Source: Microgenomates group bacterium GW2011_GWC1_46_15
GTDB lineage: Bacteria > Patescibacteriota > Microgenomatia > UBA1400 > UBA12028
DNA: 64,000 nucleotides
Direction: 5' to 3'
Assembly: GCA_001002285.1 (NCBI GenBank)
Contig: LCLX01000002.1
Span: 131,827-195,826, forward strand
Shown: piece by piece, positions 1 to 64,000 of the stretch
Position numbering within the stretch: position 1 is the stretch's first letter
How the letters are laid out: each line of letters starts with the position of its first letter
Notes under the pieces: model-generated
The model's database searches: none
What the model saw: only the letters and a program-made list of their open reading frames with translations
What the model was told of the DNA's origin: nothing
Translations under genes and position numbers: made by a program

Positions 1-207
1 CGCTTTTTTGACAAACTTCTCATTTTTCTCACAGTTCAGTACCTTGGCGAGAATGCGGGCGCTGCTTGTCTTGCCCGTACCTTTGGAGCCGGCAAAAAGA
101 TACGCGTGCGAAAAACTCCCGCTATCGCGGATACGGCCAAGCGCCTCACGGGAAGCGGGCAAGTTTAGTTCAGAGATCGTTTGCGGACGATAGGTGCGGT
201 ACCACAT
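1..207 (-). CDS. dnaX: DNA polymerase III subunit gamma/tau, N-terminal part (gene continues beyond window start)
   Basis: Minus-strand translation from ATG at 205-207 gives [14 protein letters not shown]...[26 protein letters not shown], i.e. the RPQ box plus Walker A of clamp-loader ATPases; open to position 1. Confidence 0.8.
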
Positions 208-280
208 ACAATATTTCTTTCGGGACAGGAATGCGAACTATTGGCGATGACTATTGCGTACACATGTACTCTACCATGGA

Positions 281-682
281 TTAGTCGTGATGGAATCCTA
301 GCAGATGCATGAGTCCATGTTCAACAAGAAAACAGATTTGCGCGTCCACCATTTTTCCCAACTTGCGTGCTTCTTTGACTGCTTCGGGAAAACACACCAC
401 AATGTCTCCAATGTGTGAAATGGTGTCATCATTTTTGACAGTACGCGGAAACTCTTTTTCGTGTTGTTCAGGATCGTGTTGAGGAAACGACAACACATCG
501 GTGACGCCTTCATGCTTCATCAATCCTTCGTTGAGCTCAATCATGCGGCGGGAACCAACAATGGATACCGAAACTTCAACATCATCCGCGCCATGCTCTT
601 TGAGTGCGCGTTCAACACTCGCGCGAATCGCTTTCCTATTCACAGGATATCTTGAGCCAACACGCACTGATGTAATGATCAT
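281..682 (-). CDS. ybeY: endoribonuclease YbeY (rRNA maturation factor)
   Basis: 133 aa with C-terminal HGLMHLLGFHH zinc-binding motif typical of YbeY/UPF0054. Confidence 0.9.
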   Translation of the reverse strand: MIITSVRVGSRYPVNRKAIRASVERALKEHGADDVEVSVSIVGSRRMIELNEGLMKHEGVTDVLSFPQHDPEQHEKEFPRTVKNDDTISHIGDIVVCFPEAVKEARKLGKMVDAQICFLVEHGLMHLLGFHHD

Positions 683-700
683 GGATCGTTTTACACACCT

Positions 701-919
701 CTATAACGGTTTCTTTGCCTCGCGTATCGCGATATGTGCGTCGCGGTACCTTCTGCGTTCTAACTCTTTTTTGTGTTCTTTCCGCTTGAGTGCGGGTTTC
801 TTGTAAAACTCTTTTTCTCTCAAAAGTGGAAGTGTATTATCGATCACCACGCGCCGCTTGAAGCGACGAATGACGCTCTCTGTTGATTCATCTCGTTTTG
901 CTCGAACAATCGTTGCCAC
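701..919 (-). CDS. rpsU: 30S ribosomal protein S21
   Basis: 72-aa basic protein, VRRFKRRV... and KRKEHKKELERRR tail, typical bS21. Confidence 0.85.
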   Translation of the reverse strand: MATIVRAKRDESTESVIRRFKRRVVIDNTLPLLREKEFYKKPALKRKEHKKELERRRYRDAHIAIREAKKPL

Positions 920-948
920 GTGAACACACCTCCTTCCTCAAAACTATA

Positions 949-1248
949 TTAATGATTCCTATGACGTGTTTTTGCGCCTAAAATTTTTCTCTGCTCCTCT
1001 TTGTATTTTGGACCTGCCTCTATTGTCTCAACTTCCAACGTATTCAAAAATCTTTCATGATATCGTTTAATAAATTCCTCCTTTGTCAAACTTTTTGCTG
1101 CTACCGCTAAAGTAGGTCCTAATATTCCCCTCATCGCTTGGTCATAAAAATTTTCTGGATCATTGATTGCCGCTCCTGGTTCACATCCGATAAATGCGTC
1201 TGCTGTCATATGAGAAGCTATTCTACCCTTCCCTAGGCGTTTTTCCAA
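949..1248 (-). CDS. hypothetical protein
   Basis: 99-aa ORF between the HIT gene and rpsU, same strand; no recognisable motif. Confidence 0.4.
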   Translation of the reverse strand: MEKRLGKGRIASHMTADAFIGCEPGAAINDPENFYDQAMRGILGPTLAVAAKSLTKEEFIKRYHERFLNTLEVETIEAGPKYKEEQRKILGAKTRHRNH

Positions 1249-1263
1249 GCATGAGTTGGTACG

Positions 1264-1746
1264 TTATTTCTTTTCTACAACCGCACGGATTTTTTTTGCA
1301 ATCTCCGCGAGTTTTACATCGTCCATTCTTTTTCCACCATGCGATGAGAGATACCCAGGATATTGGTTAAAATAGAGATCTTGTAATCCGGATGATTCAA
1401 TAGGCTTCCACTCCTTCATATTTCCTGTTCCATGCATTGGAAATAATTTGGTGTGCAGATGATCAACTCCAAACCCCTCGAGGAACATGCCTGTGCGACC
1501 CACGTCAGAAAATGCTTTGGTTAAAAGATTCCCAACCGTCCGCGTAGCCTTCATTAAATCAACATAAATGCGTTCATCATTAGCAAACACATCGCTTGGA
1601 TAGTGTTCTTTCGTTGCAACAATGGTAAAGCCGTCGGTGTTAGGAAAAATGGATAAAAACGCGATATGTTTGTCGTCCTCCCAAACTTTGTGGCTCGGCG
1701 ATTTTCCTTCGGCAATCAAACAAAAAATACAGTGTGGATCTTTCAT
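1264..1746 (-). CDS. HIT-family (histidine triad) nucleotide hydrolase
   Basis: N-terminal CIFC and histidine triad VDHLHTKLFP. Confidence 0.85.
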   Translation of the reverse strand: MKDPHCIFCLIAEGKSPSHKVWEDDKHIAFLSIFPNTDGFTIVATKEHYPSDVFANDERIYVDLMKATRTVGNLLTKAFSDVGRTGMFLEGFGVDHLHTKLFPMHGTGNMKEWKPIESSGLQDLYFNQYPGYLSSHGGKRMDDVKLAEIAKKIRAVVEKK

Positions 1747-1760
1747 ATAACTTTTTCTCC

Positions 1761-2618
1761 TTATATAATATTCTTTGCAATCTCAATAACCTCTTCAAGC
1801 GAAAGTGGCGATGGTTTTTGGCTGATTTTTTGCGAACCATTCAGCACCATATGCCGTCCCTTATGGAAAAACCACGAGCCTTTTGTATCTTTTTTCACAA
1901 TTGCTTCATGAAGTGGTGTCAAATCAATTTCTGGAAGCGGCGCTGCTTTTATCCGGATATTTCCTTGCCGCGGATCTTTTTGAATCACAAGATTAAATCC
2001 TTTCATTTGCGCATACCGCAACACCGCCTGGTTTGAGGTCAGTAATCCAATCCCTTTTCCCCATTTCGTTGAAAACTCAATACCTTCATCCATCACTTCC
2101 ATCGCGCGCTTACGCTCTTTCAATGAAGCATAAATGCCATCCAAACACTTCATACCAAACGCTGTTTGCGAATCATCGTCGTGCAGTTGTGTATACTCCA
2201 GCCCATGCAAAATCCAGCGGAGCGTAAACAGGTAGCGCTCGTGCGATGCTTCCGGCCAAAAGTAATCTTCAAAATGGTCATCTATCACGACATACTCCAC
2301 AACCTGCTGAAGCGCCCAGTCATCTTTTAACTCTGGATGGCGGGCAATGAGATCGTCATACACCAGGCTTGCCGCGCTGATTCGTTGCATTCCTCGGTCG
2401 GCTTGATGGTGGTCAAACTCCCCCTCTCCCGTATCAACGTGCGTGACATCCTGTTCACTCACACTATGTTCCTCGCGGACCACAACCGTTAATTTTTTCC
2501 CCGCGTCTACGAACAGAATTTTTGCATCAGCATACTGCTGGGAATCAAACCGTTTGAGAAGCCACACTGAGGTAATCGCATCAATGTCTGGCGCATGATG
2601 AGTGACAAGAAGTTTCAT
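1761..2618 (-). CDS. DHH-family phosphoesterase-like protein
   Basis: Start at MKLLVTHHAPDIDAITSVWLL (DHH motif I/II region) and later FDHH motif; internal ATG chosen over the longer upstream ORF. Confidence 0.55.
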   Translation of the reverse strand: MKLLVTHHAPDIDAITSVWLLKRFDSQQYADAKILFVDAGKKLTVVVREEHSVSEQDVTHVDTGEGEFDHHQADRGMQRISAASLVYDDLIARHPELKDDWALQQVVEYVVIDDHFEDYFWPEASHERYLFTLRWILHGLEYTQLHDDDSQTAFGMKCLDGIYASLKERKRAMEVMDEGIEFSTKWGKGIGLLTSNQAVLRYAQMKGFNLVIQKDPRQGNIRIKAAPLPEIDLTPLHEAIVKKDTKGSWFFHKGRHMVLNGSQKISQKPSPLSLEEVIEIAKNII

Positions 2619-2683
2619 ATAAATATGATACCAGATAGAGGGGGTGCTTGCGCGCAGAAAAGTCTGGTGTATGATATTCCTGT

Positions 2684-2998
2684 TTGAAAAGGAGAAAGAT
2701 GGTAAACAATGAAACACAGCGCAGTCTTCGAGTTCTTGGATTTATTTACGAAACACCGACAGATGAACGTAACAGGAGTGTTCGGGAATGGTTAGAGGGA
2801 CTCCAAGCCCCGCAAGCACCCGGGACAGGAAACCTTACTATAGCTCATTTGAGAGTACTTGAAACCTTATTGAAAACCCAAAGGTTAAAACGTGGAAACA
2901 TAAGGAAACACGATACTGAAGGAACACACTTCCTTGATATTCTCAATGCAAATGGGCAGCTTGTGGCCAGAGCGTTATTGCAGTTTCTTGCGCAATAA
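2684..2998 (+). CDS. hypothetical small protein
   Basis: 104-aa ORF in the only gap between the DHH gene and glmS; no motif. Confidence 0.3.
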   Translation: MKRRKMVNNETQRSLRVLGFIYETPTDERNRSVREWLEGLQAPQAPGTGNLTIAHLRVLETLLKTQRLKRGNIRKHDTEGTHFLDILNANGQLVARALLQFLAQ

Positions 2999-3000
2999 TT

Positions 3001-4770
3001 CTACTTTACCGTCACGCTTTTTGCCAAGTTCCGTGGCTTATCAATGTCCCTCCCCAACCTAACCGCAGTGTAGTACGCCAACAATTGGCCCACTACAATA
3101 TGCGGAAGGAGCGTTGCTTCTTGTGCATCACCGACCGGTAAAAAGATGTCAAATGTCGAGTTCGGCTTTGATGAAATACCGATCATGACTCCACCCCGCG
3201 CGCGAATTTCCATCGCGTTTGCCACCACCGCATCGTACTCTGCATCATCGGGTGCAAACACAACACATGGTGTCCCTTTTTCGATAAGTGCGATCATGCC
3301 GTGTTTAAGTTCTCCACCCGCAAATCCTTCGGCATGAATGTATGCAATTTCTTTCATCTTTAACGCCGACTCCAGCGCCGTGGGATAGGAAAATCCACGG
3401 CCAATATAGAACATATTTTTCTGTTTGGCCAAGAGTGGAATCACCGGCGCAAGATACCTTTTGTAGTACTGCGGAGTAAGGAGTGTTTCTATGGATTTTT
3501 CAGCTTTTTTTAAGATACCTTGTCCATATACACACTTCCTACCAACCGCAGATGCTAACACAATCAAATGGCTAATCATCGCCGTTAGTGCTTTTGTTGA
3601 AGCAACACAAATCTCGGGGCCCGCGGTAAGCGGGATGGTAGTGTCGGCAAGGCGGGATAGTGCCGATCCCATCACGTTCACGAGCGCATCAACATGCATT
3701 CCGCGTTTTTTCATATCCTTTGCGGGTTCAACAACGTCAATCGTCTCACCGCTTTGAGAGATACATAACGCGGTCATGTTTTTAGTAAGTGCGGGTGAAA
3801 TCGCATGATACTCATTCCCCTGCACCGCACTCCATTGTTTTTGTGCAAAATGCGCAAACAGCGCTGTACCCGCCAATGACGCGTAGTACGCCGAACCGCA
3901 TCCTACAAATACTCCCCGTTCCGCATGTTTTATGTGAGCAACAAGTTCTGTCGTGTTTTTCTGCTGTGCAGATTCAGCAATATGCCGTATGACTCTCGGC
4001 TGTTCGTGCATTTCTTTGAGCATAAAATGCGCGTATCCGCCTTTATCAACTTTTTGTGAAGAAAATAGCGCGTCCGCAGTGGCAAGTTTTAACGTTTTTT
4101 TCTTACCTGAAAGTGTATACAGCCGGACAGTGTTATTGCGCACAACTACCATTTCACCATCTTCCAGTGGTCGGACTTTTTCCGCGATCGTGGAAAGTGA
4201 TGCAAGGTCAGACGAGAAAAGATACTCGCTGTCTTTTGTTCTCCCCAAAATCAGTGGTGATCCTGTTTTGGCTGCAACCAATGTGTGGTCTTCAGCAGAA
4301 AACACGAGCACTGCGTTAAGACCGTGCAAACGTTGGAACGCGTGGCGGACTGTTTCAACAAAAGTATTTTTTTGAAGATTTTCCTCAATCACGTGAATCA
4401 ATACCTCTGTATCTGTTTCCGACCTAAATGTGTGTCGTTTTTTGAGTGATTTTTTCAACTCTTGATAGTTTTCGATGATGCCGTTGTGCACAATCGCAAT
4501 CCGTTTTGTACAATCCAAGTGTGGGTGCGCGTTTGCGTCCGTAACTCCACCGTGCGTTGCCCATCGCGTGTGCCCAAACCCCATTGTGCTTTGTGGCAAA
4601 GAATGTACGCTCGCACCGATTTTTCCGGCATGTTTTTCAACCGCAAACGTGTTATGAGTAACAACCGCAACGCCCCAAGAATCATATCCGCGGTACTCCA
4701 GCTGTTTGAGTCCGTTCAGAACGGTGTCCGCTGCATTTTTTTGTTTCGTCACTGCAAAAATTCCGCACAT
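3001..4770 (-). CDS. glmS: glutamine--fructose-6-phosphate aminotransferase (isomerizing)
   Basis: 589 aa starting MCGIFAV (Ntn catalytic Cys2), two SIS domains, ends ...SVTVK; AAGGAG RBS upstream. Confidence 0.95.
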   Translation of the reverse strand: MCGIFAVTKQKNAADTVLNGLKQLEYRGYDSWGVAVVTHNTFAVEKHAGKIGASVHSLPQSTMGFGHTRWATHGGVTDANAHPHLDCTKRIAIVHNGIIENYQELKKSLKKRHTFRSETDTEVLIHVIEENLQKNTFVETVRHAFQRLHGLNAVLVFSAEDHTLVAAKTGSPLILGRTKDSEYLFSSDLASLSTIAEKVRPLEDGEMVVVRNNTVRLYTLSGKKKTLKLATADALFSSQKVDKGGYAHFMLKEMHEQPRVIRHIAESAQQKNTTELVAHIKHAERGVFVGCGSAYYASLAGTALFAHFAQKQWSAVQGNEYHAISPALTKNMTALCISQSGETIDVVEPAKDMKKRGMHVDALVNVMGSALSRLADTTIPLTAGPEICVASTKALTAMISHLIVLASAVGRKCVYGQGILKKAEKSIETLLTPQYYKRYLAPVIPLLAKQKNMFYIGRGFSYPTALESALKMKEIAYIHAEGFAGGELKHGMIALIEKGTPCVVFAPDDAEYDAVVANAMEIRARGGVMIGISSKPNSTFDIFLPVGDAQEATLLPHIVVGQLLAYYTAVRLGRDIDKPRNLAKSVTVK

Positions 4771-4844
4771 ACAATGCTCCTTTCAAGAGACGCACATATA
4801 TTCGTATAGATGATAAAAGACAGACCGAAGATGGCCTGGACAAC

Positions 4845-5045
4845 CTGCAACTGACTTTGGCCTCCGCGTTTCCACAGAGTTTTAATCAACTGCTTACGGA
4901 TTGTTGTCGTGTCCGGAGGGTTTCCGCTAGATACTGCGCCGCATAGTGCCGGTGCGTCCGATTGCTCTTTCTTCTTGATTGCTCAAGAAGCGAGCCCCCC
5001 TTCCTCGTATCCCTGCTCTTTGGTGTTACAAAGCGAGGGCCACAC
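4845..5045 (-). promoter_or_regulatory. candidate glmS-ribozyme-like structured leader in the 345-nt 5' region of glmS (approximate bounds)
   Basis: Minus-strand RNA contains UACGAGGAAGGGGGG followed by a perfect hairpin CUUCUUGA-GCAA-UCAAGAAG, then ...CGGCG...CCCUCC (can pair with GGGGGG) and CCGUAAG, resembling the GACGAGGA / P2.1 / CCGUAAGG core of glmS ribozymes; not verified by covariance model. Confidence 0.3.
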
Positions 5046-5115
5046 GCTCGATGTTGATGAGAGATGGCCTCCTTTCCTGTATGCCCTATTATGCCACGAA
5101 AACACCACAATGCCA

Positions 5116-5496
5116 CTATGCGCGATATTTCTTTTTTCCTTTATCCGCAACCCCAAATACTGCCCCGCGGATCTGATGAATATCCCGTTCACATGCAGAG
5201 TTAAAAACACGTTGTTCTTCAATAAATGTTCCCACTTTTTGATGAACGGCAAGATGGATTCTGCGTTCTGTTTGCCGAAGTTCTTCTCTCCACTCTGTGG
5301 CAAGCTCCCTGAGGTCTTTTTTGGTTGCACATGTTTTCAGGCCTTCTTTTAAATCTTCTTTCGTGGCAAACTCCCTTCTCAGAGAAGGTAGCAGCACCTC
5401 GTCCCAAAGTTGCCCAAAAGCTTGGAAGAAAAGCCCCACTGTAAGTGGCGCATCTAAATCCATTTTTGAAAGATCGACGTGTTGAAAAGTGGTCAT
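5116..5496 (-). CDS. hypothetical coiled-coil protein with repeated ATKxDL motifs (DUF1640-like)
   Basis: Start MTTFQHVDLSK with AAGGAG RBS 5 nt upstream; repeats FATKEDLKEGL / ATKKDLRELA. Confidence 0.45.
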   Translation of the reverse strand: MTTFQHVDLSKMDLDAPLTVGLFFQAFGQLWDEVLLPSLRREFATKEDLKEGLKTCATKKDLRELATEWREELRQTERRIHLAVHQKVGTFIEEQRVFNSACERDIHQIRGAVFGVADKGKKKYRA

Positions 5497-5640
5497 GTAT
5501 GACTCCTTTGTTAAGACAACGAATAGTGGATAGCTCGCTTCGTGGAAATGGGCGGCGTAGGGTATAAAAAACAACAAAACGCCGGCGAACAGTTCACCCA
5601 TTCAACCAAAAACATCAGGAGAAATCAAGATTCAAATTAT

Positions 5641-6603
5641 TCAGATACTTGGGAGTATTTTATGCATCATCATGTTCCAATATGTTTCATACCGATTCAT
5701 CACTGCGCCCTGAGCTACTACCCGCTGATCAAGTGTATGTGGAACTCCAGGGTCAAAACCGGTTTCAATAATAATGACTGCCTTCGCGGCTGGTTTCTCA
5801 ATTTTTCCACCACGAAAAAAAACACGTGGGGCTGAGATCAACTCATCAACCGATCCATCAACCGCATTTCGTACAACACCGTAAATAATCTTTTCTCCAA
5901 AAGCCGTTTCTCCATCCTGTGCAATCGGCATATCATTCGCATGCAACACGTCAACAACATCTTCAGCAATTCGAACAAGCCCATGTTCTCCATGATAATA
6001 CGTATATGAAGCGCGCGCCTGCGGACTATCTGGTTCTGGAGAAAATTCATCCTCATGATGATCAAAAACAAGTACTGGGGGATGTTGAACACATTGTGTG
6101 AGCGCCCACACTGTAATACATTCCGCGTCAAAAGAAATTGGTTTGCGCGTTCTTGGACCACTTTCAATTTCGTTTAACAATACGTGTTCGGAATCTCCAA
6201 CGCTCGCACCAAAATCTGGATTCCATAGTTCGTTAGGATATCGCCACTTTTTAATATATCCAAGAGGATTTAAAATTGATGTACAAAGAATAGGAATACC
6301 TGCCTCGGCTAACATCAACAGTGTTCTCACGTGCTGCGCGAGCGCATTTGACGGGGCGGGCTCTTCCCCATGCACTCCAACCAATACCCAAAGACCAGGA
6401 TTTTCATGCCATTGAGGACTTATATATCCGTAAACTGGCAACACAACTTTTCTTCCACCACCAGTTTTTCCTTCCTGCACATGAATACGCTGCTGTTCCC
6501 AACCATGGTGTGTGAGTTGTTCCAACGCTCTATACACTTCTTCAATCGGCAGTCTCGAATCTTTTTGAAAAGTTCCAACACGAAGCGGGGTTTCAATGCT
6601 CAT
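5641..6603 (-). CDS. M14-family zinc carboxypeptidase / succinylglutamate desuccinylase-aspartoacylase-like protein
   Basis: VLVGVHGEEP (HxxE zinc site) and downstream FDHHE; start chosen at MSIETPL directly after proS stop. Confidence 0.55.
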   Translation of the reverse strand: MSIETPLRVGTFQKDSRLPIEEVYRALEQLTHHGWEQQRIHVQEGKTGGGRKVVLPVYGYISPQWHENPGLWVLVGVHGEEPAPSNALAQHVRTLLMLAEAGIPILCTSILNPLGYIKKWRYPNELWNPDFGASVGDSEHVLLNEIESGPRTRKPISFDAECITVWALTQCVQHPPVLVFDHHEDEFSPEPDSPQARASYTYYHGEHGLVRIAEDVVDVLHANDMPIAQDGETAFGEKIIYGVVRNAVDGSVDELISAPRVFFRGGKIEKPAAKAVIIIETGFDPGVPHTLDQRVVAQGAVMNRYETYWNMMMHKILPSI

Positions 6604-6604
6604 G

Positions 6605-8101
6605 TTAGTATGCCTGTGCGAATACCCACCGGTGCTTGGCAGGTTTCCCACAGTACACACACTTCCCAATCTCTTCTTTGGCATCCAACGGCAAACACCG
6701 CGTTGAGGCTTTTGTTTCTTCTTTGATTTTTGTTTCGCACGCGGGGTCTTCACACCATAACGCGTGAATAAATCCGCGCTTCTCTTCCATTACTTTTTTG
6801 AACTCATCGTATGAATCGACGGTTGAAGTCATCGCCTGCCGCATCTCTTCCGCTTTCTCAAACATTGCGCCTTGAATTTCGTCCAGCAATTTGGGAAGCG
6901 TTGCATCAAGCGTGGCAATATCCAATGACCGCTTTTCTCCACTATGCCGAATTGCAATTGTTGCAAAACCCGTCTCAACCTCTTTGCGACCTAACTCCAA
7001 TCGAACAGGAACGCCTTTGAGTTCCCAAGCGTTGCGTTTGTACCCAAGAGACATCCCCTCACGCGTATCTACTTTTACTCGTACACCAACACGCTCCAAA
7101 GCAGCGCGTTGCATCTGCGCTTGCTCAATGAGCTGATCGTCGTCGCCGATAGGGATAATGACAACTTGAATAGGTGCAACCTTGGGAGGTAATACCAGCC
7201 CTTGATCATCACCATGTGCCAGTACAAGCGCGCCCAATGACCGCGTGGAGTATCCAAAACTGGTTTGCCAAGCAAAATCTTGCTCTCCTTTGACGTTTTG
7301 AAACGCAATGTTGAATGACTTGGAGAAGTTCTGACCTAAATCATGGCTTGTCGCCCCCTGCAACGCCTTGCCGTCCGGCATCATGAGTTCAACGGTTGTC
7401 GTTACATCTGCGCCCGCAAACTTTTCTGCAGTGCTTTTCGTTCCCTTTAAGGCTGGAATGGCTAAGTATTCTTCGTACACCTCTGCGTACGCATCAAGCG
7501 CGTCCAATACTTGCCGCCAAGACTCATCATGATACGCATGTGCGGTGTGCGCTTCCTGCCATAAAAACTCCATGCCGCGCAGAAAAAAGTATGTGCGCTT
7601 CTCCCATCGCACAACGTTGTTCCATTGATTCAATTTTAAAGGTAGATCGCGGTGCGAGTGGATCCATTTTGCGTACATCGCGTACATGATGGTTTCGGAA
7701 GTTGGGCGAACAATAAGTTTCTCAGCCAGTTGTTCTCCACCGCCAATCGTGACTACTGCTAACTCCGGCGCAAATCCTTCAACGTGTTCTTTTTCTTTTG
7801 TAAGCAAGCTTTCGGGGATAAGTAAAGGAAAATATGTGTTTTCAATCTCCATTTTTTTGAACCGCTCGTTGAGCGCCGCCTGAATGTACTCCCACACCGC
7901 GTAGCCTAATGGCCTGTAGACAATAGAGCCACGTACGGGCGAGTAGTCCGCCATTTCAGACTGCACGATCACGTCGGTATACCACTCGCTGATGTTCTGC
8001 GATTTTGGTGTAACACCGCGTTTTTGAAATGTCGCGGTACCGGATTGCGCTTTGGATTGTGCCTCGGACTTGGTTTTGGTTTGGTGCGTGGGCTGTTTCA
8101 T
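6605..8101 (-). CDS. proS: proline--tRNA ligase, archaeal/eukaryotic type
   Basis: Class II aaRS motifs, C-terminal zinc-binding CVYCGKPAKHRWVFAQAY ending in Tyr; start MKQPTHQ preceded by AAGGGG RBS. Confidence 0.9.
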   Translation of the reverse strand: MKQPTHQTKTKSEAQSKAQSGTATFQKRGVTPKSQNISEWYTDVIVQSEMADYSPVRGSIVYRPLGYAVWEYIQAALNERFKKMEIENTYFPLLIPESLLTKEKEHVEGFAPELAVVTIGGGEQLAEKLIVRPTSETIMYAMYAKWIHSHRDLPLKLNQWNNVVRWEKRTYFFLRGMEFLWQEAHTAHAYHDESWRQVLDALDAYAEVYEEYLAIPALKGTKSTAEKFAGADVTTTVELMMPDGKALQGATSHDLGQNFSKSFNIAFQNVKGEQDFAWQTSFGYSTRSLGALVLAHGDDQGLVLPPKVAPIQVVIIPIGDDDQLIEQAQMQRAALERVGVRVKVDTREGMSLGYKRNAWELKGVPVRLELGRKEVETGFATIAIRHSGEKRSLDIATLDATLPKLLDEIQGAMFEKAEEMRQAMTSTVDSYDEFKKVMEEKRGFIHALWCEDPACETKIKEETKASTRCLPLDAKEEIGKCVYCGKPAKHRWVFAQAY

Positions 8102-8148
8102 ATATCCCCTTAATATACTACACAATCAAATCAGAGAAAAACAGAAAC

Positions 8149-9039
8149 CTAGAGCGCCTTCATCGCGGCCGCAAACACCGGCGCAACAGACAACACGTGG
8201 AGTTTTGAAAATATTTTTCCTTCAACCGAAACGGTGTCAGATACAATCACCTCGTCAACTTGGCTTTGCTCGAGATTACGTGAAGCATCCCCCGCCAACA
8301 ATGCGTGTGTCGCGTAAAAAATCACCCGCTTTGCCCCGTGTTCTTTGAGCACGCGCGCGGACTCGATCATTGTTGAGCCGGTATTAATGACATCATCAAT
8401 CACAACACACGTTTTCCCGTGGACATCGCCTGAGGTAAGCCGCGCCTCAATCTCCCCCGTGGCAAGATCACGCCGTTTATCAATGTTGAGAAAGGGTGCG
8501 TCAAGCGCCGTGGCAAATATACTCGCCCGTTTGAGCCCGCCAAAGTCCGGCGAAATAACAACAACATCTTTCTTGTACATCTTTTTTGCGTGCGCGATAA
8601 ATACACTCCATGCGCTAAGCACCGTGGTTGGCACAGAGAGAAATCCGGCAATGCTGTTGCTATGCAAATCCATCAACATGACACGTTTAATGTGCTGGGC
8701 GGAAATGAGGTCGGCGATAACACGCGCGGCAATGGTTTCTCCGGGCCGGAATACTTTATCCTGCAAGGAGTACCCCATCCACGGCACAATCGCAGTAATC
8801 GAACGGGCGCCCGCGCGGTTCAGCGCGTCAACCAAAAACAAATACTCTAAAATGTGCTCATCAACTGGCGCGGAAAACGACTGCAAAATAAACACATGTT
8901 TGCCCACAACACCATCTTGTATCCAGATACGTTTTTCGTCATTTGCAAACGTTGAAATTTCGGTTTTCCCGAGCGGAATCTTCGCGAGTGATGCGATGCG
9001 TTTTGCGAGAGCGAAGTTTGAGGTACCAGAGAAAAGCAC
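8149..9039 (-). CDS. prs: ribose-phosphate pyrophosphokinase
   Basis: PRPP synthetase signature including VVIDDVINTGSTM PRPP-binding loop. Confidence 0.9.
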   Translation of the reverse strand: MLFSGTSNFALAKRIASLAKIPLGKTEISTFANDEKRIWIQDGVVGKHVFILQSFSAPVDEHILEYLFLVDALNRAGARSITAIVPWMGYSLQDKVFRPGETIAARVIADLISAQHIKRVMLMDLHSNSIAGFLSVPTTVLSAWSVFIAHAKKMYKKDVVVISPDFGGLKRASIFATALDAPFLNIDKRRDLATGEIEARLTSGDVHGKTCVVIDDVINTGSTMIESARVLKEHGAKRVIFYATHALLAGDASRNLEQSQVDEVIVSDTVSVEGKIFSKLHVLSVAPVFAAAMKAL

Positions 9040-9051
9040 AAGCGTATTGTA

Positions 9052-9396
9052 CTACGCCTTTTTGGTTTTTGCTTTTTTGACTGTTTTAATAGCTGTTTTT
9101 GCGGCTACTTTAACGGCTTTTTTTGCGGAAGTAACAACTGGTTTTACCACGGAAGATTCGGCACTCTTCATGAGCTTACTCAGGCTACTTTTCAATCGTG
9201 CCGCCTTATTTTTGTGCAAGATGTTTTTCTTGACTGCGCGGTCGAGCGCGGAAAACGCCTCGGTTAAAAGCTCGGCGGTTGGCGTCTTTTTCATGGCGTC
9301 CACCGTGGACTTGATGCGCGTACGGAACGTACGGTTCAACTCCGTGTGCTTTTTCGCCTGACGCAATGCTTTAAGTGCTGATGATGTGATTGGCAT
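9052..9396 (-). CDS. rpsT: 30S ribosomal protein S20 with Lys/Ala-rich C-terminal tail
   Basis: MPITSSALKALRQAKKH...ILHKNKAARLKSSLSKL matches bS20; the longer ORF uses a TTG, so the ATG at 9396 is preferred. Confidence 0.75.
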   Translation of the reverse strand: MPITSSALKALRQAKKHTELNRTFRTRIKSTVDAMKKTPTAELLTEAFSALDRAVKKNILHKNKAARLKSSLSKLMKSAESSVVKPVVTSAKKAVKVAAKTAIKTVKKAKTKKA

Positions 9397-9435
9397 AGGG
9401 GGAATTGTACCAGAGAGAAAGCGATGACTCAAGCC

Positions 9436-10584
9436 CTACTTTCCCGCAAAGATGGCAAACACATCTTTAATACTAATAAGGACGATCAACGCGAGGAAAA
9501 AGAGCATTCCCGCCTGGTTTGTGTAGTACTCCAGCTTAGCGCGCCGCTTTTTTCCCAAGATGCCTTCTAGAAGGATAAACAGCGCCCGCCCACCGTCGAG
9601 CGGTGGAATCGGCAAAACGTTTACAACTCCAAGGTTAATCGAGATGAGCGCGGCAAAGTTCAGCACAATTTGTGGCCCTTGCTCAAAAAGTTTCTCTTTT
9701 CTTGCAGTGTTGACGATACCAATCGGCCCAGACACCTCGCTCGCCACTCCTTTAAAACGCACAAGATCGCCCACAACCCGTCCCAGCGTTTTTACAATCA
9801 TTCCGGAAAACATATATGAGTCTTTTACCCCCTGCACCATTCCGTAGAACGGCATCTGCCAAGCAGGATAGTGGCGGAACTCGACATCAATCAACATGAT
9901 ACCCAACCCCCCTTGCCCATCGGGCGTTTCTTTTTCTGTGCGGACATATGATGTAAGCGTTGCGTTTTTTCCATCGCGCGCAACAACAACGCTGATCTGT
10001 TGACCACGCACCGTTTGAATGCGCTCAATAAACGCCGCAGAAGTTTTTGTCGCAACTCCATTCAGCGAAATAACTTCATCACCTTTTACAAACCCCGCTT
10101 TTTGCGCCGGCGAATTTGAAATGACTTCGTCCACACGCGGACGCGGCAAGTTCACGGAAACCGCTCCGGCCCAAGTATATAAAAATGCAAAGATGAGTAC
10201 GCCAAATAAAAGATTGATACACGCGCCCGCGAGCACGACAAAAAGCCTATTGATCCGGGAGGCAGAAGAAAATAACCCGACATTTTTTTTCGCTGATTTC
10301 TCCGCTTTACTTGCACCTGTTTTATTTGCACTAGCTTTATCCGCACCAGCCATCTGCTCAAACGACTCCGCGTCATCCCCCGCCAACCGCACAAACCCTC
10401 CGAACGGCAACCAGTTCAGCGTAAACACCGTACCTTTTCGCGTAAACATCGTGAGTGCGCGGGGCGGATACCCAAACCCAAACTCTTCAACGCGTACACC
10501 CGTTTTTTTGGCCGCAATATAATGCCCCCACTCGTGAATGAGGACAAGAAAAGATAAAAGTAAAAATACTCCAAGAATTTCCAT
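9436..10584 (-). CDS. rseP: RIP metalloprotease RseP (site-2 protease, M50)
   Basis: N-terminal HEWGHY zinc motif in TM1, PDZ region, C-terminal TM helices. Confidence 0.85.
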   Translation of the reverse strand: MEILGVFLLLSFLVLIHEWGHYIAAKKTGVRVEEFGFGYPPRALTMFTRKGTVFTLNWLPFGGFVRLAGDDAESFEQMAGADKASANKTGASKAEKSAKKNVGLFSSASRINRLFVVLAGACINLLFGVLIFAFLYTWAGAVSVNLPRPRVDEVISNSPAQKAGFVKGDEVISLNGVATKTSAAFIERIQTVRGQQISVVVARDGKNATLTSYVRTEKETPDGQGGLGIMLIDVEFRHYPAWQMPFYGMVQGVKDSYMFSGMIVKTLGRVVGDLVRFKGVASEVSGPIGIVNTARKEKLFEQGPQIVLNFAALISINLGVVNVLPIPPLDGGRALFILLEGILGKKRRAKLEYYTNQAGMLFFLALIVLISIKDVFAIFAGK

Positions 10585-10586
10585 AT

Positions 10587-11138
10587 CTACATCTGCATCA
10601 ACTCAGTTTCTTTTTCCTGCACAACCTTTTCCAACTTCGCCACATACTCGTCCATTTTTTTCTGGAGTGTTTCCAAATCAGCTGAAATAGTATCTTCCGA
10701 AATACCCGGCTTTCCTTTTTGGTCATCAATCATTTTTTTGTATTTGAGCCGTACGTCGCGCACCATCTGTTTCCCGCTTTCCAGTTTTTGCTTCACCAGC
10801 TTCACCATTTCCTGCCGGCGTTCCTGTGTAAGCGGTGGAATCACAATGCGGATGTGATCACTCTCAACAACGGGATTGATGTTGAGGCCAGCCGACGCAA
10901 TGCCTTTTTCAATCGCCGCAAGATTTCCTTTATCCCATGGATTAATCATGATCATCGTTGTGTCCGGCGCGGAAATCGTGGCAAGCTCCATCAACTTCAT
11001 GCGTGTTCCATACGCTTCGACAGAAACATGTTCGACAAGCGATGGCTTCGCTCGGCCGGTTTTGACCGTCGCCATATCGCCGCCAACGACTTCAAGCACT
11101 TTGTCTGCATCTCTAGAAAATTGTGTGACATCAAACAT
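10587..11138 (-). CDS. frr: ribosome recycling factor
   Basis: MFDVTQ...VEAYGTRMKL...IRIVIPPLTQERRQEM; AGGAGG RBS upstream of the ATG at 11138. Confidence 0.9.
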   Translation of the reverse strand: MFDVTQFSRDADKVLEVVGGDMATVKTGRAKPSLVEHVSVEAYGTRMKLMELATISAPDTTMIMINPWDKGNLAAIEKGIASAGLNINPVVESDHIRIVIPPLTQERRQEMVKLVKQKLESGKQMVRDVRLKYKKMIDDQKGKPGISEDTISADLETLQKKMDEYVAKLEKVVQEKETELMQM

Positions 11139-11217
11139 ACGTCCTCCTGTCGGTATTGTAGTGGAGGCTCGGGTGTTTGACAACGGAAGCATTCGATTCG
11201 TGTATCATTGAGAAAGT

Positions 11218-11946
11218 ATGCGGCTTCCCAAAAAAAGCAACGTGTTCTTTTTCACCGATCTCAACACGTACTATCGTTCTCTTTCGTCGCCCTTCCGTTC
11301 CGTACTGTTTTATGTGCTCAAAGCATACGCAGTATTTTTACTCATCACGCTCATTGTTTTTTCTTTCTTTATTGATTCATACATCCGCACTAACTTGAAC
11401 GCTCTGCCCGAAACGTTTTCTCTTTCGTACACGCACAGCACACTATCCGCAAACGGTATTGCGTTGCCGTACATACTAAAGTTTCCAAACACCATTGGAA
11501 CACTGCAGTTTTATGACACATACATGAAGCAAACATCGGTGGATGGCCAGGAAACACACACTGCATACGTGGACATCGTTCCAAAAGATGTTGAGTTTAC
11601 GGCAAACAAAAAAGATATTGGGGAAATGGGTGTTCCCATGATTCAAATAGGTCTCGGAATTGTCACTATGTCAATCTGGCCGTTTTTTATACTTGCGCGG
11701 ATGATGTGGGCAGCGCTCTATGCGCTATTCGTTACTACAATTGCGCAATGGTTCCGTCGGTCGCTTCCATATACCAGTGTGTATAAGCTGAGCGTCACCA
11801 CGATGGTTACCGCAGAACTTATTCACGGATTGGGATTTGTTCTTTACAGAGGAAATACGCAAGTACCGTTGTTTGATTTGGCGTTTGCCGTCATTATGAT
11901 TGTGGTGTTGAAGACTCTCCCACCGCAAACCGCGCAAGGCGTGTAA
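11218..11946 (+). CDS. hypothetical integral membrane protein
   Basis: 242 aa with several hydrophobic helices; 3' end overlaps tsf stop by about 50 nt. Confidence 0.4.
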   Translation: MRLPKKSNVFFFTDLNTYYRSLSSPFRSVLFYVLKAYAVFLLITLIVFSFFIDSYIRTNLNALPETFSLSYTHSTLSANGIALPYILKFPNTIGTLQFYDTYMKQTSVDGQETHTAYVDIVPKDVEFTANKKDIGEMGVPMIQIGLGIVTMSIWPFFILARMMWAALYALFVTTIAQWFRRSLPYTSVYKLSVTTMVTAELIHGLGFVLYRGNTQVPLFDLAFAVIMIVVLKTLPPQTAQGV

Positions 11947-12391
11947 CGACAATATTTTCGCCCACTTTTCCTGCCACCGACTTCACAAAGTCACGGATCG
12001 AAAGCTTTGGATTGCGGATGTATTCCTGTTTGAGCAGTTCTTCCACAGAGTTTGGATTCATTGAAGCAACTTGCATTGCTAACTCGTGGCCTAAGTCCTG
12101 AAAATCTTGTGTCCGTGCGACAAAATCGGTTTCGCAGTTGAGTTCTACAAGTGTTGAGATGCGGCCGCCCATGTGCGAGTACGTCGCGATCATCCCCTGT
12201 TTTGCTTCACGGTCCGCTTTTTTTTCTGCACGCGCGATGCCTTTGGCAAGAATCCATGCTTCGGCTTTTTTCATGTCACCCCTGGATTCCTCCAACGCTT
12301 TTTTTGCATCCATCACACCAGCGCCTGTTTTTTCACGGAGTTTTTTAATCACGTCCATCGAGATTGTTTGTGTTGAAACTACTTTTGCCAT
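11894..12391 (-). CDS. tsf: elongation factor Ts (short form)
   Basis: ISMDVIKKLREKTGAGVMDAKKALEE (UBA-like N-terminus) and TDFVARTQDF; only 165 aa. Confidence 0.8.
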   Translation of the reverse strand: MAKVVSTQTISMDVIKKLREKTGAGVMDAKKALEESRGDMKKAEAWILAKGIARAEKKADREAKQGMIATYSHMGGRISTLVELNCETDFVARTQDFQDLGHELAMQVASMNPNSVEELLKQEYIRNPKLSIRDFVKSVAGKVGENIVVTRLARFAVGESSTPQS

Positions 12392-13089
12392 GCTGACCTC
12401 CCCTCTTTGTACGCGTTTGCGAGTGTGTGCACAATCAGTGTAATACTGCGCACCGCATCATCGTTCGCGGGAATTGCGTAATCAATGCGCTCTGGATCGG
12501 AGTTTGAATCAACGATACCGACAACCGGCACTTTCTTTGTTATCGCCTCTTTGACTGCGTTGTCTTCTTTTTTCGTATCAACGACAACAATCGCGTCTGG
12601 AATCCCCTTAATATTGGAAATACCGCCAAAGAAACGCTCAAGGCGTGAAATATCTTTATCAATGAGGACGCGCTCGCGTTTTGTGTAGACGTCAAGTTTG
12701 CCGTCCATTTTGTCTTGCTTAAGTCTGTTGAGCTTATCAATGGATTTTTTCACCTGATCCCAGTTCGTGATCGTTCCACCAAGCCAGCGGATCGTGATAT
12801 ATGGAGCACCCGCGGTCACTGCTTCCTCACGCACAATATCTTGCGCCTGGCGCTTGGAACCAATGAAAATAACGGTCTTCCCCTCTTTTGCCAAGGAGTA
12901 GACAAACTGTGCCGCTGCTTCTAGTTTTTTTGCTGTCTGGAAAAGATCGAAAATGTGCACACCGTTGCGCTTCGTGTAGACATACGACGCGATCTTTGGG
13001 TTCCACCGTTGAGCCTGGTGGCCAAAATGGCACCCTGCTTCAAGCAAATCTTTGACATCCACCGCAAAGGATGGTGTTGAATCGGACAT
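12379..13089 (-). CDS. rpsB: 30S ribosomal protein S2
   Basis: LLEAGCHFGHQAQRWNPKIASYVYTKRNGVHIFDL matches the uS2 N-terminus. Confidence 0.9.
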   Translation of the reverse strand: MSDSTPSFAVDVKDLLEAGCHFGHQAQRWNPKIASYVYTKRNGVHIFDLFQTAKKLEAAAQFVYSLAKEGKTVIFIGSKRQAQDIVREEAVTAGAPYITIRWLGGTITNWDQVKKSIDKLNRLKQDKMDGKLDVYTKRERVLIDKDISRLERFFGGISNIKGIPDAIVVVDTKKEDNAVKEAITKKVPVVGIVDSNSDPERIDYAIPANDDAVRSITLIVHTLANAYKEGRSAWQK

Positions 13090-13198
13090 GATTCTCCTTT
13101 CAGCCTCCTACGCGATGTAGATCAAGGAGAGTTCGCGTAGTGTGAATTTATACTTTTTACACTCTGTATACGTTCGCACTTTTTCAAGTACGAGGGGT

Positions 13199-13207
13199 AT
13201 TATAGCA
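13199..13207 (-). promoter_or_regulatory. putative extended -10 (TGcTATAAT) promoter for the rpsB-tsf operon
   Basis: Minus-strand TGCTATAAT about 110 nt upstream of the rpsB ATG. Confidence 0.3.
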
Positions 13208-13224
13208 TAAAATCCGCAGACTAT

Positions 13225-13530
13225 TTAAATAAGCCTTGAGCGCGGAGGACGTCTTATTCTGTGTACAACAGAACTTCTTTTTTTCACTTCTGCTACGATG
13301 CTTTGCGCTGCGAAAGCATAGATAAGGCTTTGCGCTTCATCCGCAAGTCTGTCCATTTCTTCGGGTGATTCATCTAATGTCACTTCACCCGCCTCGACAG
13401 ACTTGAGGTATTCCAATATCGCCACTGCATTGATTCTCCCATCTTTATAAAGAACTCCTTCTGCAATATGCGCCCGATTCGTAAGAAATGAGATCGCTTC
13501 ATTTAATAACGATTCTTGGTTGTATGACAT
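13225..13530 (-). CDS. hypothetical protein
   Basis: 101-aa ORF; no motif. Confidence 0.35.
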   Translation of the reverse strand: MSYNQESLLNEAISFLTNRAHIAEGVLYKDGRINAVAILEYLKSVEAGEVTLDESPEEMDRLADEAQSLIYAFAAQSIVAEVKKRSSVVHRIRRPPRSRLI

Positions 13531-13569
13531 ACAATACTCCTTCTCGGCAGGTATTTATACAGTTGCCAT

Positions 13570-14367
13570 TTATCCTACTCCATCAATCAAATTTTGCAAG
13601 AGACATACGCGGGTCATAGGGCCAACACCACCGGGAACAGGAGAAAGGAATGCGATGAGGTGTTCAAGACCGGCAGGGTCAACTTCTGGTTTTGGGGAAC
13701 CTGCGTCAATGATAATGACGCCATATTTGAGGTTGGCCGCATGCAAAAGGTGTGTTTGACCCGTTGCGGTTATCACAACATCAGCGTGCTTAAGTTCATC
13801 CATGTGATCGGCAATATCTTTACCATATAACAACACGGACCGTGCTTTTCCCTCAAGTACTTTTGCTACGGGTACGCCAACAATATCACTGCGCCCTAAG
13901 ACAACAATATTCAATTTCTTCAAGTCCAGCTTTAACGTTTTTACCGCAGTATCTAAAATCTCAAGAATTGCACGGGCAGTTGCAGGCACCACAGCGCCCT
14001 TCCCCGTTAACCCATCAACATCCTTTTTGGGATCAATCACGGAAACAATTTGAGACCACCACTCCTGAAAAGGAAACAGATGTTTCCCAGGTTTCTGGAC
14101 AATAATGCCTTGGATGTCCGCGCGGGCGTTGGCTTGTGTAATATGCTGAATGATTTCTTTTGCTGGCGTGGCAATCGGCAACATGTCTAACTCATACCCA
14201 ACCCCGATACTTTCCGCATCTTTTTTCTTCAAATGCGCATATATAGTGCTTGGAACATCTTCTTGAAATACCAAGCTATATATTGATAATTGAGGAAGTT
14301 TTTTAACCTTTTCTGCGAGGAGTGTTTTGCGCCGTGTGACCTCCGCGTTGCCATCAAAGATAATCAT
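13570..14367 (-). CDS. folD: bifunctional methylenetetrahydrofolate dehydrogenase/cyclohydrolase
   Basis: MIIFDGN...SIGV...DVDGL...PVPGGVGPMT motifs of FolD; ATG at 14367. Confidence 0.9.
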   Translation of the reverse strand: MIIFDGNAEVTRRKTLLAEKVKKLPQLSIYSLVFQEDVPSTIYAHLKKKDAESIGVGYELDMLPIATPAKEIIQHITQANARADIQGIIVQKPGKHLFPFQEWWSQIVSVIDPKKDVDGLTGKGAVVPATARAILEILDTAVKTLKLDLKKLNIVVLGRSDIVGVPVAKVLEGKARSVLLYGKDIADHMDELKHADVVITATGQTHLLHAANLKYGVIIIDAGSPKPEVDPAGLEHLIAFLSPVPGGVGPMTRVCLLQNLIDGVG

Positions 14368-14386
14368 GGGGATTATTGTACCAGTT

Positions 14387-15220
14387 CTATCCAATAAGGT
14401 CTTTGACAATCGCAATATTTTTCGCATCTGGTCCATCGCCGTTAAATCCTGGGACTTCTAAAATAAGTGGCAAATGGGCAAACTTGGGATTGGTAAGAAA
14501 TTGTTTCATTCTATCTTTGCCAATGCTTCCCTCCCCAACATTTTCGTGCCGATCACGACCACTTTTGAATAAATCGCGCGAGTCATTGAGATGAATGACT
14601 TTGAGTGAGTCCCAAAGATTGAGCGTGGCAATGTCTTTTTCAACAGTTTTTAAATCATATCCCGCACAAAAGGCGTGGCATGTATCAAAACACCACCCAA
14701 GCCGTGGTGAATCAACCGCATCTAAAAGCTCACGGATTTCTTTGAGATCCGAGCAGAGCTTTCCACTCTGCCCCGCGGAGTTTTCAATCAAAAATGTACT
14801 GCTTTTAGGAGTTCCTACCAAAATTTCTTTGAGCGCTTTGACCACCCGCTGCTTACTTACAGCAAATCCTCTCCCTTGGTGACTTCCCAAATGCACAATG
14901 ACTCCGCCGCCGTGAATTCTGGAGTCAAACTCAAGATCATACTTTAAAACACCAATGGATTTTGTGAGAAGATCGGGGTTATCACTCGCCAAGTTGATGA
15001 GATAAAGCGCATGCGTAAAAATTGGACCAAAGTCCTGATCTTTGCAGAACGTAATAAACGTATCGTACGGAAAACTATCAATGGGTTTGCGCGCCCACAC
15101 CCGTGGAGAACCGGAAAAAACCTGCAGGCAGTTCGCGCCCATTGTCATTGCATTCTGCGCTGCCTGAACAAGACCTCCGGCAACGGAAAGATGAGCGCCA
15201 ATTCTTCTTGAGATTTGCAT
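14387..15220 (-). CDS. nfo: deoxyribonuclease IV (AP endonuclease family 2)
   Basis: MQISRRIGAHLS...VIVHLGSH...WCFDTCHAF (xylose-isomerase-like TIM barrel metal ligands). Confidence 0.9.
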   Translation of the reverse strand: MQISRRIGAHLSVAGGLVQAAQNAMTMGANCLQVFSGSPRVWARKPIDSFPYDTFITFCKDQDFGPIFTHALYLINLASDNPDLLTKSIGVLKYDLEFDSRIHGGGVIVHLGSHQGRGFAVSKQRVVKALKEILVGTPKSSTFLIENSAGQSGKLCSDLKEIRELLDAVDSPRLGWCFDTCHAFCAGYDLKTVEKDIATLNLWDSLKVIHLNDSRDLFKSGRDRHENVGEGSIGKDRMKQFLTNPKFAHLPLILEVPGFNGDGPDAKNIAIVKDLIG

Positions 15221-15272
15221 ACTGCTTATTCTAGAGTAGAATATCATTCCGAGCAATTATCTATCTTATAAT

Positions 15273-16178
15273 ATGCAAAAAAATGTCGCTGAATGCATTA
15301 CTCATATAGGCCAGCCCCCATGTTTATCAAAAAAGGATATTCAACGGTTTGGGTTTCTGATTACAGTGTCTTCAGTCCCCGCAATTTCAGAACATCTTAC
15401 GGTTCCGCAAGCAGCTTTAGAATCGTTTATTTCTCACTTTGAAACTGTTTCGCAAACACTTTCTTTTATGTTGCGGTACACAGCAACAAAAAAAGGCATA
15501 CTTCCAAAATTGATGCTGGGAGGAGCTGGTGTAACAAAATTTACAGAAGCACTTGCCCATACATTGGGGTATGCGAATATCAAAGTTGGTACGGAAATGC
15601 GGAGGATTGGAAAATTGTACGGCTTCACTAACGAAAAAGAGTTTGGCGAATTTCTTCAAAACGAAGTGCTCCGTGACCCAACATATGATTATCAACTTGA
15701 CGCCAGTGTTCTTCCACATATTCTTTCGGGAAAAAGGGTTGTTATGGATTCCAAAATATGGGCATTACTACTCGGAAGACCTCAAGCATTTGACCAAAGA
15801 ACTCCATCTTTTGTACACCCCTTTTCTCCATTAAATACTTTCCGCCCCGCACAAATAAACATTGGAGCAACAAACGAGGCACATATAGCGACCAAACGGA
15901 TGTGGAATAGGCAGTTACAGATCGCAACAGAAGCGGGAATCCCTTATGAAAAAAGTCTACATGATGTTGAACAAGAGCAAATGGACCGATGGTTCACTGA
16001 TTTTATTCGCTTTTGGAAAACATATCGTATTCTTTACACACGAGCAAGTTTCATACGCAATTCTCATTATCTTATTAAAACAGATCCGAGTGTTTCTGAA
16101 CTCGCCGATATTGCTCTAGCTCAATTGCGACTTGATTACGGATCTGCTTTTGTAGAGTTTTTACAACAGGTAAGTTAA
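15273..16178 (+). CDS. cytidylate-kinase-like protein with degenerate P-loop (N-terminal extent uncertain)
   Basis: LMLGGAGVTKFTEALAHTLGYANIKVGTEMRRIG aligns with Cmk IDGPAGSGKSTVAKALAEALGY..DTGAMYRA, but the Walker A Gly-Lys-Ser is replaced by VTKF. Confidence 0.4.
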   Translation: MQKNVAECITHIGQPPCLSKKDIQRFGFLITVSSVPAISEHLTVPQAALESFISHFETVSQTLSFMLRYTATKKGILPKLMLGGAGVTKFTEALAHTLGYANIKVGTEMRRIGKLYGFTNEKEFGEFLQNEVLRDPTYDYQLDASVLPHILSGKRVVMDSKIWALLLGRPQAFDQRTPSFVHPFSPLNTFRPAQINIGATNEAHIATKRMWNRQLQIATEAGIPYEKSLHDVEQEQMDRWFTDFIRFWKTYRILYTRASFIRNSHYLIKTDPSVSELADIALAQLRLDYGSAFVEFLQQVS

Positions 16179-17476
16179 AAAGACTTGGATAAAAATGCTT
16201 TAACTTTACTTTTTATAGTCCGAAGGGTTGCACTTTTTTCCATTTCCACACGAAACTTCTTCACAAACTCCCCTCTTTGTTCTTTTTCCTTGGGCATCAC
16301 AAATGGTCGCACAACTTCAACCACTTGCGCAATCCATTCAGCAATTTTTTCCATATCTTTTTCCTTCATTCCAATCGTGGTAACTGCAGGTGTCCCCAAT
16401 CGCACACCAGAGGGATAGAAGGCTGAGTATGGTTCGTTTGGAATCGTGTTTTTGTTTGCATACATACCGACAATCGCCATGGCATACGCGACTTGCGTTC
16501 CACCACCAAACGCCGAGAAATCCATAATCATGAGATGATTTTCCGTTCCCCCACCCATTAATGTAATTCCGTGTTTTTTAAGCGCGTTCGCCAACGCTAC
16601 CGCATTCTTTACCACTTGTTGACCGTACGTTTTAAACTCCGGCGTTGCCGCTTCACCCAGTGCCACCGCGATCCCCGCCGTTACATTATCGTGCGGACCG
16701 CCCTGCAAACCAGGAAACACTGCCTTATCAATTTTCTCGGCTAGCTTGGGATCTTTGCCTAATCCACGTTCCGTGACCAACAGCATCGCTCCACGCGGCC
16801 CACGTAGCGTCTTGTGGGTGGTGGTCATCACAACATCGGCATACGGCACTGGCGATGGATGCACACCCGCAACAATCAAACCGGCAATGTGTGAAATATC
16901 AGCCAACACAAACGCCCCAACCTCATCCGCAATCTCCGCAAACTCTTTGAACGGCAGGATGAATGGATATGCTGTTGTGCCAATAATCATGAGTTTGGGT
17001 TTATGGTGATGTGCCAGCGCCCGCACCTCATCCAGATCAATGCGCGCATGAGCATTCAAGCCAAACTGGATTGTTTTAAAGTACTTTCCACTAAACGTAA
17101 CGCCCGGGTGGCCGTGTGTGAGATGACCACCACTCGCGAGTTTCATTCCCATGATCGTGTCGCCAGCCTCTAGTAATCCAAACAGTACCGCACTATTGGC
17201 AGGACTCCCACTGTATGGCTGGACATTCGCGTGCGGCACTTTAAATAGGGCGCACGCCCGTTTCACCGCCAAGTCCTCAATCTCATCAATAATGTCATTG
17301 CCTTCGTAGTATCGGCGGTGAGGATACCCCTCCGAGTACTTGTTCATGAGTGGTGAACCAACCGCCTTTCGCACATTTTCAGATGCAAAATTTTCAGATG
17401 GAATAAGCTGAACTCCCTCGCGCTGGCGGCGAGTTTCTTTGTCAATCAGCGTAAAAAGAGGATCGTGAGAAATCAT
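16175..17476 (-). CDS. glyA: serine hydroxymethyltransferase
   Basis: LIPSENFASENV...HLTHGH...TTTHKTLRGPRG PLP-lysine region. Confidence 0.95.
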   Translation of the reverse strand: MISHDPLFTLIDKETRRQREGVQLIPSENFASENVRKAVGSPLMNKYSEGYPHRRYYEGNDIIDEIEDLAVKRACALFKVPHANVQPYSGSPANSAVLFGLLEAGDTIMGMKLASGGHLTHGHPGVTFSGKYFKTIQFGLNAHARIDLDEVRALAHHHKPKLMIIGTTAYPFILPFKEFAEIADEVGAFVLADISHIAGLIVAGVHPSPVPYADVVMTTTHKTLRGPRGAMLLVTERGLGKDPKLAEKIDKAVFPGLQGGPHDNVTAGIAVALGEAATPEFKTYGQQVVKNAVALANALKKHGITLMGGGTENHLMIMDFSAFGGGTQVAYAMAIVGMYANKNTIPNEPYSAFYPSGVRLGTPAVTTIGMKEKDMEKIAEWIAQVVEVVRPFVMPKEKEQRGEFVKKFRVEMEKSATLRTIKSKVKAFLSKSF

Positions 17477-17520
17477 GATACTGCGTATTGTACTCTGCCA
17501 GGCGCCTGTTATGCCAACCG

Positions 17521-18261
17521 TTATGCCAACACCGACTCCACATCGGTCGCGACATACGTGCCGATATCTTCACCAAGCACCGCTTTTTTCAAGTTACCAG
17601 ATTTAAACAGTTCAAATACCATGACCGGCATTTTGTTTTCCATACACATCGCCATCGCGCTGTTATCCATCACCGCGATGTTCTCGTCTTTTAGCACATC
17701 CATAAACTTGAGTGTTTTAAACCGCTTCGCATCTTTGTGCTTCGCCGGATTTTTGTCATATACGCCGTCTACTTTTGTTGCTTTCATCACAACGTCGCAG
17801 TGGAGCTCCAACGCATGAAGCGCTGCACCTGTGTCTGTGGTTACATACGGCACGCCCGTTCCTGCAGCTAGGATCACAACGCGGCCTTTTTCGAGGTGCC
17901 GCAATGCACGGCGGCGGACGAACGGCTCCGCAACTGCTGGCATCGTGAGTGCAGACTGCGCACGCGTAGGAACACTAAGTTTTTCCAGTGCATCCTGAAG
18001 TGCAAGCGCATTCATCACCGTTGCGAGCATTCCCATATAGTCAGCCGTTGCGCGGTCAATTCCACCTTTTTCACCGGAAATTCCGCGGAAAATGTTTCCC
18101 CCGCCAATGACCAGCACTACCTGAACGCCGAGATCGTAAATATCCTTGATTTGTTTTGCCACATCCATTACGGCCATTGGGGAAATACCGTACTCGCGGT
18201 CGCCGAGAAGCGACTCGCCGCCAACTTTGAGGAGGACGCGTTTAAATCTCGGGGATGCCAT
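17521..18261 (-). CDS. pyrH: UMP kinase
   Basis: RVLLKVGGESL...VIGGGNIFRG amino-acid-kinase-fold motifs. Confidence 0.9.
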   Translation of the reverse strand: MASPRFKRVLLKVGGESLLGDREYGISPMAVMDVAKQIKDIYDLGVQVVLVIGGGNIFRGISGEKGGIDRATADYMGMLATVMNALALQDALEKLSVPTRAQSALTMPAVAEPFVRRRALRHLEKGRVVILAAGTGVPYVTTDTGAALHALELHCDVVMKATKVDGVYDKNPAKHKDAKRFKTLKFMDVLKDENIAVMDNSAMAMCMENKMPVMVFELFKSGNLKKAVLGEDIGTYVATDVESVLA

Positions 18262-18303
18262 ACAAAAACTCCTTTTCTATTGTCTTAACCAGAGTATATC
18301 ATG

Positions 18304-18933
18304 CTATACGTTCAGTTTTTTCGCAACACCTTTCCACACTTGATCCGCAATCTCATCAATTGTTTTCTCCGCGTCAATTGTTATCCACCGCTTGTGGTCG
18401 TTTTTTTGCGCAAGCGTGAGGTATGCGTCACGGACTTTTTGGTGAAACTCGCGTGTTTCCATATCGAGCCGGTCCATCTTGTCTGTTTGTGCCCGCCTGC
18501 CCAGTCCCACTTCAACTGAAATGTCGAGGAGAAATGTGAGATTGGGATATGTGTCTTTTGTCGAAATCGTGTTGAGCTGCTCGATCACATCCACACCAAA
18601 ACCACGGACAATACCTTGGTAAATCACCGAAGAGTCGCGGGTGCGGTCCATCAATACAACTTTCTGCGCCTCGAGGCTTGGTAATACTAATTCGCGGTAG
18701 AGTTGCGCACGCGCCGCCTGAAACAGCAATACTTCTGTTGTGTACGCAATGCCGACATTTTTTGCGGAAAGCACAACATCGCGGATTTGTTCGGAGATGA
18801 CCGTGCCGCCCGGTTCGCGGAGTACGACAACATCAAATCCTTTTTCTGTAAGGTGATCGCGGAGGCGCTTAATTTGAACCGTTTTTCCGGACCCCTCTCC
18901 CCCTTCAAATGAAATGAGAAAACCTTTTTGCAT
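18304..18933 (-). CDS. tmk: thymidylate kinase
   Basis: FISFEGGEGSGKTVQ P-loop and LREPGGT; DRTRDSS lid. Confidence 0.9.
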   Translation of the reverse strand: MQKGFLISFEGGEGSGKTVQIKRLRDHLTEKGFDVVVLREPGGTVISEQIRDVVLSAKNVGIAYTTEVLLFQAARAQLYRELVLPSLEAQKVVLMDRTRDSSVIYQGIVRGFGVDVIEQLNTISTKDTYPNLTFLLDISVEVGLGRRAQTDKMDRLDMETREFHQKVRDAYLTLAQKNDHKRWITIDAEKTIDEIADQVWKGVAKKLNV

Positions 18934-18938
18934 TGCGG

Positions 18939-19650
18939 TTATTGTACCCTACTTGCGACAACCAATGCGAGAAGTGCTCGTGCAATCTGAGGATCAAGTT
19001 GTGTTAATCCAAGAACATGTTTATCTTTTTCTTCAGGAGAAAGGTGGCGTAGCGGCCGAAGGGTTTGTTCAGTTGAGTAATATCTATCCATAATGCTTCC
19101 CTCGCCTTTTATATTTTGAGGAAGCCGATAATATCGCGTGGGTCTATTTCTTTCGTTCTTTTGTATTGTTGCATCTAATGTAGCCCACAATGACACTGGA
19201 TGAGGAATATGATGATAGATGAGTGACGAAAGATGTCTACCAATATTAAGAACATCACGCGGAGCAGAACGTGGACTCATATTTCCTACCATTCCTGTAA
19301 GCACTTCAATCCCATTTGAGGCTCCACCGCTTCCATTAACATTGTGTTGGAGTATATGCGGATCAAGATCTAGGGGTCGCTGACGATAAAAATCACCTTT
19401 AACTAATGTTGTGTAAAGTAAAACAAACCACCATACATCAGCAAACTCTTTTGTAGTTTCTTATTGAAACCAACTCCCTAAAGACTGTTGAATTTTCCGT
19501 GGATCTTCTGGCGTAAACAACGGCATATATGCCAGCCTATCTTTTTTAACCAGCGAACGTCAACGAGTACTTTCTGTATCAAACACTAGTTGCGGTGGAG
19601 TAAAACGAAGAAAAACACTGCGGATAGTATGTTGCGCGGTTAGCTCCGTC
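18939..19650 (-). pseudogene. decayed C-terminal lobe of a Hanks-type Ser/Thr protein kinase
   Basis: Minus-strand frame reads ...ADVWWFVLLYTTLVKGDFYRQRP (subdomain IX DVWS.G..LYEL..G..PF) ... SPRSAPRDVLNIGRHLSSLIYHHIPHPVSLW (subdomain XI DP.kR...evL.HPw); a TAA sits immediately upstream of the DVWW motif, a degenerate AYMPLFTPE (APE-like) lies in another frame, and no room or sequence remains for the N-lobe, HRD or DFG. Confidence 0.3.
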
Positions 19651-19655
19651 GCTTG

Positions 19656-21293
19656 TTACGCGGGGTCTTGTGTGTACGATCTTCCGGCACGAATTGCCTC
19701 TTCTGCTTTTTGCAGTTCCAATCCAATGTACATCATGTGCCCAGGCTCAAGAATGTAGTCCCAATCGGTAATTTGCCACGCAACTTCTTGCGCGGTACGC
19801 CCCTCAAAAATCTTGATCGCCGGTCCGCTGTCCGGCTCAAACAGCGTCGCACGGATAAGGCGGCCAGTATTTTTTGGCATTGTCGGTAATGTTTTTGCCA
19901 CTGCGTACGGAATCGACTGCGTTTTGTATTTTTGTGCAAATGCCGGCCATACATACGCTTCGCTTTCTTTAATCACTTCGACAATGACGTTCCCGCGCGG
20001 GTCAAATCCAAAATGCACCGCGGGTGTATACCCCAACTCTTTTTCGTAGTGCTCCATCAACAAATTATCAACCAATCCAAAATCATCGGCATACATGTGC
20101 GCCGAGTGCGTAATCATCGTGAGCGGGCCCATCTTCATCCCAGCAGAGTCGGCGATATCTTTTTGGAGTTTGCGCAGGGCAAACGTGTTGCGCGGCCACC
20201 CATGCACCATGTCCTGCGACCGGAAGTGCGCGGTAAAGAAAAACTTGTTGTCCTGCACCGAACCCAACACCATCACTAAACACGGTGTGTCACCTTTATT
20301 GACTTCGTTCCAATCACGTTTTGGATCCATGGTGGTTGCGACCATTTTTTTGCTGTCCTGGCGGGTTTTGAGCAACTCTTTCATCGCCAAAATTTGATCA
20401 ACTCCAAGATCCACGCGCATACGTTTTCCATAGTTGTATGCAACCCCAGGAATCTGGCGACTCGTGAGTATTTCCGCGTAGTACGCTTCCAACTCAACGC
20501 GCGTAAATGGCAGATACTCGGGAAAATAAATATCGTCAGGATTTTCGTCAGTAATCACCGCGGTCAAGTTTAAAATTTCTTTGAGTGAGTTGTCCTGGCT
20601 GTACCGCGTGTGTTTTGGCCGCCCATATTTTTGAATTTCATTCAACAGATTAAGCCAAGTTTTTGCAACTTTTGGCGCGCTCACACGGAAACCTGTTTGT
20701 TCCGACGGCATCGTACGCACTGTTACGCCCGCCTTTGGAAATGTGCGTGTTTTTGCCGAAAACGGTTCAATTGGAGTCGCAGAAAGTTCTTTGACTTTGG
20801 CGACAAAATCTGTTGCTTGCCTGCCACGCATATCCACCACATCCACAACTTTGCGGAACTCTTCCAACATATCATCCGGAATTTCTTTTTCGATTTCACC
20901 GCGCGCCGCGACAATCTTGCGTGATGTTTCATCAACGCCCTTTTGTTTGAGCATGAGAAGCGAGTGGCCAGAAAGCGACATTTCCGCACCCCATAGGATA
21001 ATGACACGAATATGCGGGTTGGCGAAAATGTTCCGAATCATCGCGTTAATCCCCTGCCCACTGTAGAGATTACCAACCGTGTTATACTCCACATCTTTGA
21101 GCAGTGTTTCAATCACCTGCCGTTCGGTCCACAAACAACACACCGCAACGTGGTGGCGTGGATTCTTGACTTTGAGAATGTCTTTATAGAGGAGGGGCCA
21201 ATTGGAAAGATCAATCGCCAATGATACGGACCGTTTTGATTTTGCTGATTTAGACTGTTTTTTCGGAAGTTTCGTCTTTTTCACATTCGGCAT
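19656..21293 (-). CDS. thyA: thymidylate-synthase (ThyA)-family protein with about 200-aa N-terminal extension
   Basis: C-terminal 340 aa align with ThyA landmarks: YGKRMR (YGKQWR), DQILAMKELLKTRQDSKKMV (DQI..V...LK.DP.SRRII), PCLVMV (PCH nucleophile), FRSQDMVHGWPRNTFALRKL ([21 protein letters not shown]), HSAHMY (GDAHLY); the N-terminal Lys-rich segment plus unknown domain (aa 1-205) has no DHFR motifs. Confidence 0.7.
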   Translation of the reverse strand: MPNVKKTKLPKKQSKSAKSKRSVSLAIDLSNWPLLYKDILKVKNPRHHVAVCCLWTERQVIETLLKDVEYNTVGNLYSGQGINAMIRNIFANPHIRVIILWGAEMSLSGHSLLMLKQKGVDETSRKIVAARGEIEKEIPDDMLEEFRKVVDVVDMRGRQATDFVAKVKELSATPIEPFSAKTRTFPKAGVTVRTMPSEQTGFRVSAPKVAKTWLNLLNEIQKYGRPKHTRYSQDNSLKEILNLTAVITDENPDDIYFPEYLPFTRVELEAYYAEILTSRQIPGVAYNYGKRMRVDLGVDQILAMKELLKTRQDSKKMVATTMDPKRDWNEVNKGDTPCLVMVLGSVQDNKFFFTAHFRSQDMVHGWPRNTFALRKLQKDIADSAGMKMGPLTMITHSAHMYADDFGLVDNLLMEHYEKELGYTPAVHFGFDPRGNVIVEVIKESEAYVWPAFAQKYKTQSIPYAVAKTLPTMPKNTGRLIRATLFEPDSGPAIKIFEGRTAQEVAWQITDWDYILEPGHMMYIGLELQKAEEAIRAGRSYTQDPA

Positions 21294-21445
21294 ACGCTAG
21301 AGCATAGCGGAAGAGAGAAAAACGATCAAGTGCTGGTTATTGATTTTTCTCCGCAAAAAGCTCAAGAATTATATAGACATATGTTCATGTTTGATCTTCT
21401 TTGTTATCTTGCCCAAAAAAGAAAGCGCGGTATAGTAGATAAACC

Positions 21446-21793
21446 ATGCTCACCCCTCAGGACCTCAATGATATTCGCCAGATTGTAACCCCGATCGTAA
21501 CTGAACAAGTCGGATTGTCAGAGAATCGGCTTCGAAAGGATATTGTTTCCTCGATTGCTTCTTCTGAAGGAAAACTGCATAAAGAGATTGTTGCTTCCGA
21601 AGAGAAACTTCGAGGCGCAATTGTTGCTTCCGAAGTTAAACTCCGTAAGGAAATTGTTTCTAAAATCCGATCGGAACATCAAAGAACCAGAACAACAATC
21701 AATGAAGTAACTGGGTTTTTTGACAGGATCGTAGTTGGGCACGACACAAAGTTTAAGAAACTTGAGCACTATCTTGGGATTTCATTGTCTTAG
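21446..21793 (+). CDS. hypothetical protein with three 11-aa amphipathic repeats
   Basis: EGKLHKEIVAS / EEKLRGAIVAS / EVKLRKEIVSK encoded by 33-bp tandem repeats. Confidence 0.4.
   Translation: MLTPQDLNDIRQIVTPIVTEQVGLSENRLRKDIVSSIASSEGKLHKEIVASEEKLRGAIVASEVKLRKEIVSKIRSEHQRTRTTINEVTGFFDRIVVGHDTKFKKLEHYLGISLS
21566..21664 (+). repeat. 3 x 33-bp tandem repeat inside the CDS (coordinates +/-2)
   Basis: gaaggaaaactgcataaagagattgttgcttcc / gaagagaaacttcgaggcgcaattgttgcttcc / gaagttaaactccgtaaggaaattgtttctaaa. Confidence 0.7.
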
Positions 21794-21805
21794 TTTCACT
21801 TCCTA

Positions 21806-22366
21806 TTACTTTTCAAAATCCATCCAAATTTTGGATGGCGTTGGCGGATCCTGATCCTGGTATTTGTTTGAAGATTTCGCGTAATTCACATCAACCGGCG
21901 AACTCATCTGCAAAAAGGCGATCTGTGCGACCCGCATGCCCGCGTAAATTTTAATCGGGATATTACTGATGTTACTCATTTCAAACGTGAGGTATCCGGA
22001 AAATCCAGGTTGTACAAAACTCGCGGTGGCGTGAATGATCAACCCAATGCGGCCAAGCGAAGAACGACCTTCCAACAAACCGATCAAATCATTGGGAAGC
22101 GTGATTACCTCCCCCGTTGAACCAAGCACGAATTCGCGTGGATGAATCACGATGGACCCGTCTTTTGCACTTGCCTTCACAAGCTCTGTCACATCAAATG
22201 GAACTTTCACATCAATATGTGTGTGAGAGTTATTACGGAACACGCGGAAGTTTTCGTGGAGCGTGAGATCAATCGCCGCAGGGCGGATATGCTCGTCTTT
22301 AAGCGGATTAATAACAATTTTTTTCTGATTGAGATACGCACGGATGTCGCGGTCGGAAAGAACCAT
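21806..22366 (-). CDS. dcd: dCTP deaminase
   Basis: MVLSDRDI...PAAIDLTL...dUTPase-fold motifs GRSSLGRIGL and GFSGYLTFE. Confidence 0.85.
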   Translation of the reverse strand: MVLSDRDIRAYLNQKKIVINPLKDEHIRPAAIDLTLHENFRVFRNNSHTHIDVKVPFDVTELVKASAKDGSIVIHPREFVLGSTGEVITLPNDLIGLLEGRSSLGRIGLIIHATASFVQPGFSGYLTFEMSNISNIPIKIYAGMRVAQIAFLQMSSPVDVNYAKSSNKYQDQDPPTPSKIWMDFEK

Positions 22367-22423
22367 AGGGGCATAGTACCAAGGGCGTACGCGAAAAGCA
22401 ACGGAAGATTGTGCCATGAAAAA

Positions 22424-24508
22424 TTATATCTTTTCTTGCTGTTCCACTTCGCCCTCTTGCACAGAATCAGCTGATTCTTTTGTTGGCGTAAGCACCGGCG
22501 TTAGCGTATCGCCACCCGGCAACTCAGGCTTTTTCCAACTCGCAAAACTGCATTCCGGATAGCGGGAGCATCCATAAAAAGGAATTCCCTTGCGCGTACG
22601 TTTGATGACGATATCACCCTCATGACATGTAGGACACTTCATGTCGCCAAGTTTCTCAACAAGTTTCGCGGTGTACTTACACTCCGGAAAACGCGAGCAA
22701 CTGATAAACCGACCGAATCTTCCTGAGCGGATCACTAACTTCCCTTCTTTGCACTCGGGGCAACTTTCGCCCGTTTCTTCAACGGGAACCTGTGTGCGTT
22801 CCGCGTCTTTTGTTACTTCTTTCACATTTTTTTGGAACGGAGTAAAAAACGCACGGACAATCGCTTTCCATTTTTTCTCACCACGCGCAATTGCATCCAA
22901 GTCGTCTTCCATATCGGCCGTAAATTGATAGTCCAACTCTTTTGGAAAGTTCTTCACGAGAAAATCACTCACCGTCGTGCCAATTGCGCTGGGGATAAAC
23001 GCTTTTTCTTTGCGTTCAACGTATCCACGATCAAGAATCACGCTGATAATGCTGGCGTATGTACTCGGACGGCCGATCCCCAACTTCTCGAGTGTTTTCA
23101 CTAAGGAAGCATCGTTGTACCGTGCCGGCGGCTCGGTAAACTTTTGGAGCGCCTGCACATCTTTGTACTCCAACTTCTGGCCATCTTTAACATCCGGCAG
23201 TTGTGTATCGCCGTCGTTTGGAAACAACTTCATCCATCCATCAAACTGTAGTACCGAACCCGAAGTGCGCAATGTGTAGTCGTCGTCTCCTTTTACAGTC
23301 ACCGTTGTTTGGCTATAAATCGCCGCTTCCATTTGCGATGCAACAAATCGTTTCCAAATTAGCTCATATAACTTTTGATGTTTGGGGTCGGCGGCACTTC
23401 CCTCGTTTGGAGTTCGGATAGAAGCATCGGTTGGGCGAATTGCCTCGTGTGCCTCTTGTGCATTTTTGCTTGTTTTTTTGAAGACTCTTGGCTCATTGGG
23501 CAGATATTTTTTACCAAACTCCGTTGTAATGAGACCGCGCGCCATCTCGACTGCTTGTGTGGAAAGTATGACCGCGTCTGTTCTGTGGTACGTGATAAAT
23601 CCTTCTTCGTAGAGTTGCTGCGCGATCATCATTGTTTGCTTTGCGCTCCACCCCAAGCGGTTGGCGGCAGCTTGCTGGAGGGTTGAGGTGGTAAACGGCG
23701 CCAAACTTACACGCGTGCGCTCTGTTTGCTCAACAGCGGACACTGTATACGCGGCTTTTTTTAACCCCTCTAGCACGTGGTCAACATCTTTTTTCGATGT
23801 TGGCTCGTATGGTTTTCCTTTCACTTCTGTAAGGCGGAGCGAAAGATCTTTACTGTCGCTTGTTTGCGCCAGCACAGTAACTTCCCAATACTCTTCCGGC
23901 TTAAACGCAAGAATTTCTTTCTCACGTTCAACAATAAGGCGCAAAGCTACTGACTGTACGCGTCCTGCAGAAAGTCCGCGGCGCACTTTTTTCCACAATA
24001 CCGGCGACAACATGTATCCAACAAGCCGATCGACAACACGCCGTGCCTGCTGGGCATCAACAAGGTCCATGTTAATCGTTCCGGAATGTTCGATCGCCAC
24101 ATCTACCGCACTCTTTGTGATTTCATGGAATGTGGATCGGACAAACTCTGGGCCTTTTTTCTTCGTTGTCGTTTTTGTTGTTTTTGGTGGATTTTTTGTC
24201 GAACTTTTTGCTGATCCATGGAGCAAAAATTGCAAATGCCAAGCAATGGCTTCACCTTCGCGGTCGGGGTCTGTCGCGAGATACACTTTATCGGCAGATG
24301 CAACCAGTTTTTTTAACTTTGCAACAATCGCTGTTTTTCCTTCGCTGATTTCGTACTTTGGTTCAAAATCCGCGTCAACATCAACACCGAGTGTAGACTT
24401 TGGCAAATCGCGGACGTGGCCCATACTTGCTTCCACGGAAAAATCCTTCCCCAAAAATTGGGAAAGTTTTTTTGCTTTGGTTGGAGACTCAACAAGAACG
24501 AGATGCAT
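22424..24508 (-). CDS. topA: DNA topoisomerase I
   Basis: TOPRIM start MHLVLVESPTKAKKL, catalytic-Tyr region and C-terminal C4 zinc ribbons (CPECKEGK..., CPTCHEGD...). Confidence 0.95.
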   Translation of the reverse strand: MHLVLVESPTKAKKLSQFLGKDFSVEASMGHVRDLPKSTLGVDVDADFEPKYEISEGKTAIVAKLKKLVASADKVYLATDPDREGEAIAWHLQFLLHGSAKSSTKNPPKTTKTTTKKKGPEFVRSTFHEITKSAVDVAIEHSGTINMDLVDAQQARRVVDRLVGYMLSPVLWKKVRRGLSAGRVQSVALRLIVEREKEILAFKPEEYWEVTVLAQTSDSKDLSLRLTEVKGKPYEPTSKKDVDHVLEGLKKAAYTVSAVEQTERTRVSLAPFTTSTLQQAAANRLGWSAKQTMMIAQQLYEEGFITYHRTDAVILSTQAVEMARGLITTEFGKKYLPNEPRVFKKTSKNAQEAHEAIRPTDASIRTPNEGSAADPKHQKLYELIWKRFVASQMEAAIYSQTTVTVKGDDDYTLRTSGSVLQFDGWMKLFPNDGDTQLPDVKDGQKLEYKDVQALQKFTEPPARYNDASLVKTLEKLGIGRPSTYASIISVILDRGYVERKEKAFIPSAIGTTVSDFLVKNFPKELDYQFTADMEDDLDAIARGEKKWKAIVRAFFTPFQKNVKEVTKDAERTQVPVEETGESCPECKEGKLVIRSGRFGRFISCSRFPECKYTAKLVEKLGDMKCPTCHEGDIVIKRTRKGIPFYGCSRYPECSFASWKKPELPGGDTLTPVLTPTKESADSVQEGEVEQQEKI

Positions 24509-24577
24509 AGTCCGAATGTGTTCCAGTGTATATCACGCAAACCGCAATTGTACACAGTTCATTTTTATATTGATGTT

Positions 24578-25492
24578 TTAGCGTCCGCGCATCATATACT
24601 GCCCACCGCTTACTCTATCTATAATCCCCTCAAGTTCGAGTTCACCAACGAAGCGTTGAACTTCGGATAGTGAAAGGGTGCTTTGCTCGACAATAGCATC
24701 AATATCTATGAGGGTAGACTGCTGAATGATTTCAACGATGCGCGCTTTTGGATTTGCTTGTTGTGTGCCGGTAAACAAGCGTTGTTGCTCTCTGTTTTGA
24801 TCTGCCGTCTTTTCTGCTGAAATCGTGGTGTACTCTACTGGGAGATCTTCTAAAATATCCTGTACCGTTGTTACAAGTTTTGCGCCGGTGTTTACCAACG
24901 CTTTAATGCCATCAGCGTATGGACTGGTAATCGGACCCGACACCGCAAACACCGACCGGCCATACTCTGCGGCAAAACCTGCGGTAATGTGCGTACCCGA
25001 ACGCTCCCCCGCCTCAATCACAAGAACGCCAAGCGAAAGACCCGCGATAATGCGGTTTCTCCGCCGGAATCTGTGTTTAAGCGGTGGTGTTCCGCGCGGA
25101 AACTCGGAAACAAGTGTGCCGCCGAAAGATATGATCTTTTGCGCGAGTGGAATATGTGTGGCGGGCTGGATTTGATTAAGTCCACCCGCTAATACACCAA
25201 TTGTTTTTCCACCATACTTGAGCGCGGCTTCGTGCGCGCGACCATCAACTCCTAATGCTAGGCCTGACACGATGCAAAAACCGCACGCAATGAGTCCGCG
25301 GACAAAATAATCGGTTGCGTACGCGCCATATGCTGTCATGTTCCGCGTACCAATCACCGCGATTGGTTTAGGAAACGATGAAGGATGAGCTCCTTGCCAG
25401 AACAAGCGCCGCGGGTGGTCATTAAGCGGAACCAGTAAAGCAGGATATTCACGGCTACCACTCGCAACATACCACTCGTTTGCTACCAACAT
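24578..25492 (-). CDS. dprA: DNA-processing protein DprA (Smf)
   Basis: Rossmann-like DprA core: IVSGLALGVDGRAHEAAL...GTPPLKHRFRRRNRIIAGLS...VIEAGERSG. Confidence 0.85.
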   Translation of the reverse strand: MLVANEWYVASGSREYPALLVPLNDHPRRLFWQGAHPSSFPKPIAVIGTRNMTAYGAYATDYFVRGLIACGFCIVSGLALGVDGRAHEAALKYGGKTIGVLAGGLNQIQPATHIPLAQKIISFGGTLVSEFPRGTPPLKHRFRRRNRIIAGLSLGVLVIEAGERSGTHITAGFAAEYGRSVFAVSGPITSPYADGIKALVNTGAKLVTTVQDILEDLPVEYTTISAEKTADQNREQQRLFTGTQQANPKARIVEIIQQSTLIDIDAIVEQSTLSLSEVQRFVGELELEGIIDRVSGGQYMMRGR

Positions 25493-25568
25493 ATAGAAAG
25501 AAGTGTACGTGCGGAATCAAACAATCAGCGAACGAAAAGGAAACTGCTTTAGGAACTTCGAAAGGTTT

Positions 25569-27203
25569 TTACTTCTTCCTCCCAAACCACTCCATCAATA
25601 ACGCCTTCGCAATCGGCCCAGCGTCGCGCGACCCTTCCTGAAACTGCACGTCCTCATTGCTTTCCACCAACACCGTTACCACAATCTCGGGGTTCTTCGA
25701 CGGCGCCATCACGGTTAACCACCCATGTGTCTTGCGCCTCCCCTGCTCATCTTTTGCTCCAACCTCGGAAGTCCCCGTTTTGCACGCCGCCATCACTGGC
25801 TTGCCGTCAAAAAATGGAAACGCTGTTCCGCCGGAGGCACACGCCGCTTTCATTCCATCCAAAACTAATCGCAGCGCCGTTGAATCAATATCCAAATCAG
25901 TACACTGTTTTTTTGTCGTCTTGAGCAGATGTGGAACACACCACACACCGCCATTCGCCAGTGCGGCGGTCATTTGATTCAGCTGAATTGGTGTGACCGA
26001 CACGTCGCCCTGTCCAATTCCCATGTGATATGTGTCCCCTAAGTACCATTTCTCACCAAGGCTGCTTTCTTTCCATTGCGGGTCGGGAATAAGCCCGGCA
26101 GACTCTCCATATAGCTCGATGCCTGTTGGCACACCAAGATGAAATATCCGGGCCATGCGGGCAATGTCTTCCGCCCCCGTCCACTCTGCGGTTTTGTAGA
26201 AAAAAATATCGTTGCTTCTTTGCAACGCGCGGACAATATTAAGCTCACCCTCTTTGCGTCCATACTGCCGGAAGTACCAGTTGCCAAACGTTGATCCACC
26301 AACCAACAACTCTCCCTCATCGTCAACGAGTGTGTCTTCTTTCACAACACCTTTGATCAAACCCGCCAGCGCAGTCATCAGCTTAAACGTTGAACCTGGA
26401 GGATACGTTCCATTGATTGCGCGGTTTAGCATCGGCGATGCCTCATCTTTAACCGCTTCCGCAAGTTTTGTTGGATCAAACGACGGGCTACTCACCAACA
26501 CTAGTACTTCACCCGTCCGTGGGTCAGAAGCAACAACCGCCCCCTTTTTCCCAGCCAAGAGTTCGTACACTTTTGCAGAGAGGCTCGCGTCAATTGTTAA
26601 AGTAGTATCGTATCCAGCAATGGGTTTTTCAGTATAAATGGAGCGCAGAATGTTTCCTTTTGCATCCATCTCAAACACTTCTTTCCCCCAGGTTCCAGCA
26701 AGAGCGTTTTGTAACACGCGTTCAAGTCCAAGTTTGCCGACACTTTCACCGATAAACCACTCTGGGTGGCTGGCTAAATCCTCCTGCGTAACTTCGCCAA
26801 TGTATCCCAACACACTAGAAAGCGCGGGACCATACGGATACGTTCGTTGCTGATCCAAGTACACATTTTTTTCGTCGTGCGCGAGCGAAGCGAGCGCGAT
26901 GCGTTCATCAATCGGTTCAAATGTAGGATATACACTGGACGCGGTTTCTGGCGTCGCGCGTTTATATACAGAAGTATTGCGGACTAATGAAACGCCAGTT
27001 CTGTCGAAAAATATCCCACGGGGAGCAGGAAGATTGCGGGTAAAAAAGCGGTTTTGATCGGCAAGGTCGCGAAACTCCCTGCCGCGAAGCACTTGCAACT
27101 CAAACAAACGTAAAACATACACCGCTGTCACGGAACATAACGCAACCGCAAGCACAAAATAAAGGATCTGCCATCGCCGTCCGGATATGTGCAGATCACC
27201 CAT
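25569..27203 (-). CDS. penicillin-binding protein 2-type transpeptidase (FtsI/MrdA family)
   Basis: N-terminal TM anchor, STFK (SxxK) and KTGT motifs of class B PBPs. Confidence 0.85.
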   Translation of the reverse strand: MGDLHISGRRWQILYFVLAVALCSVTAVYVLRLFELQVLRGREFRDLADQNRFFTRNLPAPRGIFFDRTGVSLVRNTSVYKRATPETASSVYPTFEPIDERIALASLAHDEKNVYLDQQRTYPYGPALSSVLGYIGEVTQEDLASHPEWFIGESVGKLGLERVLQNALAGTWGKEVFEMDAKGNILRSIYTEKPIAGYDTTLTIDASLSAKVYELLAGKKGAVVASDPRTGEVLVLVSSPSFDPTKLAEAVKDEASPMLNRAINGTYPPGSTFKLMTALAGLIKGVVKEDTLVDDEGELLVGGSTFGNWYFRQYGRKEGELNIVRALQRSNDIFFYKTAEWTGAEDIARMARIFHLGVPTGIELYGESAGLIPDPQWKESSLGEKWYLGDTYHMGIGQGDVSVTPIQLNQMTAALANGGVWCVPHLLKTTKKQCTDLDIDSTALRLVLDGMKAACASGGTAFPFFDGKPVMAACKTGTSEVGAKDEQGRRKTHGWLTVMAPSKNPEIVVTVLVESNEDVQFQEGSRDAGPIAKALLMEWFGRKK

Positions 27204-27221
27204 ACGCTCTCCTTTTTACAT

Positions 27222-28409
27222 TTACACAAACTTTCCGGAAACGCGGATGTGCTTGAGTAATGCGGGATTTTCCAACGCAATGCCGCACCCGCGCGCCACC
27301 GCCAAGTACGGTTCTGTCGCGGTCCATACCGGCATGTGCGACTCTTCCGCAAGCCGTTCTTCCAACCCGCGGAGCTGCGCACTCCCACCTGCTAACACAA
27401 TCCCATGTTTAAGAATATCCGCAACCAACTCGGGCGGCGTTTCTTCTAATGTCTCCATCACGCCAGTAATAATTTGTTGAATCACGGGTGAAAGTGCCTC
27501 GCGCAGTTCCCCACTCTGTACTTTGACCGACCGCGGCAATCCAGACTCTACATCACGGCCACGTACCACATGTTGATACATTAATTTTTCTGCGGCTTTT
27601 TTTTCTGCTATCTGTTTTGCTTCAGACCGCTTGCGTTTCTCCAAAACTCCCTTCATTTTTTCTGCGTCACCCTGCTTTACACCACCATCCTCTTCGGCCT
27701 GACCTTGCTCGAACGGGTACGCGCTTCCAATCGCAATCTTTGTCTGCTCCGCGGTTGTCTCACCAATGATCACGCCATACCGCGTACGCACAAACGAGGC
27801 CACCGTTTCATCCAACGCGTCGCCCGCCATGTGTAAAGATTTGCTCAATACAATCCCGCCAAGCGAAATCACTGCAATCTCGGTTGTCCCACCGCCAATA
27901 TCCACCACCATTCTTCCCTCTGGCTCAAGTACATTCAACCCTGCGCCAACCGCCGCAGCCATCGGCTCCTCAATGAGCCAAGCCTGTCCCGCGCCGGAAC
28001 CAACCGCCGCGGACTGCACCGCGCGCCGTTCTACTTCGGTAATACCGGATGGAATGCCAATCACAACTTTTGGTTTTGTTAAAAATGACAACGGATATGT
28101 ATCGCAGATGCGGTGAATATACACATCCAGCATCGCCTCCGCCGCTTCAAGGTCCGCGATTACTCCGTTACGCAGGGGCCGGATCACTTCAATTGCGTGC
28201 GGCGCTTTGCCAATCATCCGTTTTGCCTCACTGCCAACCGCCAAAATATCCCGTGTTTTGCGGCTGCGCGCGACAACCGACGGCTCCTGGAACAGGATCC
28301 CTCTGCCACGCACATACACCACGGTGTTTGCCGTGCCAAGATCAATGCCAATATCGGGTGGAATCAATGAAAAAAGTGACCGCGCGATCTCATGGACGTG
28401 TGTTTCCAT
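27222..28409 (-). CDS. mreB: rod shape-determining protein MreB with about 45-aa charged insertion
   Basis: DIGIDLGTANTVVYV...DIGGGTTE actin-fold motifs; extra EEDGGVKQGDAEKMKGVLEKRKRSEAKQIAEKKAAEK segment between conserved AYPFEQ and VVRGRDVESGLPR blocks. Confidence 0.9.
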   Translation of the reverse strand: METHVHEIARSLFSLIPPDIGIDLGTANTVVYVRGRGILFQEPSVVARSRKTRDILAVGSEAKRMIGKAPHAIEVIRPLRNGVIADLEAAEAMLDVYIHRICDTYPLSFLTKPKVVIGIPSGITEVERRAVQSAAVGSGAGQAWLIEEPMAAAVGAGLNVLEPEGRMVVDIGGGTTEIAVISLGGIVLSKSLHMAGDALDETVASFVRTRYGVIIGETTAEQTKIAIGSAYPFEQGQAEEDGGVKQGDAEKMKGVLEKRKRSEAKQIAEKKAAEKLMYQHVVRGRDVESGLPRSVKVQSGELREALSPVIQQIITGVMETLEETPPELVADILKHGIVLAGGSAQLRGLEERLAEESHMPVWTATEPYLAVARGCGIALENPALLKHIRVSGKFV

Positions 28410-28428
28410 ACTGTATAGTATAAACATT

Positions 28429-30438
28429 ATGGACTTGCGGAAAACCACCATCTTTCTTTTTCATCTTCTCGTTATCTTTATTCCTCTTTTCTTCTATGCA
28501 AAAACAGACGAACTGTTCGAGTTCAATAAAATCATGCTGACGTATGTGTTTGCCGTTGGCATTGTCGGGGTGTGGGTTGCGCGAATGATTATAGAAAAAC
28601 GTGTGATATGGAAAAAAACACCATTCGATATTCCGCTTGCGGTATTTCTGATCTCACAAATCCTTTCAACGATGTTCTCTGTGCATATGCGAACGTCTTG
28701 GTTTGGGTACTACTCAAGATTTAACGGCGGATTGCTTTCCATTCTTACCTATATCTCGCTCTACTATGCGTTCATCAACACATTCAAAAAAGAGGAGGTA
28801 TTTGCGTTTCTCCGCACAGTATTATACGGCGGTCTTATGGTGTGTTTGTATGCAATTCCAGAACATTTTGGCCACTCGCCGAGCTGTTTGTTTATTACAA
28901 ACAAGTTTGACGTGCAGTGCTGGGTGCAAGACGTGCAGTCGCGCGTGTTCGCAACGTTCGGCCAACCAAATTGGCTTGCCGCATACCTTATTATGCTGAT
29001 TCCACTCGCGTTTGGCTTTTTGATTGATGGATGGAAAAATTGGAGTCATAGACTTATATATAGTGCGCTCATTATTGTGTTTTTTGCGACGTTGCTTTTT
29101 ACCGCCTCACGATCGGGACTGCTCGCGCTCGCCATTGGTGTCATTTTGGGCGGCGTATTATTTTTCGCATGCACTCTTTTTTCAAGATCCGCGCAAGGAC
29201 TCATGCGCACCATGTGGAAACCACTTACACTCACAACCATCGTATGTGCCGTATTATTTTTTGTGTTTGGCAAACCATTTGTTCCATCACTCGAAAAATT
29301 TTGGAAAACTATTACACCAGTAACAAACAATACGGCATCACAATCCGCTACTCCCGTCCAACAATCCGGAACACAGCTTGAATCTGGTGGAACAGAGTCT
29401 GGTGTTATCCGTTCTATTGTATGGAAAGGCGCAATGCAAGTGTGGAAACGGTATCCCATATTTGGGTCAGGCGTAGAAACGTTTGCGTACAGTTACTATG
29501 CTGATCGCCCCATGGAACACAACTTGGTTTCTGAGTGGGATTTTTTGTATAACAAAGCACACAACGAGTTTTTGAACTATCTTGCGACAACCGGCGCGTT
29601 TGGATTTCTCAGTTATCTTTTGCTGATCGGGTGGGTATATGTGTGCGCTTTCCGATATATGTACGCTTCATCGTCTCCCCGTTCCACGCTTTTTACCGTG
29701 CTCATTCTTTCTGGTTTTACCGCGCTTCATGTCTCAAACTTTTTCGGCTTCTCTACCGTATTTGTAAGTATTTTGTTTTATCTCACACCAGCGTGGATTG
29801 TTATGCTTTTTTCCGAGGATGAGGGTTATCAAAAGAAAAGGCGCGAAGGACTTTCGTTGTATCAATGGATCGGACTCATTTCGCTTCTCATTTTTGCAGG
29901 TTATCTGTGGAGATCGGTCTGGCGGTTGTGGCAAGCCGATATTGCATACAGCTTAGGAAAACAATATACCGCAGCACAAGCAGCAACCCCCGCGTTTCAA
30001 TCACTCCAAAAAGCAATTGATCTTTCTCCAAACGAAGCGCTGTTCCATGATGAACTTTCTTCACTCACCGCAACATTGGCTGTGTCCGCATCAACACAAA
30101 AACAAGCATCGCTTTCTGCCCAACTTATGCAGCTTGCGCTCGCGGAATCAAATACAACGCTGAGTTTGAATGCAGTACATCTCAATTTTTACAAAACGCG
30201 CGCGCGTGTACTCATTACACTCTCGCAGCTAAACCCCAAATATTTGGATGAAGTAAAACTTGTGTTAGAAAAAGCGCATGAACTCGCGCCAACCGATCCC
30301 AAGCTCGTATTTAATCTTGCGGTCATTGCCGAGTCGCAGGGAGATAAAGCGAAAGCAAAACAGTTATATGAAACGGCGATACAGATGAAACCGGATTATG
30401 GCTCAGCAAAAGATAGACTTAAGGGGTTGGAAAAGTAA
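28429..30438 (+). CDS. O-antigen-ligase (Wzy_C)-family polytopic membrane protein with C-terminal TPR repeats
   Basis: About 12 TM helices incl. ...TASRSGLLALAIGVILGG... typical of the O-antigen ligase family; the C-terminal soluble part has TPR-like AKQLYETAIQMKPDYGSAKDRL; divergent from mreB. Confidence 0.55.
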   Translation: MDLRKTTIFLFHLLVIFIPLFFYAKTDELFEFNKIMLTYVFAVGIVGVWVARMIIEKRVIWKKTPFDIPLAVFLISQILSTMFSVHMRTSWFGYYSRFNGGLLSILTYISLYYAFINTFKKEEVFAFLRTVLYGGLMVCLYAIPEHFGHSPSCLFITNKFDVQCWVQDVQSRVFATFGQPNWLAAYLIMLIPLAFGFLIDGWKNWSHRLIYSALIIVFFATLLFTASRSGLLALAIGVILGGVLFFACTLFSRSAQGLMRTMWKPLTLTTIVCAVLFFVFGKPFVPSLEKFWKTITPVTNNTASQSATPVQQSGTQLESGGTESGVIRSIVWKGAMQVWKRYPIFGSGVETFAYSYYADRPMEHNLVSEWDFLYNKAHNEFLNYLATTGAFGFLSYLLLIGWVYVCAFRYMYASSSPRSTLFTVLILSGFTALHVSNFFGFSTVFVSILFYLTPAWIVMLFSEDEGYQKKRREGLSLYQWIGLISLLIFAGYLWRSVWRLWQADIAYSLGKQYTAAQAATPAFQSLQKAIDLSPNEALFHDELSSLTATLAVSASTQKQASLSAQLMQLALAESNTTLSLNAVHLNFYKTRARVLITLSQLNPKYLDEVKLVLEKAHELAPTDPKLVFNLAVIAESQGDKAKAKQLYETAIQMKPDYGSAKDRLKGLEK

Positions 30439-30440
30439 GA

Positions 30441-30671
30441 TTACTGCAAAATTCTTCCCGCAAAATACCTTTGAAGTGTTTTGGGAATATTTCTTTTTCC
30501 GGTATTTTTTATATCATCTTTAATGAACTGGACAACATCCACAAGTTCCTCCCGAGACATCGAGCTAAGATGCTCATTGAGAACCGCTCTTTCTGTTTCC
30601 GTGAAATCGTGAAGTAATTCGATCTCTGCTTGAAAATCTAGCATATTTTCCCCATGGTACAATACCACCAT
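30441..30671 (-). CDS. hypothetical small protein (doubtful)
   Basis: 76-aa ORF from the internal Met; the longer TTG-started ORF overlaps def. Confidence 0.2.
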   Translation of the reverse strand: MVVLYHGENMLDFQAEIELLHDFTETERAVLNEHLSSMSREELVDVVQFIKDDIKNTGKRNIPKTLQRYFAGRILQ

Positions 30672-31284
30672 GCGAAAATCTATACTCTCTGTCCCCAATC
30701 CCATCCTCCGCGCAAAAAGCATTGCCGTTGATCCCAAAAAAGATGCTAGTCTCATTAAAAAATACAGTGCAGACCTTGAAGAAACGCTTTCCAAAAAAAA
30801 TAAACCCAAGGGTGTTGGACTTTCTATGCCTCAAATCGGCAAAAATGTGCGGATTTTTTCTACACTTCTCCCGCCATCTATTAACGTTGCAGATAGTGGC
30901 CGGCCGCCAAAAGACGACAGTGACGACGTAGAGGGAGAATCTGTACTTACCACATATCTCAACCCCGTTATTCTTGAAACATCAAAAGAATTTACGTTTG
31001 GTCCCAATCCAAAAGAACCGTTACTCGAGGGGTGTTTGTCTATTCCTTCGATCTATGGCCCAGTACCGCGGTATACTTGGGTGCGACTTTTTTATCTTAC
31101 GCCAGATTTTAAAACCCAAGAAGGAATATTTCATGGCTTTTTTGGCCGTGTGATTCAACATGAATTTGACCACTTAGAAGGTATTTTATTTACCGACTAC
31201 GTGCTCAAACACAAACTTCCGCTCTATGAAATGCATGGTAAAACAATGAAAGAAATCGATCCCAATATCGCAAAGTCGTTTTAA
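30670..31284 (+). CDS. def: peptide deformylase
   Basis: GVGLSMPQIG, EGCLSIP and HEFDHLEG motifs. Confidence 0.85.
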   Translation: MRKSILSVPNPILRAKSIAVDPKKDASLIKKYSADLEETLSKKNKPKGVGLSMPQIGKNVRIFSTLLPPSINVADSGRPPKDDSDDVEGESVLTTYLNPVILETSKEFTFGPNPKEPLLEGCLSIPSIYGPVPRYTWVRLFYLTPDFKTQEGIFHGFFGRVIQHEFDHLEGILFTDYVLKHKLPLYEMHGKTMKEIDPNIAKSF

Positions 31285-31285
31285 T

Positions 31286-32206
31286 ATGGCAAACATTCTT
31301 CTTGCTGGAACGCCGCAGACCACAATTACTGTTGCACAAGCGTTGATGAACGCTGGACATATATTGGTTGGTGTTATCTGTCCGTTTCCAAAACAAATTG
31401 GACGAAAACAGATTGTTACGCCGTGCGAACTGGAAATTTGGGCAGTTCAACACCATACTCCGGTGTTTCATGTGGATCGTACGATTTTACAAAACAAAGC
31501 TTTGGAGTTACCACCCGCCGATATGCTGGTTGTCGCTGATTTTGGCTTCCTCATTCCCGCCTGGCTTCTTCATCATCCATCACATGGTGCATTAAACCTT
31601 CACCCATCGCTGTTGCCACGGTGGCGCGGAGCAGTTCCCGTTCCGCTTACGATCTTAGCGGGCGATACAGAAACCGGCATCACCATTATGAAGATGAATG
31701 AAAAGTTTGATGAAGGCGCGGTTGTTGCACAAAAACATGTTGAAGTACTGCCGGACGACACAACTCCGACTTTGCTCACTCGCGCGTTTGAGGTTGGTGC
31801 ACAACTACTCATTGAGATTTTGCCGAAATACCTGACAGGCACACTGCAAGAAACTCCTCAACCAAAAGACTCGCTTACCCCGACCACCTTCCGGTTTACT
31901 CGAGAGGACGGATTTGTGCCACTAGAGATGCTTAAAACAGCAATAAACGGTAAAAAACTGGTCGGAACACTTCCCCTCCTTGAGAAATATCACATTCCAC
32001 TCACGGTTGAAACACTCGAGCGCATGGTTCGCGCGCTCACCCCATGGCCAGGAGTATGGACTAAACTACCAGACAGAAAACGGGTAAAGATTTTGGAAAC
32101 GAGAATCGAGGGAAACCAGCTAAAGCTCAAAATGATCCAATTTGAGGGAAAAACCACGGAGCGCATAACCAACCACCATTCCTTATGGAGTGGGCGGGGT
32201 TCCTGA
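31286..32206 (+). CDS. fmt: methionyl-tRNA formyltransferase
   Basis: Formyltransferase N domain with LNLHPSLLPRWRGAVP; follows def by 1 nt (def-fmt operon). Confidence 0.9.
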   Translation: MANILLAGTPQTTITVAQALMNAGHILVGVICPFPKQIGRKQIVTPCELEIWAVQHHTPVFHVDRTILQNKALELPPADMLVVADFGFLIPAWLLHHPSHGALNLHPSLLPRWRGAVPVPLTILAGDTETGITIMKMNEKFDEGAVVAQKHVEVLPDDTTPTLLTRAFEVGAQLLIEILPKYLTGTLQETPQPKDSLTPTTFRFTREDGFVPLEMLKTAINGKKLVGTLPLLEKYHIPLTVETLERMVRALTPWPGVWTKLPDRKRVKILETRIEGNQLKLKMIQFEGKTTERITNHHSLWSGRGS

Positions 32207-33295
32207 TTGATTCCCTCGTGCAACGTATCGTCCAAGGCCTGTAACACGCGATAGAGCTGTTTCTGCAGTGTTTTGTACTTGTCCCAATTTTTGCAGAACC
32301 GCCAACAGAATGGAACTTACATCACGCATTTTCTCATCAACTTTGCTAAACCCCGTATCAACTTTTTTCGCCAGTTCAGCTTGATTTTGTGCGATGCCCC
32401 TAACTCCTTCTTCCACCCGATTGACTATTTCTTTCGTTCTCCGCAACTCTCCCTCTCTTGCCTGTGTATCACGCATTGCCCTCATATCTCTCGCATGTAT
32501 TGCCGCTAATGCCTCCGTTGTGAGTATTATTCCCATTCCTAGTAAAGAGAATACCGTAATGCCTGTTTCCGCCAGTAGTCTGATTCCAGAAAGGAGATGA
32601 TGACTTAATTCTAAGTTTTCCATATCATTACTCTTTCTCCTTCTGTATGCCGTAAGTAGTAACGCAGTGACCAATGTTATTGCCATTCTCCAACGGGCAA
32701 GCGCCGTGGCAACTCTCGCCTTTTCAGCCAAAGCTTCTGGTAGTTGAATTGTAAAAATGTTCGAAATACCCGCAAAATACTCTTTATATGTAGCTTTTGG
32801 CGCTTCATCATACTGGCCAAGATTTGCTAGTACACACGCGGCAACAACATCCGCCTCTGCCCGCCGATCTTCTTCCGAAAGAAGTACTTCATCTTGCCAA
32901 GAAATGTGCCCCCAAAGCCATGTATTCTCCCCGTATGGGGGGAAAAGCGAAAGACTCATCTCTGTTTGGACAGATGACAGCGGAATTCCGGGAGGAATGG
33001 TCAATATCCATGGAGGAATTGATAACTCTGTTCCTTTAAACATCTGCAAAACATCATCGGGAAGTTCCACTTGTTGCTGACATCCCTCCGCAGAGTATGT
33101 AATGCGCGGTCTTCCATCTGGAGAACCATCCGAAGAAGGTTTTGCGATAAATCTTTGTAAGCTATCCGCCGAGGGAGTACATGCCACAGTGGCAACAGCT
33201 GTTGCTAAAGCTGCAGAAAGCAGGTGGCGTATGTGACGAAGTTTAGGTCTCGGGTTATTATCTGGTGTTTGTACCATAAAGCCTTTTCGAATCAA
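32183..33295 (-). CDS. hypothetical lipoprotein-like membrane protein with C-terminal coiled coil
   Basis: N-terminal AALATAVATVAC (signal/lipobox-like), central TM segments, then ELRRTKEIVNRVEEGVRGIAQNQAELAKKVD coiled coil. Confidence 0.45.
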   Translation of the reverse strand: MIRKGFMVQTPDNNPRPKLRHIRHLLSAALATAVATVACTPSADSLQRFIAKPSSDGSPDGRPRITYSAEGCQQQVELPDDVLQMFKGTELSIPPWILTIPPGIPLSSVQTEMSLSLFPPYGENTWLWGHISWQDEVLLSEEDRRAEADVVAACVLANLGQYDEAPKATYKEYFAGISNIFTIQLPEALAEKARVATALARWRMAITLVTALLLTAYRRRKSNDMENLELSHHLLSGIRLLAETGITVFSLLGMGIILTTEALAAIHARDMRAMRDTQAREGELRRTKEIVNRVEEGVRGIAQNQAELAKKVDTGFSKVDEKMRDVSSILLAVLQKLGQVQNTAETALSRVTGLGRYVARGNQSGTPPTP

Positions 33296-33372
33296 TAAGG
33301 CCTATAATTGTATCATAAAGGATCTTGAGAGTACATTATTGTTATCTTTAATCTCCTAAAAATTCTTAGCCA

Positions 33373-34275
33373 CTATTCTTCATCAGGAAACAGTTCTTCC
33401 CCTTCTCCTTCGTCTTCGTGTGTATCCCCATTTTTTCCCTGATTTCGAAGAGTAAATTTTCCTTCAACTACCTCACCACCAGCTACAGGGTGTTTTCCAT
33501 GCCATGCTGAAGTTGCACCGTAACCAATCGCGCCAAAGAAACTTCCTATTCCTTCTCCTGTTTCATGTGCCATATCATTAAATGTTCCCCCTAACAATGC
33601 TCCAAAGAACGCACCCGCACTTCTTCCCCATTTCGCACCGGCTTGAATAAATGCAGCATCATTGAGAATTCTGATTTGGGCCGCTCGTCGAGCGTTTGCA
33701 AGTGCATTGGGAGTAGCAAGACCATCAGCTGTAATGTCTGCTGTCAAGATGATTATCCTCTCCGCTGCTTGACGAATCGGGTGTGGAACGGCCTTCCACG
33801 CTGCAGTTCCACGAATTTGAATCGCCGCCATGACTTCTCTTTGCGCCTGTTGAGCTAAATCAAGACCTCCCAACAGCATAATAACTCGTTCAACTTCAAC
33901 GTACCTGTTTAATAACATACGCGCCACAACTAAAGACTTTTCAAGTCCATCTGGTCCGTTAACATCCATTCCGCGTTCTTGAAAAAATTTTTGTAAATGA
34001 CTGGCAAAATTAATAGGTTCAGTAAGCTGTGTTTCATTGACCGCAGCGGCAGCTATCTCTTTGAGAAGACTCAACACCGCCGGAGCATCCTCTCTGTATT
34101 CAATAGGTGTCCCAGAGGGTGTAATAACTTTTACTCTCTTTTCTCTTGTGGTTGGATCGACAAAAAATTCAACGCGTGTTCTTCCCAATTTTTCTACCGG
34201 GGCAACTGGGACAAGCGCGCTTTCCTTTTTATCATCTTTCCCCCTCAGTGTTTCTGTTGTGTTTGCGGGTGGCAT
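33373..34275 (-). CDS. hypothetical protein with Gly-rich C-terminal region
   Basis: 300-aa ORF with AGGAGG RBS; C-terminus GAFFGALLGGTFNDMAHETGEGIGSFFGAIGYGATSAWHG. Confidence 0.45.
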   Translation of the reverse strand: MPPANTTETLRGKDDKKESALVPVAPVEKLGRTRVEFFVDPTTREKRVKVITPSGTPIEYREDAPAVLSLLKEIAAAAVNETQLTEPINFASHLQKFFQERGMDVNGPDGLEKSLVVARMLLNRYVEVERVIMLLGGLDLAQQAQREVMAAIQIRGTAAWKAVPHPIRQAAERIIILTADITADGLATPNALANARRAAQIRILNDAAFIQAGAKWGRSAGAFFGALLGGTFNDMAHETGEGIGSFFGAIGYGATSAWHGKHPVAGGEVVEGKFTLRNQGKNGDTHEDEGEGEELFPDEE

Positions 34276-34665
34276 TTTTCCTCCTTTATGTTTAGTACAC
34301 TATATTCGACGTGAATTATATGCCAACCTGTCAAATAATGCGATACTTGAAACAAATTTGAGGATTAGTGTGCTGTTTTCTTTATGGATGGAGAAAGAAA
34401 TTATTTTGCGGAAGTCTTTGTGGGAGTCTTTTTCGCATGTGCTATACGAATACACGTCGTGCAAAGAAGAACACGGATTTTCACCCCATTCACCATCATG
34501 TGTGCATGATGTAGGTTTGGTTTGCGCATGTGCGCGTGGCGGTTCTTGGCATGAGATACCAAATGGCCAAAATCAGCTGTTTTATGGCAGGTGTAGCAGG
34601 TGTTCATAGAGGGGAATTGTATCAGATCAATCCAGACATGAAAAGAGGCATGCTAGAATGCGTAC

Positions 34666-35283
34666 ATGCTTCCCACCATCCTCTCCGACCCCCTCTTCTT
34701 CCTGTTTACCGCCGTTGCGCTGGTCGTTGCTATTACCATGCATGAGTTCGCACACGCCTGGATGGCTGATCGGCTCGGTGATCCCACTCCTCGAGTACAG
34801 GGCCGCCTCACCCTCAACCCCCTCCGCCACCTGGATCCCCTAGGAACGCTCATGCTGCTGGTTACCCGCTTTGGCTGGGGAAAACCGGTTGAGTTTGACC
34901 CATACAACCTCAAACACCCCCGCAGGGATTCGGCAACCATCGCGCTGGCAGGTCCCGCAAGCAACTTGGTAACCGCCGGCGCACTTTCGCTCCTCCTCCA
35001 CATCGTAACTTTGCCCGCAATCCTCGAGTTTTTCTTTACTACGCTTATTCTGTTTAGCGTGACGCTGGCAATTTTTAATCTGATTCCTATTCACCCGCTT
35101 GACGGCGGGAAAATCGCTGTTGGTTTTCTGCCAAAAAACATTGCGTACGAGTGGGATATGACCATGCATAAATATGGCGTGTTTATTCTGATTTTCATGC
35201 TTCTGCCGTTTGGGAACAGTCAGTCGCCAATCAGCTATCTTCTTCTACCAGTTGTGGATGGGATACTCAAGCTTTTGCTATAG
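34666..35283 (+). CDS. small site-2-protease-family (M50-like) zinc metalloprotease
   Basis: HEFAHAWMAD HExxH in first TM helix, LNPLRHLDPLG, multiple TMs; 205 aa. Confidence 0.6.
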   Translation: MLPTILSDPLFFLFTAVALVVAITMHEFAHAWMADRLGDPTPRVQGRLTLNPLRHLDPLGTLMLLVTRFGWGKPVEFDPYNLKHPRRDSATIALAGPASNLVTAGALSLLLHIVTLPAILEFFFTTLILFSVTLAIFNLIPIHPLDGGKIAVGFLPKNIAYEWDMTMHKYGVFILIFMLLPFGNSQSPISYLLLPVVDGILKLLL

Positions 35284-35310
35284 TGTATGGGCGTGATATA
35301 ATTCCCTCCT

Positions 35311-35541
35311 ATGTTAGAAATGATGGCTCCATCAACCAAAGAAGTGGTTTGGCGCACAATCCACATGGAGGGTTTACCAAATGGCGTGACGGTGTTTTCA
35401 GATGGACAAGGAAATGTTTGTGTCACTTTTAATACATATCCTTCTGGAGAGGGGCATCGTCTCAATTTCTCTCAACGGGAAGCAACGGTTGCAAATATTA
35501 ATGCCCAATTAAAGGCTTTTAACATTCGGCCGCATATATAA
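35311..35541 (+). CDS. hypothetical small protein
   Basis: 76-aa ORF; no motif. Confidence 0.3.
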   Translation: MLEMMAPSTKEVVWRTIHMEGLPNGVTVFSDGQGNVCVTFNTYPSGEGHRLNFSQREATVANINAQLKAFNIRPHI

Positions 35542-35544
35542 CGT

Positions 35545-35862
35545 GTGTATACTGTAGACGTGCCAATCACTACGCTTCTTTTTGATCTTGCCCACGTTCT
35601 TCTTTTCCCAAAAGATAAAACGTACACGGAAAAGTTGAGTACACTCCATAAAACAGTAAAACATACTTCGTCATATCGTTTCTCCGATTTTTTCGAGTTT
35701 AATACAGGACTCAATAAAAAAGACCCGTAATCTTATCTTGTTATTGTGAAAAATCTTAATCTACCACCACAGGAAATTTTTTTCACCGACGACACACAAA
35801 CCAATGTTGACGCAGCAAACACCGCTGGACTGCATGCAGTGCTGTACGAAAACAACATATAA
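35545..35862 (+). pseudogene. HAD-superfamily hydrolase remnant with in-frame TAA and internal deletion
   Basis: One frame reads MYTVDVPITTLLFDLAHVLL (degenerate motif I, DxDGT -> DLAHV) ... KKDP-TAA-SYLVIVKNLNLPPQEIFFTDDTQTNVDAANTAGLHAVLY (motif IV); cap and motifs II/III absent. Confidence 0.4.
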
Positions 35863-36059
35863 CTTATGCAAGAAATCATCCGTTGTATTGCGTAGTGTTG
35901 CAATACGCCGCTATTTTACCCCTTGAGTGCTTTGCAGAACTCCATAATGAATCGGCTTGTCCAGATTCAAACATTGTCTACCTGCCCATCAAAATTTTCC
36001 TCGAGAAAAAACACAATTTCTCTCTCGATTTTTGGTGGAGGAAATGATACTATATCGCT

Positions 36060-36266
36060 ATGTATAATTGGTCAGTACATACACCACGACTCAAAAAAAA
36101 TCCTCGAGCATACAACACATTCGTACTCGAACAACGTATTAATTTTGGTCTCAATGGAAAGAAACTTTCACGTAGTTTGCTCAAGAAGTACTGGAATGAG
36201 CTTGTGATTGATCCGCACAAACGAACATTCCTCGAGAAGATTATATGGACACAACCCTCACTCTAA
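36060..36266 (+). CDS. small ORF overlapping the toxin start; possible remnant or minimal cognate antitoxin (AbiEi position)
   Basis: 68-aa ORF whose stop overlaps the AbiEii ATG by 22 nt; no wHTH recognisable; surrounding 35.9-36.06 kb shows broken frames. Confidence 0.2.
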   Translation: MYNWSVHTPRLKKNPRAYNTFVLEQRINFGLNGKKLSRSLLKKYWNELVIDPHKRTFLEKIIWTQPSL

Positions 36267-36901
36267 GACAAAGAAAAGCGTTGAAATGCATCGCACGAAC
36301 AAATCTGGCAAAACAATTCTACTTTACCGGTGGAACGGCATTGGCGCATGTCTATCTTCACCATCGCAAATCTGAAGATTTAGACTTTTTTAACGAGCAA
36401 GAATTTGATCCTCAACAAGTGACGAGTACACTCAAAACATTTCAGCGCGCACTCGGATTTATTTCGTTTGATTACCAACAGAGTTTTAATCGCAACATCT
36501 ACATGCTTCGATTCGATCAAAGCAAATTCTTGAAACTAGAGTTTACGTTTTTTCCATTTCATCAGATAGAAAAACCATCAGAAAAAGAAGGTTTACTTGT
36601 TGATAGCATCCTTGACATTGCAACGAACAAACTCTTTACTATTGCCCAAAATCCTCGAGGAAGAGATTATTTTGATCTATATTGCATTGTACAAAAGTAT
36701 CACTATACCGTGGAAAGTTTGCGGATGTTTGCTAAACAAAAGTTTGACTGGCATGTTGATCCTCTTCAATTAGGATCGCGATTCCATGAAGTTGCGCAAC
36801 ATCTTGACGACCCGATTCTTGTAACATATGTTGAACATGCTTTGGTTGTGAAATTTTTTCAGGACGAAGCGATGAAGTTTACATCGCAAATTATCGGGTG
36901 A
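36245..36901 (+). CDS. AbiEii/AbiGii-family nucleotidyltransferase toxin (type IV TA / abortive infection)
   Basis: FTGGTALAHVYLHHRKSEDLDFF (motif I) and DSILDIATNKLFTIAQNPRGRDYFDLYCIV (RDxxDL motif) of DUF1814 nucleotidyltransferases. Confidence 0.75.
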   Translation: MDTTLTLRQRKALKCIARTNLAKQFYFTGGTALAHVYLHHRKSEDLDFFNEQEFDPQQVTSTLKTFQRALGFISFDYQQSFNRNIYMLRFDQSKFLKLEFTFFPFHQIEKPSEKEGLLVDSILDIATNKLFTIAQNPRGRDYFDLYCIVQKYHYTVESLRMFAKQKFDWHVDPLQLGSRFHEVAQHLDDPILVTYVEHALVVKFFQDEAMKFTSQIIG

Positions 36902-36986
36902 TGACGAATAATTCATCTAACACACAAGCCAATAAGGTAATTTTTCATACACCTTTTAAATATTTTTCGGTGCTCCTCATCCGCTC

Positions 36987-37127
36987 CTACCCTTTGAGTG
37001 CTTTGCGGAACTCACGGATTGCTTCGCCAATGCCGCGAACCAACTCGGGGATTTTCTTTCCGCCGAACAGGACCAACAGCACTACAGCGATGATAACAAT
37101 CTCGGTAGATCCAATGTTTTTAAACAT
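36987..37127 (-). CDS. tatA: twin-arginine translocase subunit TatA/E, copy 1 (46 aa; not in ORF track)
   Basis: MFKNIGSTEIVIIAVVLLVLFGGKKIPELVRGIGEAIREFRKALKG with AGGAG RBS; about 85% nt identical to copy at 54822. Confidence 0.7.
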   Translation of the reverse strand: MFKNIGSTEIVIIAVVLLVLFGGKKIPELVRGIGEAIREFRKALKG

Positions 37128-37138
37128 AGTGTCTCCTT

Positions 37139-37321
37139 TTATGCCTTTTTCTTTTCATCCTCGTCCAGAAGGGCTTCTTTCAAATCCTTACTGGCTTTTT
37201 TGAGCTCGCGGCCAGACTCTCCAAGGCCACGTGCAAAATCCGGCAACTTCTTCGCTCCAAACAGAAGCAAGAGGATGGCGGCAATAATAAGTATTTCGGG
37301 TGTCCCGATATTTTGAAACAT
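37139..37321 (-). CDS. tatA: twin-arginine translocase subunit TatA/E, copy 2
   Basis: MFQNIGTPEILIIAAILLLLFGAKKLPDFARGLGESGRELKKASKDLK...; AGGAG RBS. Confidence 0.8.
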   Translation of the reverse strand: MFQNIGTPEILIIAAILLLLFGAKKLPDFARGLGESGRELKKASKDLKEALLDEDEKKKA

Positions 37322-37516
37322 ACCACTCCTTTCTTTTCTTTATATGCGTACAGGCAGGGTCGTACTTCATTCATCCTACCCCACACCCTGATGAAAAAAC
37401 AAGGGGCAGGTCATTGTCCGCGCAAAAAAGAGCAAAATCTATACATATACATATTGACAAACTGCCCATATCTTTTTTACTGTAAGAAATACATACTATT
37501 GGATACCACCTCGTTT

Positions 37517-38587
37517 ATGATGAAAACCATTCTTTCTTTTTATAAAAATCTTCTCGTTATGCATGTTCTTATTTTGCTCATCGCTGTTGGCGCGACATTT
37601 GCGTCTTGGAAAATTGTTACTCTAACCATTCACGCGGAAAAACAACGTGTATTTAACCAGGAAAAAGATCAGGCGGCGCAGTGGCTTACGGAAAAGTTTT
37701 CATTATATTATTCTGTGTTAAGAAGTTTTCGGGCGTTTTGGTATAGCAATCCCCACGTTTCACAAAGTCAGTGGGAAAAATTTGTGAAAGATTCGGGAGT
37801 AATCAGTGAGTATCCTGGAATCTCATCGGTGTTTATGATCAAACGAGTACAACAGGAAGGCGCGCGCCCCTTAGAACAAGATATGCGGCGTATTTCCAAT
37901 CCTGCGTATAAAAAATACACTATCCATCCGGTAAAAAAGGATGCAGAGTACTATCTTGGATTCTATATTTATCCCACCGAAGGTCGGGAAACGGCGTTAG
38001 GCCTCGATCACCTCTCTATTCAAGACCGGCAAGAAAAACTTTTTCAGGCACGAGATACCGGAAATATTATGAACACGAGAGAAACACTGCTTTTGAATAC
38101 TGGACGACCAGGATTTTTTCTTGTCGCCCCACTGTACGACAATGCGGTACCACACGACACTGTTGACGGAAGAAGAAAAGCGTTCTGGGGATTTTCCGCC
38201 ATTTCTTTCCGGAGCAACGAGCTTTTTTCTTCTATTTATGGCAACGAAGACCCGTTCCCATTCCTCGACTTTGAGATATACGATGGAACACAAGTAACGC
38301 CGGAAAATTTACTCTATGACCATGACCGATCTCTCTCTGCTGTTACTCTTTCAAATGCATCCAAAATGACATATCAACAGGAACTCAAGCTTGACGACAA
38401 TCGTTGGACGATTGTTTTTGCAACGAAACCAAACTTTACGTTAGGCAAGTTTCAAGAAATTTTGCCGTGGATTGTGCTTGGGATTGGCGGAGTGTTTTCA
38501 GCATTTGTTATGTTTAATCTTATTCAATATGTTTTACAGATGAAAAAAATACGACAAACGAAAGAAAAAGAGGTTCTGAAAAATTAG
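37517..38587 (+). CDS. membrane protein with periplasmic CHASE-like sensor domain (TM-domain-TM, no output domain)
   Basis: N-terminal TM, about 290-aa extracytoplasmic region with ...ETALGLDHLSIQDRQEKLFQARDTGNIMNTRETLLLNTGRPGFFLVAPLY resembling the CHASE consensus, C-terminal TM; start at MMKTIL. Confidence 0.45.
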   Translation: MMKTILSFYKNLLVMHVLILLIAVGATFASWKIVTLTIHAEKQRVFNQEKDQAAQWLTEKFSLYYSVLRSFRAFWYSNPHVSQSQWEKFVKDSGVISEYPGISSVFMIKRVQQEGARPLEQDMRRISNPAYKKYTIHPVKKDAEYYLGFYIYPTEGRETALGLDHLSIQDRQEKLFQARDTGNIMNTRETLLLNTGRPGFFLVAPLYDNAVPHDTVDGRRKAFWGFSAISFRSNELFSSIYGNEDPFPFLDFEIYDGTQVTPENLLYDHDRSLSAVTLSNASKMTYQQELKLDDNRWTIVFATKPNFTLGKFQEILPWIVLGIGGVFSAFVMFNLIQYVLQMKKIRQTKEKEVLKN

Positions 38588-38691
38588 TATTGGTGAGTTC
38601 ATCGCAAATCACCAAACTTTTTTGACTCTTAATATATTCTACGTAGGTATGAGCAAATATGGCCGCCACCTTTCAATGGTAAGATTTTAAT

Positions 38692-40389
38692 ATGGCAGCT
38701 ATTGTTGTCCAACCTTTTGTCAGCAGATTTGAAACTCCCAGAGTGAAAATTAGTAATGAAGCTTTCGAAAATTCTGGCATTGAAATTTTTAGCTCCGAAC
38801 GGATACCTTTTTCGGACCGAACCGGGCCTAAAATTGCCCAAAACCTAACCAAAATGTTTGTCTCACGTGTACAAAACTTACAAAAAAGTAGTCATGACTT
38901 CCATATTTATGAGCTAGGAGCGGGTACTGGAATCTTGGCAAAAAGAATGCTTGATCTACTTAAAACCAACTATCCAAATATCTATTCCCAAACCAAGCTC
39001 CATCTTTCAGATATCTCCATGCCAGCGCTTACCCAGCTTAAAATGTTGAAAGATCTTAAGACACACAGCAGTCATATTTTATTTGAGGTTATAGACGCTC
39101 TAAATCCTAAATTCTCCCATAAACCGCTCCTAGTATATTTCACAAATCTCATTGACGCACTCCCCCACAACCGCCAAATTTTGGTCAAAAACGGTCAGAT
39201 TTTCGAATTTCAGGTTCAAACTACGCTTAAAAAGGATACCCAAATTGTTGACGCCACCTCTTATCCACCAAAAATTCTCGAAGGAAATAAAATCACCGAC
39301 CTTTTCTCTCCAAATAACATTAAAAGGAGAATAATTCTAGCACCTCAAATTCTTCAATCCTTGGAAGAAAAATCTCGATTCGTTCCTGTCGACGAAGTAT
39401 CAAATATGACTGAAAAAGAACGGGGAGATCTAAAAAACTTAGTAAAATCCAAGGACAACGGCGCTCCTTTTGTGTTTAATTATAACTATCCGGCCCGGCT
39501 GGCAATCATAAAAATGATTCGGGAATTGGAAAAGGGGGGGTTTATCTTTTTCTCGGACTTCGGCATTGCTGAAGGAACACTCGAAGAGGGTCTGCATCTG
39601 GAATGCGGTTTAACGATTTTTTTTACTGTAGACTTCCCTTCCTTTAAACAAATAGCACATACTGAGGGAGCATCTTGTTTTTTAACTTCCTATCTTCCGG
39701 GCTACCCGCAAGAAATGGTCATAGATACACTCCGTAATGATCTGACAATGGCAAATCTATTCCAAAAAGCTTCTATAGATTATCTTCAAGGCGAAGTAAG
39801 CGCTTTTTTGGAAAATGTTAAAACTGTTCTTTCCAATAGCCAAATGGCTAAAAATCAAAAATCAAAAAGGATTCACCATCTTTATAATTCTTTGTCTGTC
39901 GATGTAAGCCATAACTATCAACTGTTAAGTGATCTGCCTTATTTCTTCCTCCAGGCAGGTTTTTACAAAGATGCAGATTTTTATGCGGACATTCTCTATA
40001 ACCAGTATGGTCATTCTGTGGGAGTTTATTACGACATAATCAAAGGTAAGGTGCGGCAAGAAGAAGGCAATTTTAAAACCGCCGAGAAATTTTTTAAAGA
40101 GGCGGCCGAAAGCCACAAGGGATTTATAGCTTATGCGTATCTGGCCGAACTTTATTGGCAACATAAGCGCTACCCTGACTACGTTGAAGCTATTAAAAAG
40201 TATCTGAAATTCACCAGAAAAAGAGATCACCTAACAAGCCTGCTCTCAATCGCTTCAGCACAGGAGAAATATCTTGGTCCAGAAAAGGCCAAAAAAACTT
40301 TGGCGATTTTTATTAGTTTTGGGAAAAAATTAAAAAATCTTTCTTTATCAGAAAAAACATCTCTGGAACAAGCCCGCAGATTATTGTAA
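38692..40389 (+). CDS. class I SAM-dependent methyltransferase-like protein (MidA/DUF185-like) with helical C-terminal domain
   Basis: HIYELGAGTGILAKRMLDLL (motif I GxGxG), followed by DUF185-like architecture and a TPR-like C-terminus. Confidence 0.4.
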   Translation: MAAIVVQPFVSRFETPRVKISNEAFENSGIEIFSSERIPFSDRTGPKIAQNLTKMFVSRVQNLQKSSHDFHIYELGAGTGILAKRMLDLLKTNYPNIYSQTKLHLSDISMPALTQLKMLKDLKTHSSHILFEVIDALNPKFSHKPLLVYFTNLIDALPHNRQILVKNGQIFEFQVQTTLKKDTQIVDATSYPPKILEGNKITDLFSPNNIKRRIILAPQILQSLEEKSRFVPVDEVSNMTEKERGDLKNLVKSKDNGAPFVFNYNYPARLAIIKMIRELEKGGFIFFSDFGIAEGTLEEGLHLECGLTIFFTVDFPSFKQIAHTEGASCFLTSYLPGYPQEMVIDTLRNDLTMANLFQKASIDYLQGEVSAFLENVKTVLSNSQMAKNQKSKRIHHLYNSLSVDVSHNYQLLSDLPYFFLQAGFYKDADFYADILYNQYGHSVGVYYDIIKGKVRQEEGNFKTAEKFFKEAAESHKGFIAYAYLAELYWQHKRYPDYVEAIKKYLKFTRKRDHLTSLLSIASAQEKYLGPEKAKKTLAIFISFGKKLKNLSLSEKTSLEQARRLL

Positions 40390-40398
40390 GCTAAAAAT

Positions 40399-43065
40399 AT
40401 GGCGGGTACATTTTCTACCGATCTGACACCTATCAAAGCAGCGGAAGCGACCGCCGATTATTCTTTAGTCGGCACTTTAAAAAGCGCCATGGCGCTTAAT
40501 GACGACTATAAACTTGAAAGTACCAACTGCATCACTTGCGGTGTCAGCAGCGCCACTGGTACTGGTACCGCTAGCATACTGGCCTTGACTCCTTCTGCAA
40601 ATCTAAATCTAACTGGTGCAGGATACCATTTTTTTATGTGGATCAAAGGTATCGCTTGGCCGTCAATGGCCATAAGAGCGTCTGGAGGACTTGGTATGTC
40701 CATATCTTCAGATGCCCCACCAACGGCAGTTATTTCTGTTTTGTCAGCGGTTGTTGTCAATGGTGGAACTTCGGGGACATATGCAGTCAGTGACGTCTTA
40801 ACCGTTGTCGGAGGAACTGGTACCGCCGCAACACTTACGGTTACAGGAGTTAGCGCAGGCAAAGTGACGACCGTAATTCCTACTGCCTCCACCCGGGGAG
40901 CATATACAACCTTTCCCACAAACCCTGTTTCTGTTACAGGGGGTGGTGGTACAGGAGCCACTTTTACCCTCACTTCCATTAACACCACCACCAACACTAA
41001 ACAATGGTTTGTCGGAGGTAGTAATACAGATTCCGTCGTGGGCTGGACAAACTATGTGGTTGATATAGACGGTACACCGGATATTTCCATAGGTACTCCC
41101 GCTATGAACTCGGTTGACAGAATGGGTTTTCGTATGACAGCTACCGCAGTTGTGAAAGTAGCTAACTTCATTTTTGACGTTAGCCGGTATGGGAAAGGAA
41201 GTACTATAAATGACGGGACTGGTAGTGTTCCTGTCACCCTGGCCGATTACCAAGTATATGACAATGCCAATGCCCGCTCCTGGGGCGTTGTTACTACCCA
41301 AAATGGTATTTATTTTATCTGCGGAAAACTTAATATCGGAACGGTTGCCCAAAGCGCAGAGACGGTATTTAAGGAGCAAGCTAACGTCATCGTCTACCAG
41401 GATTTTCCCGTTGCATCAACTTTTTATGAAATTCTAGTTGTGGGAGCGAGCGCCCAAAAAACTACTTTTCAGCTAGGAAGTTATGACCCCGCTTCGGGAT
41501 TAACTTCAGGCGGGTGTACTATCAAAGGTTCTGGTAATGTCAACAGCTCGTCTCGAACTGATGGCACGGTAGGAATCGCCCACTCCGTTTGGACTCTTAC
41601 GGCCAGCGACGCCAACCAGGTAACCAAACTATACGCTTCAACCTTTTCCGAAATGCTTAGCGCGGCCTTAGCATACAACGCAGTTTCTATTGAACTGACC
41701 ACTAACTGCACCACCAATGGAACCGTCACGCTTGTGACATCCGACAGTTATGATACGTCCGGAATTGTGATCGGAATGAAAGTAACCGGCACAAATATCG
41801 ATGCCAATACTTACGTTTCGTCCATTGAAAGCGCTACTTCTTTAACTATGGATAAAGCCGCCACAGGTTCAGGGTCTTCACTCACCATGACCTTTACCCA
41901 CAACAACGAAATAAGGGGTTGTACTTTCTCAAATTTCGGCACCATCACAACCAACGGGTGTGTTATAGATAGTTGCACATTTCAAGACGTCAAAACCGGA
42001 GCGCCAATCAGTGCTACTTATGCGTTGATTGTGAACTCCACTACAGAAATGGGCAGGATCACTAACTCCAAATTTATTAACTGCAACCGCGCAATCAAAA
42101 TTACTACTGCGGGTGATTATACTTTTACCGGCAACACCTTCTCTGGAAACACGTACGATATCGAAAACTCGGCCGCCGGTGCCAATGTCACCGATATCTA
42201 TTCAGAAAGCAATTCCGATGGCACCATTGCACTCAACGACTCTACAATCGGAGTTTCTCAGTCGTTTACTGGCGATGGAAATAAATTGGCCAACGCTGTT
42301 TTCTACTTAAGCAAAACGAATGCTCCATCTGGGAATGCTGTCGCGAAAGTGTATGCGCATTCTGGTACTTTTGCTTCTAGTTCGCTTCCCACTGGAACTG
42401 CTTTGGCTACAAGTCGAAATGTTGACGTTACCGCTCTCACTGGTTCGCTTGCTCTCACTACTTTTTATTTTGGCGATCAGGGTCAAAACATTACCCTTAC
42501 AAACGGCACAAAATATGTTGTTACCATTGAATATAGTAGTGGAACTTCAAGCAATACTGTTAACGTTGGCCGTGATGCGAGTAGTGCTACAGCAGCCGGT
42601 AGCTGCGCAACCTTGGTCGGCACAACTTGGACTTCAACCGCAACTACTACCGACGCCTGCTTTTACGTACGTACTGGTGGCGTTGTTACAATCACTCTCG
42701 CTAGCGGATCAAATCCCTCCGCAAATAAGGTTTTGAACAGTAACGCTATTCCGGGCGCTATTACAATAAATACAGGTGTAAATATAACGGTCCATGTGCA
42801 AGATTCAAGTCAAGTCAATATAACAGGAGCCGGGGTTCAAATATTTCAGACTTCAACTCCAACGAATATTATCGCGAACACAACAACAGATGGCTCTGGT
42901 AACATCGTTGGAAGTACTACACTCTCCGTAGGGACAGGTCTTACTATTAGAGTCCGCAAATCTTCTAGTGGCACTCGATATGTCCCCGCAGAAACCACAA
43001 CCACCGTTCCTTCTGTAGACTCCACCATCACGGTTGTTCTTACTGTAGACACGATTGCCGCGTAG
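40399..43065 (+). CDS. giant Thr/Ser/Gly/Asn-rich protein with right-handed beta-helix repeats (tail-fibre/adhesin-like), no signal peptide
   Basis: 888 aa, no hydrophobic N-terminus; runs of GTGTA/TTTNT and pectate-lyase-like repeats ...NSTTEMGRITNSKFINCNRAIKITTAGDYTFTGNTFSGNTYDIENSAAG... Confidence 0.6.
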   Translation: MAGTFSTDLTPIKAAEATADYSLVGTLKSAMALNDDYKLESTNCITCGVSSATGTGTASILALTPSANLNLTGAGYHFFMWIKGIAWPSMAIRASGGLGMSISSDAPPTAVISVLSAVVVNGGTSGTYAVSDVLTVVGGTGTAATLTVTGVSAGKVTTVIPTASTRGAYTTFPTNPVSVTGGGGTGATFTLTSINTTTNTKQWFVGGSNTDSVVGWTNYVVDIDGTPDISIGTPAMNSVDRMGFRMTATAVVKVANFIFDVSRYGKGSTINDGTGSVPVTLADYQVYDNANARSWGVVTTQNGIYFICGKLNIGTVAQSAETVFKEQANVIVYQDFPVASTFYEILVVGASAQKTTFQLGSYDPASGLTSGGCTIKGSGNVNSSSRTDGTVGIAHSVWTLTASDANQVTKLYASTFSEMLSAALAYNAVSIELTTNCTTNGTVTLVTSDSYDTSGIVIGMKVTGTNIDANTYVSSIESATSLTMDKAATGSGSSLTMTFTHNNEIRGCTFSNFGTITTNGCVIDSCTFQDVKTGAPISATYALIVNSTTEMGRITNSKFINCNRAIKITTAGDYTFTGNTFSGNTYDIENSAAGANVTDIYSESNSDGTIALNDSTIGVSQSFTGDGNKLANAVFYLSKTNAPSGNAVAKVYAHSGTFASSSLPTGTALATSRNVDVTALTGSLALTTFYFGDQGQNITLTNGTKYVVTIEYSSGTSSNTVNVGRDASSATAAGSCATLVGTTWTSTATTTDACFYVRTGGVVTITLASGSNPSANKVLNSNAIPGAITINTGVNITVHVQDSSQVNITGAGVQIFQTSTPTNIIANTTTDGSGNIVGSTTLSVGTGLTIRVRKSSSGTRYVPAETTTTVPSVDSTITVVLTVDTIAA

Positions 43066-43107
43066 AAATGTGATGATATCGTTTTATAATCCTGCTATAC
43101 TCGCACT

Positions 43108-43620
43108 ATGCAAATCGTTGATATTAACGGAACAGAACGCACATGTTTAAAGGCGTTCCCTGACCCCGCATACCCTGGATATATGCGCGTTGAGTTCAGA
43201 ACTCACCATGAATGGTTCACGCTCAAAGAGTTTCTTTTTTTTAACCCCACGCTGAAAAACTTAATGGCTGGTGCTCCCAATCTTCCTGCCGATGATCTTG
43301 GAGTCGTTACATCATCCGGAAAAAACTTTATCAGAGATGCAAAGAAAAACTGGAAAGAAAACAGTTATATTGATTTCACGATTTGGATCTCGCGGGGGCT
43401 TGGTGAGGGACAAACACGAAGGGTGATGAGGAATACACGAAACACGGTCTATACCAATACACCTTGGAATACCAAACCAAATAAAACTTCTCAGTATTTA
43501 ATTTCACATGATATTCACGATGTGAAAGCGTTTGGAAATGTTCTTCCACAAATTGAACAGGCCGAATACGAAAGACGCGCTAAAGAAATGGATAAAAAGA
43601 AAGCACCACAAAAAAATTAA
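43108..43620 (+). CDS. hypothetical protein
   Basis: 170-aa ORF with Lys-rich C-terminus; no motif. Confidence 0.4.
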   Translation: MQIVDINGTERTCLKAFPDPAYPGYMRVEFRTHHEWFTLKEFLFFNPTLKNLMAGAPNLPADDLGVVTSSGKNFIRDAKKNWKENSYIDFTIWISRGLGEGQTRRVMRNTRNTVYTNTPWNTKPNKTSQYLISHDIHDVKAFGNVLPQIEQAEYERRAKEMDKKKAPQKN

Positions 43621-43631
43621 AAATATATACT

Positions 43632-44105
43632 ATGAAACTCGCAAAAGAATATCAGTTCCTCGTTATTATCAGCCTCTTTATTTTTGCGTACGTGCTCGAA
43701 GCGCTCGTGAATCCTCTGCAAATCAATCTTATTACTCCATACAGCTACCTTAACCCACAAATTCTTGCGAAGTACCCGTTTACAACCGCAATTATTGCGA
43801 TTAAAAGTATCGCGATCTTTTGGACCCCACTATTTCTTTTTTCTTTTATCCAGAAAGCATACGCCGCAAAGGGAAGCATTTTCCTTGTATTAGCCGGACT
43901 TCTCCAGTTATACTCACTCCAAGAAATCGCAACCGGTGCCCAAATTGTGCCACTGGAGTGGTCACTCGCGCTTTCTGTTGCGGGAATACTCCTTCTTATC
44001 CCAACCAGTCTTTTTTTCCTTCAGCATAGTTTTCATACAATGCGTGCGAAAATCCACTCGCCTACTCCTCCACCCATTGCTTCTCCACAAAAATCCACTC
44101 CTTGA
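43632..44105 (+). CDS. hypothetical membrane protein (about 4 TM)
   Basis: 157 aa, hydrophobic helices, Pro-rich C-terminus. Confidence 0.4.
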   Translation: MKLAKEYQFLVIISLFIFAYVLEALVNPLQINLITPYSYLNPQILAKYPFTTAIIAIKSIAIFWTPLFLFSFIQKAYAAKGSIFLVLAGLLQLYSLQEIATGAQIVPLEWSLALSVAGILLLIPTSLFFLQHSFHTMRAKIHSPTPPPIASPQKSTP

Positions 44106-44136
44106 CGCTGACCCTTCCTCTTACTACTATTGATGT

Positions 44137-44499
44137 ATGCACAAGCAATTTTTCGTGCTGGCTGACTACAGAGAAAAAAGCATACATTGGAAAGCGGGAA
44201 ATATTGTACTCGTGGATCCTGATATTGCAGTTCCATTTATTGGAACGATTCTTACCCCACTGTACTCTGCCATCAAAGCAGGTCTGTATCCACCGGCTCC
44301 GCAAGAGCCGCTTGCCATAAAAATGATGAAAAAGATGAAAGAAAATGTGAAAGAAATTGTTGGTATGCCGCCAGAATCATCAAAAAATCCTCCGCCCTCC
44401 TCACTTGGCTCAATCCTTGCGAAGAAAAAGTTTTTACAAAACGATATCCGAGCAAAAATTCAGGCAAAGAAAGCTGAACGCGCGCAAGGAAAGAGTTAG
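44137..44499 (+). CDS. hypothetical protein
   Basis: 120-aa ORF; Lys-rich C-terminus. Confidence 0.35.
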   Translation: MHKQFFVLADYREKSIHWKAGNIVLVDPDIAVPFIGTILTPLYSAIKAGLYPPAPQEPLAIKMMKKMKENVKEIVGMPPESSKNPPPSSLGSILAKKKFLQNDIRAKIQAKKAERAQGKS

Positions 44500-44573
44500 C
44501 TCTTGTAACTTTGTAGTGTATACATAATACTAAAACTTGATTATTGTGGAAGTAATGGCATAAAGAAACATAT

Positions 44574-47222
44574 ATGGCAATAGCAAATGATTGGCGCATA
44601 GACTATACAAATAAACTCATTGTTCATGCAACGAGTGAGCTTGCGTACCAAACGCAAACCGTAAATTATACTGTTGGTGATCTTATTACCCAAGCAGTTT
44701 CTGGAGCAACAGCGGTTATCGTTGCTGATGTTGATGGTGGTGCTACGGGAACACTCCATATCGCGTACGTTACCGGAACGTTTAACAACACCAATACGAT
44801 TACGGATCAGCATACTGGTTCCGCTGCGCCGAACATCCCAACTGGGCTTGTTACAAAAACCGCAACATATACGACCCGCGCACTGTACTCATACATTCAA
44901 GACACGTTTGACGAGCTTGTTCAGCTTGACGATACCGTTCCAATGTCCGCCCAGACGCCTACTGAGTTTACACTTATTAACGGGTGGTTTATTGACGATA
45001 ACTCGGTCAAGTTCCTATACGGCGGAGCACTTCAAACATCTGGCTATGATGCTGTAATCCAGATGATAGCTTTTGGCGGAACATATACCCCGGCAATTAA
45101 TTCTGATATCGGAAAGATGGTGAACGACGATACTGTTGATAGCGGTAATCTCCTCCATTTCAACAATACAACGAAAAAATGGTGGGTTCGTTGGGGAACC
45201 CAAATCGCTTCCGGTTCAGCTATGACACTAGATGGTTCGGGTACTGGTGCCGGAACAACAAATGTTAACGGAGACATTACTGGTGAAGATTTGTACGCGA
45301 ACGTCTATACCTTGGGAAGCATCGCAACAAATCCAAATCCGCAAACATATATTTTCCAGAACTCCGCCTCCATTACACCGTGGTGGGGTCGTGGAGACGT
45401 AAACGCTGCTATTGACGTCCTCATTAAGGTAAAAGAACTTGGAAGCGAAATTGATGGTGCAAATATTACCGTGTATGTCCGCCATTACGGCGACTTATAC
45501 GACCACTTTGCCATTGATCTTACAAACGGAGGACGCAACGCCGTTCCTCTCTCCTCTGCTACAGACTTGAACAATAATACACTGGGTGAAGCGTATCTTT
45601 TATACGATGGTCAAGGAGCAACAAACTTTACGGCAGGTCTCATCCTCACCAATGCCGGTGGCACCGCAACCGCTGAGATCATCGCTGATACAGATAACGG
45701 TGCGAATGGATATTTAACCTTAGGGAATGTCAAAGGTACTTTTGCAGATGGTGAAATTATTACCGATACTTCCACAGGATCGGCAACAGTCAATGGAAGT
45801 GTTGGCGACACTGTTCTCAACTTTGATACCGAAACCGCGGCATTTGTCGCACTTGATCAAATCGTTACAGGCGGCACTTCTCTTGCACAACGACAACTCA
45901 AAGGTATTCAGGATGATGCGGGAGCAACCGGAAGGCTTGTCTTAAAGGTGAGCGACACCGCCGATGCTGATCACTTTAAAACATTCTCTGACAATGAAAT
46001 TATTACTGGGGCAACAAATGGAAGCGCTTCTGCTAATGGTGCTTCTACTACAGCCGCCGCAGGGTTTGCAAATATCAAAACTTGGTTTGTAAACGTCGAG
46101 GTAGACTTTGCAAGCAAAACGGGATCGGTACCGGCGGGAAGTACGGTGACCGGAGCAACCTCTGGAGCGATAGGAGTGTTTTTAGGGGAAAAAGACGCAA
46201 ACACACTCACCATTGGGAACTGGAACGGAATAAATTTTACTGCAAGTGAACAACTTCGAGTAGATGTGTCAAACTACTACGCGCTTCATGCAACACTCAA
46301 TCAAACATCCGCTTTTACAATGAACAAGGCGTTCACCCAAGGAACAAATAATCCGTACTCTATTATTGTGGACTGTGCAAACCGCTCACTCTCTCAAGTT
46401 TACGAATGGCTTAAGTACATTACACGCGATGGTGCCAACTCAAGCCAAGTTTATCGCCAAATTATGTACCCCGTTATCTCTTCAACCGTTGTCCAACAAG
46501 ATGGCGAAGAATACATCGCAGCCCGCGTTCTCCCTGATACTGCGTTCACACCAGTCAAAGCTTCCCCATTTGGGACCTTTGCTGGAGGTAAACTCTTCGG
46601 TGCCCAAGGTGTTTGGGTGCAAAACATGGTAAGCACCGATGTTCAATCATTCCAGCTTATTGACAGTAACGGAGCTACCCGTACTCCGCCGAACTTCCAA
46701 TCGCTTACCGTCACCGGTGTCATTTCTGGAGATAAGGTTGCAGTATTCCGCACCACAGGAGGTACAACAATTAATAAAGCCGTATTTACACTTGCCGCAG
46801 GAAACAATGCTGGGAATAGCACGATCGTTGTAAATGAAGCAATCCCAACCGATACTCCTTCTCCGACCGGTGTTATTCGGTTAGTTGATACGTCAGACAC
46901 GAGTATTAATCGTGAAACAAAGTACACGTATACGAGTTGGGATGGCGGCACAAAAACATTCTCTGGCGTATCTCCCGTCCTAGATAGAAATTACACATTA
47001 ACGGATGACACAGCCTACGTTCCATACATTGATACCACAGCATCTGGCACGAGCGTTACCGTTTCGGTTATTTACCCAAGTGCTGACCGCACGGTGCTCG
47101 CCCGTGTCCGCCGGTATAACGGTGTAGGTGACTCTATTCTTCCTTTCGAAACAACCGGAACATACAGCTCTACCGGGTACTCTACTGCTGCTATCCGTAC
47201 ATCCGACTCCATCGTTCTATAG
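44574..47222 (+). CDS. giant Thr/Gly/Asn-rich protein with four internal about 65-aa repeats (tail-fibre/adhesin-like), no signal peptide
   Basis: 882 aa; repeats of form G(A/T)TSGATxxV...D..A.GTL.L..V.GTF..(N/G)E.IT (e.g. VSGATAVIVADVDGGATGTLHIAYVTGTF; GGTATAEIIADTDNGANGYLTLGNVKGTF; GATNGSASANGAS; VTGATSGAIGVFLG). Confidence 0.6.
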   Translation: MAIANDWRIDYTNKLIVHATSELAYQTQTVNYTVGDLITQAVSGATAVIVADVDGGATGTLHIAYVTGTFNNTNTITDQHTGSAAPNIPTGLVTKTATYTTRALYSYIQDTFDELVQLDDTVPMSAQTPTEFTLINGWFIDDNSVKFLYGGALQTSGYDAVIQMIAFGGTYTPAINSDIGKMVNDDTVDSGNLLHFNNTTKKWWVRWGTQIASGSAMTLDGSGTGAGTTNVNGDITGEDLYANVYTLGSIATNPNPQTYIFQNSASITPWWGRGDVNAAIDVLIKVKELGSEIDGANITVYVRHYGDLYDHFAIDLTNGGRNAVPLSSATDLNNNTLGEAYLLYDGQGATNFTAGLILTNAGGTATAEIIADTDNGANGYLTLGNVKGTFADGEIITDTSTGSATVNGSVGDTVLNFDTETAAFVALDQIVTGGTSLAQRQLKGIQDDAGATGRLVLKVSDTADADHFKTFSDNEIITGATNGSASANGASTTAAAGFANIKTWFVNVEVDFASKTGSVPAGSTVTGATSGAIGVFLGEKDANTLTIGNWNGINFTASEQLRVDVSNYYALHATLNQTSAFTMNKAFTQGTNNPYSIIVDCANRSLSQVYEWLKYITRDGANSSQVYRQIMYPVISSTVVQQDGEEYIAARVLPDTAFTPVKASPFGTFAGGKLFGAQGVWVQNMVSTDVQSFQLIDSNGATRTPPNFQSLTVTGVISGDKVAVFRTTGGTTINKAVFTLAAGNNAGNSTIVVNEAIPTDTPSPTGVIRLVDTSDTSINRETKYTYTSWDGGTKTFSGVSPVLDRNYTLTDDTAYVPYIDTTASGTSVTVSVIYPSADRTVLARVRRYNGVGDSILPFETTGTYSSTGYSTAAIRTSDSIVL

Positions 47223-47243
47223 TTCTCTTGCTATAATGTCCCC

Positions 47244-47771
47244 ATGGCATACGTTTTCAACTTTTACACACAGATTATTGACATAACAAATCCGCAGACA
47301 ACCGTGGTGATTCAAGACTTGATTAACGAGATCCGCACCCAGGAATCTTCGGCTACCGGTATGGCATATCCAAAAATCGCCGATGCAGGAGGAAAGGATA
47401 ATCTTGGAGGCGGAGTGAGTACAGGCATAACCATCACACTCTACCCAGACTGGCAGCTCCGTTTTTGGGCAGGAAGCTACATTGCCGATATCACCGGCGG
47501 CAACCTTGTGGGAGGTTTGGGTGGCAATCCATTTGCATATGTTGCGGGCGTACAAATCAAAGTTATTCAGTCTGCCGCTTCAACTATTGTTACCAGTGGC
47601 GGTTCTGCACTCACAACAGCAGAACACGATAAACTCATGTCCGGTCTCGATGCCACCATTCCCCCAGCCGTGTGGGAAGAGCTTCTTGCAAGCCACCAGA
47701 CGGCGGGAACAATGGGCAAAGCGCTCAAAGATATCAAAACAAAAGCAACGCTTGGCGCGATTAGTAAATAG
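47244..47771 (+). CDS. Gly-rich hypothetical protein (tail-fibre-like small partner)
   Basis: 175 aa, NLGGGVSTGITITLY...GGNLVGGLGGNPFAYVAGV; no signal peptide. Confidence 0.5.
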   Translation: MAYVFNFYTQIIDITNPQTTVVIQDLINEIRTQESSATGMAYPKIADAGGKDNLGGGVSTGITITLYPDWQLRFWAGSYIADITGGNLVGGLGGNPFAYVAGVQIKVIQSAASTIVTSGGSALTTAEHDKLMSGLDATIPPAVWEELLASHQTAGTMGKALKDIKTKATLGAISK

Positions 47772-47863
47772 TATAATTTTTTCTTCAAGACGTCTCTTGT
47801 TTTTCTCCTCTAATCTGCTTATGATGAATATCAGATTGTTGTATAGGAAAAAAGGAGGAAGAT

Positions 47864-48034
47864 ATGTTCCAAAATATCGGCACAACGGAAGTTGCCATTG
47901 TCGCGGTGCTTCTTTTGCTCTTGTTCGGAGGAAAAAAACTTCCAGAGCTTGGCAAAGGATTGGGTGAGGCAGCGCGTGAAATCCGCAAAGCGTTTACCGA
48001 GGACGATGCGTCTGAGAAGAAAAAGAAGTCATAA
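47864..48034 (+). CDS. tatA: twin-arginine translocase subunit TatA/E, copy 3 (56 aa; not in ORF track)
   Basis: MFQNIGTTEVAIVAVLLLLLFGGKKLPELGKGLGEAAREIRKAF...; AAGGAGG RBS. Confidence 0.8.
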   Translation: MFQNIGTTEVAIVAVLLLLLFGGKKLPELGKGLGEAAREIRKAFTEDDASEKKKKS

Positions 48035-48048
48035 AGAAAGGACTCGAT

Positions 48049-48189
48049 ATGTTTGCAAATATTGGCTTGAGAGAAATTCTCGTTTTGGTGTTGATCGCCG
48101 TGCTCCTGTTCAAAGGAGGAGAGTTGCTCCCAAGACTCATTCGCGGACTGGGTGATGCGGTACGCGAGTTCCGTAAATCATCCCGGTAA
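48049..48189 (+). CDS. tatA: twin-arginine translocase subunit TatA/E-like, copy 4 (46 aa, divergent)
   Basis: MFANIGLREILVLVLIAVLLFKGGELLPRLIRGLGDAVREFRKSSR. Confidence 0.65.
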   Translation: MFANIGLREILVLVLIAVLLFKGGELLPRLIRGLGDAVREFRKSSR

Positions 48190-48233
48190 CAATATAAAGG
48201 GGACGCGACCCATAGGGGATGTAACTTACCCGC

Positions 48234-50873
48234 ATGCAACATACTGCCGTAGCTATTAGGCGTTGGGTGATTGCTTTCGTTTGCAGTGTTTTGTTGTTCT
48301 CTCTTCTCTTTTTCTCCTCATCTCCAGTTCGCGCTATTAGTGCGGAGTATCAACAATGCCCCGTCAATACCAGTTGTACCGTTGGCGAGTTCTTATATGC
48401 CGATGACTACTCGCCCATTGCCGGTGCCACATGCACATACACCGCGCGCAAACCCGATGGAACGTTGTTTTTAAACGCCGTTGCCATGTCCGAAAGTTCG
48501 GATGGATGGTACGCATATAGCGTGAACGCCACAGGCGCGGTTTCTGGTCTCTACCGCGGAACCATCTGTTGTACTCCACCCGCCGACGCCCAAGTGTGTT
48601 TGGAAAAAAGTTTTGTTGTTGGCCCAGCGGACATGACCGCTACGGATGTCGCAAACGCGGTGTGGGATGCAACGCGCAGTTCACATACGACAACCGGTAG
48701 TTTTGGTGAAAATCTCCAGAACGCTACATCAATTACCGCCGCCGATGTTTGGAATTACTCGAGTAGAACGCTTTCTGGATTTGGCACACTGGCGAGCGAT
48801 GTGTGGGCAAACTCCACCCGCACGCTTTCTGGATTTGGTGATTTGGTATCGAGTATAACATCAAGCATTTGGGGAAATTCTTCAAGAACACTCACCAGCG
48901 GAACACTGAGCAATAGCGAATCGCTCGTAACTTCCTCGAGCACCACACAAAACATTACCGTTACCTACAACACCATTTCGCAACAACTCACCGAAACGCG
49001 GAGTTTGCTTGAGCGAGTCATTAATCAGCCCACTATTCAGTCATTTATTGATGATAAACCAACCGAAAGTCTTGAGTCTAAACTGCAAAAAACCGAGTCT
49101 ATGCTCCTTCAGGTGCAAGAACAGTCTACGCGAGCAATGAACACTATTGACCTCCTTGGTTTAACATGGTCAAGCGTCCAGCCAGATCAACTCACCCAAA
49201 AACTGTCCGATACTACAAAACTTTTAGGAACAAATCCTGATGATCCACACCCAGAAACGATGCTTGACAATGCACACATCCTCGCGTCACTCTGGAATAG
49301 CCTTGTCTTATCAAGCCTTTCGGATCAAACACAAGCAGCGCTGGTTTCTGCAAAGTCTGCGGAACAACAAGCGAAAAGCTCCGGAAAATCGTCTGCTACG
49401 CGCCAATCCCTTCAGGAAACATCAAAATTCCTCACTACGTTGACGCAACTCCTCGGTACCCCCGAAGATGCGTATACAAAACCAACTGCGTTTGGGTATC
49501 TTCATGATCTTCAACGAAAAGCACAGGCGTTACACGAGCAGGAACAGTCCGCACAAAACCTTCTTTCGGACTGGAAATCTATTGACACAAAAAACAGAAG
49601 CCAGTTGCTTGCCACACTATCCAAAGAAGTGTTTGCGATTAATGCCATTCCGCAAGGAATAGTGCTAACAACTCCCGCAAAGGTAGCACATAGTCCAGAA
49701 ATCAGCCAAAAGAACCAGGCGCTCGGCCTACAAGCGCTCATTTCCGCAAACAAACAGCTTCTCGCGCAAAATGCCAACGATCCGCTTAACTCGTACTGGC
49801 TTGAAGAAGGAAGTGTTATTTTCCGTTTCCTCCTCACCAATCCATCTTCAACCATTCGGCAAGATGTTCCCGTGAAATACTATCTCCCTCCAGAAGTGAT
49901 GAAGGAACACATTCTTACTATTGATACAGGGTTGACTATTGAGTATGACGCGGAAAAAAATACGTATTTTGCTTCTGGAACGTACTCCCTTGCCTCCCAG
50001 GAAACAAAAACAATCTCCATAGAAGTTGAGGATATCTGGGTTATTCAGGATTCGGATCTTCAAGCCATCAAAAAACAGGCCGAGGACCTGCTCAAACCAC
50101 TCCAAAAGACTTCGTACTATGCGCAAGGGGCTCTTTTGAAGTCCGATATTGATGTGGCAGTAGATAAAATCTCCGCAAATCAAAGCAAAGACCGCACACC
50201 AGACGCCCGTATCCGCGCATATCGGGAAAATGAAATCGAGCTGGTTGGTATTAAACAAAACATGAGCGCGCTTAAAAACATTGTTGCATCCGCAAGTTCA
50301 ACGGGCTCCATTTTTGGATTTGTGGGGAGTGTACAGGTTGTTGCTGTATGGGGCATTATCATCGTTCTCCTGGCGGGACTCACATATCTTGCGCTGTACA
50401 TGAAAGCTCTCCGGACAAAAATTGATATGCCAGAAAACTTAGAAAGTGCTTTACAGGGTGCCAATATTCCAACAAAAAGATACTATGAAAAACCCATTCC
50501 TGGCTGGAAGAAGGGCGTGTTTGTTCTTTTGTTTTTCCTTCTTACAGGAACAATTACTTCGGCTGTTTCTTCAGCATTCCTTGTGCAGTCAGACCAACAG
50601 AGTACAAAACAAATCGCTAGCACGACACGGGAAGAAAAACTGACGGTGCTTGGTGCGACAACAAAGGTACAACGTGCTACGTTACAAGGAAAAGTTCAAC
50701 CCGTTCCTATCTATACTTCTCCATCCTCCGAAAGCGAGATGTTGCATAGAATACCGGAAGATATTATCGTACAGATCAAAGGAAAGAAGTTTAATTGGAT
50801 ACAAATTCAATACACTTGGGGCGCGGGTGTATACATTGGCTGGGTACAAGATAACACGTTGAAAAAAGAGTAA
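48234..50873 (+). CDS. large secreted/membrane-anchored protein with RR-containing signal peptide, WxNxSxRTLSGFG repeats, coiled coils, 2 TM and C-terminal SH3b domain
   Basis: MQHTAVAIRRWVIAFVCSVLLFSLLFFSSSPVRA|ISAE signal; three about 19-aa repeats (VWNYSSRTLSGFG / VWANSTRTLSGFG / IWGNSSRTLTSG); TM helices near aa 690-760; C-terminal KFNWIQIQYTWGAGVYIGWVQ (SH3b-like). Confidence 0.6.
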   Translation: MQHTAVAIRRWVIAFVCSVLLFSLLFFSSSPVRAISAEYQQCPVNTSCTVGEFLYADDYSPIAGATCTYTARKPDGTLFLNAVAMSESSDGWYAYSVNATGAVSGLYRGTICCTPPADAQVCLEKSFVVGPADMTATDVANAVWDATRSSHTTTGSFGENLQNATSITAADVWNYSSRTLSGFGTLASDVWANSTRTLSGFGDLVSSITSSIWGNSSRTLTSGTLSNSESLVTSSSTTQNITVTYNTISQQLTETRSLLERVINQPTIQSFIDDKPTESLESKLQKTESMLLQVQEQSTRAMNTIDLLGLTWSSVQPDQLTQKLSDTTKLLGTNPDDPHPETMLDNAHILASLWNSLVLSSLSDQTQAALVSAKSAEQQAKSSGKSSATRQSLQETSKFLTTLTQLLGTPEDAYTKPTAFGYLHDLQRKAQALHEQEQSAQNLLSDWKSIDTKNRSQLLATLSKEVFAINAIPQGIVLTTPAKVAHSPEISQKNQALGLQALISANKQLLAQNANDPLNSYWLEEGSVIFRFLLTNPSSTIRQDVPVKYYLPPEVMKEHILTIDTGLTIEYDAEKNTYFASGTYSLASQETKTISIEVEDIWVIQDSDLQAIKKQAEDLLKPLQKTSYYAQGALLKSDIDVAVDKISANQSKDRTPDARIRAYRENEIELVGIKQNMSALKNIVASASSTGSIFGFVGSVQVVAVWGIIIVLLAGLTYLALYMKALRTKIDMPENLESALQGANIPTKRYYEKPIPGWKKGVFVLLFFLLTGTITSAVSSAFLVQSDQQSTKQIASTTREEKLTVLGATTKVQRATLQGKVQPVPIYTSPSSESEMLHRIPEDIIVQIKGKKFNWIQIQYTWGAGVYIGWVQDNTLKKE

Positions 50874-50881
50874 GAAGGCGA

Positions 50882-51316
50882 CTACTGCCAAACTCCCTGC
50901 CCTGCAACAACATTAAACAAGAAATGTATAAGCATTGCTCCTACTAGTCCCACAAACACCCACTTTCCTTTATTTGCGATACCAAGCCCCACCGCACCCA
51001 TTGTTACCGCGTGCATGGGTACTGTAAGGAATAGCCTGAAGAGGAGGGGCTCAAGCGATCCAAATTGAATGGCGCTCGGTAAAAAAAGCAGACTCTCAGA
51101 TAGGCCAAAAACTGCTCCAAAAAGGAGGGGGCGGTATGCCTTTCCCTCTGTATTTGTCCATCCAATTACCCGTAGCATGCCATACTTTGCAAACTCTTCA
51201 ACAAACCAAGGAACTGGAATGATGAACTCAAAAGGTACTGCAAATACAGGCAACATGACGGCAAACAGCGTTTGGGAGATAACTTGAGGAATGTTTGGTG
51301 TACGCCGGGCTGGCAT
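50882..51316 (-). CDS. CPBP-family intramembrane glutamic endopeptidase (CAAX protease/Abi-like)
   Basis: VEEFAKYGMLR (EExxxR), FGAVFGLSESLLF, MLIHFLFNVVAG (HxxxN) motifs; start at MPARR (the longer ORF may add 40 aa). Confidence 0.55.
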   Translation of the reverse strand: MPARRTPNIPQVISQTLFAVMLPVFAVPFEFIIPVPWFVEEFAKYGMLRVIGWTNTEGKAYRPLLFGAVFGLSESLLFLPSAIQFGSLEPLLFRLFLTVPMHAVTMGAVGLGIANKGKWVFVGLVGAMLIHFLFNVVAGQGVWQ

Positions 51317-51547
51317 ATATACAGTATACCCAATAACACAACTCTTTTCCTTTACACTCAACTCGTGCAAATATGCTCTCCGCAACTCTTTGGTTTTCTT
51401 TCGTCTATTTTTAACCTGAGTATGTATTGTGCTCAATTTTGGCCTCTTTTTGGTGATTTTTACTACCTTGCCGCGTGAAAACTTATACTCTTTGGTGTTC
51501 TCTCTTTAAACGAGATATCATACATATAAAACCCGTAGAAACTGTTT

Positions 51548-51728
51548 TTACAACTCTTTGCAACTTCTTACAATGCCCGGCCTTCTCCCCAAATCGCGGA
51601 AAATTTTTGCGTTTGATATATTTTTCCTTTTTTCCACACAACCGCCTATTTCCAGAGAAATATGTATTGACAACGGTTGTTTTTTTAGAGTAGTCTGAAG
51701 TTGTACAAAGTTGTAAGAATTTGTAAAG
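51548..51728 (+). promoter_or_regulatory. two sets of triple direct repeats at 10-bp phasing upstream of the HTH gene (putative operator/promoter)
   Basis: TTACAAC-tct-TTGCAAC-ttc-TTACAAT (51548-51575) and TTGTACAAAG-TTGTAAGAAT-TTGTAAAG (51701-51728), with TTGACA at about 51668 between them. Confidence 0.35.
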
Positions 51729-51736
51729 CATCAGAT

Positions 51737-52285
51737 ATGAATGAAATGTATACCGTCAAACAAGTTGCCGACATTCTTGGATTTTCCACGAACACAGTCT
51801 ACAAATATCTCAATGCTGGGATCATTCATACTTCACGCCCAGGACAGATGAAAAGTCGGTTTCGCATTTCAAAAAAGGCTTTGGAAGACTACCTTGGTGT
51901 TCCAATAGATGAATATAAGAGTGAAAAGCACGCGCGCGTTGAGCCTCTTTTTTCACAAGAGCACAGTTCTTCACAATCTCCGATAGAAACAGTGATCGTT
52001 GATGCAAACGCCCAAAAAATGGGCATTCCTGAGCCTCCTCTCGAGGTAAAGTCTGCTCATGAAGCTGGTACAGAAGACCATGAGGAGCACAATATTGCCC
52101 CATCTTTTGCTCTACGCACCACACGCGCTCTTCTTTTTATTACTTTAATTGGCGTCACATTAAACCTCGCTTTTTTTAGCCTTCCACATCCCATTACGCT
52201 TTTGTCGCAACTCCTGATTCTTTTTGTATTCTTGCTCTTGGCATACCAATATGGCGGAATGCACAAGAAAAAGGCAGTGGTATGA
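51737..52285 (+). CDS. membrane-anchored helix-turn-helix (excisionase/MerR-like HTH_17) DNA-binding protein
   Basis: MNEMYTVKQVADILGFSTNTVYKYLNAGII HTH; C-terminal TM helix LLFITLIGVTLNLAFF...; ATG preferred over the upstream TTG. Confidence 0.5.
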   Translation: MNEMYTVKQVADILGFSTNTVYKYLNAGIIHTSRPGQMKSRFRISKKALEDYLGVPIDEYKSEKHARVEPLFSQEHSSSQSPIETVIVDANAQKMGIPEPPLEVKSAHEAGTEDHEEHNIAPSFALRTTRALLFITLIGVTLNLAFFSLPHPITLLSQLLILFVFLLLAYQYGGMHKKKAVV

Positions 52286-52965
52286 AAAAAATTTCACCAG
52301 TTCTCCAGCGTTTTTTCCACCAATGGCAAATATTTTCCCCCGAGAAACAGTTTTCTCTTCTTTCCTCTGTTCTGGGGACATGCGTCGTGGTGATATCTGT
52401 TCTCTCTGTAGGTGTGTTGGCTCAACAGTATAAAATTCACCGCCTCACTACTCAACACATTGCGCTTCTCGAGAAACTCGGCGTTGTATCAACAACAATG
52501 GACGGTATTGCGCGCGATGGAAAATCCGCGATGGTCGCGCAGGAACTCCGCGCACTCCGCGACGAGGTTATTAAGTACCGCGCGGAACAGCAAGGAAGAG
52601 ATCAAATACTTGGCCTTTCTACCGGTCTTAATCTGCCGACACTCACCGATCCTCTTCAATCGCTCTCGAACACGCTCTCGACGCTTGAGGAAGCAACGAT
52701 TGAACCAACACTTACAATACCTCCTACGCAAACGACAAACCAACAAAATACTGGTGCGCACTTGGGAACTGTTTCTCTTCTCGAGGGAAAATCGTGGACA
52801 TCGGTTGACGCATTTGACCAAGCGCTTGCGTCTTCAAAAATTGTTGGCCAACTCGTTGTCCGCGTTTCTTACCCCTACTATGCAAAAGAGAACGGGTGGT
52901 ACCAAGTTGAACTCTCAAATGGGAAAAGAGGGTGGGTTCAAGAACAATTTGTGAAGGAGGACTAG
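52282..52965 (+). CDS. single-pass membrane protein with C-terminal SH3b-like domain
   Basis: TM helix SVLGTCVVVISVLSVGVLA; C-terminus VSYPYYAKENGWYQVELSNGKRGWVQ; ATGA overlap with the upstream gene. Confidence 0.5.
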   Translation: MKKISPVLQRFFHQWQIFSPEKQFSLLSSVLGTCVVVISVLSVGVLAQQYKIHRLTTQHIALLEKLGVVSTTMDGIARDGKSAMVAQELRALRDEVIKYRAEQQGRDQILGLSTGLNLPTLTDPLQSLSNTLSTLEEATIEPTLTIPPTQTTNQQNTGAHLGTVSLLEGKSWTSVDAFDQALASSKIVGQLVVRVSYPYYAKENGWYQVELSNGKRGWVQEQFVKED

Positions 52966-53378
52966 TGCGCCTGTACTCGCTTGCCCGCGCGATCGACCGC
53001 CTTTTTGTGTACTATGCGGTGATTTTTCTCGCCTTTTTTGTGTTTTTGTCATTCAGATCTGGGGTTTCTCCAACACAGTTCCTCATTTTTGTTCTTTTAC
53101 TCCCCGTTATATTTTATTTTTCGCACGCGTTTTGGAAGTACATTTATGGCATTGCTTCCAAAAAGCGTGGAGGGTGGGCGTTTTCATGGAAACACTTTTT
53201 TCTTCAAGACAGCGCACTATTTCTCTTAAGTATTTCTTTGTTTTCTATCGCGGTCAGCATCGCGTTTGTCCGCGTTACAGGTTCGTTTTTCCATACCCTC
53301 CAGGTTGAAGCCATTCAAACACCACAAACAACATCGGCCAAAACATCATTGCAACCGCCAGCAGAGGAAACGCCATGA
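52932..53378 (+). CDS. hypothetical membrane protein (GTG start; alternative GTG at 52966)
   Basis: 148 aa, 3-4 TM helices; overlaps neighbours on both sides. Confidence 0.35.
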   Translation: MGSRTICEGGLVRLYSLARAIDRLFVYYAVIFLAFFVFLSFRSGVSPTQFLIFVLLLPVIFYFSHAFWKYIYGIASKKRGGWAFSWKHFFLQDSALFLLSISLFSIAVSIAFVRVTGSFFHTLQVEAIQTPQTTSAKTSLQPPAEETP

Positions 53379-54058
53379 CAGGAATGGTTCTTCAGCTCTA
53401 TAGCTTTGTTGTCCTCACGAGTTTAGGCGTATGGATGCTAGAAAAAGCTCAATCTGGCGGAGATGTTTTTCTTGCATCGCTCTTTTTTCCGTTATCAATA
53501 TATCTGGCATTGCGGGTGTTTCACCGCATTGGCGGCGCGTTTGTTTCCCAGCCAAGCCATATCCCACGCGCGAATCCACATCATGAAACACAATTCCACC
53601 CTGCTGAGGGAAATAGCACGCAAACAATACCCACAGAACTCATTCAAGAACTTGAGCCCGACAAGGTTCCCATTGATATTGACCGCCGATTATTCTTAAA
53701 AATGATTGGCTCCGCGGGACTTGGTCTTTTTTTCGTGTCGATTTTCACAGAAAAAACACACGCCGCATTTTTTGGCAGCCTTCCTGGTACTTCTGGTATT
53801 CAGGTTAAAAATAAGCTTGGAGAAAAGATTGACCCCGCAGAAAAATACCCCACAGACGGATACACGATTACTGAAATTGACGATGCGACCTACCCCGCAT
53901 ACTACGGCTTTTTGCATACTTCCGGCGGATGGTACATCACTAAAGAAGCAAGCGACGGATCGTATCGGTATGCAAAGGGAGCATCTGCGTTTTCAACAAG
54001 TTGGGCTCTCCGTAATACAACCGTCACATATGGATATTACGACGCGGTGTTCTCGTAG
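53375..54058 (+). CDS. protein with internal twin-arginine (Tat) signal-like segment; N-terminal 2 TM, C-terminal about 110-aa beta-rich domain
   Basis: aa 100-135: PIDIDRRLFLKMIGSAGLGLFFVSIFTEKTHAAFF = S/T-RRxFLK consensus + h-region + AxA-like site, but located 100 aa into the ORF; immediately upstream of tatC. Confidence 0.5.
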   Translation: MTGMVLQLYSFVVLTSLGVWMLEKAQSGGDVFLASLFFPLSIYLALRVFHRIGGAFVSQPSHIPRANPHHETQFHPAEGNSTQTIPTELIQELEPDKVPIDIDRRLFLKMIGSAGLGLFFVSIFTEKTHAAFFGSLPGTSGIQVKNKLGEKIDPAEKYPTDGYTITEIDDATYPAYYGFLHTSGGWYITKEASDGSYRYAKGASAFSTSWALRNTTVTYGYYDAVFS

Positions 54059-54073
54059 TGTTTGAAGGAATAT

Positions 54074-54805
54074 ATGGCAGAAGAACACTCTCCCGAACAA
54101 ACCGCAGACCTCCTCCGACAAAACATGGTGAAGTATCTCCCCTATCTGCGAGAAGCACAAAAAAGAATGTGGATTACGATTGGTATTTTTATTATTGGTG
54201 GAACGCTCGGATTTTTTGGAAACCAACAGATTTTGGGTTTTGTGATGAAGCGGTTAAACCTCGTTGGGATTAACCTTGTGTTTACCTCTCCAACACAGTT
54301 TATTGATTTGGCATTTCAAACCGGCTTCATTATAGGAGCTCTTCTCGCAATCCCCTATCTTATCTACTGTGTTTTGAGTTTTGTTCTTCCCGCCCTGCGA
54401 AAAAAAGAACGCAGTATTATTCTTTCCCTTCTCCCTCTGAGCCTTGCGCTCACCGTGATCGGATTTGCGTTCGGCGTGTGGATTCAGCAGTTTGTGATCA
54501 CTATTTATTCCCAGACAACAACGAGTTTTAATATCAGCAATATGTGGGATGTTGGCCGTTTTTTCTCTCAGTTTGTGCTCATGGGACTTTCCATGGCACT
54601 TGTTTTCCAGCTTCCTATTGTGTTATCCATTCTCCTCCGCCTTGGGGTCATAAAACGGTCAGTATTGACATCGCGGAGAAGAATTGTGTATGCCGCCATC
54701 ATTATTTTTGCGACGATTCTACCGCCAACCGATATTCTTTCACTTACGCTTATCGTCCTTCCCCTTGTGTTTTTGTTTGAAGGAGCGCTACTATTGAATA
54801 AGTAG
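54074..54805 (+). CDS. tatC: twin-arginine translocase subunit TatC
   Basis: Six-TM TatC architecture, ...LREAQKRMWITIGIFIIGGTLGFF... and FQLPIVLSILLRLGVI; ATG at 54074 preferred over TTG at 54062. Confidence 0.85.
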   Translation: MAEEHSPEQTADLLRQNMVKYLPYLREAQKRMWITIGIFIIGGTLGFFGNQQILGFVMKRLNLVGINLVFTSPTQFIDLAFQTGFIIGALLAIPYLIYCVLSFVLPALRKKERSIILSLLPLSLALTVIGFAFGVWIQQFVITIYSQTTTSFNISNMWDVGRFFSQFVLMGLSMALVFQLPIVLSILLRLGVIKRSVLTSRRRIVYAAIIIFATILPPTDILSLTLIVLPLVFLFEGALLLNK

Positions 54806-54821
54806 TAAAGAAAGGAGCGAC

Positions 54822-54968
54822 ATGTTTCAAAATATTGGGACACCCGAGATTGTTATTGTTGCTCTCGTCCTCCTAGTCCTGTTCGGCGGAAAGAAAATCC
54901 CCGAGTTGGTCCGTGGGATTGGCGAGTCTATCCGCGAGTTCCGCAAAGGACTCAAGGACGAAAAGTAG
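54822..54968 (+). CDS. tatA: twin-arginine translocase subunit TatA/E, copy 5 (48 aa; not in ORF track)
   Basis: MFQNIGTPEIVIVALVLLVLFGGKKIPELVRGIGESIREFRKGLKDEK; AAGGAG RBS; 16 nt after tatC. Confidence 0.8.
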   Translation: MFQNIGTPEIVIVALVLLVLFGGKKIPELVRGIGESIREFRKGLKDEK

Positions 54969-54977
54969 TCGCACATC

Positions 54978-55655
54978 ATGACACACGCACCGAAAAAACG
55001 CCCGGAAACGACGTTGTTTCTTTCTGTTTCCGTGGACGGACGCATTACAAGCCACGACTCTGACCCGTTTGATACGGATAAAACATGGAAAGACCAGCCG
55101 GGTGTGCGCGCGATTCTTCAACGGTTTTATGATTTTTCTGACCCACACACGTGCTCCCTCACAACGGGTTTAGCAATGAAAAAAGCGGGAGTCAATTTTC
55201 GCGTTGAAACACCACAGAAAATGAACGTTCCATTGATTGTATTTGACGCAGAAAAAGATCTTACTCCGCGAGGCATGTTGTATCTCTCACAGTGTGTAAA
55301 ACATTTGTATATTATCGGATATTCTTCTGTCTACAAAAAACTCAAGAAAAAACCCAAGAATCTGATATGGATTCCATATGAAAAACGCGCACCATTACTC
55401 GAGGTTATGCAGCAGTTGCATACACGCGGCGTACGGGCTGTTGTGATGCACTCCGCCGGGCTATTAAACGCACGGTGGATTGCCGAAGGTTTGGTCGATC
55501 ATTTGACCGTGATTGTCGCGCCGTTATTGGTCGGAAAAAATGGGACATCCATGCTGATGGATACCATTCCGTTTTCTGTCCGCCCGCTCACACTTGTGGA
55601 AACGCGCGCAATTAGTGACTCGTACCTTTTTTTGCGGTATGACGTGGAGAAATAA
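54978..55655 (+). CDS. dihydrofolate-reductase-family protein (RibD C-terminal domain-like)
   Basis: LFLSVSVDGRI near the N-terminus and DHLTVIVAPLLVGKNGTSML near the C-terminus, as in the RibD_C/YwjB family. Confidence 0.55.
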   Translation: MTHAPKKRPETTLFLSVSVDGRITSHDSDPFDTDKTWKDQPGVRAILQRFYDFSDPHTCSLTTGLAMKKAGVNFRVETPQKMNVPLIVFDAEKDLTPRGMLYLSQCVKHLYIIGYSSVYKKLKKKPKNLIWIPYEKRAPLLEVMQQLHTRGVRAVVMHSAGLLNARWIAEGLVDHLTVIVAPLLVGKNGTSMLMDTIPFSVRPLTLVETRAISDSYLFLRYDVEK

Positions 55656-55683
55656 TATGGAGACTCGTGGGTAATGTTGAAAT

Positions 55684-56886
55684 TTATTTGATAAAACCAC
55701 CCCATAAAAATTTAGAAAAAGTAGCCGAAGGTTCTTTTCCAATAATCCGACATTGAGTAATACCAAGTTTTTCCGCCCGCCTCACGAGGGTAAAGTAATC
55801 AACTGCAGTTGGTGTTTCTTTCACCTCAAAAGCCCCACGTTCTTTGCCATTGTCAAATATAAAATCAATTTCTCCATCTCTATCAGAAAAATAACTTAAT
55901 TTCCCATCCCAAAAGGACAACTGATGGTGAATTGTGTTTTCAAATTTACTTCCGCTTGAAAGATCAGTATTTACGTTAGCGATTCCTGTATCGACAAAAT
56001 ATAGTTTCTTTTGTAATCGTGTTTGGACATCTGAAGATTTTGAATACGCGGGAACTGTAGCAATTAAGTACGTTTGCTCCAAAAATTCAATATAGTTATC
56101 AACAGTGATCCTACTCAATCCGGTAATATTAGCAATTTCCGTAACATTTAACTTACTACCAATGCGCGCTGCTAGTAGTTTAATAACTCTACGTAGATGA
56201 TTTGTGGATTTAAAATCTGCTAATGCTTGAACATCAATATTGATATATGAACTAAAAATTTCTTCAAGAAGGATCTTTTTGCGATTCACATCGGGTGTCA
56301 GCACTATCCTTGGTAAGCCACCATATTCTACATATTCTTGATAATAAGTATGGAGTTGGTGATATGCGACTTCTGAGAACTCAACCATCCAAGGGAAATC
56401 ATCGCCAAGCATGTAGGGAAATTCTCGAAAATTAAGAAACTCTTGAAAACTCAATGGGAGCATTTCATAAATCACTTTTCTCCCCGCCATTGATTCAGAA
56501 AAACGATTTTTAATATAGTATGAACTTGATCCAGTAAGCAAAAACTTGATGCGGTGGTGGTCGTACAAATACTTCACAATACTGGGAATATTCTCAAGAA
56601 GTTGAATTTCATCTAATGCGATGTATAGTTTCTCTTTTATCGACAATCCTCGTTTTTGAAACTCGTTAATAAGTGAGTTGTAATTTTTGGTTTCAAACAT
56701 TTCTCGATCAACCAAATTCTCTAAGTCAAAGTACTGTTTGTTTTTTGATGGAATCTGATCAAGTAACCAATGGAGTGTTGTTGTTTTACCTACTTGCCGA
56801 GGACCTGTAATCACAACAACTTCATCTGTAGAAAGCTCTTTTACTAAAGTAGGCCAGATACGACGTTGCATAACACTACTATACAA
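55684..56886 (-). CDS. AAA+ superfamily ATPase (AAA_14/DUF4143 type)
   Basis: VVVITGPRQVGKTTTL Walker A, LDEIQLL Walker B, C-terminal DUF4143-like region; TTG start at 56886 or ATG at 56871. Confidence 0.7.
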   Translation of the reverse strand: MYSSVMQRRIWPTLVKELSTDEVVVITGPRQVGKTTTLHWLLDQIPSKNKQYFDLENLVDREMFETKNYNSLINEFQKRGLSIKEKLYIALDEIQLLENIPSIVKYLYDHHRIKFLLTGSSSYYIKNRFSESMAGRKVIYEMLPLSFQEFLNFREFPYMLGDDFPWMVEFSEVAYHQLHTYYQEYVEYGGLPRIVLTPDVNRKKILLEEIFSSYINIDVQALADFKSTNHLRRVIKLLAARIGSKLNVTEIANITGLSRITVDNYIEFLEQTYLIATVPAYSKSSDVQTRLQKKLYFVDTGIANVNTDLSSGSKFENTIHHQLSFWDGKLSYFSDRDGEIDFIFDNGKERGAFEVKETPTAVDYFTLVRRAEKLGITQCRIIGKEPSATFSKFLWGGFIK

Positions 56887-56917
56887 TAAACGTCGTTATT
56901 TGTATAGTATGCGTTTG

Positions 56918-56991
56918 CGGGGCTGCCAGGGCTCGAACCTGGAAACTAACGCTTTTGGAGAGCGCTGTGCTACCAATTACACCACAGCCCC
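56918..56991 (-). tRNA. tRNA-Trp (anticodon CCA)
   Basis: Cloverleaf GGGGCTG...CAGCCCC acceptor, D-arm GTGT/AATTGGTA/GCAC, anticodon loop CTCCAAA, T-arm CCAGG-TTCGAGC-CCTGG. Confidence 0.85.
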
Positions 56992-57049
56992 AAGACATCT
57001 AGTATTCTATCGTGTTTTTCTTCAAAATCCAATCTGCTACACTACACGC

Positions 57050-58417
57050 ATGCCCAACACACTTCTCGACTCCCAACTTGACACACTTCTCGCGCAAGAC
57101 AGGCGATTCATTGAGTCCACCGAGTTCCCCATCGTCACTGTTTCTTCATCGTTCCGCGAAGATCTTAAACAGTTTTACGGCATGGAACATGACCCAAATA
57201 TGCGTGATGTTGTGTTTTCCCGCGCGCATTTTTCGATGGCATTTGCCATGGCAGTTGAAGCATGGCTTCCACAAAAAGACCGCCAGCATCTCGAAAAGTA
57301 CATCGCTCCTCAACCAAACGCAAAACGGGCGTGGTTCATTGATCCAACAAACTACGTGCAGTCCAAAGACTGGTCAAAAATCCAAACAATTGAGTACATT
57401 GGGCGAAAACTTGCGCGGAATAGTTTTTTGAAATGGGTAAAAGACCGTATTGATACATTCGCCCGCAACCGCCTTCCCATTACAACCGCTATCACCCCTC
57501 CCCTTCTCCATCTTTTTCAACACGTTCACCGACCGATTATTTCTCTCCATTACGAGGTTGGAAATATTTTGGCAGGCGTTGGTAAACACGTAGTGCAAGT
57601 TGTAACAGATCCGCACGTGCGCGACCAATACCTCGATCATGCCGATCTGCCAAACATCAAGTTTTGTGTATTTGATGAGAAAACCAAGAGTGATTTTTTG
57701 GAGAAAGCCGCGCTTTTTGGCAAACACGTTGATGAAAAACGTGTGATTGTGACGGGACCGCCAGTCTGTCCACGTGTTGTCGGAGCACGGAAGAAAAAAT
57801 CGATCCATGACCTCCGCCGCAGACCTTTGCGCATCTGTATCACCACCGGCGGTTTGGGAACAAATAAGGAAGAAGTGCGAAAAATCCTTTCAGAATTGCT
57901 TGATCTTGTTCGCAAGCGTCCGGAACCCATTCACATTCTCTGTTACGCTGGCACACAACACGACTTCACACTCATGATTCAAGACATTGCGAAAAAAGAA
58001 CACATTACCATTGAACCGCTTGAGAACGAAAACGCAAAGTTCCGCCTCATTCACGGCAAACACATTGTGGAACTCAATGAACAACTCATTCAGTACGCGT
58101 TTCCTTGGGCCGATGTATTTATCACGAAACCGTCCGGCGACATGGCGTATGACGCTGCTGCGGCCGGGTGTTCCCTCCTCTTTTTAACACCGTGGGGAGA
58201 GTGGGAAAAGAACATTCAAGAGGTATTTGAACAGCAAGGTGTTGGGAGAAAAGCAGAAATCGAGCATATCAAAACACAGGTCAACGTATTAAGCGTGCGC
58301 GCACTCCACAACAACGAGTCGTGGTTTGAACACGCAAAAGAAAAAGCGCTAAACTTGCCAGCGCTGTTTTTGCATGGTTCAGAAAACATTTTGAACATCG
58401 CAAAAGAGTGGAAATAG
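57050..58417 (+). CDS. MGDG-synthase/UgtP-like glycosyltransferase (GT28 family)
   Basis: ATG downstream of the tRNA (the longer TTG ORF overlaps tRNA-Trp); ICITTGGLGTN and FITKPSGDMAYDAAAAGCSLLFL resemble the GT28 C-terminal domain. Confidence 0.5.
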   Translation: MPNTLLDSQLDTLLAQDRRFIESTEFPIVTVSSSFREDLKQFYGMEHDPNMRDVVFSRAHFSMAFAMAVEAWLPQKDRQHLEKYIAPQPNAKRAWFIDPTNYVQSKDWSKIQTIEYIGRKLARNSFLKWVKDRIDTFARNRLPITTAITPPLLHLFQHVHRPIISLHYEVGNILAGVGKHVVQVVTDPHVRDQYLDHADLPNIKFCVFDEKTKSDFLEKAALFGKHVDEKRVIVTGPPVCPRVVGARKKKSIHDLRRRPLRICITTGGLGTNKEEVRKILSELLDLVRKRPEPIHILCYAGTQHDFTLMIQDIAKKEHITIEPLENENAKFRLIHGKHIVELNEQLIQYAFPWADVFITKPSGDMAYDAAAAGCSLLFLTPWGEWEKNIQEVFEQQGVGRKAEIEHIKTQVNVLSVRALHNNESWFEHAKEKALNLPALFLHGSENILNIAKEWK

Positions 58418-58451
58418 TTTTCCAGTGTTTTTGCGCGCAAAAAGTGGAGTT

Positions 58452-58631
58452 CTACTTGAGTTTGCTTGACTCTTTATGCTCGGTCACTTTTCTGCAGTGT
58501 TTGCAGTATTTATTGAGCTTTAATTTATCCGGCGTGTTGAGTTTATTGCGTTGGGTAATATAGTTGAACATGCCACACACGCCACACTTCAATCCGAATG
58601 CTTGTCGTGGACCCTTTTTCGCTTTTGGCAT
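58452..58631 (-). CDS. rpmG: 50S ribosomal protein L33 (not in ORF track)
   Basis: MPKAKKGPRQAFGLKCGVCGMFNYITQRNKLNTPDKLKLNKYCKHCRKVTEHKE with the C4 zinc ribbon of bL33. Confidence 0.75.
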   Translation of the reverse strand: MPKAKKGPRQAFGLKCGVCGMFNYITQRNKLNTPDKLKLNKYCKHCRKVTEHKESSKLK

Positions 58632-58669
58632 AGATACTCCCCTATTTTTATTCTGTTTTACACATTCTG

Positions 58670-58741
58670 AGCCATCTCAGGGATTCGAACCCTGGACCTG
58701 CTGTTTACAAAACAGCTGCTCTACCGCTGAGCTAAGATGGC
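58670..58741 (-). tRNA. tRNA-Thr (anticodon TGT)
   Basis: GCCATCT acceptor paired with AGATGGC, anticodon loop TTTGTAA, T-arm CAGGG-TTCGAAT-CCCTG. Confidence 0.85.
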
Positions 58742-58743
58742 GA

Positions 58744-59895
58744 TTATATCACGTATTGTACCAGATGCGCACCTCGGCGGGAGCGGGTAATTTTCTTTTT
58801 GGGGGTTGGGGTGTTTTTTGCCTTTTTCTGCTTCAAAAACCGATCCATGCATGACTGTACAATGTACTCAACAACATCCGCAAACGTCATTCCGGCAGCT
58901 AAAAATGATGTGCTGAGCGCACAGTCTTCATCAGCTCCAAGACCGGGATTTGTGTTTGCTTCTAACACAAAAATCTCACTATTGTTACGCACGCGGATGT
59001 CCACCCGCGTATAGTCGCGGAACTTCAACGCGGAAAATGCGCGCGTGCTTACGTCACGCAACGCAGTATCTAACTTTGCGGGAAGCTTTGCGGGTACAAC
59101 GCGCGACTGCGCGTATTCGGGATGCTTTTCATCCCATCGGCTATCGTATGTTAAAAACGCATCGGTTCCGCGCACATCAAATTGAATTTCTGCAATTGGC
59201 AACACAACCGATACACCATTTTTTTCTAACACCGTCACATGAAACTCCCGTCCATCAACAAACTCTTCAGCGAACACGGGCTGTTTAAATGACAGTATTT
59301 GACGGTGTATAACAGCACGCAGTTCATTTGCCGTATGCACCACGGAAGAACGTGTTAAACCGATACTACAATGCTCTAAGCACGGCTTTACAATCACTGG
59401 AAATACAAAATCTTTACGAATCAACTCATTTCCCGTTTTAAATGACTGCCACCGCGCCGTTGGAATGTGTTCCGCGTCAAATATTTTTTTCATCACGCGT
59501 TTATCCACGTTCATAAAATAATTTTGTTTTGACGCACCAGTAAATGGAATACCATGTTTTTCTAATTTTTCTAATATTGTGAATGCGCGTTGAGAATATT
59601 TTAAATCAACACCCGTCCATTCAATCACATTAAATATGTAGTCAGCATGAATATATTGAATATCATTAATAGTGCGCGTTGTAATAGGATGAAGTGTTGA
59701 TGTATGTCCTTTTTCTTGTAGTACTCGATGTATTTGGCGTGCGGAACTCGCTGTATCTTCGTCTGTTGCGGCATATGACGAATGTTTCATGCGCGCTGTT
59801 GGAACGCTGTATATCACCGCAATATGAAGTTTTGAACGATGATGTGATGTGTAACGATGTTTTTTCATAAACGTATTTTCAGATGTGTAAAACAA
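58744..59895 (-). CDS. D-alanine--D-alanine ligase-family ATP-grasp enzyme, paralog 1
   Basis: IAVIYSVP... N-domain, ATP-grasp core, EANTNPGL (cf. Ddl EVNTxPGMT); true start may be the internal MKKHR. Confidence 0.6.
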   Translation of the reverse strand: MFYTSENTFMKKHRYTSHHRSKLHIAVIYSVPTARMKHSSYAATDEDTASSARQIHRVLQEKGHTSTLHPITTRTINDIQYIHADYIFNVIEWTGVDLKYSQRAFTILEKLEKHGIPFTGASKQNYFMNVDKRVMKKIFDAEHIPTARWQSFKTGNELIRKDFVFPVIVKPCLEHCSIGLTRSSVVHTANELRAVIHRQILSFKQPVFAEEFVDGREFHVTVLEKNGVSVVLPIAEIQFDVRGTDAFLTYDSRWDEKHPEYAQSRVVPAKLPAKLDTALRDVSTRAFSALKFRDYTRVDIRVRNNSEIFVLEANTNPGLGADEDCALSTSFLAAGMTFADVVEYIVQSCMDRFLKQKKAKNTPTPKKKITRSRRGAHLVQYVI

Positions 59896-59913
59896 AATAT
59901 AGAGAACTCGCTA

Positions 59914-59945
59914 TTGACAAATGGTCCATAAGTATTTTGTATGAT
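59914..59945 (+). promoter_or_regulatory. AT-rich divergent promoter region (TTGACA ... TGTATGAT) between the two Ddl-like genes
   Basis: TTGACA at about 59914 and TATGAT at about 59940; the spacing is non-ideal, so this is weak. Confidence 0.2.
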
Positions 59946-60068
59946 AGTTATCACATATTTTTTTGCAATGTGCAAAGATAAAAAAAGAAAAAGAAATATG
60001 TGAGAAAAATAAAAAAGGAAAAAAGAAATATAGTGTCACGAACTTAAAAAACTTTTTACAACTGCCAC

Positions 60069-61067
60069 ATGCACGTTACCGTCATTTACAACCCTCCAGA
60101 CAAATCCAACGAAGAGATCGCCGCAACAGAAGACCACATTGAGAAGATCGCTGCGACTGTTGCCGAATCATTAAAAAAGCGCGGCCTTGCGGTTGACGTG
60201 CATCAGGTTTCAGAAAAAAATTTATACTCACTGATTAAACAAAAAAAGACTGATGTATTTTTTAACATTTGCGACAGCGAGCATTTGTACATGCGCGTTG
60301 TGCGTCAGTTGGAAAAACACGGCCGCGTATTTACTGGTCCCGGCCCGCGCGTCATGTCGTTGACCGTTGATAAAATCGCGACAAAGAAAATTTTTGGTGA
60401 GATCGGCGTTCCAACACCACAGTGGCAGTTGTTTAAAACAGGAAAAGAAAAAATCCATGTAAGCTTGCGATTCCCGCTTATCGTAAAGCCACAAAAAGAA
60501 GACTGCAGTATTGGTATTAGTGAAGATTCAATCGTTCACAATAAAAAACAGTTGCGTGCGCGGCTTGAACACATGTGCGCGACATACCATCAACCCATTC
60601 TGGCCGAACGTTTTATTTCTGGCATTGAGTTGCACTGCACGGTTGTTGGCAACGAAACCGATGCGATTGCGTTCCCACTGGCCGAGCTCCGCACCCCGAG
60701 CGGCGATACCGATAACGAGTTTATTTACGATTTTGAAGCAAAGTGGATGGAAGACTCAGAAAAATTTAAATGCTACTTCGTCTCCCCCGCTCCTAGCATT
60801 GATGCGCGCACCACAAAAAAGATTCAGAAAGCCGCGCGGCAGGCATTTCTTGCGCTGGAAATGAAAGATTACGGCCGGTTTGACATTCGCTACAACCAAA
60901 AAACAAAACGGTGGTACTTTTTGGAGGCTAATGCAAACCCCTGTTTGGAAAACAAAGACACTGAAGCATTGATTGCCGCCGCCAACGCAAGCGGATATCA
61001 CTACGAGAAGTTCATTAACCGCATTTTCGATGCGTGCGTATCACGGCACGCGATTGCGCTATCGTAA
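60069..61067 (+). CDS. D-alanine--D-alanine ligase-family ATP-grasp enzyme, paralog 2
   Basis: VTVIYNPP... N-domain, LIVKPQKEDCSIGIS, EANANPCL; collinear motif-for-motif with paralog 1 but highly diverged. Confidence 0.6.
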   Translation: MHVTVIYNPPDKSNEEIAATEDHIEKIAATVAESLKKRGLAVDVHQVSEKNLYSLIKQKKTDVFFNICDSEHLYMRVVRQLEKHGRVFTGPGPRVMSLTVDKIATKKIFGEIGVPTPQWQLFKTGKEKIHVSLRFPLIVKPQKEDCSIGISEDSIVHNKKQLRARLEHMCATYHQPILAERFISGIELHCTVVGNETDAIAFPLAELRTPSGDTDNEFIYDFEAKWMEDSEKFKCYFVSPAPSIDARTTKKIQKAARQAFLALEMKDYGRFDIRYNQKTKRWYFLEANANPCLENKDTEALIAAANASGYHYEKFINRIFDACVSRHAIALS

Positions 61068-61075
61068 AAAAACAA

Positions 61076-61441
61076 ATGACACAAAATTCACAACTAGGAA
61101 AAGAAGGTGCAAAAATAGAAACTGCGGTTCAACCTGTTTCTTCTGCAGTTTCACCTTCAGTAGCAGAGGGGGTCATTATTGATTCGACCACACAGGAATA
61201 TCTTCGTTTACTCCAAATGGAGGGTTTCGAAGCGGCAAATAATTATGCAGAGTTGATGAACTATACCCCTCCGCCTGGTATAAAGACGCGGCGAGAGAAA
61301 CCAAAACAGATAGCGTCACCTCCAGCAGAACTGGTAAGTCCCGAAGAGTCTCATGTAAATAAATGGAAGTTCTCTTTGTTTGTGCCAGGTGTAGGACTCG
61401 AATCCCCCTGCGGAGGATTCTTTCGTTGTCTTACTTTCTAG
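61076..61441 (+). CDS. hypothetical protein whose 3' end runs into a duplicated tRNA-Tyr fragment
   Basis: ATG at 61076 (MTQNSQL...); the last about 20 codons are encoded by the 21-nt tRNA 3'-end repeat. Confidence 0.3.
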   Translation: MTQNSQLGKEGAKIETAVQPVSSAVSPSVAEGVIIDSTTQEYLRLLQMEGFEAANNYAELMNYTPPPGIKTRREKPKQIASPPAELVSPEESHVNKWKFSLFVPGVGLESPCGGFFRCLTF

Positions 61442-61461
61442 TGCCAGGTGTAGGACTCGAA
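61382..61461. repeat. 21-nt direct repeat gtgccaggtgtaggactcgaa (61382-61402 and 61441-61461) = duplicated 3' end (T-arm + acceptor) of tRNA-Tyr
   Basis: The second copy is the genuine tRNA 3' end; the first copy cannot form a T-stem (GGGGG vs CCTAC). Confidence 0.6.
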
Positions 61462-61524
61462 CCTACGTAGGCTTAAGCCACCTCTTTTACAGAGAGGTCT
61501 CGTTGACCGCTTGAGTAACCTGGC
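61442..61524 (-). tRNA. tRNA-Tyr (anticodon GTA), type II with long variable arm
   Basis: GCCAGGT/ACCTGGC acceptor, 3-bp D-stem, anticodon loop CTGTAAA, variable hairpin GGCTTAAGCC, T-arm GTAGG-TTCGAGT-CCTAC. Confidence 0.85.
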
Positions 61525-61566
61525 GTCGCAAGTATTGTATCATGATAGAATCAAGATCAAAACCAG

Positions 61567-62184
61567 ATGAAAAATAATCATAAACCTTCAAAAAACACTC
61601 TTCTTTCTCTCTATAAAGAGGGTAAATCTATGGTTGATATAGCAAAACTACTCAAATGTTCTGAACACAAAATCGTGTACTGGATGATGAAATACCACAT
61701 TGCGCGCAGATCAAGAAGTGAGGCCTCTTATGTCCAACAAAATCCAAACGGAGATCCATTCAATATACAAACATCACTTTCTCCCGAAGAACAAAAAATA
61801 TTTTGGTTAGCTTTAGGGATCTATTGGGGAGAGGGTAATAAAGTTTCTCCACATGTTGTAAAAGTAACAAATACAGATCCCGATCTACTACGTATATTTC
61901 AAAGTTTCCTGACCAAAATTTGCCACATTTCTCCCGAAAAAATTTCATATAGTATTGTCGCTTTTCATGACAACAATTCCACTGTTGTGCGGTCGTATTG
62001 GGCAAATCAGCTACAGATTTCTCCAGAAAAATTTGGTAAAATCGTTCAGATTCCAACACAAGGCCGTGGAACATACAAGAAAAAATCGATGTATGGCGTG
62101 TGCATGATTTCTGTGAGCAACATCAAATTAAAAGCTTGGATATTGAAACAGCTTCAAAATTTGAAAAATGCCTGGGTAGTTTAG
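61567..62184 (+). CDS. HTH + LAGLIDADG-like homing-endonuclease-like protein
   Basis: N-terminal HTH (LLSLYKEGKSMVDIAKLLKCSEHKIVYW) then FWLALGIYWGEGNK (LAGLIDADG-like) and TNTDPDLLRIFQSFL; stop codon lies 13 nt inside the tRNA-Thr gene. Confidence 0.35.
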   Translation: MKNNHKPSKNTLLSLYKEGKSMVDIAKLLKCSEHKIVYWMMKYHIARRSRSEASYVQQNPNGDPFNIQTSLSPEEQKIFWLALGIYWGEGNKVSPHVVKVTNTDPDLLRIFQSFLTKICHISPEKISYSIVAFHDNNSTVVRSYWANQLQISPEKFGKIVQIPTQGRGTYKKKSMYGVCMISVSNIKLKAWILKQLQNLKNAWVV

Positions 62185-62241
62185 TGGCAAAACAAGCCCT
62201 TGGTAAGGGCTAGAGCGCGGGTCCGATTCCCGCTCCAGGCT
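62170..62241 (+). tRNA. tRNA-Thr (anticodon GGT)
   Basis: GCCTGGG/TCCAGGC acceptor (one G-U), D-arm GTTT/AGTGGCA/AAAC, anticodon loop TTGGTAA, T-arm GCGGG-TCCGATT-CCCGC. Confidence 0.85.
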
Positions 62242-62260
62242 CAGTAAAAACTTTTTTATA

Positions 62261-62638
62261 CTACTTTCCTTCTGCAATTTTCATCTTCTTAAACGCAATA
62301 ATGCGCGCGATAATATACGCATCAAACTCCTTGATATCTGCAAACTTCCGTGTTTTCTTGATTTTTTTTCCATCTTCCACTTCTTCTTCTATGACGGTTG
62401 GAATTCTTCCATTGACAAGTTCTGTAGACCATCGTTCCGTTTCACTTTCTAAAATTCCATAATTTTGCTTAAGAGAAATGGTTGAGATTTTAAACAATGT
62501 ATTTGTCAGTATCGAATTGGTGTCTGCTAACGAACCCCAGTCGGTGTGTTCGCCTGTTTCTGGAGGATTTCCTTGCTTCCCCTTCTTTCTTCCAGGTGTT
62601 TCTCTTAATGGTTGAGTTTCAAAACCGTATCTCGTCAT
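62261..62638 (-). CDS. hypothetical protein (doubtful)
   Basis: 125-aa ORF from the internal ATG; the longer GTG ORF is translated through the terminator hairpins; no room for its own promoter. Confidence 0.25.
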   Translation of the reverse strand: MTRYGFETQPLRETPGRKKGKQGNPPETGEHTDWGSLADTNSILTNTLFKISTISLKQNYGILESETERWSTELVNGRIPTVIEEEVEDGKKIKKTRKFADIKEFDAYIIARIIAFKKMKIAEGK

Positions 62639-62653
62639 AAGGAACGCATTATA

Positions 62654-62680
62654 CACAAAAAGTCCTCCTCTAAGGAGGAC
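62654..62680 (-). terminator. rho-independent terminator (minus strand) GTCCTCC-TTAGA-GGAGGAC-TTTTTGTG
   Basis: 7-bp GC-rich stem plus U-tract; near-duplicate of the next one. Confidence 0.5.
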
Positions 62681-62692
62681 CCTCCTAGATCG

Positions 62693-62715
62693 CACAAAAA
62701 GTCCCCTTCGGGGAC
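62693..62715 (-). terminator. rho-independent terminator (minus strand) GTCCCC-GAAG-GGGGAC-TTTTTGTG
   Basis: 6-bp stem with GAAG loop followed by U-tract; lies about 280 nt downstream of the galU stop. Confidence 0.55.
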
Positions 62716-62994
62716 TCTCCTAAGATTGCAATAAAAGCCCCACGGCAGAACGAATAAAGAGGAAGTGTTCCCCCAAAATACTAGGGTGGAAGAGTGCTGA
62801 CTATCCCACGGGATAGCCGGACAACTCAATCCGTAGAACAAATCTTGTAGAGGAAAAAACTCCTCTTCTGACCGTCCTGCTGTAGGGCACATTCACTATC
62901 TCAAACTGGTGTAAACGTGTCAATAACAGTAGCACGAGAATATTTCTCGGGCGAATACAGTTCACTCAAGACTCCTTCATATGTGGTGAGGTTT

Positions 62995-64000
62995 TTAGGC
63001 AGTTTTCTCGAGGATTCTCACCCACTCGGGAATTTTTTTGCCGTATTTTTCATTTGCCATCACATACTTCAAGTGCGCTATAAAGTAGTTTTCCGGATCG
63101 CCGGTGGTCACCCACTCACCTTTTGTGTGTTCGACCAGCACTGTTTTCCCTTTCGCGATCTTTGTAATGGCATCAACTGTCCACAACTCGCCGTCTTTGC
63201 CAACGCTTTGCGCGTTTAAGTACTGAAAGATTGATGGCTTGAGGAGATACCGCCCATACGACGCGAGGCGGCTTGGCTCTTTTCCTTTTTCCGGCTTTTC
63301 AATAATGTTGTCGAGTACAGTCGTTGTTCCCTGCTGGCCCCCTTGTTTAGGGACAATGATTCCATATTTATCAACAACATCCGGCGAAACTTCCTGCGCC
63401 ATGATAATTCCCTCAACGTCTGGGTGCTGGGCGTACAAATCAACCATCACCTTTGCGTCACCCATCTCGCCAAACACAACGTCATCGCTGTACATTACTA
63501 AAAACGCTTCTTCTGTTTCAACAAACTTTTGTGCCGAAACAACCGGCGATCCATTGCCATACGGCAAACTTGGATCCTGCACGATCACGATAATTTTGGG
63601 ATAGTTAAGGACATGCTGAACCAGCTCGTATCTGTCTCCCTTGCCTTGCGCAACGAGCTGTTTACGGATGTGATTGACATTATTGTTGAAATAATCTTCG
63701 TAAATCGGTTTGCCCTCGGGAGTTGACACGAGCACAATTTCTTCAATCCCCGCCTGTACACATTCTTCAACCATAAACTGCATAATCGGCCGGTTACCAA
63801 GTGGAAGCATTGCTTTTGGAATTGTTTTTGTGATGGGAAGATAGCGGCTTGCGAATCCCGCGTCTGTAATGATTGCTTTGCGGATACGCTTTGAGGATGA
63901 CGGGGGTGTTGCTGATGCTGCGGGTGCTGTGGGCGCTGGAGACGGTGTTGGTACTACTGGAGTTGCTGGAGTTACTTGTGCTACGGGTGCTGCTGGTGTT
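62995..64000 (-). CDS. galU: UTP--glucose-1-phosphate uridylyltransferase with Pro/Ala/Thr-rich N-terminal extension (5' end beyond window)
   Basis: ...KAIITDAGFASRYLPITKTIPKAMLPLGNRPIMQF (GalU N-terminal motif) continues upstream of the ORF-track Met; further upstream the frame encodes PAAPVAQVTPATPVVPTPSPAPTAPAAS... to the window edge. Confidence 0.8.
   Translation of the reverse strand, partial: TPAAPVAQVTPATPVVPTPSPAPTAPAASATPPSSSKRIRKAIITDAGFASRYLPITKTIPKAMLPLGNRPIMQFMVEECVQAGIEEIVLVSTPEGKPIYEDYFNNNVNHIRKQLVAQGKGDRYELVQHVLNYPKIIVIVQDPSLPYGNGSPVVSAQKFVETEEAFLVMYSDDVVFGEMGDAKVMVDLYAQHPDVEGIIMAQEVSPDVVDKYGIIVPKQGGQQGTTTVLDNIIEKPEKGKEPSRLASYGRYLLKPSIFQYLNAQSVGKDGELWTVDAITKIAKGKTVLVEHTKGEWVTTGDPENYFIAHLKYVMANEKYGKKIPEWVRILEKTA

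Follow-up and report, generated by a model that had tools for sequence, protein, structure and literature searches.

A Three-Helix Membrane Protein Family of Microgenomatia with a Conserved Internal Twin-Arginine Segment

A Membrane Protein Gene Directly Upstream of tatC

We analyzed a 64,000-nt stretch of contig LCLX01000002.1 from Microgenomates group bacterium GW2011_GWC1_46_15 (the window), in which a gene for a 227-aa membrane protein (the target) precedes tatC. The protein consists, in order, of two transmembrane (TM) helices, a linker of ~50 aa, a twin-arginine (RR) motif, a 16-aa h-region, the sequence EKTHA/A (the slash marks the putative cleavage site) and a 95-aa C-terminal part, and the peptide PIDIDRRLFLKMIGSAGLGLFFVSIFTEKTHAAFF is present in its translation. 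The features of the target are as follows.

53375..54058, + strand: target gene, open reading frame with ATG start, membrane protein of 227 aa
53384..53521, + strand: N-terminal two-helix hairpin (hydropathy, AF2, conservation and dN/dS)
53543..53674, + strand: variable linker, aa 57-100 (low pLDDT, poor alignment)
53681..53701, + strand: twin-arginine motif D-R-R-L-F-L-K, aa 103-109 (column counts in 115 homologs)
53702..53749, + strand: h-region or third TM segment, MIGSAGLGLFFVSIFT, aa 110-125 (Gly/Ser-rich, moderately hydrophobic)
53750..53788, + strand: c-region E-K-T-H-A, then A-F-F-G-S-x-P-G (family column counts)
53852..54055, + strand: C-terminal domain, aa 160-227 (AF2 model)

A Kyte-Doolittle scan of the target shows three hydrophobic segments (~aa 4-22, 31-49 and 106-124). 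The first two are TM1 and TM2 of the hairpin, which carries the family motif YYNF...LFFPLxxYF and is modeled by AF2 as helices 2-24 and 28-56 with a pLDDT of 90-95; the scan and the model thus bear out the initial annotation of this DNA, which had placed the RR motif behind two predicted TM helices. The linker (pLDDT 48-57 in the AF2 model) varies in length among homologs and is predicted to be disordered and presumably cytoplasmic. From the end of TM2 to the RR motif there are ~55 aa in the target and 15-84 aa (median 47) in 113 homologs. R104 and R105 are encoded at nt 53684..53689. The 15 codons 5' of the RR motif (ctc att caa gaa ctt gag ccc gac aag gtt ccc att gat att gac) contain no in-frame ATG, GTG or TTG, and the nearest Met is M110 at 53702, downstream of the motif, both as previously noted.

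The genes and sites around the target are the following.

43108..47771, + strand: partner genes for 170-aa soluble, 157-aa 4-TM, 882-aa and 175-aa proteins (blastp clusters 4, 1, 2 and 13)
47864..48034, + strand: second tatA paralog, 56 aa (Pfam TatA_B_E, 1.7e-14)
48049..48189, + strand: third tatA paralog, 46 aa (Pfam TatA_B_E, 1.2e-7)
51547..51574, + strand: promoter-like site ahead of the HTH gene (TTTACA-16-TACAAT, a 10/12 consensus match only)
51701..52285, + strand: HTH_17 protein with two C-terminal TM helices (Pfam HTH_17, 1.6e-11)
52282..52965, + strand: TM-anchored SH3b protein (Pfam SH3_3, 6.8e-7)
52932..53378, + strand: upstream polytopic membrane protein, 148 aa (hairpin HMM, E = 1.1e-4 over aa 23-68)
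54074..54805, + strand: tatC, 243 aa from ATG 54074 (Pfam TatC, 9.7e-39; orthologs are called with 243 aa)
54822..54968, + strand: tatA, 48 aa (Pfam TatA_B_E, 2.2e-15)

Between 51701 and 55655, each gene overlaps or directly adjoins the next, and the HTH_17 gene is apparently the first gene of the operon. The start of the target overlaps the stop of the upstream open reading frame (ATGA), with AGAGGA 6 nt upstream. The open reading frame list starts tatC at TTG 54062, and homolog calls put the start at ATG 54074, 15 nt after the target stop. The Pfam TatC and TatA matches just 3' of the target agree with its reported place directly upstream of tatC-tatA, and two further tatA genes (47864..48034 and 48049..48189), absent from the initial annotation, bring the window to one tatC and three tatA.

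The 148-aa upstream protein carries a paralogous copy of the hairpin, and its equivalent (cluster 6) lies directly 5' of the target in many loci. An SH3b gene is found by tblastn upstream of the family gene in 39/78 loci and an HTH gene in 24/78 loci, the latter being fused to a family member in P0215. The partner genes of clusters 4, 1, 2 and 13 lie directly downstream of the target in most relatives, and their proteins have no Pfam or PHROG matches. Large Thr/Ser/Gly-rich proteins without signal peptides, together with an excisionase-type HTH, had suggested a phage. We rejected a prophage or phage origin of the cluster: ten cluster proteins have no PHROG match, no relative was found among 2.9 million viral contigs, and the flanks are housekeeping genes such as ArgRS, TopA, MreB, PBP2 and Ddl. 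The 879-aa neighbor (48234..50873), considered as a second Tat cargo for the RR in its signal peptide, was also discarded, as its h-region is strongly hydrophobic and its L084 ortholog has no RR.

Conservation of the Full-Length Frame and of the Twin-Arginine Segment

The full architecture is common to 447 homologs retrieved by a word-index search and to 2087 cluster representatives. All named representatives are Microgenomatia, and on these sequences the family is restricted to this group of the CPR. Its carriers include the complete chromosomes CP066686.1, CP011210.1 and CP066693.1. The window protein itself has no Pfam (cut-off E<=0.1), NCBIfam or PHROG family match.

The initial annotation had offered three readings of the internal RR motif, namely a non-canonical start near the motif, a frameshift that fuses a membrane protein gene with a Tat substrate, and an internally placed Tat signal. 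Against one close relative, the dN/dS values are 0.076 for the hairpin (over 56 residues), 0.215 for the linker, 0.125 for the signal and 0.054 for the C-terminal domain, so that purifying selection on the hairpin is as strong as that on the C-terminal domain (0.08 vs 0.05). The hairpin value, together with an invariant P39 and conserved Y9 and A25 in 115 homologs, indicates that the hairpin is translated in the frame of the target, and this disposes of a non-canonical start just 5' of the RR motif. An undetected frameshift fares no better, because hundreds of independent assemblies show this architecture without interruption. Besides the missing canonical start codon in the 15 codons ahead of the motif, P0145, P0231 and P0268, which look like short forms with an N-terminal RR, would speak for an annotation artefact. 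However, P0231 is a mis-called start whose open reading frame extends upstream through two hairpins, and P0145 comes from a 725-nt contig of 0.7x coverage with unrelated in-frame sequence upstream; we rejected both as canonical signal forms. Some homologs have two or three profile-matching stretches N-terminal to the RR motif, and in L079 the open reading frame is seen directly to run through two hairpins. The hairpin-specific HMM finds duplicated copies only in part, and TM counting by a fixed hydrophobicity threshold was rejected, as it under-counts the proline-containing TM2. The artefact reading is refuted by the present data and retains practically no probability, and the internal placement is the one of the three readings that the evidence backs. 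For annotation, this means that genes of the target family are correctly called at full length and that the short database forms are mis-called starts.

The Tat consensus is S-R-R-x-F-L-K (PMC7317946). Column counts in 115 homologs show D or N before the arginines (115), R (98) or K (17) at the first position, R (115) at the second, a variable x, then F (114), L (105) or I (9), and K (110) or R (5). Thus the second R never changes, K can replace the first, any residue is tolerated at x, and F, L and K each reach at least 91% conservation, so the conservation of the segment mirrors the Tat consensus position by position; the residue before RR is D or N, compared with S or T in canonical Tat signals. 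The initial annotation had named, as a finding that would speak against it, orthologs that share the architecture without conserving the RR segment; the result is the opposite, as no part of the protein is more conserved than this segment. The near-perfect twin-arginine match that the initial annotation had reported is also above chance: in 1013 open reading frames from 78 related loci and the present region, [RK]R.F[LIVM][KRQSTNG] with an uncharged stretch behind it has 79 matches, 77 of which are the target family.

The remaining parts of the segment also follow Tat signals. All 16 residues of the h-region, which include Gly and Ser, are uncharged, the criterion for a Tat h-region being an uncharged length of at least 12. 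The family c-region, K-K-A-x-A (EK-THA/A in the window), presents a signal-peptidase-I-type -3/-1 site with A (100), T (10) or S (5) at -3, A (96) or G (19) at -1 and A (113) or S (2) at +1, which fits the -3/-1 rule in 115/115 homologs. One or two K/R precede the AxA site in 113/113 sequences scored, and F132, F133, G134, S135, P137 and G138 are invariant after it. The divergent subfamilies L063, L067 and L075 keep K-R and have lost the AxA site, so cleavage cannot be universal.

These features bear on a different explanation, in which the third helix is an ordinary TM anchor inserted by Sec/YidC, RR-x-F-L-K is a conserved positive-inside juxtamembrane element, and the Tat likeness and the nearby tat genes are coincidental. 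Such an element could, for example, make contact with lipids, the hairpin or partner proteins. Conservation of the h-region far exceeds that of ordinary signal peptides, which suits an anchor; the h-region could be a functional TM helix that resembles a Tat signal partly by accident. The window protein also falls below the reporting threshold of both TIGR01409 and Pfam TAT_signal (PF10518), and so has no direct match to Tat-signal HMMs. On the other hand, an anchor does not explain why the Tat consensus is reproduced at each position, the free x included, with the second R kept in 115/115 homologs, or why TIGR01409 (TAT_signal_seq), which matches 51/115 members with a best E of 2.1e-4, is the only NCBIfam family matched by more than 3 of the 115 members.

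Hairpin Paralogs, the C-Terminal Domain and Linkage to tat Genes

Sister genes in other genomes, the hairpin-SH3b paralogs, encode the same N-terminal hairpin, a third TM and an SH3b domain, without RR. As these sister proteins place the SH3b domain outside, Sec can manage the layout, which favors the ordinary anchor. However, the third segment of the target family is much less hydrophobic: the 17-aa Hessa sum has a median of +2.05 in the target family compared with -1.5 in the hairpin-SH3b paralogs, whose third TM is ~3.5 units more hydrophobic, these values being crude, position-independent sums in which TM2 scores as weakly as TM3. Low hydrophobicity of a helix together with C-terminal positive charges hands the helix from Sec to Tat (PMC5449189). 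The third helix of the target shows both features, low hydrophobicity by the crude sums and one or two K/R after it in 113/113 sequences, and the K/R and the AxA site, which always follow it, again argue against a plain anchor. In P0215, HTH domains are followed by two TM helices and then a KR motif; cytoplasmic HTH domains ahead of the TM helices support an N-in topology. Because the hairpin anchor is reused with Sec-type domains in the same genomes, the two kinds of protein form a natural matched pair for the choice between Sec and Tat.

The C-terminal domain is modeled by AF2 as a four-strand beta meander with two short helices (pLDDT 95-98), and the fold is reproduced in a domain-only model. 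It has no conserved Cys or His among its invariant columns, no Foldseek PDB neighbor and no Pfam, NCBIfam or PHROG match, and at the sequence level a beta-trefoil repeat, weakly matched, is the sole lead. Its conserved Asp residues could be candidate metal-ion ligands. The passenger has no recognizable cofactor site, so the usual reason for using Tat is missing, and a small beta domain without sign of a cofactor fits an ordinary anchor. We infer that the exported domain most likely acts at the cell envelope, in binding or as a structural element, together with the SH3b paralogs encoded in its operon.

Linkage to tat genes cuts both ways. Tat genes lie within 6 kb of the family gene in 13/78 loci, in at least seven different arrangements, and this linkage is enriched (binomial p 3e-11 to 1e-4), a strong enrichment that speaks against coincidence. 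The other 65/78 loci have no tat gene within 6 kb, a point in favor of an ordinary anchor, and the three long contigs L081-L083 have none within 10 kb. The TatC homolog search gave at least 17 scored matches; among the matches listed, tatC is immediately preceded by a target-type gene in the Pacebacteria clade (the window, L086 and L087). The one genome informative for unlinked co-occurrence is GCA_001803415.1, in which the family gene and tatC with three tatA are on different contigs. The substrate-translocase pair proposed in the initial annotation is thus tenable as far as the Pacebacteria clade goes, where the gene adjoins tatC, and is weakened elsewhere by the 13/78 count. Weighing the evidence on both sides, we regard an ordinary Sec/YidC anchor as possible but unlikely.

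The three or four tatA paralogs of these small genomes point to an elaborated Tat system and bring up a further alternative: instead of being cargo, the target may assist or regulate the translocase, as a tethered signal-peptide mimic that occupies or organizes the TatC receptor site. Such a mimic would account for the extreme conservation of the signal segment, the protein's most conserved part, and for the place beside tatC, directly 5' and in the same operon in the Pacebacteria clade among the matches listed. But in most genomes the gene travels with the HTH, SH3b, cluster-1 and cluster-4 genes and not with tat, and the C-terminal domain equals the signal in conservation and in the strength of selection and comes after a signal-peptidase-type site, as expected of a passenger. 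We consider a regulatory role very improbable.

We favor, as reasonably probable, the reading that the target is a real full-length three-helix protein of a Microgenomatia-specific family and that its third helix is a membrane-tethered twin-arginine signal. Going by the sequence features, the protein is most likely inserted jointly by Sec and Tat. The hairpin would be inserted co-translationally by Sec/YidC with the N-terminus inside, so that the linker of 15-84 aa and the D-x-D/N-R-R-x-F-L-K motif would remain cytoplasmic. The third segment, weakly hydrophobic, Gly/Ser-rich and followed by one or two Lys/Arg, would not be translocated by Sec, and the C-terminal domain of ~95 aa would fold in the cytoplasm. 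TatC would then recognize the internal RR motif, and TatA/TatC would move the folded domain across the membrane and integrate the third helix. The A-x-A/A site probably lets signal peptidase I release the domain with the invariant AFFGSxPG as its new N-terminus; without cleavage, the domain would stay anchored. A more ambitious proposal holds that the Microgenomatia TatA/TatC system has this family as its principal and possibly dedicated cargo and that the family is the first dual Sec/Tat protein with a cofactor-less passenger. The passenger would use Tat because a single beta-trefoil-like subdomain has to fold or oligomerize (e.g., as a trimer) in the cytoplasm ahead of export, and signal peptidase would then cut it at AxA from a polytopic "pro-anchor", exposing the AFFGSxPG N-terminus for a cell-envelope structure with the SH3b paralogs. 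This proposal is speculative, and we regard it as improbable.

CPR classes, Microgenomatia among them, are reported to carry tat genes (PMC9166423), and no Tat cargo for these bacteria is proposed in the literature searched. The target family may be the first concrete candidate, one that is widespread and easily testable. It bears on the question of why bacteria with genomes of ~1 Mb and hardly any redox metabolism retain machinery that exports folded proteins, in this case with three tatA. If Tat dependence is true, the handover from Sec to Tat, so far found for cofactor proteins only, extends to a cofactor-less passenger and also to a modular N-terminal hairpin anchor.

Comparison with Known Tat Substrates

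Compared with canonical N-terminal Tat signals, RR-x-F-L-K, the 16-residue Gly/Ser h-region, the basic c-region and AxA are all conserved in the target family. The differences are that the signal lies at residues 101-131, tethered to two preceding TM helices, that D or N precedes RR, and that the h-region is far more conserved.

The phoD-tatAd-tatCd genes of Bacillus subtilis place a substrate gene beside a dedicated minimal TatA/TatC translocase. The window resembles this arrangement in its TatAC-type system without tatB and in the candidate cargo gene immediately upstream, in the same direction and 15 nt apart. In contrast to phoD, the adjacency is found in the Pacebacteria clade only among the matches listed, and elsewhere the tat genes take different places about a larger conserved cluster or sit on a separate contig.

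Proteins in which Sec inserts an even number of helices and a membrane-tethered, internal Tat signal follows form a class that is already established (PMC3471235; PMC5449189), so the internal signal of the initial annotation stands while its description as unusual has to be toned down. The class includes the actinobacterial three-TM Rieske protein Sco2149, which is dual Sec/Tat-targeted (Keller et al., 2012, PMC3471235), and the five-TM MoCo protein Sco3746, a five-TM polyferredoxin and four-TM YkuE-like phosphoesterases (Tooke et al., 2017, PMC5449189). The target family has no sequence relationship by Pfam and NCBIfam to the Rieske, Sco3746-type MoCo, polyferredoxin or YkuE-type families and occurs only in CPR Microgenomatia. 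The described families all carry Fe-S, MoCo, haem or metal centers (PMC3471235; PMC5449189), whereas the target passenger is a beta domain of ~70-95 aa without a recognizable cofactor site. In addition, the target family keeps a signal-peptidase-type AxA while the known families stay anchored, and its hairpin serves as a module that occurs in one to three copies and is reused in the RR-less SH3b paralogs.

The class is defined by an even number of TM helices before RR, a single TM right after it and an RR conserved among homologs (PMC5449189), and recognition of a tethered signal needs a loop of at least ~8 aa (PMC3471235; PMC5449189). The target has two TM helices before a conserved RR/KR, a single weakly hydrophobic helix right after it and positive charges C-terminal of that helix, and the 15-84-aa loop of its family is always above this minimum. 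It shares the three-TM layout of Sco2149, its globular C-terminal domain is predicted to be destined for the outside, and a Tat translocase is encoded in the same genome (the window and GCA_001803415.1). The best reading is that the target family comprises new, apparently cofactor-less members of the dual Sec/Tat-targeted membrane proteins described in these two studies.

Architecture of the target gene and its reading frame

The target ORF (53375..54058, + strand) starts with ATG and encodes 227 aa in the ORF listing of the window. Its start is overlapped by the stop codon of the upstream ORF (ATGA) and preceded by a Shine-Dalgarno-like AGAGGA. Translation confirms that the RR peptide reported in the initial annotation lies within this ORF, with aa 98-132 reading PIDIDRRLFLKMIGSAGLGLFFVSIFTEKTHAAFF and R104 and R105 encoded at nt 53684-53689. 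As that annotation also stated, no in-frame ATG, GTG, or TTG occurs among the 15 codons before the RR, and the first Met past it is at nt 53702. Hydropathy analysis shows three hydrophobic segments (aa 4-22, 31-49, and 106-124) and an AlphaFold2 model based on a 115-sequence alignment shows helices at aa 2-24, 28-56, and 102-124, both of which bear out the position of the RR behind two TM helices. In the same model, aa 57-100 are disordered, and the C-terminal domain (aa 160-227) is confident (pLDDT 95-98), comprising four beta strands and two short helices.

A word-index search retrieved 447 target homologs, nearly all of them 200-240 aa long and aligned over about 98% of the query. Of 1.84 billion cluster representatives searched exhaustively with an HMM, 2087 scored E<=1e-3, and 191 of these reached E<=1e-30. 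When one genome per species was scanned, 78 target-family loci emerged. All informatively named loci belong to Microgenomatia (Pace-, Woese-, Davies-, Roizman-, Collier-, Ames-, Levy-, Gottesman-, Beckwith-, and Shapirobacteria), and the remainder are third-party assemblies whose names are apparently placeholders. Many third-party MAGs with this Microgenomatia-specific cluster are entitled 'uncultured Gammaproteobacteria' or 'Pseudomonadales' (among them loci L002, L004, L005, L011, and L012), and these organism names seem to be placeholders or mislabels.

Throughout the homolog alignments, the architecture is continuous and begins with a two-helix hairpin at the N-terminus (YYNF...LFFPLxxYF; Pro39 is invariant), which a variable linker joins to the conserved RR segment and third helix, with a conserved C-terminal part at the end. 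Compared with homologous locus L087 (87% identical; Nei-Gojobori method, dS about 0.35-1.05), the C-terminal part has the lowest dN/dS (0.054), followed by the hairpin (0.076), the RR/helix segment (0.125), and the linker (0.215). These ratios mean that the sequence ahead of the RR is translated in frame, under selection as strong as that on the remainder of the protein. Together with the uninterrupted architecture of the homologs, this refutes two readings proposed in the initial annotation, a non-canonical start near the RR and a frameshift fusion, and leaves its third, an internal Tat signal.

No reliance can be placed on database short forms in which the RR is N-terminal. The ORF of P0231 (L079, 547..996) extends upstream across two hairpins, and the protein was called from an internal Met with TGA codons read as Trp, which is the wrong genetic code and the wrong start for a CPR contig. 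Calls of this kind create spurious 'short forms' of the family. The source of P0145 is a 725-nt contig with 0.7x coverage.

The RR segment and the C-terminal domain

Residues of the RR segment in 115 homologs
Position 101: D 114
Position 102: variable
Position 103: D 82, N 33
Position 104: R 98, K 17
Position 105: R 115
Position 106: variable (M/L/A/V/I/T)
Position 107: F 114
Position 108: L 105, I 9
Position 109: K 110, R 5

Downstream of position 109, the family pattern continues as L-I-G-S-A-G-x-S-x-F-x-x-S-x-F-T, then K/R-K/R, and then a cleavage-type site (A/T/S-x-A/G before A) followed by the invariant F-F-G-S-x-P-G. Tat signals have the consensus S-R-R-x-F-L-K with one unconstrained position, a moderately hydrophobic h-region containing Gly and Ser, a basic 'Sec-avoidance' c-region, and a signal-peptidase site (PMC7317946). 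At the level of sequence, the family columns reproduce all of these features, including the free position. TIGR01409 (NCBIfam TAT_signal_seq) matches 51 of the 115 members (best E 2.1e-4) and is the only family with matches in more than three of them; the match of the window protein itself falls under the reporting filters. Of 79 occurrences of a strict RR motif with an uncharged stretch behind it in 1013 ORFs of the related loci, 77 are in the target family. The reading of an internal Tat signal stands, with the RR segment conserved to the Tat consensus behind a translated hairpin.

The homolog alignments show no conserved Cys or His in the C-terminal part; the residues that never vary there are aromatic ones, Gly, Pro, and Asp. 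A domain-only model reaches pLDDT 82-91 across the folded part, and Foldseek found no significant neighbor in the PDB for either the full-length or the domain-only model. When PDB sequences were searched with a profile of window 53765..54055, the sole match was the designed MytiLec-type beta-trefoil MITSUBA-1 (a lectin, PDB 5xg5), with a whole-sequence E-value of 0.003 arising from two weak repeat matches. There are thus hints that the domain may be a single trefoil-like four-strand unit, and such a subdomain would possibly need to oligomerize. The segment AFFGSxPGPG...IDP...PTDGY (aa 131-163) is highly conserved yet modeled with low confidence, which would fit a segment ordered only with a partner. 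Our best guess, with low confidence, is that the passenger acts in binding or as a structural element at the cell envelope, in concert with the SH3b paralogs.

Linkage to tat genes and the gene neighborhood

tat genes of the window
54062..54805: tatC (Pfam TatC, 9.7e-39)
54822..54968: tatA (Pfam TatA, 2.2e-15)
47864..48034, + strand: further tatA paralog, 56 aa
48049..48189, + strand: further tatA paralog, 46 aa

The Pfam matches bear out the earlier placement of the target directly 5' of tatC-tatA. Since orthologous TatC has 243 aa, the tatC start is most likely ATG 54074, 15 nt past the target stop codon. The two further tatA genes, 6 kb upstream of tatC, were absent from the initial annotation. 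The window thus encodes one TatC and three TatA, and three or four tatA genes are present in relatives L084 and L086. For a genome of about 1 Mb, this is a considerable commitment.

The substrate-translocase pair suggested in the initial annotation holds in part: direct target-tatC adjacency is kept in the Pacebacteria clade, and tatC or tatA lies within 6 kb of the target family in 13 of 78 loci. These show at least seven arrangements, among them positions directly downstream on either strand, behind neighbor-protein cluster 1 or cluster 13, just ahead of the HTH gene, and some 5 kb upstream. The linkage greatly exceeds a chance expectation of 1-5%, with p values of 3e-11 to 1e-4, in a test weakened by the phylogenetic non-independence of the loci. 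On three long contigs, no tat genes lie within 10 kb of a family gene, and GCA_001803415.1 has its family gene on a different contig from tatC and three tatA genes. From the enrichment, tat-free neighborhoods, and separate contigs, we conclude that the link to Tat is real but loose.

Between 51701 and 55655, neighboring window genes overlap or abut, and a promoter-like site lies at 51547-51574. The gene order is as follows.

Gene order from 51701 to 55655
HTH_17 protein with two TMs
TM-SH3b protein
Hairpin-containing 148-aa protein
Target
tatC
tatA
RibD_C protein

Stable neighbors over the 78 loci are the HTH protein (24, by tblastn) and SH3b proteins (39). Cluster 1, a 4-TM protein of about 155 aa, occurs in 58 of 78 loci, mostly directly downstream of the target homolog, and cluster 4, a soluble protein of about 175 aa, occurs in 23 of 78 with large unannotated proteins. 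In the window, these genes lie upstream of the target (43108..47771, + strand), and the order of the blocks is thus permuted relative to L004. The gene set traveling with the target (the soluble and 4-TM proteins, and 882-aa and 175-aa proteins without signal peptides) is conserved in Microgenomatia; in most loci outside the window, L004 and L013 among them, its place is downstream of the target. These conserved neighbors (43108..47771) matched no Pfam or PHROG family, and a viral contig collection held no relatives. The cluster flanks are housekeeping and cell-envelope genes; a prophage origin is therefore rejected, and the cluster is chromosomal and lineage-specific.

Several other genes of the window were recorded. 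Directly after the two tatA genes, 48234..50873 (+) encodes a Cys-rich surface protein of 879 aa, in which VWxxSxRTLSGFG motifs recur and which also has an SH3-like domain and a C-terminal TM. Its signal peptide has an RR (AIRRWVIAF); however, its h-region is Sec-like, and the L084 ortholog lacks the RR. A weak PrsW-type intramembrane protease match (50882..51436, - strand; E 4.8e-4) adjoins the membrane-tethered HTH_17 gene (51701..52285, +), a pairing reminiscent of regulated-proteolysis signaling. A CHASE sensor lies at 37313..38587, and CHASE sensors with response regulators recur near the cluster in other genomes. Just 5' of the conserved cluster, 36245..36901 (+) encodes an AbiEii-type nucleotidyltransferase toxin (Pfam 5e-21). 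The 545-aa protein at 19656..21293 (-) unusually combines MtrA-like, thymidylate-synthase-like, and pterin-binding DUF4346 segments. The 505-aa longest-ORF call at 56900..58417 (+), without a match in a Pfam search, overlaps at its 5' end the opposite-strand tRNA-Trp (56917..56991, -) and probably starts further downstream.

RR-less paralogs and comparison with dual Sec/Tat proteins

Paralogs neighboring the family have the same hairpin at the N-terminus, followed by a third TM helix and an SH3b domain that is extracytoplasmic, but they lack the RR, as in the gene pair upstream of the target homolog in L012. The hairpin HMM also matches window ORF 52932..53378 (E 1.1e-4). The hairpin (FFYS/YYNF...LLLP/LFFPLxxYF) is a reusable module: besides the target, the SH3b proteins and the small membrane protein encoded upstream contain it (window 52932..53378, + strand; L012 4712..5347 and 5385..5969; L006; L003), and some family members have two or three copies. 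Through the hairpin, these proteins may assemble into one membrane complex. In variants where two or three stretches match the family profile, the RR is retained after the extra N-terminal repeats. In the fusion protein P0215, N-terminal HTH domains are followed by two TMs and then K-R, a layout that supports a predicted cytoplasmic N-terminus.

By crude 17-residue Hessa sums, the RR-preceded helix has a median of +2.05 (range 1.0-3.4), and the third helix of the RR-less paralogs has a median of -1.5 (n=32). One or two K/R lie between the helix and FFGS in all 113 scored members, and the TM2-to-RR loop is 15-84 aa (median 47). A helix of low hydrophobicity with C-terminal positive charges is released by Sec and inserted later by Tat, and the minimum loop for such a handover is about eight residues (PMC5449189); the helix hydrophobicity, K/R, and loop length of the family match the properties shown experimentally in that study. 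We consider Tat dependence of the target moderately probable. The main rival, an ordinary Sec-inserted helix next to which the Tat-like juxtamembrane motif is incidental, seems to us rather unlikely. In the Tat-dependent mechanism, Sec/YidC would insert the hairpin first, and Tat would then translocate the folded C-terminal domain and insert the third helix; the protein would probably be cleaved at AxA.

Tat genes are recorded in Microgenomatia (PMC9166423), and the searchable literature names no Tat cargo there. The principle is already known; the target family is a widespread, uncharacterized, and readily testable candidate cargo for the CPR Tat system, with a natural Sec-type control encoded beside it. 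The family shows the topology and physicochemical properties of the dual Sec/Tat class (Sco2149, Sco3746, polyferredoxins, and YkuE-like proteins), of which Sco2149 is an actinobacterial three-TM Rieske protein (PMC3471235, PMC5449189). However, it has no homology to any of these proteins, and it departs from the class in lacking the cofactor-containing passenger that motivated the discovery of the class. It also keeps a signal-peptidase-type site, of which the anchored dual Sec/Tat proteins make no use. By analogy, the target family can thus be described as working like the dual Sec/Tat class, not as a member but as a putative new cofactor-less variant outside any described family.
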